From Somniosus microcephalus (Eukaryota): DNA of 64,000 nt. The stretch is from positions 35,836,001-35,900,000 of the forward strand of contig JBMRGM010000040.1 of the NCBI GenBank assembly GCA_052327205.1, read 5' to 3'. Below, piece after piece: positions 1-64,000 of the stretch (position 1 is its first letter; each line of letters begins with the position of its first letter). Under the pieces are notes generated by a model. It was not told the origin of the DNA and ran no database searches. It worked only from the letters and a program-made list of their open reading frames with translations. The position numbers were made by a program, and so were the translations under genes.

Positions 1-19
1 GGGCCCACTCCACTACCCA

Positions 20-470
20 TAGGGCCATGACCATTCCTAACCTAGACTCATGTCCAAATTCCGGCCTGCTCCCCGTAACCCTTAATTCCCTTTACTTCTA
101 GGAAGCTATCTATTTCTGTTTTAAATTTATTTAATGATGTAGCTTCCACAGCTTTCTGGGGCAGCAAATTCCACAAACCCACCACCCTCTGAGTGAAGAT
201 GTTTCTCCTCATCTCAGTTTTGAAAGAGCAGCCCCTTATTTTAAGATTATGCCCCCTAGTTCTAGTTTCACCCATCATTGGGAACATCTCACCGCATCCA
301 CCCGATCAAGCCCCTTCATAATCTTATATGTTTCAATAAGATGGCCTCTCATTCTACTGAACTCCAATGAGTAGAGTCCCAATCTACTCAACCTCTCCTC
401 ATATGACCACCCCCTCATCCCCGGGATTAACCGAGTGAACCTTCTTTGTACAGACTCGAGAGCAAGTATG
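20..470 (-). mobile_element. CR1 LINE 3' fragment (RT C-terminus), right part; split by the Gypsy insertion
   Basis: Translations LESVQRRFTRLIPGM...YEERLSRLGLYSLE and TRGHNLKI...FTQRVVGLWN are typical CR1 ORF2 C-terminal motifs; the sequence resumes at 5439. Confidence 0.9.
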
Positions 471-787
471 TGTAAGGATCGGAACTCGGTGGACCCAACT
501 GCAGTAAGGCAAACTGAGACGAAGGTTAGGTTGTAAAACAAAGGTAGACTTTACTTGACTTAAAGAAAATAACAACAGCACAGAGTACAAGCCAGCAGGC
601 CAGCAAGAGGTATCACCAGGCAGTGCAACTCAAGACTGAGCAATGAACATAAAGTGAACACCACTTAAATAGTAGGCATCTAACAATGCACAGGTGAATA
701 CAATAATGAATAAAGAAGGACACAATTATGAGAGTTCATGGAGCCCCCTGGTGGCGAGGCGAGGCAGAATCTGGGTCATTCCTTACA
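471..787 (-). repeat. 3' LTR of sushi-like Gypsy
   Basis: Direct repeat of 5122-5438; TG...CA ends with terminal inverted repeat TGTAAGGA/TCCTTACA; adjacent to the PPT. Confidence 0.95.
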
Positions 788-3700
788 GGACCCCCCCCCC
801 TAGGAACGGCCCCTGACGTTCCCCCAGAATGTCCATGGTGACGACGAAAAAAATTCCGTACTAAATCGTGATCCAGGATGTCCCGGTCCGGGACCCAAGA
901 GCGTTCCTTCGGACCATATCCCTCCCAGTCCACCAGGAACTGGAGGCCCCCGCGAACACGGCGAGAGTCCATCAGGCGACGGACCGTGTAAGCAGGCTGG
1001 CCGTCGATGATGCGGGGAGCAGGAGGAGGCCTCGTGGCGGGTGCCAGGGAACTGCTGGCCACTGGCCGAAGCCGGGAGACATGGAAGGTAGGATGAATCC
1101 GAATGGAGCGGGGCAGCTGGAGACGGTAGGACTCTGGGTTGACGTTCCTCAACACCATGAAGGGACCGATGAAACGGGGCGCCAGCTTGCGGGACTCCAC
1201 TCGCAGCGGGAGATCCTGCGTAGAAAGCCAGACCCTCTGACCAGGACAGAATGAAGGAGCCGGTCTGCGCCGCTTGTTGGCCTGGATCTGCCATTGTCGA
1301 GAAGCTCGTTGTAAGGCCAGCCGCGCTGTCCTCCAGGTCCGCCGACAACGCTGGACAAACTTCTCCGCGGACGGAACCCCCACCTCGAGCTCCTGCTCTT
1401 GGAGCAGTGGAGGCTGAAGACCGAACTGGCACTCGAACGGCGATAGTCCTGTGGGGGAGCAGCGCAATGTGTTGTGCGTGTACTCAGCCCAGACGATGCG
1501 ACGACTCCAGGTCGCAGGGTTAGCGGACACGAGAAACCTCAGGGTCGTCTCCAGGTCTTTGTTGATCCGTTCTGTTTGGCCGTTCGACTCAGGGTGGAAA
1601 CCCGAGGAAAGACTGACAGTAGCTCCAATGAGCTTGTAGAAGGCACTCCAAAACCGGGAGACGAATTGTGGACCACGGTCAGAAACGATGTCAAGGGGTA
1701 AACCGAACAACCTGAAAACATGCTGGACCATGAGCTCGGCTGTCTCTTGGGCTGAGGGAAGCTTGGGCAAGGGCAGAAAACGACAGGCTTTGGAGAAGCG
1801 ATCTACGATGACCAGAATGACAGTGTTGCCTTGAGATGGTGGAAGGCCTGTGATGAAATCCACCTAGAGGTGTGACCAGGGGCGAAGGGGAATGGGGCGA
1901 GGATGGAGCAAACACTGGGGCCGAGATCGAGGGTTCTTGTTTCGTGCACAAATGGCACAAGCTGCCACGAACGCCTTTACGTCCTTCTCCGTGCTGGGCC
2001 ACCAGAACCGTCTGCGAAGAAACTCCAGCGTCCTGGATGCGCCTGGATGACCGGTGAGTCGCGACGAATGCCCCCCTGCAGGACTTGTGAGCGAGTCGTG
2101 TTGGGGACAAAAAGGCGACCGGGTGGGCCGTTGCCAGGGTCTGCCTCCCTCTGTTGCGCCTTTCTGACCAGCGTCTCGATCCCCCAGCAAACCAGTGCTA
2201 CAATTCGAGAAGTAGAAATAATAGATTCTGGTTGTCTCTCCCGCTCGGGTGGATCAAATTGCCTGGAGAGAGCATCAGGCTTGAGATTCTTGGAACATGG
2301 ACGATATGACAGGACGAAGTCAAAACGATTTAAAAACAGTGCCCAGCGAGCTTGACGAGAGTTAAGTCGTTTGGCCTCCTGGATATAGGCCAGATTCTTA
2401 TTGTCAGTCCAGACAATGAACGGGTGTTTAGACCCCTCCAACCAATGTCTCCACTCCTCCAGTGCCAACTTAACTGCAAGTAATTCCCTGTTCCCAATAT
2501 CGTAGTTTCGTTCAGCGGAAGTGAGTCGGCGAGAGAAAAAGGCGCAAGGGTGCAATTTGTTGTCGTTAGACCGTTGGGATAAATCGGCGCCCACTCCTAT
2601 ATCCGAGGCATCCACCTCGACAATGAAGGGGAGTGAGGGATCCGGAATCACGATGACAGGAGCAGACGTGATGCGTCGCTTGAGATCCTCGAAAGCCTGC
2701 GCAGCCTCAGCGGACCAACTGAACCGGGTAGAGGCGGTCTTGCTGAGGGTGTTAAGAGGGGCAGCAATGGTGCCGAAGTTTCTGATGAATCTCCGATAGA
2801 AGTTAGCAAACCCCAAGAAACGTTGCCCCTGTTTGAGAGAGGTGGGTGGTGGCCAATCTCGGACAGCTTGAATCTTGCCAGGGTCCATTTGGATGTTGCC
2901 GCTGGAGATGAACAAGCCCAGAAATAAAACCGTGGAAACGTGAAATTCACACTTCTCCACTTTGACAAACAAGAGGTTGTTAAACAAAAGTTGCAGGACT
3001 TGTCTTACATGCTGGACATGATCGTGAAGAGTTTTGGAGAAAATGAGAATGTCATCCAGGTAGACAAAAACAAAGCGATTCTGCATGTCTCGGAGAACGT
3101 CGTTGATGAGCGCGTGGAACACAGCAGGAGCGTTGGTCAATCCAAAAGGCAGAACCAGGTACTCGTAGTGCCCAGTAGGTGTGTTGAACGCCGTCTTCCA
3201 CTCGTCCCCTTCGCGGACGCGGATGAGGTTGTAGGCGTTGCGGAGGTCCAATTTTGTGAAGACCGGGCTCCCTGAAGTAGCTCGAAGGCCGTCGACATGA
3301 GTGGAAGAGGATAACGGTTCTTTATAGTAATCCGGTTAAGGCCACGGTAGTCGATGCAGGGACGGAGACCTCCATCTTTCTTACTCACGAAGAAAAAACC
3401 GGCACCAGCAGGAGAGGTGGACGGACGGATGAAGCCAGCGGCGAAGGCGTCACGGATGTACTCCTCCATCGCAGCGGTCTCAGGAGCAGATAGGGAAAAG
3501 ATCCTACCCCTAGGTGGGCATGTCCCAGGCAGGAGGTCAACGGCACAGTCATATGGCCTATGAGGGGGAAGTGATGTGGCTCGAGCCTTACTGAAGACCT
3601 CCTTTAGATTCTCATACTCAGGTGGCACTCGGGACAATTCAGAGCGTGATGGGGACTCCTGGGGCTGGGAAGGAGACTTGGCACGAAGACAGGTAGTATG

Positions 3701-4140
3701 GCAGGCGGAGCCCCATTCCGTAAGCCGGCCGGTGGCCCAATCCAAGCGAGGATTATGGCAGGCCAACCAAGGATAACCCAGAATTAATGGAAACTGGGAA
3801 GAGTGGATAAGGGAGAATTGGATGGTCTCGAAATGTTGTCCTTCCACGTCCAAACACAGGGGGGCAGTATGATGGTGAATGGTTCCAGAGCCCAGGGGTC
3901 TTCCATCCAGGGCAACAACAGTGAGGGGGTGATCAGGATGGGTCAGGGGAATCTTGAGCTGTTTAGCTAACGCCAGATCTATGAAGTTACCATCAGACCC
4001 CGAATCCACCAGGGCCTTAAGATCATGTTGTTGATTGCCCCAGAAAAGGGAGGATGCCAGCAAAACCCTAGAAACAGTGGTGTCGGAAGGGATGGTTACG
4101 CTCGTCTCAGGTCCCTCCGTCCTGGACGAGCCCTGGCTGT
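736..4140 (-). pseudogene. pol: pol of sushi-like Gypsy (protease, RT, RNase H, integrase, chromodomain)
   Basis: [11 protein letters not shown] protease; CIDYRGLN and [10 protein letters not shown]; VEVDASDIG RNase H; DFITGLP...SDRGPQF...GQTER integrase; [11 protein letters not shown]...FLVDWEGY chromodomain. Broken by frameshifts near 3270 and 2070 and a stop at 1864-1866. Confidence 0.92.
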
Positions 4141-5103
4141 TCCCACCAACTCTGGACAGGAAGAGCGAAAGTGGCCAGTTTCCCCACAATAGAGGCAAGA
4201 TCCCTCTCTCATTCGGCAATCACGTTCGGGCTGCGAGAGGCGGGTTACTCCCACCCGCATGGGCTCCTCTGGATCGGTCAAAGATGGACTCGGGATGGCT
4301 CGAAGGTTCTCAGATGGCTTCGAAGCAGGAAAGGCTCTGGTCTCTGGAAGCGGGGTGCAAAAGGAGTGGCGTTCTCTTCGCCTCTCACGCAGACGATTAT
4401 CCACATGAATGGAGATATCAAAGAGAGACTCCAAATCACTCACCGGACCTCTGGATGCCAGTTTGTCCTTGATCTCATCCGTGAGACCGTGGCAAAAAGT
4501 AGCGATGAGCGCCTCCGAATCCCATTGGCTCTCTGCAGCGAGAGTGCGAAACTCAATTGCGTAGTCCGCAATGCTACGAACCCCCTGGCGAAGCCGAAGC
4601 AGTTTGTTCGATGCCTCTCTCCCACTGACAGGGTGATCAAAAACCCTTCTCATTTCTTCCGAGAAAAGTTGGTAGTTTGAACATGCCAGAATTTGCTGTT
4701 CCCAGACGGCCGTAGCCCAGGTAAGTGCCTTGACTGTGAGTAGCGAAATGATGTAGGCCACTCGGGAACAGTCACTGGGAAATAATGAACTCTGCAGTTG
4801 GAAAGCCAGGGAACACTGGGTTAGGAAACCTCGACATCCTCCTGGATTACCATCGTAGCGCTCGGGTGCAGGTAATCGGGGTTCTTTCAGAGGGAAAGGC
4901 GCAACCGTAGGAGCGGGTAACGGTGCTGGAGCAGCTTGGATCACCTGATTCTGGTTCTGGCTCCGATAAAAAGCAATGACGAGGGCCTCCAGCTGATTCT
5001 GGCTTCGGGAGAATGCCGTGGCGAGGCACCGCAGTTCGCTCAAGATCAGTTGTAGCTGTTCAGAAATTTTTCTTAGCCATTGGTCCTTCTCTGCTGGGTC
5101 CAT
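4096..5103 (-). CDS. gag: gag of sushi-like Gypsy (PEG10/RTL-like capsid plus CCHC zinc knuckle)
   Basis: Open frame from ATG at 5103 (MDPAEK...). [18 protein letters not shown] and [19 protein letters not shown] capsid motifs; [14 protein letters not shown] knuckle. Confidence 0.88.
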
Positions 5104-5121
5104 GTTTTGGCTCAGTCTTGC

Positions 5122-5438
5122 TGTAAGGACCGGAACTCGGTGGACCCAACTGCAGTAAGGCAAACTGAGACGAAGGTTAGGTTGTAAAACAAAGGTAGAC
5201 TTTACTTGACATAAACAAATTAACAACAGCACAGAATACAAGCCAGCAGGCCAGCAAGAGGTATCACCAGGCAGTGCAACTCAAGACTGAGCAATGAACG
5301 TAAAGTGAACACCACTTAAATAGTAGGCATCTAACAATGCACAGGTGAATACAATAATGAATAAAGAAGGACACAATTATGAGAGTTCATGGAGCCCCCT
5401 GGTGGCGAGGCGAGGCAGAATCTGGGTCATTCCTTACG
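5122..5438 (-). repeat. 5' LTR of sushi-like Gypsy
   Basis: Direct repeat of 471-787; minus-strand TATTTAA at 5322-5316; immediately upstream of gag. Confidence 0.95.
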
Positions 5439-5741
5439 GTATATCTTTTCTTAAGTATGGACACCAAAACTGTATGCAGTATTCCAGGTGCGGTCTCACC
5501 AATATCTTGTACAACTGCAGCAATACCTCCCTGTTTTTATATTCCATCCCCCTAGCAATAAAAGCCAACATTCCATTGGCCTTCTTGATCACTTGCTGCA
5601 CCTGCATACTAACTTTTTGAGTTTCGTGCACCAGGACCCCCAGATCCCTTTGTACTACAGTACTTTCCAGTTTCTTGCCATTAAGATAATAACTTGCTCT
5701 GTGATTTTTCCTGCCAAAGTGCATAACCTCACACTTTCCAG
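5439..5741 (-). mobile_element. CR1 LINE fragment, left part of the element split by the Gypsy
   Basis: MHFGRKN...QRDLGVLV...VRPHLEYCIQFWCPYLRKDI joins the 20-470 piece (RKDI|LALESVQ) across the TSD. Confidence 0.9.
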
Positions 5742-7350
5742 AATTTGGCTATCGCCCCAGTTATTGCCCTCTTTAGGCGCTAATTCCTGGTGCATCCAAC
5801 CCAATTCTAGGCCATATAGCCGCTTTTGGGGCGCTAGTCCTGGCGATGTGCAAAGTTTGGCGCCAGGCGCAATTTAGCGCCACCTAGTGCGATATTGGGT
5901 CGTTGCGCCCCTGAAGTTGATTGCGGCACTAAATCAAGCACTGCACGAGGCTCCTAAGGTGCTAACCCGGCGGTGCAACCCAAATTTGCGGCGATGGTGC
6001 GCAGTGCAGGTGCTGTCAATAATCACTTTCCCCCAGACACAGTGGTGCCGGACAACTATTAAAGGGGCGGCTCAATTTGCCACTGGCACAGAGGATAGCC
6101 CTTGTTCCCTAGAAGCCAGCCTCCTGTGTGAGTCAGGGCCTCAAAAAGGTCTGCTGCCGAAGTCTGGCGCAGGATGAAGGCGTCATGGTTGCTGCCTGGG
6201 AACTGCGCATTCACTGTGAGGATCAGCTGTCAGTGGTCACAGACCAGCTGCACATTCAAGGAATGGAACACCTTGCGGCTGCGGAACTCCTCCGAATTGA
6301 ATGCAGGTGCCTGCAAAGCCACGTGCGTGCAGTCAATGGCACCCTGCACCATTGAGAAGTCTGCTATTGCAGCGAAGCCCTCTGCGCGCTCCCACTGCTT
6401 GTCCGGGGTCATTTTGAAGGAGATGTAATGCCGCCTCCTTTTAAACAGGGCATCAGTCACTTGACGGATGTAGCAATGCACCACAAACTGCGAGATGCTG
6501 GTTATGTCCCCAGATGCAGCCTGAAAAGCGCCGCTCGCGTAGAAGTTCAGGGCAACAGTCATCTTCACAGCCACCGACAGAGATGTCCTGCACCTTATCT
6601 GAGGCTGCAGTTCTGCCTGAAGCAGGTCGCACAGCACATTCACAACCTCCTTTCTAAATCGCAACCTTCTGAATCACTGCTCTTCCAACATGTTCATGTA
6701 GGAAAACTGCTGTCGGAAAACACTGCCAGTGTAAAATCTGGTTTGGCGACGTCTGTTGGCCGTCCTCCCTCTGGCCATGCCTGCCCCTCTCTCCCTGCGT
6801 CTCCGTGCCCTTTCCAGATGATTCAGCAGCAGGACGCTCCCCTCCAATGCAGCCCCCAAATAAGTGCGCACAGGAAGTTTTCCCGTTGTAAATGCACACC
6901 AACAGCAAGGTGATGGTCAGAAGGCTGAAGTTCCTCTGCCTGCGCGGACTCAGTGGCGAAAAGGCTCTCTGTGTGCAGCTCAGCAACTCTCTGTTGCTCT
7001 CGAAGAAGTTGTGCTCCAAAAATGGCTGCCGCTTTTAAACCACACCAGTCCACTTTAAATAACGCACCCCCAGGCTGAGAGCGACCGGGTAAGGCTCCAG
7101 GTAAGCTGTCACTGTAAGTGCCAGGCCCTATGGAGTGGAGCACCACTGAATTCCTGGTCTGGGGTGCCCAAAAGGCGTTGCACACTCAAATGACGCTATA
7201 ATCTGCCTGTGCCCATGAGCGGGAGCTACGATTTAGCACCGGCGCTAAATGGATGCTCAATTTGGGGCGAGGCACTAAGCTCCTTGCACCCAGCCGGAAC
7301 TTGGCTAGCGCCCCATTTTTGGCCTCTTTAGGCGTTAATCCTCATGTGGG
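5742..7350 (-). mobile_element. PIF/Harbinger DNA transposon remnant with partial HARBI1-like transposase
   Basis: ORF 6230-6664: ALNFYASGAFQ...GAIDCTHVAL...RKVFHSLNVQLVCD (Harbinger-type DDE nuclease). GC-rich flanks carry repeated TTAGCGCC/GGCGCTAA motifs. Exact ends are uncertain. Confidence 0.8.
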
Positions 7351-7389
7351 AATCTCGAACTTGGGTGCATCTCTTCAGGATAAGGGGGT

Positions 7390-8330
7390 CACCCATTTAA
7401 ATTTCATTTGACAAATGTCTGCCTATTTCTCTAGTCTGCCTAGTCCTTCCAATGCGCACTACCCTCCAGTGTGAAGAATAACCATTCACCACTACTCTTT
7501 GCTTTCTGTTCCTTAATCAATTTTATATCCATGCAGCCTGTTCCCAAGTTTATCCTCAATTTTTCTAAACAGTCTATTATGTGAAATTTTATCCATTGCT
7601 TCATGGAAGTCCATATACACAACATCAACCGCACTACCCTCATCAACCTTTACCGTGTCTTCATCAAATACCTCAATGAACTTAGTGAAACACGGCTTGG
7701 CTTTAAAAAATCCCTGCTGTCTTTCATTTATTGACCCGTATTTTTCCAAATGCCAATGCGTTTTGTCACTGATTAATGTCTCTAAATCTTACCCACCACT
7801 AACGTTAGGCTACATGGACTGCAATTACTATGTTTATCAGTCTCCCCTTTTTGAAACATGTGTGTAACAATTGCAATCCTCCAATGCTCTAGCACCACTC
7901 CCATATCCAAGGAAGATCGGAAGCTTGTGGCCAAAGTCTGCACAAGTTTCACCTTTACTTCCCTCAGAAACATAGGATGCATCCTATCTAGACCGGGTGA
8001 CTTTGCTACTTTGAGCACTGCCAACCTTGTAATTGTCTTCTCTTAATATATTTTATCGAATCCCATTTCTCTACTACCTCCTCCAGCACTGTGACATTGT
8101 CAGCATCCTCTTCTGTAGTGAAAACAAAAGCATGCCCTCTTTTTTAACCCTAACCGGCCAACCCTGCTTTTCACTACCCTTTTACTATCTATATGTTTAT
8201 AAAATATTTTTGGGTCTGCTTTTATGTTAGCCGCTAATTTATTTTCATAAACTCTCTTTTACCCCCCGTTCTCCTGTCTACTTTTAGTATACTGCTTGGT
8301 TCTAGATTGAATTATGAAGCTGTCGTTTAG
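7390..8330 (-). mobile_element. Old degraded CR1 LINE RT fragment
   Basis: KSPGLDRMHP, QQGFFKAKPCFTKFIEVF and VDVVYMDFHEAMDK motifs in broken frames. Confidence 0.8.
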
Positions 8331-9342
8331 CATAAACTTCGTTCTTTCTGTTTCATTTTAATGTTTATATCTCTAGTCATCCAGATGAGTTCGAGCTTTG
8401 GATGCTATTTTTTTCTATTTTTGTGAATGGGATCATTGACTGAAATAATCTGTTACACACTCTACTGATGTTTCTCCCTGGGGTTGTAATTTTTACATAT
8501 GTCAATACACACATACACACAAATATAGTTATGGATTAATCTATCAATCTGTGTCTCCTTGTTTCAATTAGGAAGACGATTGTCCAATCCCGAAATAATT
8601 ACCCTTATTCTTTCTGACCTGTTGTGTATTTCCAGCAGTTTTGGGGGTTTATTTCACGTTGACTTTGTTTTGTTTGTTGTTATAGTCCAGTTTATTAAAA
8701 CACCGGAAAGGTAAGAGTACATTACGATTTATTACAGAATACAGCAGGTCACTGGGAATGTTACACTTTGTACAGGTCAGCTGGTAAACCTACTGCAGTA
8801 AGTGATGGACAGGGTCAGCTTAGCAGACTGGGTGATTTCATTATGCAGCTTCCAGGCATCACCTTTAGAACTGTCAAAATTAAACCCAACAGTGTATTAT
8901 CCCAGAACATACATTAACTGGCCCGCCTGCTTCACCTGCTGCTGTTCTGCTAGTCTGCACTCCCACACTCCAGGCTGATTACAATGAGAGTTTGAAAAGC
9001 ATTATCTAGTGTTTTATGTGTTTTAATCTCACTCCTGTCTCTACCGACCTGTTTGTATTTGTGTCTGTCTGTCTTTCATCGTCTCTGTCTCTCTGTTGTA
9101 TAACTGTTAATCTCAGTCTGCTTCTCTCTCATTTTTCAATTTTCTTTTAATTTCTGTCTATCGCTTTCTCATTTCTCTTTTTATGGCAGCCTTTGCTTTC
9201 TCTTTCCCTCTCTCTATCTCACTCTGTATATCTATGCTGCTGCATGCCTTCATAGAATCTTATTGCATAGAAGTCAGCCGTTCGGCCCATACTGCCTCTG
9301 CCGGCCCTGTGAAGAACTCTCCAATTGTCCCACTCCTCGATA

Positions 9343-10365
9343 GCAAAATACTGCAGATGCTGGAAATCCGAAATAACAACAGAAAATGCTGGAACAATTC
9401 ACCAGGTCAGGCAACATCCGTGGAGATAAATTTGAGTTGATGTTTCGGGTCGAAACCCTTCTTCAAAACTGAAAGAAAATAAAATAGACCGAAGGCAGGG
9501 CTGCGATCAGACAACAGAAGTAAAAGTGACAATAAAAGGTATTTGAAACCAGATGAGATGGTAATAGGCTGAGATTAGGTGTGAAGTGTACTGTCAGGAT
9601 AAGAGATAGCTGCCAGGTGGTTGAGGGAAACAAAAGGAAAGGGGGGGGGAGGAAAGGATGACCCAAAACAAAGGGGTGGAAAAATTTTTAAGTAAAAAAG
9701 TAATAGGGGCCGAGGTAATGACCTGAAATTGTTGAACTCGATATTGAGTCCGGAAGGCTGCCAAGTGCCAAATCGGAAGATGAGGAGCTCTTCCTCGAGT
9801 TTACATTGAGCTTCCGTGGAACAATACAAGAGGCCAAGGAGGGTGAGGTCCGAGTGGGAATGGAGCGGTGAATTAAAATGACAGGCGACCGGAAGCTCGG
9901 GGTCACCCTTACAGACTGAACGGAGGTGTGCCGCAAAGCAGTCACCCAATCTGGGTTTGGTCTCCCCAATGTAGAGGAGACCACATCGTGAGCAGCGAAT
10001 ACAGTATACTAGACTGCAAGAAGTACAAGTAAATCGCTGTTTCACCTGAAAGGGGTGTTTGGGGCCCTGGACAGTGGGAAGGGGGGTGGTATAGGGGCCG
10101 GTGTTACATCTCCTGCGCTTGCACGGGAAGGTGCCAGGCGAAGGGGAAGGGCTGTTTGGGTTGATAGTGGAGTGGACCACGGTGTCTCGGAGGGAGCGTT
10201 CCCTATGGAATGCTTAAAGGGGAGGGGAAGATGCGTTTGGAGGTGGGATTATTTTGGAGGCAGCGGAAATCACTACAAGCCCACTGACTCCCAAAGCTCC
10301 TTGGACTACACTTCCTCCCACCCCGCCTCCTGTAAGGACTCTATTCCATTCTTCCAGTTTCTCTG
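9343..10365 (-). mobile_element. Penelope-like element fragment (GIY-YIG endonuclease)
   Basis: ORF 9575-10180: VYCIRCSRCGLLYIGETK...AHLRSV...VACHFN. A short RT-thumb piece (YKPTDS...LDYTSSHPASCKDSIPF) at ~10270-10363 lies on the opposite strand. Confidence 0.85.
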
Positions 10366-10870
10366 AATTTCTAGCCCTGATAGTTTTGTCAAACGAGATT
10401 TCCCTTTCATAAAACCGTGTGGAAGCTGCCTTATCACATTTTAATTTTCCAAGTGCCCTGTTACAACGTCCTTAATACCAGATTCTAGCAATTTCCCTAT
10501 TATTGATGTCAGGCTAACTGGCCTTAAGATCCTTGTTTTCCGTCTCTCCTTTTGTTACAGTTTGGTTACATTTGCTACCTTCCAATCCTCGAGCATCTTT
10601 CTAGAACCTAGGGATTTCTGGAACATCAAAACCAATGCATCAACTAACTCTGCAGCCTCCCATTTTTAAACCCAAGGATATAAGCCTCCAGGTCCAGAAG
10701 ATTTGTCATCTTTTAGTCCCATTAATTTCTCTATTACCTTTCATTTACTAATATTAATTACTTTAAATTCCTCACCCTCGTTAGACCCTTTGTTCCCCAC
10801 AATTTCCTTTGTGTTTTTGTGTCTTCTACTGTGAAGGCAGAAACAACATATTTGTTTAAAATATCTCTCT
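10366..10870 (-). mobile_element. Old CR1 LINE RT fragment
   Basis: Nucleotide similarity to the reverse complement of CR1 ORF2 (gatgtcaggctaactggcc; ccaggtccagaagatttgtc). Confidence 0.65.
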
Positions 10871-11540
10871 TTGTAATTTCCCCTGCGTGTCTGTTTGATT
10901 CCTGTATAACTTTCCGTCTGCCTCTCAGTTTATTTCTCCATGTGTCTAAAAATTTAACTCAACTTTCTCTTTCTCACAAATTCCATCTTTCTCTTAATCT
11001 GTGTTATACGTTTTTTGTTCTTTAATATACACATGTGCCTTTCCTGTTGATGGTGTTCCCACTTGTATTTTTTTCTAATCCTATTTTTCTCTTTCTATTT
11101 TTCTCCAGCTCATCTTTTACCGGTTTCTCTCTCTGCCTTCTCAGTCTTTCTACCCATTAATTTCTCACTCTCTCCCTCCTTTGGTATATTTCGTTTTCTC
11201 TCTTTTCTCTCTCTATCCATTTCACCATCAGCAGCTCATACTCTTTTCTTCTTTACATAGTTCGATTGGTCTCTTTCTTTAACTTGTCTTCTCTGCCACT
11301 CTACGCTCTGTAATCACTTTCACTTTCTGTTTCTCTAAATTTCCTTTCTGCCTCTCTCTTCGCTTCATAGTCCTGATCTCTGTTTCTCTCTCTGCTTGCG
11401 AATCTCACTATCTCTCATTTCCAGTTGCTTCCTGCCTCTATCTGTATGTTCATCTCTTTAAGTAACTCTCTCTCTCTCACTGTCTTTGCCGTCCTCTATC
11501 TATCGCTCTATCTATCTATGTCTTTCTGTCTCTCCGTTTA
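10870..11540. repeat. CT-rich low-complexity tract
   Basis: Degenerate (CT)n/(TCTT)n, strongly pyrimidine-biased on the + strand. Confidence 0.7.
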
Positions 11541-11869
11541 TGTGGAGTGCTCCCAATCTGAGCAGGCCCACAGCAGCGACTGTGATTGGTGGGTTTGCCC
11601 ATTGTGCTGCCGGTGCAGGGCGGGCCATTTACCAGAAGTCCCGCTGAGCTCTTTAGTGCCGCCTTTTAGAGCAACAATTCAGGTGACGTCTGCAGGTCAC
11701 CTGACCTATTGTCGCCTCAATATGTCAGATCATCAATACAATGTAATATCACGTTTAAGATAATGTCTGGGCTCTCTGCTGCTAATGTAAAATTATATTT
11801 CTGCCCAGTGTGAAATGGGGTAAATGGGGGATGAAATGGGATTGTGTTGTAGTGCTTGAAAGCCTTCAG

Positions 11870-12774
11870 CTATGACTTAACTAATTTAATAATTAGATTG
11901 AGTGGGTATTTCACTGCATTCCTCAGCTCCTCTCTGAATTTAGTCTGGGTCACAGCGTAAATACACGTGTTGGTGCAGGAACTCAGAAGCTGCAGCATTG
12001 TTGCTGTGTGTTCTGTGATATAATGAGGGTCAGTGGTGGAGTAATAAAGCCGAATATCTGCAATTCGCGCATAAAGTTTATAGAAAACCAGGACCACCCA
12101 TAACAATATAAAACTGCCAGATAAACTGAAGAGTAAAACGATGGATTTCCTTCGATTCTCCATCTCTGGGTCCTTGTGATTCTCTCCATCGCTGCGGCCC
12201 CGCAGTCGCCTGCGGACTCTACTGGCCGCTAAAATACGTCTGACCGTCAGAGCATTGAGCAGCAAAATCAGAAAGAACGGGACACAAGGGGTTAAAATCA
12301 GGTGAAACAACTCATAGACTCCCCATAATGGGGAAGTAAAGAAGCTCAGTTTAGGGTTACATCCCCAGGGAACATCATCAATTATATGCTTAGGTTCATA
12401 TGCAAAGTACCAGGGGACAGACTCTAAACAGCCCAGCACACTCACTGTTCCGATAACCACAGCCGCCGTTTTCTCGGTGCAATATTTTGTTTTCAGCTGC
12501 TCACAACAAATGGCCACAAATCGATCAAAGGTGAAAGCGACTGTGAGCCACACAGAAACCACCGTGGACGCAGAAATCAGGAGGTAAATGAGACTACACA
12601 CGGAAGTAATGTGCAGGAATATATCTGGGAAATAGATCTGACCAATCCAACTCAATATGGGATCAGAGATGACGACCAGGAGATCGGCCGCGGCCATTCC
12701 CACCAGGTAGCGAGTGATGCATTTGGAGAGACCGCACTTTCCTCGGGACAGGATCACAATCGCCACCAGGTTAA
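11870..12774 (-). CDS. Class A orphan GPCR, GPR139/GPR142-like, coding exon 2
   Basis: Hydrophobic 7TM pattern; MAAADLLV (TM2), FTFDRFVAIC (DRY variant), SSCTNTCIY (NPxxY variant), TKFREEL helix 8. Polypyrimidine tract plus TACAG acceptor at 12775; phase 1. Confidence 0.9.
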
Positions 12775-13742
12775 CTGTAAGAGAGAGAAAAGGGAAGCGG
12801 ATAAATTACTGATCAGACCTGGAGCCAAAGCAGCAGTTTGACGGGCTCTGGGTGAACATTCCAGCTTTGTTGCTGCATCGAGCGGTGGATACCGGTTCAT
12901 TGACCTGGGCAGCGCTTTCGGGCAGTGAAATGTTTTTAAACATGATTATCGATAATACATTGGGAAATCGATGCAGAAAGTGAATAAAGTGAGCGCCGGA
13001 TCCACTGGAAGGGTCGAGTCAAGGGTACAGTGCTGGTGGGGAAGGGAGAAGGGATTTTACAGATCCGGAATCCAAAGTGTTGTATCCGGTTTTTGGGCTC
13101 CTGACTGAAAGCCTGGAAGGTGCGGGGACAGAGGGAGGTGCTGCTGATCTGTTGCTCTTGATTAACAGAGCCGACAGGGGCTGGCACATTACGGTAAATG
13201 CCGAGAGCCGCTGAGTTTGAGGCTTCGGATCGGATTGAAAGAGGCAGCTGGAGGGCGAGCCAGTGAGTGAGAGTGGGAGGGAGACAAGGAAAAGGACATG
13301 TGGGAGTTGGAGGGGAGTCAGGGGCTGAAGGTTTAGGAAAGCGGATAATCTGAAACAATGGAAGAGGAGACAGAAGGTTCACTGCCAGGGGAGGAGAGGA
13401 TGTGATTCGCAGGGAGAGTGCAGCAGAGTGTTAGAGGAAATCTAATACATAGATCGAAGTAACACAACTTAATTCATACATTCTCCCATTAATATATGTG
13501 ATTAATGATGTCACATACGAACTCGTTGGAGACATAATGTGTTCTATAAATTTACTTAGCATATTCAATTAAAATGACACTAAAAATGTAATAATTTAAC
13601 CAGCCTCGCTTTTAGTTAATTATGATCTAGCCGAGTTTTTAAAATGGAGTATCCTCATGACGATCAACAAATGCCTGATTCTATTTTTCAATACCATTCA
13701 ATTATATTTTCATTTATACAGTTAATAAGCTTGAGCACAATA

Positions 13743-13885
13743 GGAAAATAGTACGAATGCGGGAAATCTGAAACAGCAACAGAAATGCTGGAAACACTCA
13801 GTTCTGATGACCTGTTATCGACCTGAAATGTTAACTCTGCATCTCTCTCTACGATGCTGCCTGAACTGCTGTGTGTTTCCAGAAT
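13743..13885. mobile_element. Short Penelope-associated terminal repeat fragment in the GPCR intron
   Basis: Resembles 9343-9470 (gaaatc.gaaa.a.caacagaaa.tgctggaa). Confidence 0.5.
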
Positions 13886-15028
13886 AAGTTTCAGCTGTTC
13901 ATTCCGATTAATTATTCACACTGCTGTCTCTGTCTCTCTCCCTTCATTCTACCCGGCGTTATCCTTCTAAGTCTGTCTGTTGATTGCTCCACTCTATCTC
14001 CCTGCAATATCTCTGCTGTCTCTCTCAATGCCCCTTTTCAAATCCGAATTAATCCTACATCTTGCGCCTGAATTCTGTTCAACATTCCCATGTTCAATGA
14101 TCTTATTCTCTGAGTCAGTTTGTTCAATGTTGTAGACTCCGTGAATAGTTTAATATTTCTGCAGATCACCGAAGTCTCCACTTGTTCGCCTTCACCTCAT
14201 CTGTAATGCCTGCAATAAACAGAACATAATGTCTCTTCCAGATAGACCCGGCAATAATTGATGCCCCTTCTCCTGTAATTATAAAGTACAACGTTAGATG
14301 GCGCGATTGTTGAATTAACAAAACGCCAAAACCACCACTGCTCCTTATAATCTCCATGATCAATAGAAGTGCTCCTGCTTCCAACAGATACATTGCAAAC
14401 TGACACAGCATAACCCCAAAACATTTAATTTTACAATGAAGTCCAACGACAGTCAGTGAATCCATCCGCATTGAAGCAGCGAAGGAGATGTTAAAGAGTG
14501 AGGAGCAAACTCATTTCAGTCGCCAGACCTCTGAAACGGCGTCAGATACAGACACTGCAAAATAATATTGCACAACAGTGAAAGACATTACATACATTGA
14601 AATCCCAGTTAAACAGAACCATGTTATTGTGGGGAGGACATTACACCGCCTCCTTGGAACACTGAGACCGTGAGCTGCCTCATTATCAATCACTGGAAAC
14701 ACATTCATGAAAAAAATATTTCAGGACAGATTACTTCCACATCGTGAAACTGTGAACTACTTCTGATGGTCTGATTCCTGCTTTTAGCTCTGTCTCCAAT
14801 ACAGGCAGTGAAGAAAATAAACCTGGAACACTACCAGGGATGGGTAAACAAATATCATTATGGATATAACGCAGCTATTACAAAACTTCAGAAAAATTGT
14901 ACAATCCCTCATTCAACTGATGGAGCAGAACAGATGATCGTGTAACACATGCTTCTAGAAATCAATGGCCAAGTCCAGCAGCACAGTTGCCACAGATTTA
15001 ACCATAACGAGCTAGGATAACGGCTCAC

Positions 15029-15098
15029 CAGAAACTCCAACGGCTGCAATAACAGGATAGTAAATGTCTTCTATCTGATAGACTACTGGATATCCCAT
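15029..15098 (-). CDS. GPR139-like GPCR coding exon 1 (MGYPVVYQIEDIYYPVIAAVGVS)
   Basis: ATG at 15098; 70 nt ending in G|GTGAGC donor. Phase 1 matches exon 2 and completes TM1 (YYPVIAAVGVSVNLVAIVIL); spliced product is 324 aa. Confidence 0.82.
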
Positions 15099-15183
15099 TT
15101 CTGTGAGAAGGGGTGACTTTTGTGGGAGTGGAACCCACAGTTCCGGCAGGCACTCTGAGCTGATACTATGCAATGGGCCCTGA

Positions 15184-15220
15184 TTTATACAGGAAATAAG
15201 TCTCCACTGACACTTTTATA
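15184..15220 (-). promoter_or_regulatory. Candidate TATA boxes of the GPCR gene
   Basis: Minus-strand TATAAAA (15220-15214) and TATAAA (15189-15184), about 90-120 nt upstream of the ATG. Confidence 0.4.
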
Positions 15221-15779
15221 CCCCTGATCATTGCTATTAGTTACAGACACATGAACAAATACATTACATCAAGACCTATGAGTCTGAAGTAAGTAATGTG
15301 GTGGATAAATCACAAACAACTCAAAGTCAAGGGCATTATCCTCATCAGACCTCGCTGGGGAATGAGGCTGAAAGCTGTGCTCATTCAGGACTGACCCAAC
15401 AAAAGGGGCGGCTCCATTTACAGTTATCATGTAATTGTATTGACCATGTTCACTCCTACCGGTTCATTTATAAATGTTATTTATTTCTCCGCAGTGTATA
15501 AAGAATCCAGATACACAAGCAGACCCCTTTCAAGCTGTCCCTGTAGATTCACAATTAAAAGTTTGATGTATCAGTCCCTAGCACAAGGACAGTTAAAGAT
15601 GATGTTCACTATTGAAGCCTAGAAATTACTGTGCGTGATATTAGGGGACGGAAAGTGAACGTGCCTCATTGACATTCCTATCTCCGCTATTTTACTGCAG
15701 ATGTTTACCATTTATTCTACATGGGTTAACAGATCCCATAAAGTTAGAACAGTGCCACCTCCTGACTACATTCCTCCAA

Positions 15780-16650
15780 TTCTCTCCTGGCCAGCCATCC
15801 AACCTGTACCTTTTATCAATGCCAACCAGTCCTAAATTCTGCTGTCAGTGTCCAGCACTGCCCAAGTCCCACTCGCCCATTGCTCTCGGTCTCACTGAGC
15901 TCCAGTGTCTCCCAGAAACCCCACCTCGAAGGTTTACATTTAAAATTCTGATCTTGGAGTTTAAATCCTCCATGGCCTCACCCCTCGCCAATTCCACCCT
16001 CTCATCCTACCCTGCAGTTAACCCACCCATGGTCTTGCATACCTCTGCCTCTGGCTTCTTTTGGTGGGACTGCCTCTCTCGGTTCCAGTCTTACCAAACT
16101 GACCATAGCCAGAGCATCTCCAGCAACGTCTTAACTTTCCATACCAGCAGCGTTAACTCTCGAGTCTCTGAACTTTCCATTCTTGCCCCGCCTCTTCCTC
16201 ATCTACATGCTGCCTTTTGTGACATAAGCTACAGACATGGGGTCAGCGTCCACATGTCTGCTGACAAGACCCAGCTCCAGCTCTCCACCATCTCTGTCTA
16301 CACTCCACTACCTCTGTGTTATCAGACTGCAACAGTCTGTTTTGCATGAGCTGCGATTTGTTCCACACGGTGAAGACCAACCCTCCACTATTGGCCCCAC
16401 CACAATCTGCTAACCCTTTTCAACGATTCCATTCCCCCTCCTGGCTGTTGTCTCAGGCTGAATATGTAACCTCTGACCCCTATTTGTCCTGTGCTATGCT
16501 ACCGAGCTCGTATCCTCTCAATCACAAGAGACACCTAATTCCGCCCCCATAATAACGCCGGCCTCTGCCCCTGCCTCAGCCCATCGGCATTAAAACCATC
16601 AATCAGGAGTTTATCAGCTCCAGACTCTCCGTCCTCTCCTCCAATCTGTC
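15780..16650 (+). mobile_element. Degraded L2/CR1-group LINE fragments
   Basis: HGVSVHMSADKTQLQLS corresponds to the L2-type HxYADDTQLYLS RT motif. Confidence 0.55.
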
Positions 16651-16754
16651 TCCTTTTCATTCCTCGGACACTGGCCTCTCTTTGGTAGGGCTTGACTTGC
16701 TGGTTTCCATGATTATCTATCTGATCGGAAACAGGGAATAGAGAGATGTAACGA

Positions 16755-17375
16755 CACAGAAGGGGGTCCTTTGGACCATCGAGCCCATACCGGCCCTCTG
16801 CACAGCAATCGAGTCAATCCCATTCCCCCGCTCTATCCCCGTAGGCCTGATACTTTATTTCTCTCAAATGCCGATGCAGTCTCCCCTTGAAAATATTGAG
16901 TATCTCCGCTTCCATCACTTCTGTCGGCAGCGAGTTCCAGGACCTCAACACTTGCTGCGAAAAAAGGTTTTTCCTCACAACCCCGCTGTAACTCTTGCCC
17001 AAAACCGTAAGTCTGTGTCCCCTAGTCCCTGTACCATTAACTACTGGGAACAGCCTGTGCCCGACTAGCCTATCCAAACCCGTCATATTATTGTACACTT
17101 CTATCAAATCACCCATCCACCTCCTTTGCACAAATGAAAACAAATCCAACTGCTACAACCTGTCCTTGTAGCTAAGATGCCCCATCGCCGGAATCATTTT
17201 GGTATATCTCCTCAGCGCCCGCTCAAGTCCCTTCACATCCTTCCTAAGTGTGGTGACAAGGACTGGATGCAATACTCAAGTTGTGGCCTAACTATCAATT
17301 TATAAAGATTCAGCATAACATCTCTACTATTGTACTCAATGCCCCTATTTATGAAGCCCAACATCCCATATAAGA
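16755..17375 (-). mobile_element. CR1 LINE 3' fragment
   Basis: IVRPQLEYCIQSLSPH, GDLIEVY and TRGHRL...WNSLP motifs followed by a CR1-type 3' tail. Confidence 0.85.
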
Positions 17376-18429
17376 TACCATATCTCCAGCAATGGTTTCT
17401 CTCACAATCATCTCCGGCCCACAGCACCGTTCCCTATGATGCCACCCAGGTATCTATCGTCCCCGTCTCTTGTTCCTCATCTACATGCTTCTTCCATATA
17501 TATGGGATCTGCTTTTATATGTAAGTTGTCAGTACAAGTTTTAACACTCCATTCACTCTCTAGAGCCCGCTACCTGTGTTGTCAGACTACTTGTCCCACA
17601 TTCTATTTGGATGAGCCACAATTTTCTCCAATCAAACATTGGCAAGACTAAAGGCCTCATCTTAGCCCCAGCCACATTCCACTTTTGATCAATAGTCCAA
17701 ATCAACTTATCGATGTTCCTTGTAATTCAAGTTACTTGTGCAGCTGTGTCTATTAAAGACTCTGAACCATATCAATATCTGCTTCTTTCCTGATTAGAAC
17801 TCGGCCCTTATTGTCAATATCCCGACTGGTATGATTTTATATTCTCTAATACGAAACCACAGACTGTCAATATTGTTGGCTTGAGTGAAGTGACTTCTTC
17901 TGTGCAGTGTCTTGTCTCCATTTCCTATTTATTCGAGGTTTTGTGTTTAATTCTCCACATTGCCCATTCATTGCCCTAAAATTGTTTTCCTCCATTACAA
18001 TCAGACCCACTATGTTGCAGGACCAGTTTGTGAGGTTCTAAGAAATTTAAGGTATTTGTTATGGCCGAGCTATTTCGTGATGCCCTGCTCTCATATTGCA
18101 GTGAAGTGCCTGCCAGGGACATCATATGAATGCAGCCGTTTGGCAAGTGTCTCGGAACAGAAACCAAATTGGAACAATTGGAATGGTGCAAAAATCGAAC
18201 TTTTTCAGACCAGACAAACTCACCTGTAGTCGGCGGGTTTCGAAACTCCATCAGCGATTTCTGATTCAACGCCTTACTGCTCACCTTAGATGGCTGCTGC
18301 TTTTGGCTGCAATTTCGGTGCCTGCGATCCAAATGCTTTGGTGCACCAGCCAGTTGGGGATCTGTGGAGAATTCAACTTTCATTGCTCAGCTTATCTGGG
18401 CAGCGATTCCAAGTTCAGCGACATTATTT

Positions 18430-19865
18430 ATTCGTTGATGGGCTGTGGGCTTCACTGGAAAGGCCAGCATTTATTGCCCATCCCTAATTACCCTTGTGAA
18501 GTTGGTGGTGAGCTGCAGTCGGTGTGGTGAATTTACTCCCACTGTGCTGTTATGGAGGGAGTTCCAAGATTTTACCCAGCACTGATGAAGGAATGGTGAT
18601 ATACTTCCCTGTCAGGGTGGTGCGTAACTTGGATGGGAACTTGTGGGTGATAATGTTCCCATGCACATGCTGCACTTCTCCTTCCTGGTGGTAGAGGTCC
18701 CGGGTTTGGGCAGTGCTGTCGAAGAAGCCTTGGCGATTTGCTGCGGTTCATGTTGTAGATGGTGCACACTGCAGCCACTGTACGCCGGTGGTGGAGGGAG
18801 GGAATATTTAATGTGGTGGATGGGTGCTGGTCAAGCGAGCTGCTTTGTCCTGGATGGTGACAAATTTCTTGAGTTTTGTTTTAGTTGCAGTCATCCAGGC
18901 AAGTGAAAACTATTTCATCACACTCCTTACTTGTGCCTTGTAGATCATGGAAAGGCATTGGTGATTCAGGAGGTGAGACGCTCGCCACAGAATACCCAGC
19001 ATCTGAAATACTCTTGTGGCTTCAAACTTATGAGGCTGCTCCAATAATGCTTCAAGACAATGGTAACCTGCAGGATGAAAACGCTAGGGCTTAGGCGATG
19101 GTAATACCATTGAAAATAAAGGGCGCTGTTTATAATCACTTCTTGGAGGTAGTCATTGCCTGGCACTTATGTGGTGTGAATGTTACTTGCCACTTATCAA
19201 GCCAAGCTATGAAGTTTTGATGCATGCGGACATGGACTGCTTCATTATCTGAGGAGTTGCGAATGGCACTGAGCACTTTCCAAAAATCAGTGAGTATCCC
19301 CAATTCTGAAATTCTGACGGAATGAAGCACACTGATGAAGCAGCTGCAGATGGTTGGACCTAGAACCCTGCCGTGTGGAGCTCCTGCAGCACTGTCCAAC
19401 GACTGAGATGATTGGCTTCCAACGACCACAAACATCTTCCTTTATGCTAGGCATGACTCCAGCCAGTGGAAAGTTTCCCACCTGATTCGCATTGACTTCA
19501 ATTTTAATGGGTTCCTTGATGGCACCTCACCACTGTATTTCAACTCTTTTGTGCATGTTCGGAACAAGGCTCTACTGAGGTCTGGAGCCGGGTGGTCCTG
19601 GCAGAACCCAAAACTGAGCATGTCAGTTTGCTGATGATTCAGGGTAAATTGATGATGCGGTAATTGGCTGGATGGGATTTGTTCTGCTTTTAGTGTAAGG
19701 GACATACCTGGGCTGTTTTCCAATTGTCGGGTACATGCCATTGTTGTAGCTGTACTGGAACAGCTTGGCTAGAGGTGCGGCTAGTAAAGGAGCACAAGTA
19801 TTCCGCACGACAGGCGCGATGTTGTCAGGGCCGAGAGCCTTTGCTGGGTCAAGTGCGCTCAGTGC
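18430..19865 (-). mobile_element. Degraded CR1-group LINE RT fragment (different family)
   Basis: LAAPLAKLFQYSY, GAPHGRVLGPTICSCFI (the PQGSVLGP motif) and WLDKWQVTFTPHKCQAM. Confidence 0.75.
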
Positions 19866-19869
19866 TCCC

Positions 19870-21450
19870 TGTTAGGGTGCAGCATTATATGCCCAGTGCT
19901 GTCTAAGTTCCACCGTTCTTTATCAGATGCCATGGGGATTCTTCATATTGTTTATGTATCGTCCTATGCCAGAGCCTTCAATCACTCCGGAAGACTCTAG
20001 CTGGTACACTTTCAAAGGTTACCTCTAATTCTTTGCTAACAATGGTAGTACTAGTACCACTGCTGTGATATCCTCGTCCCGGACTTTATTTCGAGCGACT
20101 AATAAAGCTATTCCCAGCTGAACCATCATATTATTTGCTATATCCGCGATTTCTTTGAAGCATTTTACTCAGTTGGTGTTCATGAATACACAAAATGATT
20201 CGACTGGACTCTCTTTCGTCCACTCCCTTCTGTAAAACATTTATCACAAATGTCACATGCAGGCTGCACATGCCACTTCTAGAAAGGTCCTGATATTAGT
20301 TAGACTCATTGGTTGCTCGTATTACCCTTGAATTCCCAAGCTCTCGCATCAATTCTTCCGCAGACAACAATGTCTTCTAATGCTTCATTACATCATCACC
20401 TTCCCAGAAACTATCTATGTCTCTCTGTTTAGTCCTGCTAACCCTGTCGTGGCTTCTATTACTAGTCATTATGTCAACCCTCGCTTTCTTAGAGATTGTA
20501 ACTGATTCTCCTTATCTTCCCTATCTTCCACAGCACATGGTTCCTGTTTTCTATTTAAACTCACAATTCCTTCACTAATTCTACCACCGTTTTTTATTTA
20601 ATTGTGAACAACTCCCTTCACAAATCTTCACAAAGCTTTTATTTATCACAATAGGTATGATTTCATGCGGAGCATCGTAACATAATGCTGTTCCTGATTC
20701 CATTACATCTAGACTATTAACATATGTTTATTATTGCTGGACTGGACAGTTCATTCCTTTAGATGGCGTGTCATTTTTGTGTACATGGTTAGTTTGTCAG
20801 TGCCAGAATGATGACTCCATTCGTCCCACCCCCATCATCACAGTGCATGACTTCCCTTCTCAATTCTATATGATGTCTCAACATCCGTAACCAATTTACT
20901 GTTTGGGTCAGGGTATATCCCATCCACTCGGATTTAGGGGAACCTTCCTGGTCTCTGTGGGACTCTCAATCTTCCTAGAGAGTCCGGCTTATGTCTCTTT
21001 CTGCAATAACATTGAAAATATGTTTTGAGAGGCTATTCCTCGGCTTGTCACTGAATCGGGATTACAAGATAGAGCTTGATGTCCAAACCCAACCTATTTT
21101 GTGTCCTATTCTTCCTCATTTAAGTCACATCTTACTTAGATCCATATTTTGGAGGCTATAAGATATGGCCTCCTTGTCTCCAATTTTCAGCTTGTAGCTG
21201 CTTTCAATACAACCAAGGCCCCTTGTCCAGATAGAGACAAGGGTTAGGCCTTCCTTATCTTTGTTTTCATCCTCCCTACAAGGTTTCTTTGTTCAAAAGT
21301 TAATGGGTGCCTTGAAACTAACTGTAAGGATATCCTAACTTTAACACCATTCTGCTTAATTTTAATTGTAGTCCCTCTTACAGGTACCAACGTGTTTTAA
21401 TCGTTCTTTATTGCTTCGACGTCGGCGTATATGACTGTGCCTTGAAGATT
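19870..21450 (-). pseudogene. Possible highly degraded retroviral-like remnant (integrase C-terminus plus env-like fusion protein)
   Basis: Manual translation gives broken motifs GQGALVVLK, RPYLIASK and LDIKLY, then LRKRGL...ATTGLAGLNR-DIDS and VVLVLPLL...PLKVYQLESSGVI; many stops and frameshifts. Confidence 0.35.
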
Positions 21451-24400
21451 TTTATTAAATCTGAATATGCTGAGCTACATTAACCATTTCATATCCATAA
21501 CTGAGAATGTCTGATATCAGTTCTGCAGTGCAAATTCACCGTGTTTCCGTATTCTAGTTGATTTCCACAGAAGAAATCACATTTGCAATATCAAGCGATA
21601 TGTAAAATCTGATTAAAACCGTTCCTGGGCTTTCAGGTGAATTTATCAAAAGATCGGAGGTGTCTGGAGATATTTGCTCATCTACACCTTGTAAGCTGCA
21701 ATACACGTAACAAAACCGCTGCTACGGAGTGGAGATCGAAATTGTGAGCGAATTTTGAGATGATCACTGATGGATTAAAAATGGCAGATGTCAGCATGGG
21801 ATCCTTTGTCTGTACGGATTCAAAATGCAGGTGGTCAGCATAATGTCCTCTGTTTGGAAGAACACATGGACAGGAAAGAGAAATACCAGATGAAGAGGAA
21901 GTCACGTCCACACACACATCACAAGAATATGAACATGTCATGCAGAAAGAACTCCAATCAGGGATGGTTGGGATTCAAACTGGCCTATCAGAGGCAGGCA
22001 GATGGAGAAATACCAGGGAGCCTATGCCGGAGGGCTCTATACAGGAAAAAAACAGGAGCGAAAACATTAGACGGGCAAAGGGGGCTGTTGAAATGGCAAG
22101 TTGATGAGAACCATTTCCAGACTGATCACACGTGGAGGAGTGTATGTATTTATTTATGAAAGTCAGATATGCAGTGGATATATTGCTGGGGATATATTGT
22201 TGGGGGTAATTTTATATATGGTTACTGTGGGCATATAAATTGCAGGGATACTTTTATGAACGTTCGAATAAAGTGTGCACATATATATAGCCAGGGTGAT
22301 ATATTGCTGGGGGTACATCTAAGTATGGATTTATTAAAGTGTGGGCATATATGCACATATTATGGATGTACATTTATGTACTCAACTGTGGCCACATACA
22401 TTGCCAGAGTGAATTAATATACTGCGGGCATAGGCATCGCCGATGGTGCTTCTATGTAAGCTTTTATTTTTAAATTGTAAAGTGAATAAAGACCACTTTT
22501 AGTGATCACAAACTTACCTGTCATTGTTGTTTTAATTCTCAAATACCGAACAGTAGTAGGAGAAAGTCGTAGACATGTATGGTCCAGATGTCTCTTGTAG
22601 TGGCCAGATTATCAAATGCAGTTTGCTTATTTTTCAGAAGCAACGAGTCAACTATCTCCAAGAGAAAGCTGTCAGTTTAGTATTCTTGACTATACATTCC
22701 TAACGTTCCCTGAATTTCGCAGTAATATCTGTTGGATATCTGTGGTGAATTGCATTCAGGTGACTTATTCCAATTCACCTCAGAAATTCATTTTCCTTTT
22801 TTTTACCATATAGCCTCAACCAATTCGTCTCATTCAATTTTACACAGTGATTAACATTTCATCTGATTCATGAGCCTGCCAGGAAATGTACCGTCCAATA
22901 CATTATGATCATAAGATCATTGAGATATTGGTCAAACCTTGTCCAATGTTTTACTGTTTCGTTTAGTTACATTTTACTTAACCAAACATATTGTTGGACC
23001 CTCTATTTTCCAAATTACCTGATATGTTATGCCTCGTTCCATTTTATCTTTAGGAAATGATTCCAATTTCAAAGAGCAGTTTTGTTTGACTGACAGACCT
23101 TTGCAATATTCAATTTTATTAGCTCAAAAAAAATCTTCCTTGATATAAAGGAATCAACTGGGCTGCACTTCACTCTTTCCATTCAATATAAATGTGAATG
23201 TCCCGTTAAACTTCAGGTAAACACATATCAATTTTTCTTATTAATTCCAAATCCAGAAACACGTGATGCCCAGGATGAATGGTTTTACATTAGAGACAGA
23301 ATTGTTTGCAATTACTTTGAAGGTAACTTCCATAAAAGCCCCCTCCAGAGCACTCTGATGCAAAAGATAATAAATGGTTTGACTGGTAAAGGCCGAGTCT
23401 TTGAAAGGCAAGAGCTATATTCGAGATCATGACCATTCTGTGCCGTTTAATGCAGATAAGGTCTCAAATTGTTAAATCAGGTGGATGTCATCAACCTCCA
23501 TCTGGTCCAGGAAACGGCATTCTCCTGTTTATAAGAAAAGAGAAACAGAGAACCAATGTGGTTCGGCTTACAAGCCCAAGGGGTTAGTTTATCAGTTTAT
23601 AATTTACTTCTGTCAAGGTTGGGAAATAACCATTTAAATAATGAATTTAATATTTATTAATGCCCAATATATAAATGTACATTCAGCAATGAAATATGAG
23701 ATGCCCGTTGTATTAAAAAGACAGCTGTCAGTGGAAAGGGTTAACTCCGTTGGAGGTTTATAAGAAGGTGGAGAGAAACATTGTCAGAGACCGTTGCATA
23801 ACTTCATCTAAATTTAAATAAAACTTTCCGAATCCAAAAAGAACCAAACATAATGTTATTGTTTTCAGTCATTGAACTTTTTCAAACTTGCTCAAAATGT
23901 CCTGATAAAATCAAACTGCAGAATCGAATTTCAGATTTTCCTTTATTTCGAATTTTCACAACGTGAACCAGGAAGGCATAAACATGTTAGAATTGCTTTA
24001 TCGATCCCTATCAAATAAAACTCAGTTAAAACAGCAAAAATCGTTAAAACACCACAATAAAAATTAAAGATATTGTGAAACATTTCTGCAGTTCAGTCCT
24101 ACTGCGGGGGGTCTCCCGACCATCACCATACTGCTCGGTAGCAGCAGCATTCCGCTTTGTTCACCCACACCATCAAAATGATTAAAAAGTCAGAATCATC
24201 ACTACTCTTTGTTTCCTTGGCGCTGGTCAAAAATTCAAAATTTCCAGTTATTTTTAATAGACTTATGTCTGGAACTAGAGACTTTCACACAACTTACAAC
24301 AACCAGAATGTCTGTGGTCACAGCAAGACACTGGTTTTCACAGTGTAATAGGTGAGTTAATCTGAATAATTCCAATTTAATTCAGGTCAATATATTATTA

Positions 24401-25636
24401 AATAAACACAATAAATAATATAATAATTAAAACAGCATAAAACCTGTTGATATAAACAAATAAATTAAGTCATCATTCCTTGTCTGCCTTCAGCTATTTT
24501 AACAAATAACAGGTAAAATGTTGAATCTAACTGCAGAAAAACGTTTTTTCAATAAAAGACATATTTAACGCTCTTAGCAAAAAGTGAAAAGAGAACAGCG
24601 CTTCCCACAGCTTGTGGGCTCCTAACCATTCCAACAGGCTTTTATAAAGAGACATTGGTTGAAAACAAAATATCTCCTACACGCTGTGACAGTAGAAAAG
24701 GAATAGATTCGTTCCCTATTCTCCTTCTTTATTCCAGCATAAATTACCGTAGATTTTTTCTCTCAACACAAATTAAAATTTATGATTACTTCTGACTTTG
24801 AAAAAACTTAGTGGTTGGGAAAAGATATAATTCCAATTGTAGTTCCAGAAATTGCAGTAATTGAGACCGAAATTTTAATTTCGAGGCGGGTAGGGAACGT
24901 TAGGTGTGCTTTTCAAACGTTCAAATTAATTTAATTTGTAACTTCGCCTTTTTAAAAAATGTCTAAGGTAGTAAGAGATTTTTTTTAACAGTAACCCAAT
25001 TTAAAACAAGTGTTTTGAAGAGTTCAAATTGATTTCCTATCAGACATCATAGCCAACATAACCTTAAAGCTGAATCTTAACTTTGTAAAACAAACTCATT
25101 GGAGCATTTCATCGTTGCACAAATAAATTTTAGTCAATATTCTGCCCTTGCAGCGCGTTCCTATGCAGAGCTAGACAGGTATCTAACAACTTGATATTTT
25201 CCCATAAAAATCACAAGGCTTGACTTTTCTTGTAAACTTTTCTGGAAGATTCTTACTGTGAAACAGAAATACAATACAGAAGTGGAAGCATACATTAGTA
25301 CACAAACACATAACTGATATGCATACACAAACATGGGTAAGCATGAGCAACACAGTACGTTTGGCATGTAACTTACCAAAACACGTGAAAACACAGCTTA
25401 CTGTGAATATACATTTAGCAAACTGAAAGGCATTCTCTTACATTCACTTTAAATTAGCCCTGTAAATATTGCATCAAAATACAGCTACAAGTTAATTGGC
25501 TAGACACAGAGAGCGAGCAATTCACGGCTAGCTGTGCAGGTTTGCTTACAGAGAAAGGTTGCAAAACTAAACATTTTCTGCAAAATATAGGGTACACTAA
25601 TCATCTATAACATTCTCAAGTCGTTACAGACATATA

Positions 25637-26393
25637 GGCCTAGAAATTCAGTTGGTTGCGCCAGCCGTTAGCACCTTAGGAGGAGTAGATGTCGAGCGCT
25701 AGGCGCTTAGTGCCCGGACGCAGTGTGATCTGCGCCTCGCCCCAACTTCAGTAGACATTTAGCGCCGGCGCAAAGTCTTTGCGCGCGCTCAGCTGCGCGC
25801 AGAGATCATTACGTCATTTCCTCATGCAACGTCGTGCAACGCCCTTTGTGCGCCCCCAACTGGATCTTCAGTCGTGCCAGTCCATTGTGTGCCGGGTGGC
25901 CCTAGCGACTGTTGAGTCGAACGGTGCTCAGCCGATGCGGGCCGCGGGGAGCGCAAATTAAAGGGCACTCCTGCTCCTTCTTTGTGAGCGACAAAGGTAG
26001 ATTCATGGTGGTGGTGGTGGTGGTGGTGGTGGTGGTCGTCCGGTACCACATAACAGACTGATGGAGAGAAGCTCGCCTCAAAAACACAAATACAGCGGCC
26101 GTTCAAAAAAACAAATCCACCCTCCCCCTTTAAGAGCTCACCGGAGCCAGAGTGTCTGCCGTCAATCAGCAGCTCGCCGCACCTGCCCTGCACCCAACTT
26201 CTGGTGTTAGCGCCCCGGGCCACCGGCTTAGCGCCTAATGATAGTCGTGCATCGCCTGGTTTAGCGCAGCAGCAACCTCTTAGGGCGATGCGATTGAATA
26301 TCGGCGAAGGGGGCTCGACTTTGCGCCGGGCGCAAACTTTAGCGGCCGCCCGACTTTTCCACCCCAAAAGTGGTTATACTGAATTTCTAGGCC
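25637..26393. mobile_element. Non-autonomous Harbinger-like MITE
   Basis: Perfect 16-bp TIRs GGCCTAGAAATTCAGT / ACTGAATTTCTAGGCC; 3-bp TSD ATA; GC-rich body in AT-rich flanks; internal (GGT)n at ~26007-26035. Confidence 0.85.
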
Positions 26394-26412
26394 ATAGTGT
26401 CCAAGACCGAAA

Positions 26413-27650
26413 TGTAACAGGAAAATAACTTCCAACACCATGTGCTGAGCTGCAGGTCTTGTGATATACAGCAATTTACTTTACATCACTTATTTACCGC
26501 ACTTTACTGGGCTTTACTTCACTTGCTAGGTACCAAATATCCACTAGTTGGCGGCACACAATGGGAATCGACCCAAATTAATTAAACCCCTGAATTAAAT
26601 TGAAAACTAACATAAATTCCTATTGAAGGCAGGACACTCCCCGCTACAATTCCATTGTACCACTACAGATAGAAAATAAAACCTAAAGAAAACGTCCTTT
26701 GGCTGCAAACATACTCAGAATCCTTTCTCTAGGTTTCTTCAGAAAGGAGGACTACGATCTCTGAGACTGGCTTCAGAAACACTTTGACGGTCCCGTCCTT
26801 GACAATCTTCACCTCCACCTTGCGGACCCTCTTGTCCCTGCTCGGCAGAGTTTTGACAACCAGTCGCACTGGCCATTCATTTCTGTGCACTTAGCTGTCT
26901 TTCAGCAAGACAACATCTCCCACTTTGACATTTGGCTTGTCCTCTGTCCATTTCCCACGGCTCTGTAGGGTGGAAAAATCCTCTCCTCTCCGTCTCTTCA
27001 AGACACTGGACTTGCTTCCACTGCTTCCCGTGCAGCTCAGCCATGTCGACATTTCCAGAGGGGACTGAAATAGCACTCATCTTTTGAGTCAGGAGCATCA
27101 CTGGGTTGAGGACTGCAGGCATGCCTAAGTCGGTGGACACCGGTACCAGGGGTCTTGCATTCATGATCGCCATGACTTCAGCCGTGAGAGTGCTCAAGAC
27201 GTCGTGTGTGAGACGAGTGGGTCCCGTCCGAAACAGCATAGCGTCCAGAATAGGCCTGGCAACTCCGATGAGCCTCTTCCATGACCCACCCATTTGGGAT
27301 GAATGCAGGGGGTTAAACATCCACGTGCATCCTTTCTTTTGCAGGTCTTCGAGAGCCTTCAAGGGCTCCTTCCATAGGTTCCATTTTGCTTCTTTTTCTG
27401 GGAGGAGTGGAGCATCCCACTCACTCTGATCAGATGAGAGTTACTGTATTAATGCTTTTCCTTGCATTGTTATGGGAGCTACGAACACCAGAGGGTACTA
27501 CAAACTGTTGAATGTGGACAGGACACCTCTCCGTGTGAATGGCCTTTCTTCACGGGACACCAGGAATGGGAAGATGTCTGTTTCCAGTTTCCAGGAGAGG
27601 CCCAGGCTCCGTTGAAGGTGGAGGGGATCCACTCCATGGTCCAAATCCTT
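26413..27650 (-). mobile_element. BEL/Pao LTR retrotransposon 3' remnant (LTR 26413-26636, PPT, integrase)
   Basis: WMFNPLHSSQMGGSWKRLI...AIMNARPL and VKVGDVVLLKD BEL integrase motifs; minus-strand PPT GCGGGGAG followed by a TGT...ACA LTR. Confidence 0.85.
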
Positions 27651-28577
27651 TGAGGGGCTGTATTAGTTTGGGGGTTTATTGGTTTGCGTGTCTGTATTAG
27701 TTTGTGTGGCTGTATTAGTTCGAGGGGCGGTATTATATTGACTGTCTGTATTAGTTTGAGGAACTGTATGAGCTTGATGGACTGTATTATTTGGAGGTAC
27801 TGTATTAGTTTGTGGGGCAGTATTGTTTGAGGGACTGAATTAGTTTGAGGGTCTGAATAAGTTTGAGGGGCTGTATTAGTTTGACGGGCAGTATTATTTT
27901 GAGGGTCTGTATTAGTTTGAGGGACTGTTTTAGTTTGAGGTGCTTTATAAGTTTGAGGTACTGTATTAGTCTGAGGGTCTGAATTATTTTGAGGGACTGT
28001 ATTAGTTTGAGGAGTTTTATTAGTTTTTGGGTCTGTGTTAGATTGAGGCTCTGTATTAGTTAGAGTGGCCGTATTATTTTGAGGGCCTGTATTATTTTGA
28101 GGGACTGTATTAGTTTGAGGAGTTTTATTAGTTTTGGGGTCTGTATTAGTTTCTGAAGCTGTATTAGGTTGAGGGACTGTATTAGTTTCATGTGCTGTAT
28201 TAAGTTGATTGAATTTATTAATTTGAGGGTCTTTACTATTTTGAGGGACTGTATTAGTTTGAGGGACTGTATTAGATTGAGGGGCTGTATTAGTTTGAGG
28301 GACTGTATTAGTTTGAGGGTCTGTATTAGTTTGTGGGACTGTAAAAGACTCAGGGTCTGTATTTGTTTGATGCAATGTATTGGTTTGAGGAGTTTTATTA
28401 GATTTTGGGTCTGTATTAATTTGAGGGGCTCTATTAGGCTGAGGGACTGTATTAGTTTGAGGGGCTGTATTACTTTAAGGGACTGTATTAGTTTGAGGGC
28501 CTGTATTCGTTTTAGTGTCTGTATTTGTTACAGGGACTATATTAGTTTGATGGGCTGTATTATTTTGAGGTACTCTA
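27651..28577. repeat. 18-bp satellite (consensus CTGTATTAGTTTGAGGGR), left block
   Basis: About 50 diverged tandem units; interrupted by an LTR at 28578. Confidence 0.95.
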
Positions 28578-29376
28578 TGTAATACCCACTGGAAATGTTA
28601 TGTACGCTAAGTATGGTTATCAATCTTTAACTTAGACACTGTATTATCATTGTTATAAATCCCTGGGTTAAAGTTGCCCATGTGAAGTTTCGGCAAGAAC
28701 ATTTAAGGACACAATGTGACTAAAAGCAGACTTTCCATAATTCTGCACCAATATCAACTGTTGCAGACAGTGAGGCTGCGCAGTCTCCAGGCAGAAACCC
28801 CAGGAGGAAGGGGTGGGGTCGAGTTTTTCGAGCGGGAAACGCGAGCGACTGGAAGAAAAGAGGGCAAGAGCTCTGAAAAGATGGCAGGAGCTCTGAAAAG
28901 AGGGCTCAGGAGGCAAATGGCTGCCGCATCCCGTCCCGGGCTTCCAAACTCGGCCGCCGCCTTTCGTATTAGTAGCTCTGCACCCAGAACTCAAAGTGGG
29001 ATTCAGTGATCGTGAAGAGAATTCAACGAACGTGTTCGGAGTCGTAAGTCTTGCAGACATTATACATACCATGAGCTCCAAATTAAGCGTGCCAACAAAA
29101 GAGTACACTCGAATTTGGACACAGGGACAGATTCTCCTTTGAATCCATGTAAATGGAGAATGTATGTTTATTATGTCTAGATTCATTCTAATGTATGCAA
29201 ATGTCTAATTTAGTTCATTGACCTGTAATCTTCTTATACTGTCTGACGTTAAAACTATAAAGTAAGATAATTAGAACTAAGCCTTTGTAGTAGTGATCTC
29301 CTTACTGGACTATAGAATACTGTCTACAACAGAGACCACATCTCACATATATCTAGAGAACCTTGAAGGGGTTACA
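28578..29376 (+). repeat. 5' LTR (799 bp)
   Basis: TG...CA ends; the last 263 bp are repeated at 39923-40185. Confidence 0.9.
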
Positions 29377-29379
29377 TTT

Positions 29380-29397
29380 TGGGGGCTCGTCCGGGAT
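29380..29397 (+). promoter_or_regulatory. Primer binding site, tRNA-Pro
   Basis: TGGGGGCTCGTCCGGGAT, the 18-nt tRNA-Pro PBS known from MLV, 3 nt after the LTR. Confidence 0.93.
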
Positions 29398-29490
29398 TGT
29401 GGTCTATTTATGTTAGTAAACTAACAGTATTGAATGCTCATTGCTAAGAGAGTGGTTTGTGGTATCTACTGGGCTGTTTGAGCATAAAAG

Positions 29491-30895
29491 ATGGATGTTA
29501 ATGAGGGTGAAGCTTGGTGCAAACGGAAGCAGATAGCTACTACCCATGCCATTGTGCTGAATGGTGTTGCTAACGATGACCCTGATGATTTCTTGCTAAG
29601 GGCTCTGAATTGTGTCAAAGCCTTTGGAAAGGTTAGGATAGTTGAGCGCTGCTTGGATACAGCTACCAAGAAGCAGTTTGTGTTGATCCAGACATCAGAG
29701 AACCTGCGAGGTCATGGTTTACCTGGGGCAGTTGGGCTTTCTGAAGAGGCTGGTCCCTGGCCAGTTCAGTTTGTCCCTATCACTACTAAGGAAGAAGAAG
29801 GGTTTCAGACCAAGTTGTTGTCATTATTGAGACAAGAAGGAAAGACTGTTGCTGATGTCAAAAGTCTGATAGGTCCTTCGACCCAGGATATGAACACTCA
29901 GTTGGTCAGTGCCATTAGTTCTCTGGTGGATAAATGCTCCAATCTGCCCCTCGAGGCTCAGGGATACCGTAAGCTCCGTATCTTCTCAGGAGTGAGACCA
30001 GCTCCCAGTGGGGAAGAGGAGTACGACCCCTGGGCTGAGCAGACCCTGCCTCTGCTAGAGGAATGGCAGTGCAGTGACCATGTGAAGAGGCAGAGAATAG
30101 TAGAAAGCCTTAGTGGTCCTGCTGCTGATATTGTAAGATTCTTAAAGGCGCAGAACAGCTCTGCTATTTCCTTTGACTACATGCAGGCTCTAGAAACTGC
30201 CTTTGGAACTACTGAAACCATTTCAGATTTGATGGTCAGATTCAGAAGCACATTCCAGTGTGAGGGAGAGAAGCTGTCCAGTTATCTGCTGAGAATAGAC
30301 AAACTGCTGCATTGTATGTTACGGAAAAGAGGGATTGAGTGGCCTGAAATGAATCGATTCCGCATTGAACAGGTTGTGTGAAGTGCATTGCTCGAAGACG
30401 TGACTGCTCTTCGCATACGCATGACCCATAAGTTGCGAGATCCACCTACCTTCACTGAGCTCCGAAGGGAAGTCAGAGAGGAGGAGGATATGCTTCAGGC
30501 CCGGAATGTAGCAAAGAGTGCTGTGATGTCCAAGCTTGTGACCCCTGTTACAGTTTCTACTCCTAAGGGTGCTGTCAACCCTGAGATGGAACAGCTGAAG
30601 AAGGAAATAAATGTCATGAGAGCCGAGATGGCATATTTTCGGTCTAAGCCCAACACAGAAAGGGATGACGCACGGGTGCAAAAGGTTGAACACCCTGCGA
30701 AGTCTAGCAGCAAAATGAATGATTCCTCTAAAGGATATCCCCATGAAGGAGATAGACCTTGAGTCTTTTGTTATAACTGTGGAAAGGATGGACATTTCAA
30801 GCGAGAATGTAGAGCTAAGGAAAATCTAAAAAAAAGTAAATGACCGTCTCATAAAACTTACCAAGAAGTCGGGAAACTACAAAGGGGCACAGTAA
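29491..30895 (+). pseudogene. gag: PNMA-like gag with CCHC knuckle
   Basis: YRKLRIFSG...GEEEYDPW...EWQCSDHVKRQRIVESLSGPAADIV; CYNCGKDGHFKREC. Stops at 30379 and 30760 and a probable +1 in the A-run near 30830. Confidence 0.88.
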
Positions 30896-31311
30896 CGGAA
30901 CGGCCTGCTGTCCCTGTAGTTAAGACACGTTCCGCTAAGTGCAAAAATAGACGAGTGGATATGAAAGACATCATACCTGAAGGTTTAGTAGGGCTGAGTT
31001 CTGCTGTATCAATACAGATTGAAGGAATTTATACAAAAGCTTTCCTCGACACGGGTTCTCAGGTTACCATACTGTACAGATCCTTCCATGACCGATACCT
31101 GACGCATTTGCCATTAACCCCAATCAGTCTTCTGCAGATCTGGGGCCTTAGTCCTGCTGATTACCCATATGATGGCTATTTGTCGCTGAGGTTGGAGTTC
31201 TTGGAAGCTGATGTAGGGACCACTGAGACCATTGATGCACTTGTGTTGGTTTGCCCTGACCACATGGTAAAAGGTGAGGTTTCCATACTGGTTGGCAGTA
31301 ATACACGCATA

Positions 31312-32202
31312 GTGAGCCCGGTATAAAAACCGGCGCCAAGGCAGAGGCCCGACCAGTTCGGGGGAGAGCAGCAGCAGCGGAGGTGAGCCCGGTATAAAAA
31401 CCGGCGCCAAGGCAGAGGCCCGACCAGTTCGGGGGAGAGCAGCAGCAGCGGAGGTGAGCCCGGTATAAAAACCGGCGCCAAGGCAGAGGCCCGACCAGTT
31501 CGGGGGAGAGCAGCAGCAGCGGAGGTGAGCCCGGTATAAAAACCGGCGCCAAGGCAGAGGCCCGACCAGTTCGGGGGAGAGCAGCAGCAGCGGAGGTGAG
31601 CCCGGTATAAAAACCGGCGCCAAGGCAGAGGCCCGACCAGTTCGGGGGAGAGCAGCAGCAGCGGAGGTGAGCCCGGTATAATAACCGGCGCCAAGGCAGA
31701 GGCCCGACCAGTTCGGGGGAGAGCAGCAGCAGCGGAGGTGAGCCCGGTATAAAAACCGGCGCCAAGGCAGAGGCCCGACCAGTTCGGGGGAGAGCAGCAG
31801 CAGCGGAGGTGAGCCCGGTATAAAAACCGGCGCCAAGGCAGAGGCCCGACCAGTTCGGGGGAGAGCAGCAGCAGCGGAGGTGAGCCCGGTATAAAAACCG
31901 GCGCCAAGGCAGAGGCCCGACCAGTTCGGGGGAGAGCAGCAGCAGCGGAGGTGAGCCCGGTATAAAAACCGGCGCCAAGGCAGAGGCCCGACCAGTTCGG
32001 GGGAGAGCAGCAGCAGCGGAGGTGAGCCCGGTATAAAAACCGGCGCCAAGGCAGAGGCCCGACCAGTTCGGGGGAGAGCAGCAGCAGCGGAGGTGAGCCC
32101 GGTATAAAAACCGGCGCCAAGGCAGAGGCCCGACCAGTTCGGGGGAGAGCAGCAGCAGCGGAGGTGAGCCCGGTATAAAAACCGGCGCCAAGGCAGAGGC
32201 CC
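31312..32202 (+). repeat. 71-bp tandem monomer array (12 full copies plus a 39-bp partial) at the CR1 5' end
   Basis: Unit GTGAGCCCGGTATAAAAACCGGCGCCAAGGCAGAGGCCCGACCAGTTCGGGGGAGAGCAGCAGCAGCGGAG; only one variant base noticed (~31682). Confidence 0.97.
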
Positions 32203-32428
32203 ACCAAATCAACAGCAGAGGAGAGGTAAAAAGTAATCCAAGTGTGACGTCACCAGGGAGCAGGTAAGTGATTGGTTGGTGAGTATTTCTCTCTTTTCAA
32301 TACAAGCTTGAATTCTGTGGTGTTACATTTCTGTGGTGTAGTGGGGACAGTTGGTAAATAAAGCGCCCTAGAGTATACCTGTAACTGGGGTATTGAATAA
32401 AATTTTTAATTAATTAAAGGAGTAAGTC

Positions 32429-33367
32429 ATGGGAGGAGAGCTCAGACCCGTGTTCTGCTCCTCTTGCTCCATGTGGGAAATCAGGTAAGCTGCCAGTGTC
32501 CCTGACGACCATGTGTGCGGGAAATGCATCCAGCTGCAGCTACTTGCAGACCGCATTGCGGCGCTCGAGCTGCAGGTGGATGAATTTTGGAGCATGCGCG
32601 ATGCTGAGAGGCTCGTGGATAGCACGTTTAGCGAGTTGTTCACGCCTCAGGGCAGGGCGGCACAGGGGGTGACCATCAGGCGGAGCAACAAAGGCAGGCA
32701 GGTAGTGCAGGGAACCCCTGCGGGCATCCCCCTTTCAAACAAGTATACCGCTTTGGATACTGTTGAGGGGGATGACTCACCAGGGGAAGGCAGCAGCAGC
32801 CAACTTCCTGGCACTGGGGGTGCTCCTGCTGCCCAGGAAGGGGGGAAAAAGAGTGGGAGAGCAATAGTGGTAGGGGATTCTATAGTAAGGGGAACAGATA
32901 GGCGTTTCTGTGGCCGTAGACGTGAATCCAGGATGGTTTGTTGCCTCCCTGGTGCCAGGGTCAAGGATGTCACTGAGCGGCTGCAGGGCATTCTGGAGGG
33001 GGAGGGTGAACAGGCAATGGTCGTGGTCCACATTGGTACCAACGACATAGGTAAAAAGAGGGATGAGGTCCTGCATCAAGAATTTAGGGAGCTAGGTAAC
33101 AGATTAAAGAGCAGGACCTCAAAGGTTGTAATCTCTGGATTACTCCCAGTGCCACGTGCTAGTAAGTATAGGAATGGGAGGATAGAGCAGATGAATGCGT
33201 GGCTAAAGAGTTGGTGTAGGGGGGAGGGTTTTACTTTCCTGGATCACTGGGCCTGCTTCTGGGAAAGGTGGGACTTGTACAAGTCGGACGGGTTGCACCT
33301 GAACCAGAGCGGGACAAATATCCTTGCGGGGAGGTTTGCTAGCACTGTTGGGGGGGGTTTAAACTAA
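32429..33367 (+). pseudogene. CR1 ORF1 (CxxC...CxxC zinc finger, coiled coil, SGNH esterase) with one nonsense codon
   Basis: ATG at 32429 gives MGGELRPVFCSSCSMWEIR*, with in-frame TAA at 32486-32488; then CGKC, VGDSIV, HIGTND and DGLHLN. Confidence 0.88.
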
Positions 33368-36285
33368 CTTGGCAGGGGGATGGGATACAGAGGGGAGCTG
33401 AAATAGGGGGGGATGTGCTGCCAATTATAGAGAAAAAAACAAGTCAGCTTGGTAGACAGGGCAAATATATAAGGGCAAGGCTGGATGGCATCTATTTTAA
33501 TGCAAGGAGTCTTGCGAATAAGGTGGATGAACTGAAGGTGTTGATAAACACATGGGAGTATGATATTGTTGCTATCACGGAGACATGGTTGAGGGAAGGG
33601 CAAGACTGGCAGCTCAATATTCCGGGGTACAGAATCTTCAGGCGAGACAGAGGTGGAGGTATAAGAGGAGGGGGTGTCGCAATATTAATTAAGGAGTCAA
33701 TTACTGCAGTAAGGAGGGATGATATATTAGCAGGGTCCTCCAATGAGGCCATATGGGTGGAGCTTAAAAACAAAAAGGGGGCAAGCACTTTGCTGGGAGT
33801 GTACTATAGGCCTCCAAACAGTCAGGGGGAGATAGAGGAACAGATATGTAGGCAAATCTCAGAGAAATGTGCAAATAATAGGGTAATAATAATGGGGGAT
33901 TTCAACTTCCCCAATATTAACTGGGATAGTCAGAGTGTGAAAGGCTCAGAGGGTGTAGAATTCTTAAAGTGCATCCAGGAGAGCTTTTTGAGCCAGCATG
34001 TAGAAAGTCCTACAAGAGAGGGGGCGGTACTGGACCTAATTCTAGGGAATGTGGCCGGCCAAGTGGAAAAAGTGCTAGTAGGTGAGCACTTTGGTGATAG
34101 TGACCATAATATGGTAAGATTTAAGGTGGCCATGGAAAAGGACAGGGATGGGCCGGAAATAAAGGTTCTAAATTGGGGGAAGGCCGATTTTAATAGGATA
34201 AGGCAGGATCTGGCCAAAATGGACTGGGATCAGCTACTTGTAGGAAAATCCGCATCGGAGCAATGGGAGGCTTTCAGAAGGGAGATTGAGATCATACAAT
34301 GGCAACATGTTCCCGTAAAGGTCAAGGGTGGTTCCAAAAACCACAGGGAACCTTGGATGTCAGGGGATATACGGGAATGGATTAGGAAAAAAAGGAGGGC
34401 TTTTGGTAGATACAAAAGGCTAAAGACGGAGGAAGCCCTAGAGGAGTACAAAAAGTGCAGGGGGATACTTAAAAAAGAAATTAGGAGATCAAGGAGGGGC
34501 CATGAAATAACACTGGCAAGCAAAATAAAGGAAAATCCGAAGATGTTTTATAAGTATATTAAGGGTAAGAGGATAACTAGGGAAAAAATAGGGCCCATTT
34601 GGGACAAAAGTGGCAATCTGTGTGTGGAGCCGGAAGATGTAGGAGGGGTTCTGAATGAATTTTTTGCGTCTGTTTTCACTATGGAGAAGGACGATGTAGA
34701 CATAGAAATAGGGCGGGGGGACTGTGATATGCTCGAACATATTAACATCGAGCGGGGGGAGGTATTGGCGGTTTTAGCTGGCCTAAAAATGGATAAATCC
34801 CCAGGCCCGGATGAAATGTATCCCAGGCTGCTGTGTGAGGCAAAGGAGGAGATTGCGGGGGCTCTAACACATATATTCAGGACCTCTCTGGCCACAGGGG
34901 ATGTGCCAGAGGACTGGAGAACCGCTAATGTAGTACCATTATTCAAGAAGGGTAGTAGGGAAAAACCGGGGAACTACAGGCCAGTGAGCCTAACATCAGT
35001 GGTAGGAAAATTATTGGAAAAAATCCTGAGGGACAACATTTGTCTCCACTTGGAGAGGCAAGGATTAATCAGGGATAGTCAACATGGCTTTGTCAAGGGA
35101 AGATCATGTCTGACTAATTTGATTGAATTTTTTGAGGGGGTGACTAGGTGTGTGGATGAGGGTAACGCAGTGGATGTGGTATACATGGATTTCAGTAAGG
35201 CCTTCGATAAAGTCCCGCACAGAAGACTGGTCAAGAAGGTAAGAGCCCATGGAATCCAGGGTGCCTTGGCACATTGGATACAAAACTGGCTTAGTGGCAG
35301 AAGGCAGAGGGTGATGGTCGAAGGTTGTTTTTGTGACTGGAAGCCTGTGGCCAGTGGGGTACCACAGGGATCGGTGCTGGGTCCCTTGCTGTTTGTGGTC
35401 TACATTAATGACTTGGATATGAATGTAAAGGGTATGATCAGTAAGTTCGCGGATGATACAAAAATTGGTAGGGTGGTAAATAGCGAGGAGGGTAGCCTCA
35501 GTCTGCAGGACGATATAGATGGGTTGGTCAGATGGGCGGAACAGTGGCAAATGGAATTTAACCCGGAAAAGTGCGAGGTGATGCACTTTGGGGGGACTAA
35601 CAAGGCAAAGGAATACACAATGAATGGAAAGACCCTAGGCAAGACGGAGGGTCAGAGGGATCTGGGTGTGCAAGTACACAGATCCCTGAAGGCGGCGGAA
35701 CAGGTGGATAAGGTGGTAAAAAAGGCATATGGGATACTTGCCTTCATTAGCCGAGGCATTGAATATAAGAGCAAGGAGGTTATGATGGAGCTGTATAAAA
35801 CACTGGTTAGGCCACAGCTGGAATATTGTGTGCAGTTCTGGTCGCCACACTACAGGAAGGATGTGATCGCGTTAGAGAGGGTGCAGAGGAGGTTCACCAG
35901 GATGTTACCAGGGCTGGAGCGCTTCAGCTATGAAGAGAGACTGGGCAGGTTGGGTTTGTTTTCCTTGGAGCTGAGGAGGCTGAGGGGGGACATGATTGAG
36001 GCGTACAAAATTATGAGGGGCATAGATAGGATGGATGCTGAGGAGCTTTTTCCCTTAGTAGAGGGGTCGATAACTAGGGGGCATAGATTCAAGGTAAAGG
36101 GCGGGAGGTTTAGAGGGGATTTGAGAAAGAACTTTTTCACCCAGAGGGTGGTTGGAGTCTGGAACTCACTGCCTGAAAGGGTTGTGGAGGCAGTAACCCT
36201 CACAACATTTAAGAAGCATTTGGATGTGCACTTGAAATGCCATAGCATACAAGGCTACGGGCCAAATGCTGGAATATGGGATTAG
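33358..36285 (+). CDS. CR1 ORF2 (APE endonuclease plus reverse transcriptase), uninterrupted
   Basis: YFNARSL, AITETW, GDFN and SDHN endonuclease motifs; PQGSVLGP and FADD RT motifs. The frame is open from 33343 and the first ATG is at 33892, so the true start is uncertain. Confidence 0.92.
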   Translation, partial: FKLTWQGDGIQRGAEIGGDVLPIIEKKTSQLGRQGKYIRARLDGIYFNARSLANKVDELKVLINTWEYDIVAITETWLREGQDWQLNIPGYRIFRRDRGGGIRGGGVAILIKESITAVRRDDILAGSSNEAIWVELKNKKGASTLLGVYYRPPNSQGEIEEQICRQISEKCANNRVIIMGDFNFPNINWDSQSVKGSEGVEFLKCIQESFLSQHVESPTREGAVLDLILGNVAGQVEKVLVGEHFGDSDHNMVRFKVAMEKDRDGPEIKVLNWGKADFNRIRQDLAKMDWDQLLVGKSASEQWEAFRREIEIIQWQHVPVKVKGGSKNHREPWMSGDIREWIRKKRRAFGRYKRLKTEEALEEYKKCRGILKKEIRRSRRGHEITLASKIKENPKMFYKYIKGKRITREKIGPIWDKSGNLCVEPEDVGGVLNEFFASVFTMEKDDVDIEIGRGDCDMLEHINIERGEVLAVLAGLKMDKSPGPDEMYPRLLCEAKEEIAGALTHIFRTSLATGDVPEDWRTANVVPLFKKGSREKPGNYRPVSLTSVVGKLLEKILRDNICLHLERQGLIRDSQHGFVKGRSCLTNLIEFFEGVTRCVDEGNAVDVVYMDFSKAFDKVPHRRLVKKVRAHGIQGALAHWIQNWLSGRRQRVMVEGCFCDWKPVASGVPQGSVLGPLLFVVYINDLDMNVKGMISKFADDTKIGRVVNSEEGSLSLQDDIDGLVRWAEQWQMEFNPEKCEVMHFGGTNKAKEYTMNGKTLGKTEGQRDLGVQVHRSLKAAEQVDKVVKKAYGILAFISRGIEYKSKEVMMELYKTLVRPQLEYCVQFWSPHYRKDVIALERVQRRFTRMLPGLERFSYEERLGRLGLFSLELRRLRGDMIEAYKIMRGIDRMDAEELFPLVEGSITRGHRFKVKGGRFRGDLRKNFFTQRVVGVWNSLPERVVEAVTLTTFKKHLDVHLKCHSIQGYGPNAGIWD

Positions 36286-39200
36286 ATTAGACAGGGCTTG
36301 ATGGCCGGCGCGGACACGATGGGCCGAAGGGCCTCTATCCGTGCTGTATTACTCTATGACTCTATGACTCTATGACTCCTGACAAGCTGCAAAGAGCAGG
36401 GACGTGAAAACTTCTTGAGCACCAGACACATTCACCCTGTTTTCAAAAAGGCTTTTGAGAAACTGCCTGAACTTTCTTCTGACGTAGATGATAGCAAAAG
36501 AGGAACTGTGTGGTACGTTCGAGCCAAACCTATCACCCTGCGTCCTGGAGGAGTGGCTAGAATCCCTGGGATACCAAAATTCCCTGGAACGCCAGGTACT
36601 GAAGCCATTCTGATAGAGTCACCTGATAATCCTGCAGAAGTGTCACGGTTTCCAAATGAGCTTCTGGTGAGACCAGAGTTGCAGACCCCGACAGCTCTGA
36701 TGTCAAGGAGAGTTACAGTGACCGTGAGGAATATGTCAGGCAAAGGAATCACATTGAGGAAAGGAATGCCGATTGCGCATCTGTTTCCTGTAAATGTAAT
36801 GTCGTCACATGTGAAGGAAGAGTCCAAAGTTAACTCAACCGGAGATCTGACACTCTCCTCCTTCAACTTTGGAGATTCATTCGTTCCTAAAGAATGGAAG
36901 GACCGATTAGTCAGGAAGATGATGGAGCGGAGAGGAGTTTTCTCTACTCATGAGTTTGATGTTGGTTGTAGTAAGAGTTCTCGCCATTCTATCAGAATTA
37001 CCGAGGATAAACCCTTTCGGGAGAGGTCTCGACGGCTGGCACCAGCTGACATCGAAGCAATGAGATAGCACCTGTCGCAGTTAAAAGAAGCTGAGATCAT
37101 TACCGAGTCCAGGAGTCCTTATGCATCTCCTATAGTGGTGGTGAGGAAAAAGAACGGAAAGATTCGGATGTGTGTGGACTTTAGGACGCTGAACAGACGT
37201 ACTGTTCCCGACCAATACACCGTTCCAAGAATTGAGGATGCACTGGCTTGTCTTAATGGAAGCAAGTGGTCCAGTGTGTTGGATCTCAGAAGTGGATACT
37301 ACCAAATACCAATGAGTGAATCGGACAAAGAAAAGACAGCAATTTTATGTCCAGTTGGGTTCTACCAATTTGAAAGGATGCCACGGGGAGTTTCAGGTGC
37401 TCCAGCAACTTTTCAAAGAATAATGGAACAAACAGTTGGGGACATGAACATGCTCGAAGTATTGGTGTACTTGGATGATATCATTGTGTTTGGGGCAACC
37501 CTTGAAGAACACGAATCTCGGTTGCTGAATGTGCTTGGTCGCCTGGAGGATGAAGGTCTCAAGCTATCATTGGACAAGTGTCAGTTTTGCCAAACATCCG
37601 TGTCCTATGTGGGGCATATTGTATCACAGGATGGAGTTGCCACAGATCCATCCAAGATCGAAGCTGTTACCACATGGCCCAAACCGAACACAGTTACTGC
37701 CTTGCGGTCATTTCTTGGGTTCTGTGGATATTACAGGTGCTTTGTGCAGGATTACTCCAAAGTGGCCCATCCTCTGAATCAGCTGCTGGCTGCTTACCTC
37801 CCACCAGCCAAGAGGAAGAAAAAGGCTAAAGGTAAAGAGAACAAGGACTACTTCAAACCCTCTCAGCCTTTTGGTGTTAGATGGGATGAGAAATGCGAAG
37901 AGGCCTTCAACACCTTAAAGCAAATTCTTACTCAAGCCCCCGTATTGGCTTTTGCAAACCCACAGCTGCCATATGTGCTACACGTGGCTGCCAGTCAAGA
38001 AGGGTTGGGTGGTGTGTTGTATCAGGACCAAGGAGCAGGGTTGAGACCTGTAGCGTTCATCAGTCGCAGTCTTACGCCATCAGAGCGTAACTACCCAGCT
38101 CATAAGCTAGAATTCTTGGTGCTGAATTGGGAGGTGGTGGATAAGCTGCAGGATTATCTGTATGGAGCGAAGTTTGAAGTGATGACAGACAATAATCCAT
38201 TAACCTATGTGTTGACTTCGGCAAAACTTGATGCCACCGGCCACCGCTGGCTTGCTGCACTATCTGCTTACGACTTTAGTCTCAGGTACAGACCTGGGAA
38301 CCAGAACATTGACGCAGATGCTCTGTCTCGTCGCCCACACTACCAGAAACCAGAGTGGAAAGATGTTGCTTCAGCAAATGTGAAAGTAATGTGTCAGATG
38401 TCCGTGGTATCTGGACCAAAGAATTCATTTCATGCCCGAGAGATTGACCACTTGGGAGCGTCAATGCATGTTGTTCCCCAGGCATTTTGCAACCTTTCCA
38501 GTTTGGATGTATAAAACTTACCCATGTTGTGTTCATCTGAAATAGCCAAAGAACAGGAGGATCCCTGTATTCATGAGGTGTTTTCAGCTCTCCGTCTGGG
38601 TGATATTACATAGATCGACAAATCAAAACATCCTGACTGTCGTCTGCTCCTAAGAGAATGGGACCACTTGGAAATTAGAGAGGGAGTGTTGTGTAGAATC
38701 ACTCACCCACCCACTAAACCATGCCATTCACAGTTGGTCCTGCCTGAAAAGTACAGGGAAATAGTGATGAAGTCTTTGTATGATGACGCAGGTCATCTGG
38801 GAGTAGATAAGGCCTATGGGTTGGTCAAGGACAGATTCTACTGGCCGCGTATGAAGTCTGCGGTTGAGAAGTTCTGCAAGTCCTGTGCACGTTGTGTCCA
38901 GAGAAAGACTTTATCTAAAAGAGTTGCTCCTCTGTTTCACATGCAAAGTGATGGACCTCTAGACCTTGTCTGAATGGATTTTCTGTCCATCGAACCCGAT
39001 TCCAGCAATACCGCAAATGTCTTGGTCATTACAGATCATTATACTCGCTATGCCGAAGCTTTTCCCACAAAGGATCAGAAAGCATCCACCGTTGCCAAAG
39101 TGTTGTGGGAGAAATACTTCATCCACTATGGACTGCCAAAGCGAATACACAGTGATCAAGGTAGAGACTTTGAAAGTAGACTTATACATGAGTTGTTGTC

Positions 39201-39922
39201 CATGCTCGGGATTGAGAAGTCAAGAACAAATCCATACCATCCTCAGGGAGATCCTGAACCTGAGCGGTTTAACTGTAATTTGTTAGACATGCTTGGAACG
39301 CTGGATTCAAAGCGAAAGAACAAGTGGAGTCGGCACATTGGACATCTTGTTCATTCTTATAATTGTACCCGAAATGACGCTACTGGTTTTTCACCGCACT
39401 ACCTCATGTTTGGACATGAAGCGAGGATGCCGGTGGATTTGTGCTTCGGAGTATCCAGTGATGGCACATCACAGAGAACTTACCTCAAGTATGTATCTGA
39501 CATGAGAAAGGAATTGCAAGCTGCTTATGAACTTGCTGATTCTGTTTCTGCCAAACAGAATAAAGGAAATAAGCAGAGGTATGACCAGAAGATCCGTTTT
39601 TCCCAACTCATGCCTGGTGACCGTGTTCTCATACGGAACCTAGGACTTCAAGGGAAACATAAGTTAGCAGACCACTGGGCTTCTACACCTTACATTGTTG
39701 AAAGTCAAATGTCACAACTACCTGTGTTTCGGCTAAAACCTGCAGGTGGGAATGGATCCATAGAAATACTGCACCGGAATCATATCCTGCCATTGGGAAA
39801 GCAAGTGCATCTGGATCTGCCAGCGGATAATGAGCCGACACCTAGTAGGAGAACCCTGCAGAGAAGAAGAAGGAAAAAACGAGAAAACAGGAAAACTTTG
39901 TTCCAGAAGAGAGAAAACCCAT

Positions 39923-40185
39923 TTTGGACACAGGGACAGATTATCCTTTGAATCCATGTAAATGGAGAATGTATGTTTACTATGTCTAGATTCATTCTAA
40001 TATATGCAAATGTCTAATTTAGTTCATTGACCTGTAATCTTCTTATACTGTCTGACGTTAAAACTATAAAGTAAGATAATTAGAACTAAGCCATTGTAGC
40101 AGTGATCTCCTTACTGGACTATAGAAAACTGTCTACAACAGAGACCACATCTCACATATATCTAGAGAACCGTGAAGGAGTTACA
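39923..40185 (+). repeat. Truncated 3' LTR
   Basis: Matches 29114-29376 with about 8 differences; fused directly to the integrase tail, with no PPT. Confidence 0.9.
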
Positions 40186-41859
40186 TGTATTAGTTTGAGG
40201 GGCTGTCTTAGTTTGAGGGACTGTATTAATTTGAGGTTCTGAATTAGTTTGAGGTGCTGTTTTAGTTTGAGGGGCTGTATTAGTTTGAGGGACTGCATTA
40301 GTTTGAGGGTCTGTATTAGTTTGTGGGACTGTAAGAGTGCAGGGTCAGTGTTAGTTTGAAGGACTGTATTAGTTTGAGGGACTGTATTAGGTTCAGGGGC
40401 TGCATTAGTTCTAGGGGCTATATTAGTTTCAGGGGTTTTGTTAGTTTTAGGAGCTGTTTTAGTATCAGGGGCTGTATTAGTTTGAAGGGCTGTATAAGTT
40501 TTAGAGGATGTATCAGCGTGTGTTGCTGTATTAGTTTGAGAGGCTGTACTAGATTGAGGTGAGGTATTAGTTTGAGGGGCTGTACTAATTGAAGGTCTGT
40601 ATTAGTTTGAGGGGCGGTTTTTGTTTGAGGGGCTGTATTAATTTGAGGGACTGTATCAGTTTTATTGACTGTAATATTTGAGGGGCTGCATTAGTTTGAG
40701 AGGCTGTATCACTTTTAGGGTCTGTATTGTCGTGAGGTACTGTATTAGTTTGAGGGACTGTATTAGTTTGAGGGGCTGTGTTAGTTTGATGGGCTGTATT
40801 AGTTTGAATGGCTGTATTACTTTTAGTGGCTGTGTTAGTGTGAGTTGCGCTATTTGTTTGAGGGGCTGTATTAGTTTGAGGGGCTGTATTAGTTTGGGGG
40901 TTTATTGGTTTGCGGGTCTGTATTAGTTTGTGGGGCTGTATTCGTTCGAGGGACTGTATTATTTTATCTGTCTGTATTAGTTTGAGGAACTGTATCAGTT
41001 GATGGGCTGCATTATTTTGAGGTACTGCATTAGTTTGTGGGGCAGTATTGTTTGAGGGATTGTATTAGTTTGAGGGTCTGAATAAGTTTGAGGGGCTGTA
41101 TTAGTTTAACGGGCAGTATTATTTTGAGGGTCTGTATTAGCACGGTGGCATAGTGGTTAGCACTGTTGCCTCACAGCGCCAGGGACCCGGGTTCGAATCC
41201 GGCCTCGGGCGACTGTCTGTGTGGAGTTTGCACATTCTCCCCGTGTTTGCGTGGGTTTACTCCGGGTGCTCCGGTTTCCTCCCACAGTCCAAAGATGTGC
41301 GGGTTAGGTTGATTGGCTATGATAAATTGACCCTTAGTGTTAGGGGGATTAAATACGTGGGGTTACGGGGATAGGGTGGGATATGTGTCGGTGCAGGCTC
41401 AATGGGCCGAAATGGCCTCTATCTGCACTGTGTGGTTTCTGTGATTAGTGTGAGGGACTGTTTTAGTTTGAGGGGCTTTATAAGTTTGAGGTACTGTATT
41501 AGTCTGAGGGGCTGAATTATTTTGAGGGACTGTATTAGTTTGAGGAATTTTATTAGTTTTTGGGTCTGTGTTAGATTGAGGGTCTCTATTAGTTAGAGCG
41601 GCTATATTATTTTGAGGGCCGGTATTATTTTGAGGGACTGTATTAGTTTGAGGAGTTTTATTAGTTATGGGGTCTGTATTAGTTGTGAAGCTGTCTTAGG
41701 ATGAGGGACTGTATTAGTTTGAGGTGCTGTATTAAGTTGAGTGAATTTATTAATTTGAGGGTCTTTACTATTTTGAGGGACTGTATTAGTTTGAGGGACT
41801 GTATTAGATTGAATGGCTGTATTAGTTTCAGGGACAGTATTAGTTTGAGGGACTGTATT
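40186..41859. repeat. 18-bp satellite, right block (contains a SINE)
   Basis: Same CTGTATTAGTTTGAGGGR unit as 27651-28577. Confidence 0.95.
41141..41443 (+). mobile_element. tRNA-derived V-SINE (HE1-like)
   Basis: A box TGGCATAGTGG; B box GGTTCGAATCC; V-domain GTGTGGAGTTTGCACATTCTCCCCGTG...GGTTTCCTCCCACAGTCCAAAGA; CR1-like tail; TSD ATTAG. Confidence 0.92.
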
Positions 41860-44800
41860 TGTTAAGTCTGTGTGTTCTAGTTGTATTTAAGATTAATTAC
41901 TGACACAGACTACAAGAATAACGTTTCAACAGGTCTTTACTAGTTGGAGGTCAGGGCTATACTAACAGCAATATCACTACACAGTACTTATATACCAGTG
42001 AACACCACCGGTATTACGTATACAGCAGCCAGAGAAAGTAGTACATCTCTTAAGGTGGAACAGGCTTAAGTTCTCTTAAGGTGGAACAGGTTACATACAC
42101 CACAATCCTCCCTTTTTAACTTAACAGTCATATCCCCATTTAACATAACATAATAACACCTATACATATATAACTTCAGGTATAAACAGTTCAAAGGTTC
42201 AGTCTCTCAGGAGGCCTTCTGATTCGGGTTGGATAACGCCTTTCAGTGGTCTCTGATTCTTGTTGCTGAGGTGACTCCTCTAGTTGGTTTCCTATGTATT
42301 GGACATCATCATCTGGTACATTCCCTGCCGAGGTAGATGCTTCAGGTTCATTAACGTCTTCCACAGTTGTCTCTGTCGCAACCATGGGTTCGATCCTTGC
42401 TCTCGATTCTACCAGTTGATCCGCATGACGCCTTATCACATTGTTACCAATATCTACTGTGTACATCAGAGGCCCTTGTCTGGCCCGAATTGCTCCGGAC
42501 TGCCATTTTTCGTTTCCGTAGTCCCTTGACAACACTGGTTGTCCTACGTTGAAACTTTGAGTGGTCTTGTTATTAATATGCCAGAACTGTTTGTTTTCCA
42601 CTTCCCTCCGCACATTTGGTTTTAACAAGTCCAACCTGGACCGCAACCTCCTGTTATAAAACATCATGGCAGAACTTTGGTTAGTCACTGCATGAGCGGC
42701 GTTTCGATATGCCATTAGGAAATTGTCCACCTTGTGTTGTAGCGGAATCTGATCATTGTTCATGGCCTTTATTGCCTTTTTGAATGTTTGGACAAATCTC
42801 TCGGCCAACCCGTTTGTCGCCGGATGATATGGGGCAGAGCTATAATGTTTCACCCCATTCATCTTTAAGAATTTTTGGAATTCTTCCGACACGAACTGTG
42901 GTCTGTTGTCTGAACATATCTGTTCTGGCCATCCGTTCCTTGCGAATATTGTTCTTAACACCGCAATTGTCTTTTCTGAAGTAGTGGTATTTATCTTGAT
43001 CACTTCTGGCCATTTGGAATGTGCGTCCACCGCAATTAGGAACATGGAGTCCATGAATGGACCAGCAAAGTCAATATGTACGTGTTGCCATGGGGCTGAA
43101 GGCCATTCCCATGGGTGTAGTGGTGCGATCGGAGGGGCATTTTGCACTTTTTGTCACCCAGCGCAGCTTTTCGTCAACTCCTCTATCTGTTGGTCAATAC
43201 CCGGCCACCATACATAAGCCCCAGCAAGACTTTTCATCTTAACTCCCCCCAGATGACCTTCATGCAGTTCCTTTAGAACTCTTTCCCTTAACTTGGGAGG
43301 AATAATCACCCTTGTCCCGTACATCAAAGTACCATGGCAGACGGACAGCTGGTCTCGCCTTGCCAAAAATGCCGGTAACAGAGGATCACCATGTGTTGGC
43401 CATCCCTTCACTGTCACCTCGTAGACTCGGGACAGTGTCAGGTCGTTCCTGGTCTCTCTTTCAATACTTGCATTGGTGACTGGTAAACACTCGATGATGG
43501 TCGAATGAAATAACTCAACAGGGTCAACTTTCGTCGTCTCTTCTTCTTCAGGTAGTGGCAGTCACGACAGCCCATCAGCATTGCCATGCTGCTTTGTACC
43601 TTTGAATTCTATTTGATATTGATGTGCCCCTAGGAAAAGGGACCATCTCTGGAGTCTCTGTGCTGTCATCACCGAAACACCCTTCTTAGGGTTAAAAATG
43701 GATACCAACGGCTGATGGTCTGTCAGAAGTGTGAATTTTTGGCCCTGCAGGTAATGATTAACTTCTTCACTCCCCATACAAGGCTGAGAGCCTCCCTATC
43801 GATCTGCGCATAGTTGCGCTCAGCGGAGGTCAATGATCTGGATGCAAACGCGACTGGCCTTTCTGTGCCATTTGGCAACTTCTGTGAGAGTACTGCCCCA
43901 ATACCATATGGAGAAGCATCACAAGCCAACCGAATAGGCAGTGTTGGGTTGAAGTGAGCCAACACTTCCTCTGAGGTGATCAATTCTTTGCTTTTGCGAA
44001 ATGCCTTCTTACACTTTTCGCTCCATTCCCATGGTACCCCCTTCTGTAAAAGAGCGTTCAGTGGGTGCAGTACCGTGGACAGATTCGGTAGAAACTTATC
44101 GTAATAGTTAATCAATCCTAGAAACGACCTCAACTGAGAGACATTATCCGGAGCGGGAGCCTTTACAACTGCCTCTATCTTGTCAGGAGACTTATGAAGC
44201 CCCTCCCGGTCAATGACATGACCACAGTAAGAGATCCGCTTCTGAAAGAACTCACATTTCTGCCGATTAACTCGAAGTCCATACTCTTACAGTCTGTTGA
44301 GCACCAGTTCCAAGTTTGCGAGGTGTTCTTCATCACCATCTCCTGTAATCAGAATATCGTCCAGGTAACATTGTGTGCCTGGAATTCCCTGTAATACCTG
44401 CTCCATGGCCCTCTGCCAAATTGCTCGAGCCGATGCCACTCCAAAAACCAGCCTATTATACCGGTACAAACCTCTATGCATGTTGATCGTGAGGGACTGT
44501 CGTGACTCTTCTTCAACCTCCATCTGCAAGTACGCCTGCGCCAGGCCTATCTTGGTGAAGTGTTTCCCGCCAGACAACGAAGCAAAAATATCCTCAATCC
44601 GTGGAAGCGGATACTGCACCATGGGAAGCACTGGATTAATGGTGATCTTGAAGTCTCCACAGATGCGAACCTTCCCTGGTTCTCCTGGCTTGTTGCTCGA
44701 AGGACGTTTCATAACGGGAACAATGGGCATAGCCCACTCACTCCAATCTACCTTAGACAGTACACCTGAACGTTCTAGCGCTTCCAGTTCCGCTTCTACA

Positions 44801-46957
44801 GCTGGTCGTATTGCATAGGGTACCGGTCTGGCTTTGAAAAAATTTGGGTGTGCATGTTCATCAATCTTGATGTTTGCCGTAATTCCTCTCAGTGTTCCCA
44901 GTCCCTGCTGGAACACCTCTTTAGCATCATCCAATATTCTGGACAATCGTTTAGGTTTGACATCTGTTTCCCCGGAATCTACCGTTAGTGCCTTTAAGCA
45001 GTGCCAGTCCATATTCATTTTCCTAATCCACTCCCGTCCCAGTAGTGGTGGATCTCCTTCAGGTAGCACATATAAGTCAATTTCTTGGCTTTCTTTGCCC
45101 TTGTGGACCACTTTTACCTCTATCTTTCCGATGGGTTACACTCTTTGACCCGTGTATGTTTTCAATATAATCTCCGTATCCCGTAGGGGAATATGTTGGA
45201 ATAACCTTTTGTAATCTTTCTTATTCATGACCGTCAATGCCGATCCAGTGTCCAATTCCATCTTTACTTGGACTCCTGCTATCTGATGAGTGACCCAAAT
45301 TGCCTGGAGATCTGCATCCTTACCAACGTTGTGTACTCTTAAGCTACCCAGTTCATTACTGCTGGCGTCTGAATCTGACTTCTGGTCGTTCGAACTGTTC
45401 TTTGTCACCTTGTGTACCTTTATGTATTTTCCTTGCGGTGACTTTTTGTTGCTGGTCTTCTTTCCTGACCTGCAGACTTTAGCTATGTGGCCAAGCCTGC
45501 CACACGTTCTGCATTCTTGGTTTTAAAACCAACACTGGTTCTGATCGTGCGTTGTCTTTCCACAACGATAACATTTTACAGTACTCAAAACCAATTGATT
45601 TGTACTGAGTTCCGGTGACCGTAGCTGCATTACTGCCATGCCTCTCGCTGTGGCCTCGTGTGCTGCTGCCATAGTGACCGCTTTCTCAAGTGCCAGCTCA
45701 TTCTCCTCGAGCAATCGCTTTTGTGTATCTTCTTTTAATAAACCACACAAAAATTTATCTCGTAGTGCCTCTGTCAGTCTCGTTCCAAATTGACAGTACT
45801 TTGCTAGCTTACGCAATTCCATTAAATATTCAGCATTGCTTTCCTCCTTCAGCTGCCTTCTGCTGTAAAATATAAATCGTTCCGCTAGCATCAGCGGCGT
45901 GGGGTTTAGGTGATTTTTCAGGCAGTAACAATCTCCTCGAACGTCTTATCCGCCGGTTCATCTGGTGTTAAAAGGTGTTTCAAATGCCCGTATGTCTTCG
46001 CACCCATTAAGTTTAATAATGTTAGTGCTTTCTCTTCATCTGGGATTTTATTTGCTTTACAATAATTTTGTATGCATGATACATACATAGCCCAATCTTC
46101 GTTGTCGCTATCAAAGGTATTAATGTTCCCATGTTTAGGCATCGTTGCAATTTAATTCATTTTTATTTTTATCCAAGATGGCGGCTTCCGCGCTCTTGTC
46201 TTCATCCTCCGCCTACAAAATGGCGGTTTTCCCGCGCTTGGCGATCTTCACCCGTCCCCCGACACTGTCTCAGCTTCACCGCGGCTCTCGCGCCTTCAGT
46301 TGCCCCCAGACGCTGCGCCTTTTAGCCCAAATGTGGCCCGGCCCTTATCACCAGCTGCGATCGCTGTCCCCGTGCTGCGCCTTTCGGCCCGAATGCGGCC
46401 CGGCTCTTATCTCCGGTCACGATCGATCTCACCGCCCTTATTCCTCCGTCTTCCCTCCGCGTCTGTACAGCCAACGCGGCCGACTTTCTGGTCACGTCGC
46501 TGCCCGGCTTACCCACTACCAAGGTAGAAAGAAGATAGCTGACTGCCGCTGATGAAGGCTTCGAGTTCAGGATATCTTCTGCACTCTGGTTTCTCGATGT
46601 CTGCGGCGCGACGTGTCTTCCAGCACGGTGATGAGGGTGGAAGCCTCTCTTCGACGTCCGTTCTGTGACAAAGCCGCGGTGGATATAACTGCCACAGGGT
46701 AAGAATCTGACTCATCGCCATTGTAAAGTCTGTGTGTTCTAGTTGTAATTAATAAAACACAGACTACAAGATTAAAGTTCAACAGGTCTTTACTGGTTGG
46801 AGGTCAGGACTATACTAAATACAATCTTACTACACAGTGCTTATATACCGGTGGTCACCACCGGTATTACGTATACAGCAGCCAGAGAAAGTAGTACATC
46901 TCTTAAGGTGGAACAGGCTTAAGTTCTCTTAAGGTGGAACAGGTTACATACACCACA
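41860..46957 (-). mobile_element. Gypsy LTR retrotransposon (K02A2.6/Mag-like), degraded ORFs, chimeric LTR
   Basis: LTRs 41860-42104 and 46722-46957; PBS TGGCGATGAG (tRNA-Ser-like) at 46720-46711; PPT at 42105-42117. MELDTGSA, ICGDFKITIN, YLDDILI, ACDASPYGIG and HIDFAGP motifs. Confidence 0.92.
42191..46142 (-). pseudogene. gag-pol of the third Gypsy
   Basis: Fragmented ORFs in gag-PR-RT-RH-IN order with multiple stops and frameshifts. Confidence 0.88.
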
Positions 46958-49302
46958 AGGTGTGTATGTTGTTTCACAGTGTATCAGGATCCTGCCAGGT
47001 GTGTATGGGGTTTCACAGTGTATCAGGATCCTGCCAGGTGTGTATGGGGTTTCACAGTGTATCAGGATCCTGCCAGGTGTGTATGGGGTTTCAGAGTGTA
47101 TCAGGATCCTGCCAGGTGTGTATGGGGTTTCACAGTGTAACAGGATCCTGCCAGGTGTATATGGGGTTTCACTGTGTATCAGGATCCTGCTAGGTGTGTA
47201 TGGGGTTTCAAAGTGTATCAGGATCCTGCCAGGTGTGTATGGGGTTTCACAGTGTATCAGGATCCTGCCAGGTGTGTATGGGGTGTCAAAGCGTATCAGG
47301 ATCCTGCCAGGTGTGTATGTGGTTTCACAGTGTATCAGGATCCTGCCAGGTGTATATTGGGTTTCACAGTGTATCAGGATCGTGCCAGGTATATAGGTGG
47401 TTTCCACAGTGTATCAGGATCCTGACAGTTGTATATGGGGCTTCACGGTTTATCAGGTTCCTGCCCGGTGTGTATGGGGTTTCACAATGTATCAGGATCC
47501 TGGCAGGTGTTTTTGGGGTTTCACAATGTATCAGGATCCTGCCAGGTGTGTATGGGTTTTCACAATGTATCAAGATCCTGTCAGGTGTGTATGCGGTTTC
47601 ACAGTGTATCAGGATCCTGCCAGGTGGGTATGTGGTTTCACAGTGTATCAGGATCCTGGCAGGTGTTTATGGGACTTCACATTGTAACAGGATCCTGCCA
47701 GGTGTGTATGGGCTTTCACAGTGTATCAGGATCATGCAAGATGTGTGTGGGGTTTCACAGTATATCAGGAACCTGCCAGGTGTGTATGGGGTTTCACAGT
47801 GTATCAGGATCCTGCCAGGTGGGTATGTGGTTTCACCGTGTATCAGGATCCTGCCAGGTGTGTATGGGGTTTCACAGTGTATCAGGAACCTGCCAGGTGT
47901 GTATGGGTTTTCACAATGCATCAGGATCCTACCAGGTATATATGGGGTTTAACAGTGTAACCGGATCCTGCCAGGTGTCTGTTGGGTTTCACAGTGTATC
48001 AGGATCTGGCCAGGTGTGTATGGGGTTTCACAGTATATCAGGATCCTGCCAGTTGTGTATGGGGTTTCACAGTGTATCAGGATCCTGCCAGGTGTGCATG
48101 TGGTTTCATAGTGTACCAGGATCCTTCCAGGTGTGTATGGGTTTTCACAGTGTATCAGGATCCTGCCAGGTGTGTTTAGGTTTTCAATGTGTATCCGGAT
48201 CCTGCCAGGTGTGTATAGGATTTCACAGTGTATCAGGATACTGCGGGGAGTGTGTGGGGTTTCACAGTGTATCAGGAACCTGCCAGGTGTGTATGGGGTT
48301 TAACAGTGTATCAGGATCCTGCCAGGTGTGTATGGGGTTTCACAGTGTATCAGGATCCTGCCAGGTGTGTATGGAGTTTCACAGTGTATCAGTATCCTGC
48401 TAGGTGTGTATGGAGTTTCACAGTGTATCAGTATCCTGCTAGGTGTGTATGGAGTTTCACAGTGTATCAGGATCTTGCCAGGTGTGTATGGGGTTTCACA
48501 GTGTATCAGGGTCCTGCCAGGTGTGTATGGGGTTTCGCAGTGTATCAGGGTCCTGCCAGGTGTGTCTGGGGTTTCACAGTGTATCGGGATCCTGCCAGGT
48601 GTGTATGGGGTTTCGCAGTGTATCAGGGTCCTGCCAGGTGTGTATGGGGTTTCACAGTGTATCAGGATCCTGTTCGGTGTGTATGGGGTTTCACAGTGTA
48701 TCAGGGTCCTGCCAGGTGTGTATGGGGTTTCCCAGTGTATCAGGATCCTGCCAGGTGTGTATGGGGTTTCACAGTGTATCAGGGTCCTGCCAGGTGTGTA
48801 TGGGGTTTCACAGTGTATCAGGATCCTGCTCGGTGTGTATGGGTTTCACAGTGTAACAGGATCCTGCCAGGTGTGTATGGGGTTTCACAGTGTATCAGGA
48901 TCCTGCCAGGTGTGTATGGGGTTTCACAGAGTATCAGGATCCTGCTCGGTGTGTATGGGGTTTCACAGTGTAACAGGATCCTGCCAGGTGTGTATGGGGT
49001 TTCACAGTATATCAGGATCCTGCCAGTTGTGTATGGGGTTTCACAGTGTATCAGGATCCTGCAAGGTGTGTATGGGGTTTCACAGTGTATCAGGATCCTG
49101 CCAGGTGTGTAGGTGGCTTCCACAGTGTATCAGGATCCTGACAGATGTATATGGGGCTTCACGGTTTATCAGGATCCTGGCAGGTGTTTTTGGGGTTTCA
49201 CAATGTATCAGGAACCTGCCAGGTGTGTATGGGGTTTCACAGTGCATCAAGATCCTGCCAGTTGTTTTGGGGGTTTCACAATGTATCAGGATCCTGCCAG
49301 GT

Positions 49303-49412
49303 GTCATAGAGTCATAGAGTCATAGAGTAATACAGCACGGATAGAGGCCCTTCGGCCCATCGTGTCCTCGCCGGCCATCAAGCCCTGTCTAATCTAATCC
49401 CATATTCCAGCA
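49303..49412 (-). mobile_element. Severely 5'-truncated CR1 (3' tail only)
   Basis: Reverse complement matches ~36267-36376 with one mismatch, including the (ACTCTATG)n tail; flanked by GTGT. Confidence 0.92.
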
Positions 49413-52400
49413 GTGTGTATGTGGTTTCACAGTGTATCAGGATCCGGCCAGTTGGGTATTTGGTTTCACAGTGTATCAGGATCCTATCAGGTGTTTAAGG
49501 GATTTCACATTGTATCAGGATCCTGCCAGGTGTGTCTGGGCTTTCACAGCGTATCAGGATCCTGCAAGGTGTGTGTGGGGTTTCACAGTGTATCAGGATC
49601 CGGCCAGGTGTGTATGGGGTTTCACAGTGTATCAGGATCCTGCCAGGTGGGTATGTGGTTTCACCGTTTATCAGGATCCTGCCAGGTGTGTATGGGGTTC
49701 ACAGTGTATCAGGAGCCTGCCAGGTGTGTATGGAGTTTCACAATGCATCAGGATCCTACCAGGTGTATACGGGGTTTAAAAGTGTAACCGGATCCTGCCA
49801 GGTGTCTGTTGGGTTTCGCAGTGTATCAGGATCTGGCCAGATGTGTATGGGGTTTCACAGTGTATCTGGATCCTGCCAGTTGTGTATGGGGATTCACAGT
49901 GTATCAGGATCCTGCCAGGTGTGTATGGGGTTTCACAGTGTTTCAGGTTCCTGCCAGGTGTGTATGGGGTTTCACAGTGCATCAGGATCCTGCCAGGTGT
50001 GTATGGGGTTTCACAGTGTATCAGGATCCTGCCAGGTGTTTATGGGGTTTCACAGTGTATCAGGATCCTGCCAGGTGTGTATGGGGTTTCACAATGCATC
50101 AGGATCCTACCAGGTGTATATGGGGTTTCACAGTGTATCAGGAACTGCCAGGTGTGTATGGGGTTTCACAATGCATCAGGATCCTACCAGGTCTATATGG
50201 GGTTTAACAGTGTAACCGGATCCTGCCAGGTGTCTGTTGGGTTTCACGGTGTATCAGGAACTGGCCAGGTGTGTATGGGGTTTCTCAGTGTATCAGGATC
50301 CTGCCAGGTGTGTATGGGGTTTAACAGTGTATCAGGATCCTGCCAGGTGTGTATGGGTATGGTATTCAAAATGTATCAGGATCCTGCCAGGTGTCTCTGG
50401 GGTTTCACAGTGTATCAGGATCGTGCCAGGTTTATGGGGTTTCAGTGTATCAGGATCCTGCCAGGTGTGTATGGGGTTTCACAGTGTATCAGGATCCTGC
50501 CAGGTGCATATGGTGTTTCACAGTGTATCAGGATCCTGCCAGGTATGTATGGGGTTTCAAAGTGTATCAGGATCCTGCCAGCTGCGTATGGGGTTTCACT
50601 GTGTATCAGGATCCTGCTAGGTGTGTATGGGGTTTCACAGTGTAACAGGATGCTGCCAGCTTTGTATGAGGTTTCACAGTGTATCAGGATCCTGCCAGGT
50701 ATGTACGGGGTTTCACAGTGTATCAGTATCCTGCCAGGTGTGTATGGGGTTTCACAGAGTATCAGGATCCTGCCAGTTGTGTGTGGGGTTTCACAGTGTA
50801 TCAGGATCCTGCCAGGAGTGTGTGGGGTTTCACAGTGTATCAGGATCCTGCCAGGTGTGTGTGGGGTTTCACAATGTATCAGGATCCTGCCACGTGTGTA
50901 TGGGGTTTCACAGTGTATCAAGATCCTGCCAGGTGTGTATGGGGTTTCACAGTGTATCAGGATCCTACCAGGTGTGTATGGGGTTTCACAGTGTATCAGG
51001 ATCCTGCCAGGTGTGTATGGGGTTTCACAATGTATCAGGATCCAGCCTGGTGTGTATTGGGTTTCACAGTGTATTAGAATCCAGCCAGATGTGTATGGGG
51101 TTTCACAATGTATCAGGACCCTGCCAGGCAGTTAAAGGGTTTCTCAGTGTATCAATATCCTGCCAGGTGTGTGTGGGGTTTCACCGTGTTTCAGGATCCT
51201 TCCAGGTGTTTGTGGGGTTTCACAATGTATCAGGATGCTACCAGGTGTGATTGGGGTTTCACAGTGTATCAGGATCCTGCCTGGTGTGCATTGGGATTCA
51301 CAGTGTATCAGGATCCTGCCAGGTGTTTATGGGGTTTCACAGTGTATCAGGATCCTGCCAGTTGTGTATGCGGTTTCACAGTGTATCAGGATCCTGCCAG
51401 GTGTGTATGGGGTGTCACAGTGTATCAGCTTCCTGCCAGGTGTGTATGGGGTTTCACAGTGTATCAGGATCCGATCAGGTGTGTATGCGGTGTCACAGAG
51501 TATCCGCTTCGTGGCAGGGGTGTATGGGGTGTCTGAGTGTATCAGGATCCTGCCAGGTGTGTATGGGGTTTCATAGAGTATCAGGATCCTGCCAGCTGTG
51601 TATGGGGCTTCACAGTTTATCAGGATCCTGCCAGGTGTGTATCGGGTTTCACAGTTTATCAGGATCCTGCCAGGTGTGTATGGGGATTCAGTGTATCAGT
51701 ATCCTGCCAGGTGTGTATGGGGTTTCACAGTGCATCTGGAACCTGCCAGGTAGTTAAGGGTTTTGTCAATGTGTCAGGATCCTGCCAGGTGTGTATGTGG
51801 TTTCAGAGTGTATCAGGGTTTTGCCAGGTTTCTATGGGGTTTCACAGTGTATCAGGATCATGCCAGGTGTGTATGGGGTTTCACAGTGTATCAGGATCCT
51901 GCCAGGTGTGTATGGGGTTTCACAGTGTATCAGGATCCTGCCAGGTGTGTATGCGGTTTCACAGTTTATCAGGATACTGCCAGGTGTGTATGTTGTTTCA
52001 CAGTGTATCAGGATCCTGCCAGGTGTGTATGGGGTTTCACAGTGTATCAGGATCCTGCCAGGTGTGTATGGGGTTTCACAGTGTATCAGCATCCTGCCAG
52101 GTGTGTATGAGATTTCGCAGTGTATAAGGATCCTGCCGTGTGTGTGGGGTTTCACAGTGTATCAGGATCCTTCCTGGTGTGTATGGGGTTTCACATTGTA
52201 TCAGGATCCTGCCAGGTGTGTATGGGGTTTCAGAGTGCATCAGTATCCTGCCAGGTGTGTATGGGGTTTCACAGTGTAACAGGATCCTGCCAGGTGTGTA
52301 TGGGGTTTCACAGTGTATCAGGATCCTGCCAGGTGTGTATGGGGTTTCACAGTGTATCAGGATCCTGCCTGGTGTGTATGGGGTTTCACAGTGTATCAGT

Positions 52401-53333
52401 ATCCTGCCAGTGTGTATGGGGTTTCACAAAGTATCAGGATCCTGCCAGGTGTGTATGGCGTTTCACAGTGTATCAGCATCCTGCCAGGTGTGTATGGGTT
52501 TTCACAGTTTATCAGGATACTGCCAGGTGTTAATGGGTTTTACAGTGTGTCAATAACCTGCGAGTTGTGTATGGGTTTCACAGTTTATCCGGATCCTGCC
52601 AGGTGTGTATGTGGTTTCACAGTGTATCAGGATCCTGCCAGATGTGTATGGGGTTTCACAATGTATCAGGATCCTGCCAGTTGTGCATGGGTTTCACAGT
52701 GTATCCGGATCCTGCCAGGTGTGTATGGGGTTTCAGAGTGTATCAGGATCCTGCCAGGTGTGTATGTGTTTTCATAGAGTATCAGCATCCTGCCAGGTGT
52801 GTATGGGTTTCACAGTGTATCCGGATCCTGCCAGGTGTGTATGGGGTTTCTCAGTGTATCAGGATCCTGCCAGGTGTCTATGGGGTTTCACAGTGCATTC
52901 AGGATCCTGCCAGGTGTGTATAGGGTTTCACAGAGTATCAGGATCCTGCCAGGTATGTATGGGATTGCACAGTGTTTCAGGATCCTGCCAGATGTGTATT
53001 GGGTTTCACATTGTATCAGGAACCTGCCAGGTGTGTATGGGGTTTCACAGTGTATCAGGATCTTGCAAGGTGTGTATGGGGTTCCACAGTGTATCAGAAT
53101 CCTGCCAGGTGTGTATGGGATTTCACAGTGTATCAGAATCCTGCCAGGTGTGTATGGGATTCCACAGTGTATCAGAATCCTGCCAGGTGTGTATGGGATT
53201 TCACAGTGTATCAGAATCCTGCCAGGTGTGTATGGGATTTCACAGTGTATCAGAATCCTGCCAGGTGTGTATGGGGTTCCACAGTGTATCAGAATCCTGC
53301 CAGGTGTGTATGGGATTTCACAGTGTAGCAGTA

Positions 53334-56300
53334 TCATAGATTCATAGAGTCGTAGAGTTATACAGCACAGAAAGAGGCCCTTTGGCCCATCGTGTCTGCG
53401 CCGCCCATCCATCCCTGTCCAGTCTAATCCCATTTTCCAGCATTTGGTCCATAGCCTTGTATGCAATGGCATTTCAAGTGCTCATCCAAGTGCTTCTTGA
53501 ATGTTGTGAAGGTTCCTGCCTCTACCACCCTTTCAGGCATTGAGTTCCAGATTCCAATCACCCTCTGGGTGAAAAAGTTCCTCCTCAAATCCCCTCTAAA
53601 CCTCCTGCCCCTTACCCTGAATCTATGCCCCCTTGTTATTGACGCCTCTACTAAGGGGAAAAGTTCCTCTTTATCTACCCTATCTATGCCCCTCATCATT
53701 TTGTGCACCTCACTCAGGTCCCCCCTCAGCCTTCTTTGCTCCAAGGAAAACAACCCCAGCCTGTTTAGTCTTTCTTCATAGCTGAGACGCTCCATCCCAG
53801 GTAACATCCTGGTGAATCTTCTCTGCACCCTCTCCAAAGCAATCACATCCTTCCTATAGTGAGGCGACCAGAACTGCACACAAGACTCCAGCTGTGGCCT
53901 TAACAGCGTTTTGTACATCTCCATCATAACCTCCCTGCTCTTATATTCTATGCCTCGGCTAATGAAGGCAAGTATCCCATATGCCTTTTTAACCACCTTA
54001 TCTACCTGTTCCGCTGCCTTCAGGGATCTATGTACATGTACACCAAGGTCCCTCTGACCCTCTGTACTTCCTAGGATCCTGCCACTCATTGTGTATTCCC
54101 TTGCCTTATTTGTCCGTCCAAAATGCATCACCTCGCACTTTTCAGGGTTAAATTCCAATTGCCACTTTTCCGCCCATCTGACCAACTCGTTTATATCGTC
54201 CTGCAGCCTGAGGCTTTCGTCCTCGCAATTTACCACCCCACCAATTTTCGTGTCATCCGCGAACTTACTGATCATACCTTTCACATTCTCATCCAAATCA
54301 TTTATGTAGATCACAAACAGCAAGGGACCCAGCACCGATCCCTGAGGTGCCCCACTGGACACAGGCTTCTAGTCACAAATGCAACTTTCGACCATCACCC
54401 TCTTCCTCCTGCCACTCAGCCAGTTTAGGATCCAACGCAACAAGGCACACTGGATCCCATGGGCTCTTACCTTCTTGACCAGTCTCCTATGCGGGACTTT
54501 GTCAAAACCTTTGTTGAAGTCCATGTAAACCACATCCACAGCATTTCCCTCATCCACACTCCTAGCCGCCCCCTCGAAAAATTCAATCAGATTTGTCAGA
54601 CATGATTTACCCTTGACAAAGCCATGCTGACTATCCCCGATTAATCCTTGCCTCTCCAAGTGGAGACTAATTTTGTCCCTCAGAATTTTTTTCCAATAAT
54701 TTCCCTACCACAGATGTTAGGCTCACTGGCCTGTCATTCCCTGGTTTATCCCTGTTACCCTTCTTGTATAATGGTACTACGTTAGCTGTTCTCCAGTCCT
54801 CTGGTACATCCCCTGTGGCCAGAGAGGTTCTGAAAATTTGTGTCAGAGCCCCTGCAATCTCCTCCTTTGCCTCATACAACAGCCTGGGATACATCTCGTC
54901 CGGGCCTGGGGATTTATCCAATTTTTGGCCTGCTAAAACCGCTAGTACCTCCTCCCTCTCGATGCTAATATGTTCAAGTATGTCACAGTCCCCTTGCCCG
55001 ATTTCTATGTCTACATCGTCGTTCTCCATAGTGAACACAGATGCAAAAAATTCATTTATAACCCCGCCTACATCATCTGGCTCTGCACACAGATTGCCAC
55101 TTTGGTCCCTAATGGGCCCTACCCTTTCCCTGGTTATCCCCTTGCCCTTAATATACTTATAAAACATCTTAGGATTTTCCTTTATTTTGCTCGCCAGTGT
55201 TATTTCATGGCCCCTCCTCGCCCTCCTAATTTCTTTTTTAAATATGCCCCTGCACTTTTTATACTCCTCTCGGGCTTCTGCCGTCTTTAGTCTTTTGTAA
55301 CTGCCAAAAGCCCCCCTTTTTTCCCTAATGCATTTTTGTATATCCCTTGTCATCCAAGGTTCCCTTTGCTTGTTGGTCCCACCCTTGACATTTACAGGAA
55401 CATGTTGGCGTTGTACTCTCTCTATTTCCCTTCTGAAAGCCTCCCACTGTTTTGATGTGGATTTTCCTATAAGTAGCTGCTCCCAGTCCAGTTTGGCCAG
55501 ATCCTGCCTTATCGTATTAAAATCGGCCTTCCCCCAATTTAGAACCCTTATTTCCGGGCCGTCTTTGTCTTTTTCCATGACCACCTTAAATCTCACCGAG
55601 TTATCGTCACTGTCGCCAAAATGCTCTCCTACTGACTCTTCCACCACTTGCCCAGCTACATTCCCCAGAATTAGGTCCAGTACCGTCCCCTCTCTTGTAG
55701 GACTTTCTACATGCTGGCTCAAAAAGCTCTCCTGGATGCACTTTAAGAATTCTGCACCCTCTAAGCCTTTCACACTCTGACCATCCCAATTAATATTGGG
55801 GAAGTTGAAATCCCCCACGATTATTACCCTATTATTTTAGCACTTCTCTGAGATTTGCCTACATATCTGTTCCTCTATCTCCCCCTCACTGTTTGGGGGC
55901 ATATAGTACACTCCCAGCAAAGTCCTTGCCCCCTTTCTGTTTTTAAGTTCTACCCATTTGGCCTCATTAGAGGACCCCGCTAATATATCATCCCTCCTTA
56001 CAGCAGTAATTGACTCCTTAATTAATATTGCAACTCCCCCTCCCCTTTTACACCCCCCTCTGTCTCGCCTGAAGATTCTATGCCCCGGAATATTGAGCTG
56101 CCAGTCCTGACCCTCCCTCAACCATGTCTCTGTGATAGCAACAATATCGTACTCCCATGTGTTCAACAACAACTTCAGTTCATCCACCTTATTTGCAAGA
56201 CTCCTTGCATTAAAATAAATGCCTTCCAGCCCTGCCATATTCCCTTTTGCCATCACATGTTTGCTCTGCCTTCCCAGCTGACTTGTTTTTTCCTCCGTAT

Positions 56301-56399
56301 TTGGCTGTAAATCACCCCATACTATAGCTCCACTCTTTACCCCATCCCCCTGCCAAGTTAGTTTAAACCCACACCAGCAGTGCTAGCAAACCTCCCCGC
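53334..56399 (-). mobile_element. 5'-truncated CR1 LINE (ORF1 end plus disrupted ORF2) inserted in the 39-bp satellite
   Basis: ORFs 55837-56256, 54667-55818, 54369-54659 and 53424-54362 are highly similar to ORF2 at 33415-36285; stops and a frameshift are present. Confidence 0.95.
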
Positions 56400-59300
56400 T
56401 GTGAGGATCCTGCCAGGTGTGTATGGGGTTTCAGTGTACCAGGATCCTGCCACGTGTGTATGGGGTTTCACAGTGAATCAGGATCCTGCCAGGTGTGTAT
56501 GTGGTTTCACAGTGTATCAGGGTCCTGCCAGGTGTGTATGGTGTTTCACAGTGTATCAGGATCCTGCCAGGTGTGTAAGGGGTTTCATAGTGTATCAGGA
56601 ACCTGCCAGGTGTGTATGTATTTTCACAGTGTATCACGATCCTCCCAGGTGTGTATGGGGTTGCACAGTGTATCAGGAGCCTGCCTGGTGTGTATGGTGT
56701 TTCACAGTGTATCAGGAACCTGACAGGTGTGTATGGGGATTCTCAGTGTATCAGGACCCTGCCAGGTGTGCATGGGGTTTCACAGTGTATCAGGTTCCTG
56801 CCAGGTGTGTATGGGGTTTCACAATGTATCAGGAATCGGCCAGGTGTGTATGGGGTTTCACAGTGTATCAGGATCCTGCCAGGTGTGTATGGGGTTTCAC
56901 AGTGTATCAGGATCCTGCCAGGTGCGTATGGGATTTCACAATGTATCAGGATCCTGCCAGGTGTGTATGGGGTTTCACAGTGTATCAGGATCCTGCCAGT
57001 TGTGTGTGGGGGGTTTCACAGTGTATCAGGATCCTGCCAGGTGTGTATGGGGTTTCACAGTGAATCAGGATCCTGCCAGGTGTGTATGTGGTTTCACAGT
57101 GTATCAGGATCCTGACAGGTGTGTATGGGGTTTCACAGTGTATCAGGATCCTGCCAGGTGTGCATGGGGTTTCACAGTGTATCAGGAACCTGCCAGGTGT
57201 GTATGGGGTTTCACAGTGTATCAGGAACCTGCCAGATGTGTATGGGGTTTCACAGTGTATCAGGATCCTGCCAGGTGTGTATGGGGTTTCACAGTGTATC
57301 AGGATCCTGCCAGGTGTGTATGGGGTTTCACAGTGTATCAGGATCCTACCTGGTGTGTATGGGGTTTCACACTGTATCAGGATCCTGCCAGGTGTGTATG
57401 GGGTTTCACAGTGTATCAGGATCCTGCCAGGTGTCAATGGGGTTTCAGTGTATAAGGATCCTGCCAGGTACGTATGGGTTTTCACAGTGAATCAGGATCC
57501 TGCCAGGTGTGTATGTGGTTTCACAGTGTATCAGGAACCTGCCAGGTGTGTATGGGGTTTCACAGTGTATCAGGATCCTGTCAGGTGTGTATGGGGTTTC
57601 ACCGCGTATCAGGAACCTGCCAGGTGTATATGGGGTTTCACAGTGTATCAGGATCCTGCCAGGTGTGTATGGGGTTTCACAGTGTATCAGGATCCTGCCA
57701 GGTGTGTATGGGGGTTCACAGTGTATCAGGATCCTGCCAGGTGTGTATGGGGTTTCACAGTGTATCAGGATCCTGCCAGGTGTGTATGGGGTTTCACAGT
57801 GTATCAGGATCCTGCCAGATGTATATGGGGTTTCACAGTATATCAGGATCCTGCCAGATGTGAATGGATTTTCACAGTGTATCAGGATCCTGCCAGGTGT
57901 GTATGGGGTTTCAGTATATCAGGATCCTGCCAGGTGTGTATGGGGTTTCAATGTGTATCAGTATCCTGCCAGGTGTGTATGGGGTTTCGCAGTGTATCAG
58001 GATCCTTCCAGATATGTATTTGGTTTCACAGTGTATCAGGATACTGCCAGGTTTGTATGGGGATTCACAGTGTATCATGATCCTGCCAGGTGTGTATGGG
58101 GTTTCCCAGTGTATCAGTATCCTGCCAGGTGTGTATGGGGTTCCACAGTGTATAAGGATCCTGCCAGGTGTGTATGGGGTTTCACAGTTTATCAGGATCC
58201 CGACAGGATTGTATGGGGTTTCACAGTGTATCAGGATCCTGCCAGGTGTGTATGGGGATTCACAGTGTATCAGGATCCTGCCAGGTATGTATGGGGTTTC
58301 GCAGTGTATCAAGAACCTGCCAGGTATGTATGGGGTTTCACAGTGTATCAGGATCCTGTCAGGTGTGTATGGAGTTTCACAGTGTAACAGGATCCTGCCA
58401 GGTGTGTATGGGGTTTCACAGAGTATCAGGATCCTGCCAGGTGTGTATGGGGTTTCACAGTGTATCAGGAACCTGCCAGGTATGTATGTTGTTTCACAGT
58501 GTATCAGGATCCTGCCAGGTGTGTATGGGGTTTCACAGTGAATCAGGATCCTGCCAGGTGTGTATGTGGTTTCACAGTGTATCAGGAACCTGCCAGGTGT
58601 GTATGGGGTTTCACAGTGTATCAGGATCCTGCCAGGTGTGTATGGGGTTTCACCGCGTATCAGGAACCTGCCAGGTGTATATGGGGTTTCACAGTGTATC
58701 AGGATCCTGCCAGGTGTGTATGGGGTTTCACAGTGTATCAGGATCCTGCCAGGTGTGTATGGGGGTTCACAGTGTATCAGGATCCTGCCAGGTGTGTATG
58801 GGGTTTCACAGTGTATCAGGATCCTGCCAGGTGTGTATGGGGTTTCACAGTGTATCAGGATCCTGCCAGATGTATATGGGGTTTCACAGTATATCAGGAT
58901 CCTGCCAGATGTGAATGGGTTTTCACAGTGTATCAGGATCCTGCCAGGTGTGTATGGGGTTTCAGTATATCAGGATCCTGCCAGGTGTGTATGGGGTTTC
59001 AATGTGTATCAGTATCCTGCCAGGTGTGTATGGGGTTTCGCAGTGTATCAGGATCCTTCCAGATATGTATTTGGTTTCACAGTGTATCAGGATACTGCCA
59101 GGTGTGTATGGGGATTCACAGTGTATCATGATCCTGCCAGGTGTGTATGGGGTTTCCCAGTGTATCAGGATACTGCCAGGTGTGTATGGGGTTCCACAGT
59201 GTATAAGGATCCTGCCAGGTGTGTATGGGGTTTCACAGTTTATCAGGATCTCGACAGGTTTGTATGGGGTTTCACAGTGTATCAGGATCCTGCCAGGTGT

Positions 59301-62300
59301 GTATGGGGATTCACAGTGTATCAGGATCCTGCCAGGTATGTATGGGGTTTCGCAGTGTATCAAGAACCTGCCAGGTATGTATGGGGTTTCACAGTGTATC
59401 AGGATCCTATCAGGTGTGTATGGAGTTTCACAGTGTAACAGGATCCTGCCAGGTGTGTATGGGGTTTCACAGAGTATCAGGATCCTGCCAGGTGTGTATG
59501 GGGTTTCACAGTGTATCAGGAACCTGCCAGGTATGTATGTTGTTTCACAGTGTATCAGGATCCTGCCAGGTGTGTATGGGGCTTCACAGTGTATCAGGAT
59601 CCCGCCAGATGTGTCTGGTTTTTCACAGTTGATCAGGATCCTGCCAGTTGTGTATGGGGATTCACAGTGTATCAGGATCCTACCAGGTGTGTGTGTGTTT
59701 TCATAGTGTATCAGGATCCTTCCAGGTGTATATGTGGTTTCACAGTGTATCAGGATCCTGCCAGGTCTGTATGGGGTTTCACAGTATATCAGGACCCTGC
59801 CAGGTCATTATGGGGTTTCACAGTGTATCAGGATCCTGCCAGGTCTGTATGGGGTTTCACAGTATATCAGGATCCTGCCAGGTCTGTATGTGGTTTCACA
59901 GTGTATCTGGATCCGGCCAGGCGTGTATGGAGTTTCACTGTATATCAGGATCCTTCCAGGTCTGTATGGGGTTTCACTGTATATCAGGATCCTTCCATGT
60001 GTGTATGGGGTTTCACAGTGTACCAGGACCCTGCAATATGTGTATGGGGTTTAACAGTTTACCTGGACCCTTCGATGTGTGTTTGGGGTTTCACAGTGTA
60101 CCAGGACCCTGCGATGTGTGTTTGGGGTTTCACAGTGTACCAGGACCCTGCGATGTGTCTATGAGGTTTCACAGTGTACCAGGACCCTGCGATGTGTGTT
60201 TGGCGTTTCACAGTGTACCAGGACCCTGCGATGTGTGTTTGGGGTTTCACAGTGTACCAGTACCCTGCGATGTGTGTTTGGCGTTTCACAGTGTACCAGG
60301 ACCCTGCGATGTGTGTATGGGGCTTCACAGTGTACCAGGAACCTGCGATGTGTGTTTGGGGTTTCACAGTGTACCAGGACCCTGCGATGTGTGTTTGGGG
60401 TTTCACAGTGTACCAGGACCCTGCGATGTGTGTTTGGGGTTTCACAGTGTAACAGGACCCTGCGATGTGTGTTTGGGGTTTCACAGTGTACCAGTACCCT
60501 GCGATGTGTGTTTGGGGTTTCACAGTGTACCAGGACCCTGCGATGTGTGTTTGGGGTTTCACAGTGAACCAGGACCCTGCGATGTGTGTTTGGGGTTTCA
60601 CAGTGTACCAGGACCCTGCGATGTGTGTTTGGGGTTTCACAGTGTACCAGGACCCTGCGATGTGTGTTTGGGGTTTCACAGTGTACCAGGACCCTGCGAT
60701 GTGTGTTTGGGGTTTCACAGTGTACCAGGACCCTGCGATGTGTGTTTGGTGTTTCACAGTGTACCAGGAACCTGCGATGTGTGTTTGGGGTTTCACAGTG
60801 TACCAGGACCCTGCGATGTGTGTTTGGGGTTTCACAGTGTACCAGGAACCTGCGATGTGTGTTTGGGGTTTCACAGTTTACCAGGACCCTGCGATGTGTG
60901 TTTGGGGTTTCACAGTGTACCAGGACCCTGCGATGTGTGTTTGGGGTTTCACAGTGTACCAGGACCCTGCGATGTGTGTTTGGGGTTTCACAGTGTACCA
61001 GGACCCTGCGATGTGTGTTTGGGGTTTCACAGTGTACCAGGACCCTGCGATGTGTGTTTGGGGTTTCACAGTGTATCAGGAACCTGCGATGTGTGTTTGG
61101 GGTTTCACAGTGTACCAGGACCCTGCGATGTGTGTTTGGGGTTTCACAGTGTAACAGGACCCTGCGATGTGTGTTTGGGGTTTCACAGTGTACCAGGACC
61201 CTGCGATGTGTGTTTGGGGTTTCACAGTGTACCAGGACCCTGCGATGTGTGTTTGGGGTTTCACAGTGTACCAGGACCCTGCGATGTGTGTTTGGGGTTT
61301 CACAGTGTACCAGGACCCTGCGATGTGTGTTTGGGGTTTCACAGTGTACCAGGACCCTGCGATGTGTGTTTGGGGTTTCACAGTGTACCAGGACCCTGCG
61401 ATGTGTGTTTGGGGTTTCACAGTGTACCAGGACCCTGCGATGTGTGTTTGGGGTTTCACAGTTTACCAGGACCCTGCGATGTGTGTTTGGGGTTTCACAG
61501 TGTACCAGGACCCTGCGATGTGTGTTTGGGGTTTCACAGTGTACCTGGACCCTGCGATGTGTGTTTGGGGTTTCACAGTGTACCAGGACGCTGCGATGTG
61601 TGTTTGGGGTTTCACAGTGTATCAGGACCCTGCGATGTGTGTTTGGGGTTTCACAGTGTACCAGGACCCTGCGATGTGTGTTTGGGGTTTCACAGTGTAC
61701 CAGGACGCTGCGATGTGTGTTTGGGGTTTCACAGTGTATCAGGAACCTGCGATGTGTGTTTGGGGTTTCACAGTGTACCAGGACCCTGCGATGTGTGTTT
61801 GGGGTTTCACAGTGTACCAGGACCCTGCGATGTGTGTTTGGGGTTTCACAGTGTACCAGGATCCTGCGATGTGTGTTTGGGGTTTCACAGTGTACCAGGA
61901 CCCTGCGATGTGTGTTTGGGGTTTCACAGTGTACCAGGACCCTGCGATGTGTGTTTGGGGTTTCACAGTGTACCAGGACCCTGCGATGTGTGTTTGGGGT
62001 TTCACAGTGTACCAGGACCCTGCGATGTGTGTTTGGGGTTTCACAGTGTACCAGGACGCTGCGATGTGTGTTTGGGGTTTCACAGTGTACCAGGACCCTG
62101 CGATGTGTGTTTGGGGTTTCACAGTGTATCAGGAACCTGCGATGTGTGTTTGGGGTTTCACAGTGTACCAGGACCCTGCGATGTGTGTTTCGGGTTTCAC
62201 AGTGTACCAGGACCCTGCGATGTGTGTTTGGGGTTTCACAGTGTACCAGGACCCTGCGATGTGTGTTTGGGGTTTCACAGTGTACCAGGACGCTGCGATG

Positions 62301-63299
62301 TGTGTTTGGGGTTTCAAAGTGTACCAGGACCCTGCGATGTGTGTTTGGGGTTTCACAGTGTACCAGGACCCTGCGATGTGTGTTTGGGGTTTCACAGTGT
62401 ACCAGGACCCTGCGATGTGTGTTTGGGGTTTCACAGTGTACCAGGACCCTGCGATGTGTGTTTGGGATTTCACAGTGTACCAGGACCCTCCGATGTGTGT
62501 TTGCGGTTTCACAGTGTACCAGGATCCTGCGATGTGTGTTTGGGGTTTCACAGTGTACCAGGACCCTGCGATGTGTGTTTGGGATTTCACAGTGTACCAG
62601 GACCCTCCGATGTGTGTTTGCGGTTTCACAGTGTACCAGGACCCTGCGATGTGTGTTTGGGGTTTCACAGTGTACCAGGACCCTGCGATGTGTGTTTGGG
62701 GTTTCACAGTGTACCAGGACCCTGCGATGTGTGTTTGGGGTTTCACAGTGTACCAGGATCCTGCGATGTGTGTTTGGGGTTCCACAGTGTACCAGGACCC
62801 TGCGATGTGTTTTTGGGATTTCACAGTGCACCAGGACCCTCCGATGTGTGTTTGCGGTTTCACAGTGTACCAGGACCCTGCGATGTGTGTTTGGGGTTTC
62901 ACAGTGCACCAGGACCCTCCGATGTGTGTTTGCGGTTTCACAGTGTACCAGGACCCTCCGATGTGTGTTTGCGGTTTCACAGTGTACCAGGACCCTGCGA
63001 TGTGTGTTTGGGATTTCACAGTGCACCAGGACCCTCCGATGTGTGTTTGCGGTTTCACAGTGTACCAGGACCCTCCGATGTGTGTTTGCGGTTTCACAGT
63101 GTACCAGGACCCTGCGATGTGTGTTTGGGGTTTCACAGTGTAACAGGACCCTGCGATGTGTGTTTGGGGTTTCACAGTGTACCAGGACCCTGCGATGTGT
63201 GTTTGGGGTTTCACAATCTACCAGGATCCTGCCACGTGTAGGCAATGAGCAGTTGGATTAACTGGAGAATACAAGACCTCTAAATTTACCAATAATTCA

Positions 63300-64000
63300 A
63301 AATCTGAGTTAATTGTAATTTGAAACTATGCAGAACTTTGGTGGATTAATCACGAATCCAAATGCCGTTTAATGCTGTATCTCCAGCCTTTGTACCACTG
63401 ACTGGCAGATTCTGACAACCTCTCAACAAACGGCTACTGTCAAACATTCTGATTCTCAAGTGAAATAAACTTTCCTCACTTACCTTTCAGGTGACTGGGT
63501 ACTTCGGATAAACCTTGTCCGATGTTCATGCAAACAAATGGGTCACAACCTGTTGAAATCAATGACCTTTCATGAAATCAGATCTGTGTGATATTATAGT
63601 AAACTCTGCAGTGTTTGAATCTGAATTTGCATTCCATGTGTGATGTTACCGTACCATGTTCCTCTATTTCTTTCAGTATTTTGTCCAGCTTTGGTAACCT
63701 GTGGTGCATTTTCATCAAGGATTCCCACATCACCCTTCGGGCCCCAGAGCCTTTCTCCATCACCAAAGTTAGGAGAAGTTTGGAACTGTCTGCCCGGTTT
63801 CCCTCCTCCGCGAGCTCAGTGACTTTCTGTAAAGAATAGTAATGAATCTATTGAGGTGCGGAGTCAAAGACAAGCACTGATAATGAGATGGAAAGGGTCT
63901 GCATAGTGATGGGATCTCCCCATTGTTCTGAGCACAGAAGGTAATCACTGGGACGGGTACTGATCCATTTTGAACAAGAGCTAAATATTCTGTAAACATC
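63300..64000 (-). mobile_element. Very degraded Gypsy-like RT fragment
   Basis: NNGEI...LC and HHRLPKLDKILKEIEEHGTV...ECKF resemble the Gypsy RT KNGxIRLC and HxxRLxxVLxRLEEHGLTLNxEKCKF motifs. Confidence 0.4.

Follow-up and report, generated by a model that had tools for sequence, protein, structure and literature searches.

CR1 LINEs of vertebrates that carry an esterase-type ORF1 probably use programmed −1 ribosomal frameshifting at the heptamer U_UUA_AAC, which adjoins the stop codon of ORF1, to produce an ORF1-ORF2 fusion protein. Judged from the sequences compared here, the fusion suggested by the first-pass annotation is supported in its core and extends beyond the family in which it was noticed, whereas two of the arguments given for it, a downstream stem and a missing start codon, do not stand.

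The ORF1-ORF2 junction of the element

The element lies on the plus strand of the window, the whole 64-kb stretch of DNA that was analysed. Its 5′ end is formed by 12.6 copies of a 71-bp unit (31312-32206). ORF1 (32429-33367, plus strand) encodes a CxxC..CxxC finger, a predicted coiled coil and an SGNH/GDSL esterase (Pfam PF13472, E 4e-16; profile match to the ORF1 esterase of PDB 4C1B, E 1e-40), and terminates with G-L-N-stop. ORF2 (33343-36285, plus strand) comprises a 45-codon linker, an APE endonuclease and a reverse transcriptase (PF03372, PF14529, PF00078), and the 3′ tail (36347-36378, plus strand) consists of four 8-bp repeats (TATGACTC), that is, of short tandem repeats without poly(A). 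With a zinc finger, a leucine zipper and an SGNH esterase in ORF1 and the APE-RT arrangement in ORF2, the element is an esterase-type CR1 LINE, and its junction, compared by eye, closely resembles the rows labelled CR1 in PMC13343379. A second copy, 87.9% identical, is located at 53334-56399 on the minus strand; it is 5′-truncated 32 nt above the heptamer, and stops interrupt its ORF2. Because ORF1 of copy 1, which starts at 32429, contains a premature TAA at 32486-88, this copy cannot itself produce the fusion.

As had been recognized previously, ORF1 ends in GGG GGG GGT TTA AAC TAA, which places the predicted shift site T_TTA_AAC (33358-33364, plus strand) in X_XXY_YYZ phase and adjoining the stop codon (TAA, 33365-33367, plus strand; TAG or TGA in other lineages). 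ORF2 opens in the −1 frame at 33343, after a TAG, overlaps ORF1 by 25 nt and runs without a stop through 980 codons to 36285. Copy 2 retains an identical 27-mer (56367-56341, minus strand) in unchanged phase, with the heptamer at 56361-56367 (minus strand) and the stop and G-run as in copy 1. The G8 run at 33350-57 was rejected as a shift site, copy 2 being without it. TTTAAAC by itself is common, with 12 occurrences on both strands of the window, and the 107 Leu codons of this element include 13 TTA, its 45 Asn codons 21 AAC; only the conservation of the heptamer across lineages exceeds chance.

Conservation of the heptamer

The C-terminus L-N-stop is present in 70 of 115 ORF1 homologues, down to 30% identity, from sharks, rays, chimaera, sturgeon, frogs, turtle, lizards and birds. 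The residue preceding L-N is of 12 kinds and could be encoded by a T-ending codon in 69 of the 70, and the residue before that is E, Q, K, M or W in 41; these counts, like those of the consensi below, are not phylogenetically independent. In DNA, the exact heptamer was found in both window copies and in two loci from metagenomes, L001 (fish-type, followed by TAG) and L004 (bird-like, followed by TAA), which are the only ones with an intact junction among the 28 loci of that scan; the junction is decayed in L002 and L021, and the other loci stop short of it or are unrelated. No vertebrate CR1 junction occurred in the viral contigs, prokaryote genomes, plasmids and phages scanned.

Among the published consensi in the supplement of PMC13343379, which drop bases and of which apparently only the first 400 letters are searchable, TTTAAACTA gave 23 matches, and 17 of them are junctions, ascertained by searching for the motif itself. 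One further junction, with TGA, brings the set to 18 junctions from 12 species, in which all three stop codons are represented. When the consensi were instead anchored at the endonuclease, three of the four visible junctions had the heptamer, and EubMac_CR1-1 was without it. Searches with 17 synonymous-variant strings returned 52 matches, and none of the 47 listed is at a CR1 junction; the synonymous variation that the first-pass annotation had named as contrary evidence was thus not encountered. Weakly in line with this, no variant was present in 33355-33368 among the 40 listed of 62 contig matches to the element, where the 80% cut-off favours conserved seeds. In the supplement of PMC4316615, TTTAAACTA has three matches, and the two listed are both in the 3′ end of ORF2. 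The heptamer is absent from L040, an esterase LINE at a greater distance, whose −1 overlap spans 157 nt and contains in-frame ATGs. Subject to these caveats of ascertainment, the heptamer is conserved beyond what its amino acids demand.

The same pattern would arise if the esterase needed a C-terminal Leu-Asn, in which case the heptamer would follow from codon preference and shared ancestry. All vertebrate CR1s have a common ancestor, L-N follows the last helix region, and the Leu could conceivably pack on the fold. However, TTA, AAC and the T ahead of them do not change, although the stop codon next to them does. Of six relatives that have the D-G-L-H-P motif, five lack a terminal L-N, the match to PDB 4C1B ends four profile positions before the end of the profile, and other clades have G-N or K-N instead. 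This explanation, already weakened, is considered very improbable.

C-termini of ORF1 in related clades

Of 150 representatives at 50% identity, 76 end in N, including 57 in LN, 10 in GN and two in KN. Tripeptides compatible with X_XXY_YYZ make up 68 of these 76 terminal positions versus 245 of 1404 internal ones. The residue preceding a terminal LN has pyrimidine-only codons in 21 cases and purine-only codons in one, the corresponding numbers before GN are 0 and 9, and no such codon bias is seen before internal LN and GN. Seven further representatives carry x-K-N at the equivalent place and reach their stop 11-13 codons later. The Gln-Gly-Asn ends and x-Lys-Asn motifs of these distant relatives, read from protein alone, are fitting for G_GGA_AAC and A_AAA_AAC as putative shift sites.

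This switch also bears on the idea that TTTAAACTA and the G-run act as nucleic acid and play no part in decoding, for instance as a splice branch point or acceptor, as an internal promoter or as a binding site for a protein, with ORF2 made from a separate or spliced RNA. CTAAC followed by CAG/G does resemble the branch point and acceptor consensus, donor-like sites are present at 32264 and 32485, and two dogfish CR1 consensi have TTTAAACTA in their 5′ UTR as well. Neither the codon phase nor the change to GGA AAC or AAA AAC, however, is needed by a splice or promoter signal; no pyrimidine-tract acceptor was found within 32200-33900, and none of the contigs matching the element (contigs being the only material here) has a joint at the junction. 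A signal of this kind is therefore very unlikely.

Start of ORF2

The first in-frame ATG in ORF2 of copy 1 is at 33892, as noted earlier, and its lateness had been taken as an argument for frameshifting. This argument fails, since it reflects a subfamily deletion: relative to copy 2, copy 1 is missing 15 nt near 33478 (deletion site 33472-33480, plus strand), and the missing piece includes an in-frame ATG. The ATG that is usual in the subfamily has a strong context, is located nine codons before the endonuclease Asn, and is carried by copy 2 (in-frame ATGs at 56253 and 56238), by contigs of X1 (30) and X7 (eight) in their loose ends, and by ScyCan_CR1-14. Two other organisms have the form without this ATG in abundance, represented by X8 record 29 (depth 512, one mismatch) and X17 record 9, both free of gaps. 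A conserved ATG upstream of the endonuclease, which was to count against frameshifting, is accordingly seen within the subfamily and not across families.

Other lineages differ in this respect. In L001 there is no Met ahead of the endonuclease, and the linker of SquAca_CR1-1, inspected by eye, has no ATG in any frame. In 23 protein records, F-K-L is followed by 33-108 open codons up to the endonuclease; these are gene-model proteins, open by construction and mostly from stork copies. Their Met residues are at scattered positions and are absent in two records, and in a stork family a Met is often located about 15 codons before the endonuclease. A TAATG that puts its ATG in the ORF2 frame is seen in three of the 18 consensi (ScyCan_CR1-1a, SquAca_CR1-17a and SquAca_CR1-6c) and in L004, and neither window copy nor L001 has an AUG in the ORF2 frame that overlaps or is near the ORF1 stop.

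These observations are relevant to termination-reinitiation, in which a separate ORF2 protein would start at UAAUG, at an AUG near the endonuclease or, as in L1, without an AUG, and the heptamer would be a pause or termination signal. Because the L1 ORF2 start takes any sense codon (PMC1965478), the absence of an AUG alone does not imply frameshifting, and because some lineages have TAATG and sister copies have a well-placed ATG in strong context, reinitiation retains a small but appreciable probability. It predicts neither the exact in-phase X_XXY_YYZ, nor that LN, GN and KN replace one another in step with the codons ahead of them, nor the group with KN in which the stop is 11-13 codons further on; moreover, no AUG position is common to the lineages, and the linker of SquAca_CR1-1 would offer none. 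Reinitiation is thus judged unlikely, and −1 frameshifting is the reading adopted below.

Candidate stimulators

The 7-bp inverted repeat previously proposed as a stimulatory stem (33369-33424, plus strand; TTGGCAG at 33369-75 and CTGCCAA at 33418-24) does exist, but it is no more stable than shuffled sequences (z −0.88 and −0.08, or −0.66 when quadruplexes are allowed). Its 3′ arm falls in the variable linker, where 41 contigs (X1) have a T>A variant at 33419, and it is not kept in L001 and L004; it was therefore rejected as a conserved structure. No stable hairpin or pseudoknot partner, for which the canonical spacing is 5-9 nt, was found after the heptamer in four loci (z between −0.9 and +0.6), and an Rfam search gave nothing near a gathering score.

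The G-run begins at +11 in all four DNA loci and, by eye, between +7 and +14 in 13 of 18 consensi, being absent in four and displaced in one. In copy 1 it is a G5-A-T-G3 motif (33375-33384, plus strand) 11 nt past the heptamer, which is a candidate 3′ stimulator or may encode G-[DE]-G in the −1 frame, and of all 25-nt windows of the element the one beginning at 33371 scores highest by a G4Hunter-like measure. All four downstream G-runs described earlier are present in copy 1; only the first one or two are kept elsewhere and the fold is not above shuffles, and a conserved four-run G-quadruplex is not supported. Stimulation probably comes from the G-run some 11 nt past the heptamer, from slow termination at the neighbouring stop, or from both, and not from the 7-bp stem.

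Proposed mechanism

Most ribosomes would terminate at the ORF1 stop and release ORF1p. In a minority, the tRNA-Leu and tRNA-Asn would re-pair on UUU AAA and slip by −1, and these ribosomes would then read the linker, the endonuclease and the reverse transcriptase, with L-N followed by L-T-W at the protein junction. The outcome would be a fixed, low ratio of ORF2 to ORF1, and the fusion, which would remain uncut because the element encodes no protease, could tether the enzyme to ORF1p oligomers via the coiled coil. Some subfamilies may additionally start ORF2 at an AUG. A fuller scenario is put forward tentatively, as one that may well fail in one part or another: virus-style −1 frameshifting would have operated in the LINE that dominates in most vertebrates since before the split of sharks and bony vertebrates, with an uncleaved fusion as product and, in place of a pseudoknot, a single-stranded G-run at +11 acting as a G-quadruplex or a host-protein site, and related clades would have swapped the heptamer for G_GGA_AAC or A_AAA_AAC.

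Birds, reptiles and cartilaginous fish have CR1 as their main LINE. If the frameshift is real, it would be a third route to LINE ORF2, beside reinitiation of the L1 type and stop-start coupling, and the predicted product, at about 1,290 residues, would be a fusion and not free ORF2p. It would also change the scoring of intact ORF2 in surveys that demand a start codon, and would bear on the design of CR1 retrotransposition assays.

Comparison with known systems

The vertebrate esterase CR1s correspond to ORF1 type IVB and CR1 subgroup 7 of Metcalfe and Casane (PMC4120745) and to Canonical-CR1 in PMC13343379, and the element is a member of that group by its zinc finger, leucine zipper and esterase in ORF1, its APE-RT ORF2 and its 3′ short tandem repeats. 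The main texts of these two papers do not contain the word "frameshift" and appear not to address how ORF2 is translated (PMC4120745; PMC13343379). A literature search that left the CR1 papers of 1997-2003 outside its coverage found no report of CR1 frameshifting.

Among LINEs, SART1 couples its ORFs by UAAUG; a similar TAATG is present in some CR1 lineages, whereas most CR1 junctions seen are without it. Mammalian L1, likewise a bicistronic LINE RNA, has ORFs that are free of overlap and lack a slippery site; its ORF2 can be made without a fixed AUG (PMC1965478). Translation of ORF2 in Dictyostelium TRE5-A and TRE3-A is said to require a −1 frameshift (PMC5911963); these are APE-type LINEs like CR1, but clade, host and ORF1 are all different.

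In viral −1 frameshifting (coronavirus IBV 1a/1b and the retroviral gag-pol type), the heptamer U_UUA_AAC and its phase are as in CR1, and the second ORF is likewise in the −1 frame with the polymerase downstream. CR1 differs from these viruses in having a G-run at about +11 instead of a pseudoknot or strong hairpin, in encoding no protease and in being a non-LTR element. We know of no trans-acting protein for CR1 frameshifting. For nsp2TF of PRRSV, frameshifting is stimulated by protein and involves a short single-stranded motif, CCCANCUCC, 11 nt 3′ of the shift site (PMC5009743). The CR1 G-run is at the distance of this motif, a likeness in position only, as the PRRSV motif is C-rich whereas that of CR1 is G-rich. 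G-quadruplex stimulators were anticipated in that 2016 review, with none known at the time according to its text (PMC5009743), and the G-run of CR1, if it is the stimulator, would provide a naturally occurring G-rich example. Finally, the clades related to CR1 appear to use other shift sites that rank at the top among viruses (PMC5009743).

The CR1 element and its junction

The junction lies in a full-length CR1 LINE (about 31312-36378, plus strand) that carries an array of 71-bp units at its 5′ end and a tail of 8-bp repeats at its 3′ end. Its insertion split a gypsy-like element (29488-39951), in which gag- and protease-like frames precede 31326 and reverse transcriptase- and integrase-like frames follow 36376, as judged by eye. 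CR1 ORF1 encodes a GDSL/SGNH esterase, and the 980-codon ORF2 frame contains an APE endonuclease and a reverse transcriptase. The nearest named relatives of this ORF1 are shark and ray sequences (65-67% to a sawshark), which makes a cartilaginous fish the probable host. In the 5′ array (31312-32206), possibly a tandem promoter array, a 71-bp unit that includes TATAAAA is repeated 12.6 times almost without change. A splice-donor-like CAG/GTAAGT lies within the 5′ UTR (32258-32275); two dogfish CR1 consensi have a similar CAG/GTAGGT context, and both also carry TTTAAACTA in the 5′ UTR. A second copy (56399-53334, minus strand), 87.9% identical to the first, is flanked by long degenerate short-unit satellite arrays (46900-53350 and 56400-63260), which give rise to many spurious ORFs around it. 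Elsewhere in the window, a 311-codon ORF (11870-12805, minus strand) resembles a G-protein-coupled receptor by eye.

All coordinates of the first-pass annotation agree with the sequence: ORF1 ends in GGT TTA AAC TAA, with the heptamer T_TTA_AAC at 33358-33364, the -1 frame starts 15 nt upstream of the heptamer, and this copy has no in-frame ATG before the one at 33892. That annotation overlooked a premature ORF1 stop at 32486 and the absence, relative to the second copy, of 15 nt near 33478. In all four DNA loci, namely the two window copies and the metagenomic loci L001 (fish-type) and L004 (bird-like), a stop closes the -1 frame exactly 15 nt above the heptamer (window 33337-33342); in crane and stork gene models the frame is open further upstream. 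On the sequence comparisons that follow, we consider it probable that -1 frameshifting operates at this junction.

Conservation of the heptamer

L-N-stop terminates 70 of 115 ORF1 homologues, which span sharks, rays, chimaera, sturgeon, frogs, a turtle, lizards and birds; many of the remaining 45 are fragments or broken copies, and the LN ending is found in 70 of the 82 whose last esterase motif sits near their end. The preceding residue has 12 identities, encodable by a T-ending codon in 69 of the 70. Three vertebrate-type CR1 proteins (P0007, P0080 and P0116) are filed under the names of Pseudomonas, a flatworm and Carnobacterium, probably through host contamination. Among the best 150 ORF1 representatives at 50% identity, 76 end in Asn (57 LN, 10 GN, 2 KN and 7 other), and a canonical heptamer fits 68 of these 76 terminal tripeptides versus 245 of 1404 internal Asn-ending ones; all such counts come from related sequences and are not independent tests. 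The residues before terminal LN include 21 pyrimidine-only and 1 purine-only, those before terminal GN 0 and 9, and no such bias is seen at internal LN (20 versus 18 of 95) or internal GN (15 versus 14 of 87). Judged from these proteins, the upstream residue switches with the dipeptide as the predicted heptamer requires, the putative GN and KN heptamers being deduced from proteins alone. In seven proteins x-K-N lies 27 residues past the esterase motif and the stop follows 11-13 codons further on; therefore, the site is not tied to the stop.

At the DNA level, the L001 junction reads CAT TTA AAC TAG and is followed by a -1 frame that runs uninterrupted into the endonuclease, which no Met precedes; that of L004 reads GCT TTA AAC TAA. 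Published consensi were searched in the supplements of PMC13343379 (about 1,000 consensi, of which apparently only the first 400 letters each were covered) and, in part, PMC4316615. In the former, TTTAAACTA gave 23 matches, of which 17 were ORF1/ORF2 junctions by eye (11 with TAG, 6 with TAA) and 6 were not; one additional junction has a TGA stop. The consensus junctions come from 12 species (halosaur, bowfin, coelacanth, bullfrog, alligator, crocodile, bearded dragon, chimaera, stingray, sawfish, catshark and dogfish). Because they had been found through the motif itself, 17 synonymous variants were also searched, yielding 52 matches, with no CR1 junction among the 47 listed. An endonuclease-anchored search returned eight rows, four with a visible junction, and the heptamer is kept in three of these and not in the gecko consensus. 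That this conserved motif is a non-decoding signal is very unlikely. In the window CR1, Leu is encoded by TTA at 13 of 107 positions and Asn by AAC at 21 of 45, so that fixation of the heptamer is not codon bias. Coincidence as the origin of the motif is very unlikely.

Start codons in the -1 frame

In 23 of 405 proteins, F-K-L is followed by 33-108 uninterrupted codons up to the endonuclease; their hosts are a stingray, several birds and a tortoise, with stork copies in the majority, and they include gene models, in which an open frame is a given. Met occurs at 4, 17, 18, 35, 82, 87 or 93 codons and is absent from two of the 23, with no start position common to lineages. Consensi drop bases, and linker frames are therefore not reliably readable from them. 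Lack of an ORF2 AUG is not characteristic of the family: the second copy, 30 loose ends in run X1, 8 in run X7 and a catshark consensus all have a strong-context ATG 9 codons before the endonuclease Asn, a position that would fit a start codon. The 15-nt-deleted form is abundant in two other organisms (run X8, record 29; run X17, record 9), which suggests that it spread without this ATG. Since L1 tolerates losing its ORF2 AUG (PMC1965478), a missing AUG does not separate frameshifting from reinitiation. Three consensi and L004 carry a TAATG whose ATG is in frame with ORF2; this motif would be derivable from TAG-TG by one transition. Reinitiation alone could make ORF2 and accounts for these AUGs, but it is unlikely, as it leaves unexplained the exact in-phase heptamer, whose type switches between three of the four sites most prone to shifting. 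Frameshifting would account for the heptamer and its phase as well as for the open linker and the scattered positions of Met, and would be compatible with secondary AUG starts.

Sequence downstream of the heptamer

The proposed 7-bp stem (TTGGCAG 33369-75/CTGCCAA 33418-24) is present, but its stability is unremarkable (z -0.88 and -0.08); no stable fold follows the heptamer in the four DNA loci, and no Rfam match was found downstream. A run of 5-6 G starts exactly 11 nt past the heptamer in all four loci. Of the 18 consensi, 13 have a run of at least four G starting between +7 and +14 (5 at +11, 4 at +10), one has it at +4, and four lack it. The G-run is conserved below the ORF1 stop and above most AUGs; the corresponding peptide is K-G-E-G in birds versus Q-G-D-G in sharks, and the run may function at either the RNA or the peptide level.

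Comparison with known systems

In L040 (1890-2046), a distant, host-like esterase LINE on a bacterial MAG contig, ORF2 lies in the -1 frame and overlaps ORF1 over 157 nt, in-frame ATGs are present and a slippery heptamer is absent; therefore, the mechanism is not universal among esterase ORF1s. In locus L012 (807-1742), a distant esterase ORF runs up to TGA CTA, beyond which an endonuclease continues in the same frame, with a Met also found 30 codons past the stop. UGA-CUA is a stop-codon readthrough context, and this arrangement looks like readthrough instead of frameshifting.

The 1997 papers on CR1 of chicken and turtle reportedly describe ORFs that overlap or lie close together, and a frameshift may have been proposed there. 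Because these papers, Kapitonov and Jurka 2003 and most subscription papers fall outside the full-text literature searched, in which no report of CR1 frameshifting was found, novelty is provisional. The words "frameshift", "overlap" and "start codon" are absent from the main text of a 2026 CR1 survey (PMC13343379), as is "CR1" from the accessible part of a 2016 frameshifting review (PMC5009743). According to PMC5911963, Dictyostelium TRE5-A and TRE3-A require a -1 frameshift for the translation of ORF2. The protein-bound stimulator of PRRSV has an 11-nt spacing, and natural G-quadruplex stimulation of frameshifting was not known in 2016 (both from PMC5009743). Because the canonical 3′ structure is absent, the CR1 junction is not classed as a canonical -1 cassette member; it is proposed to work as the viral -1 cassette does, but without that structure.
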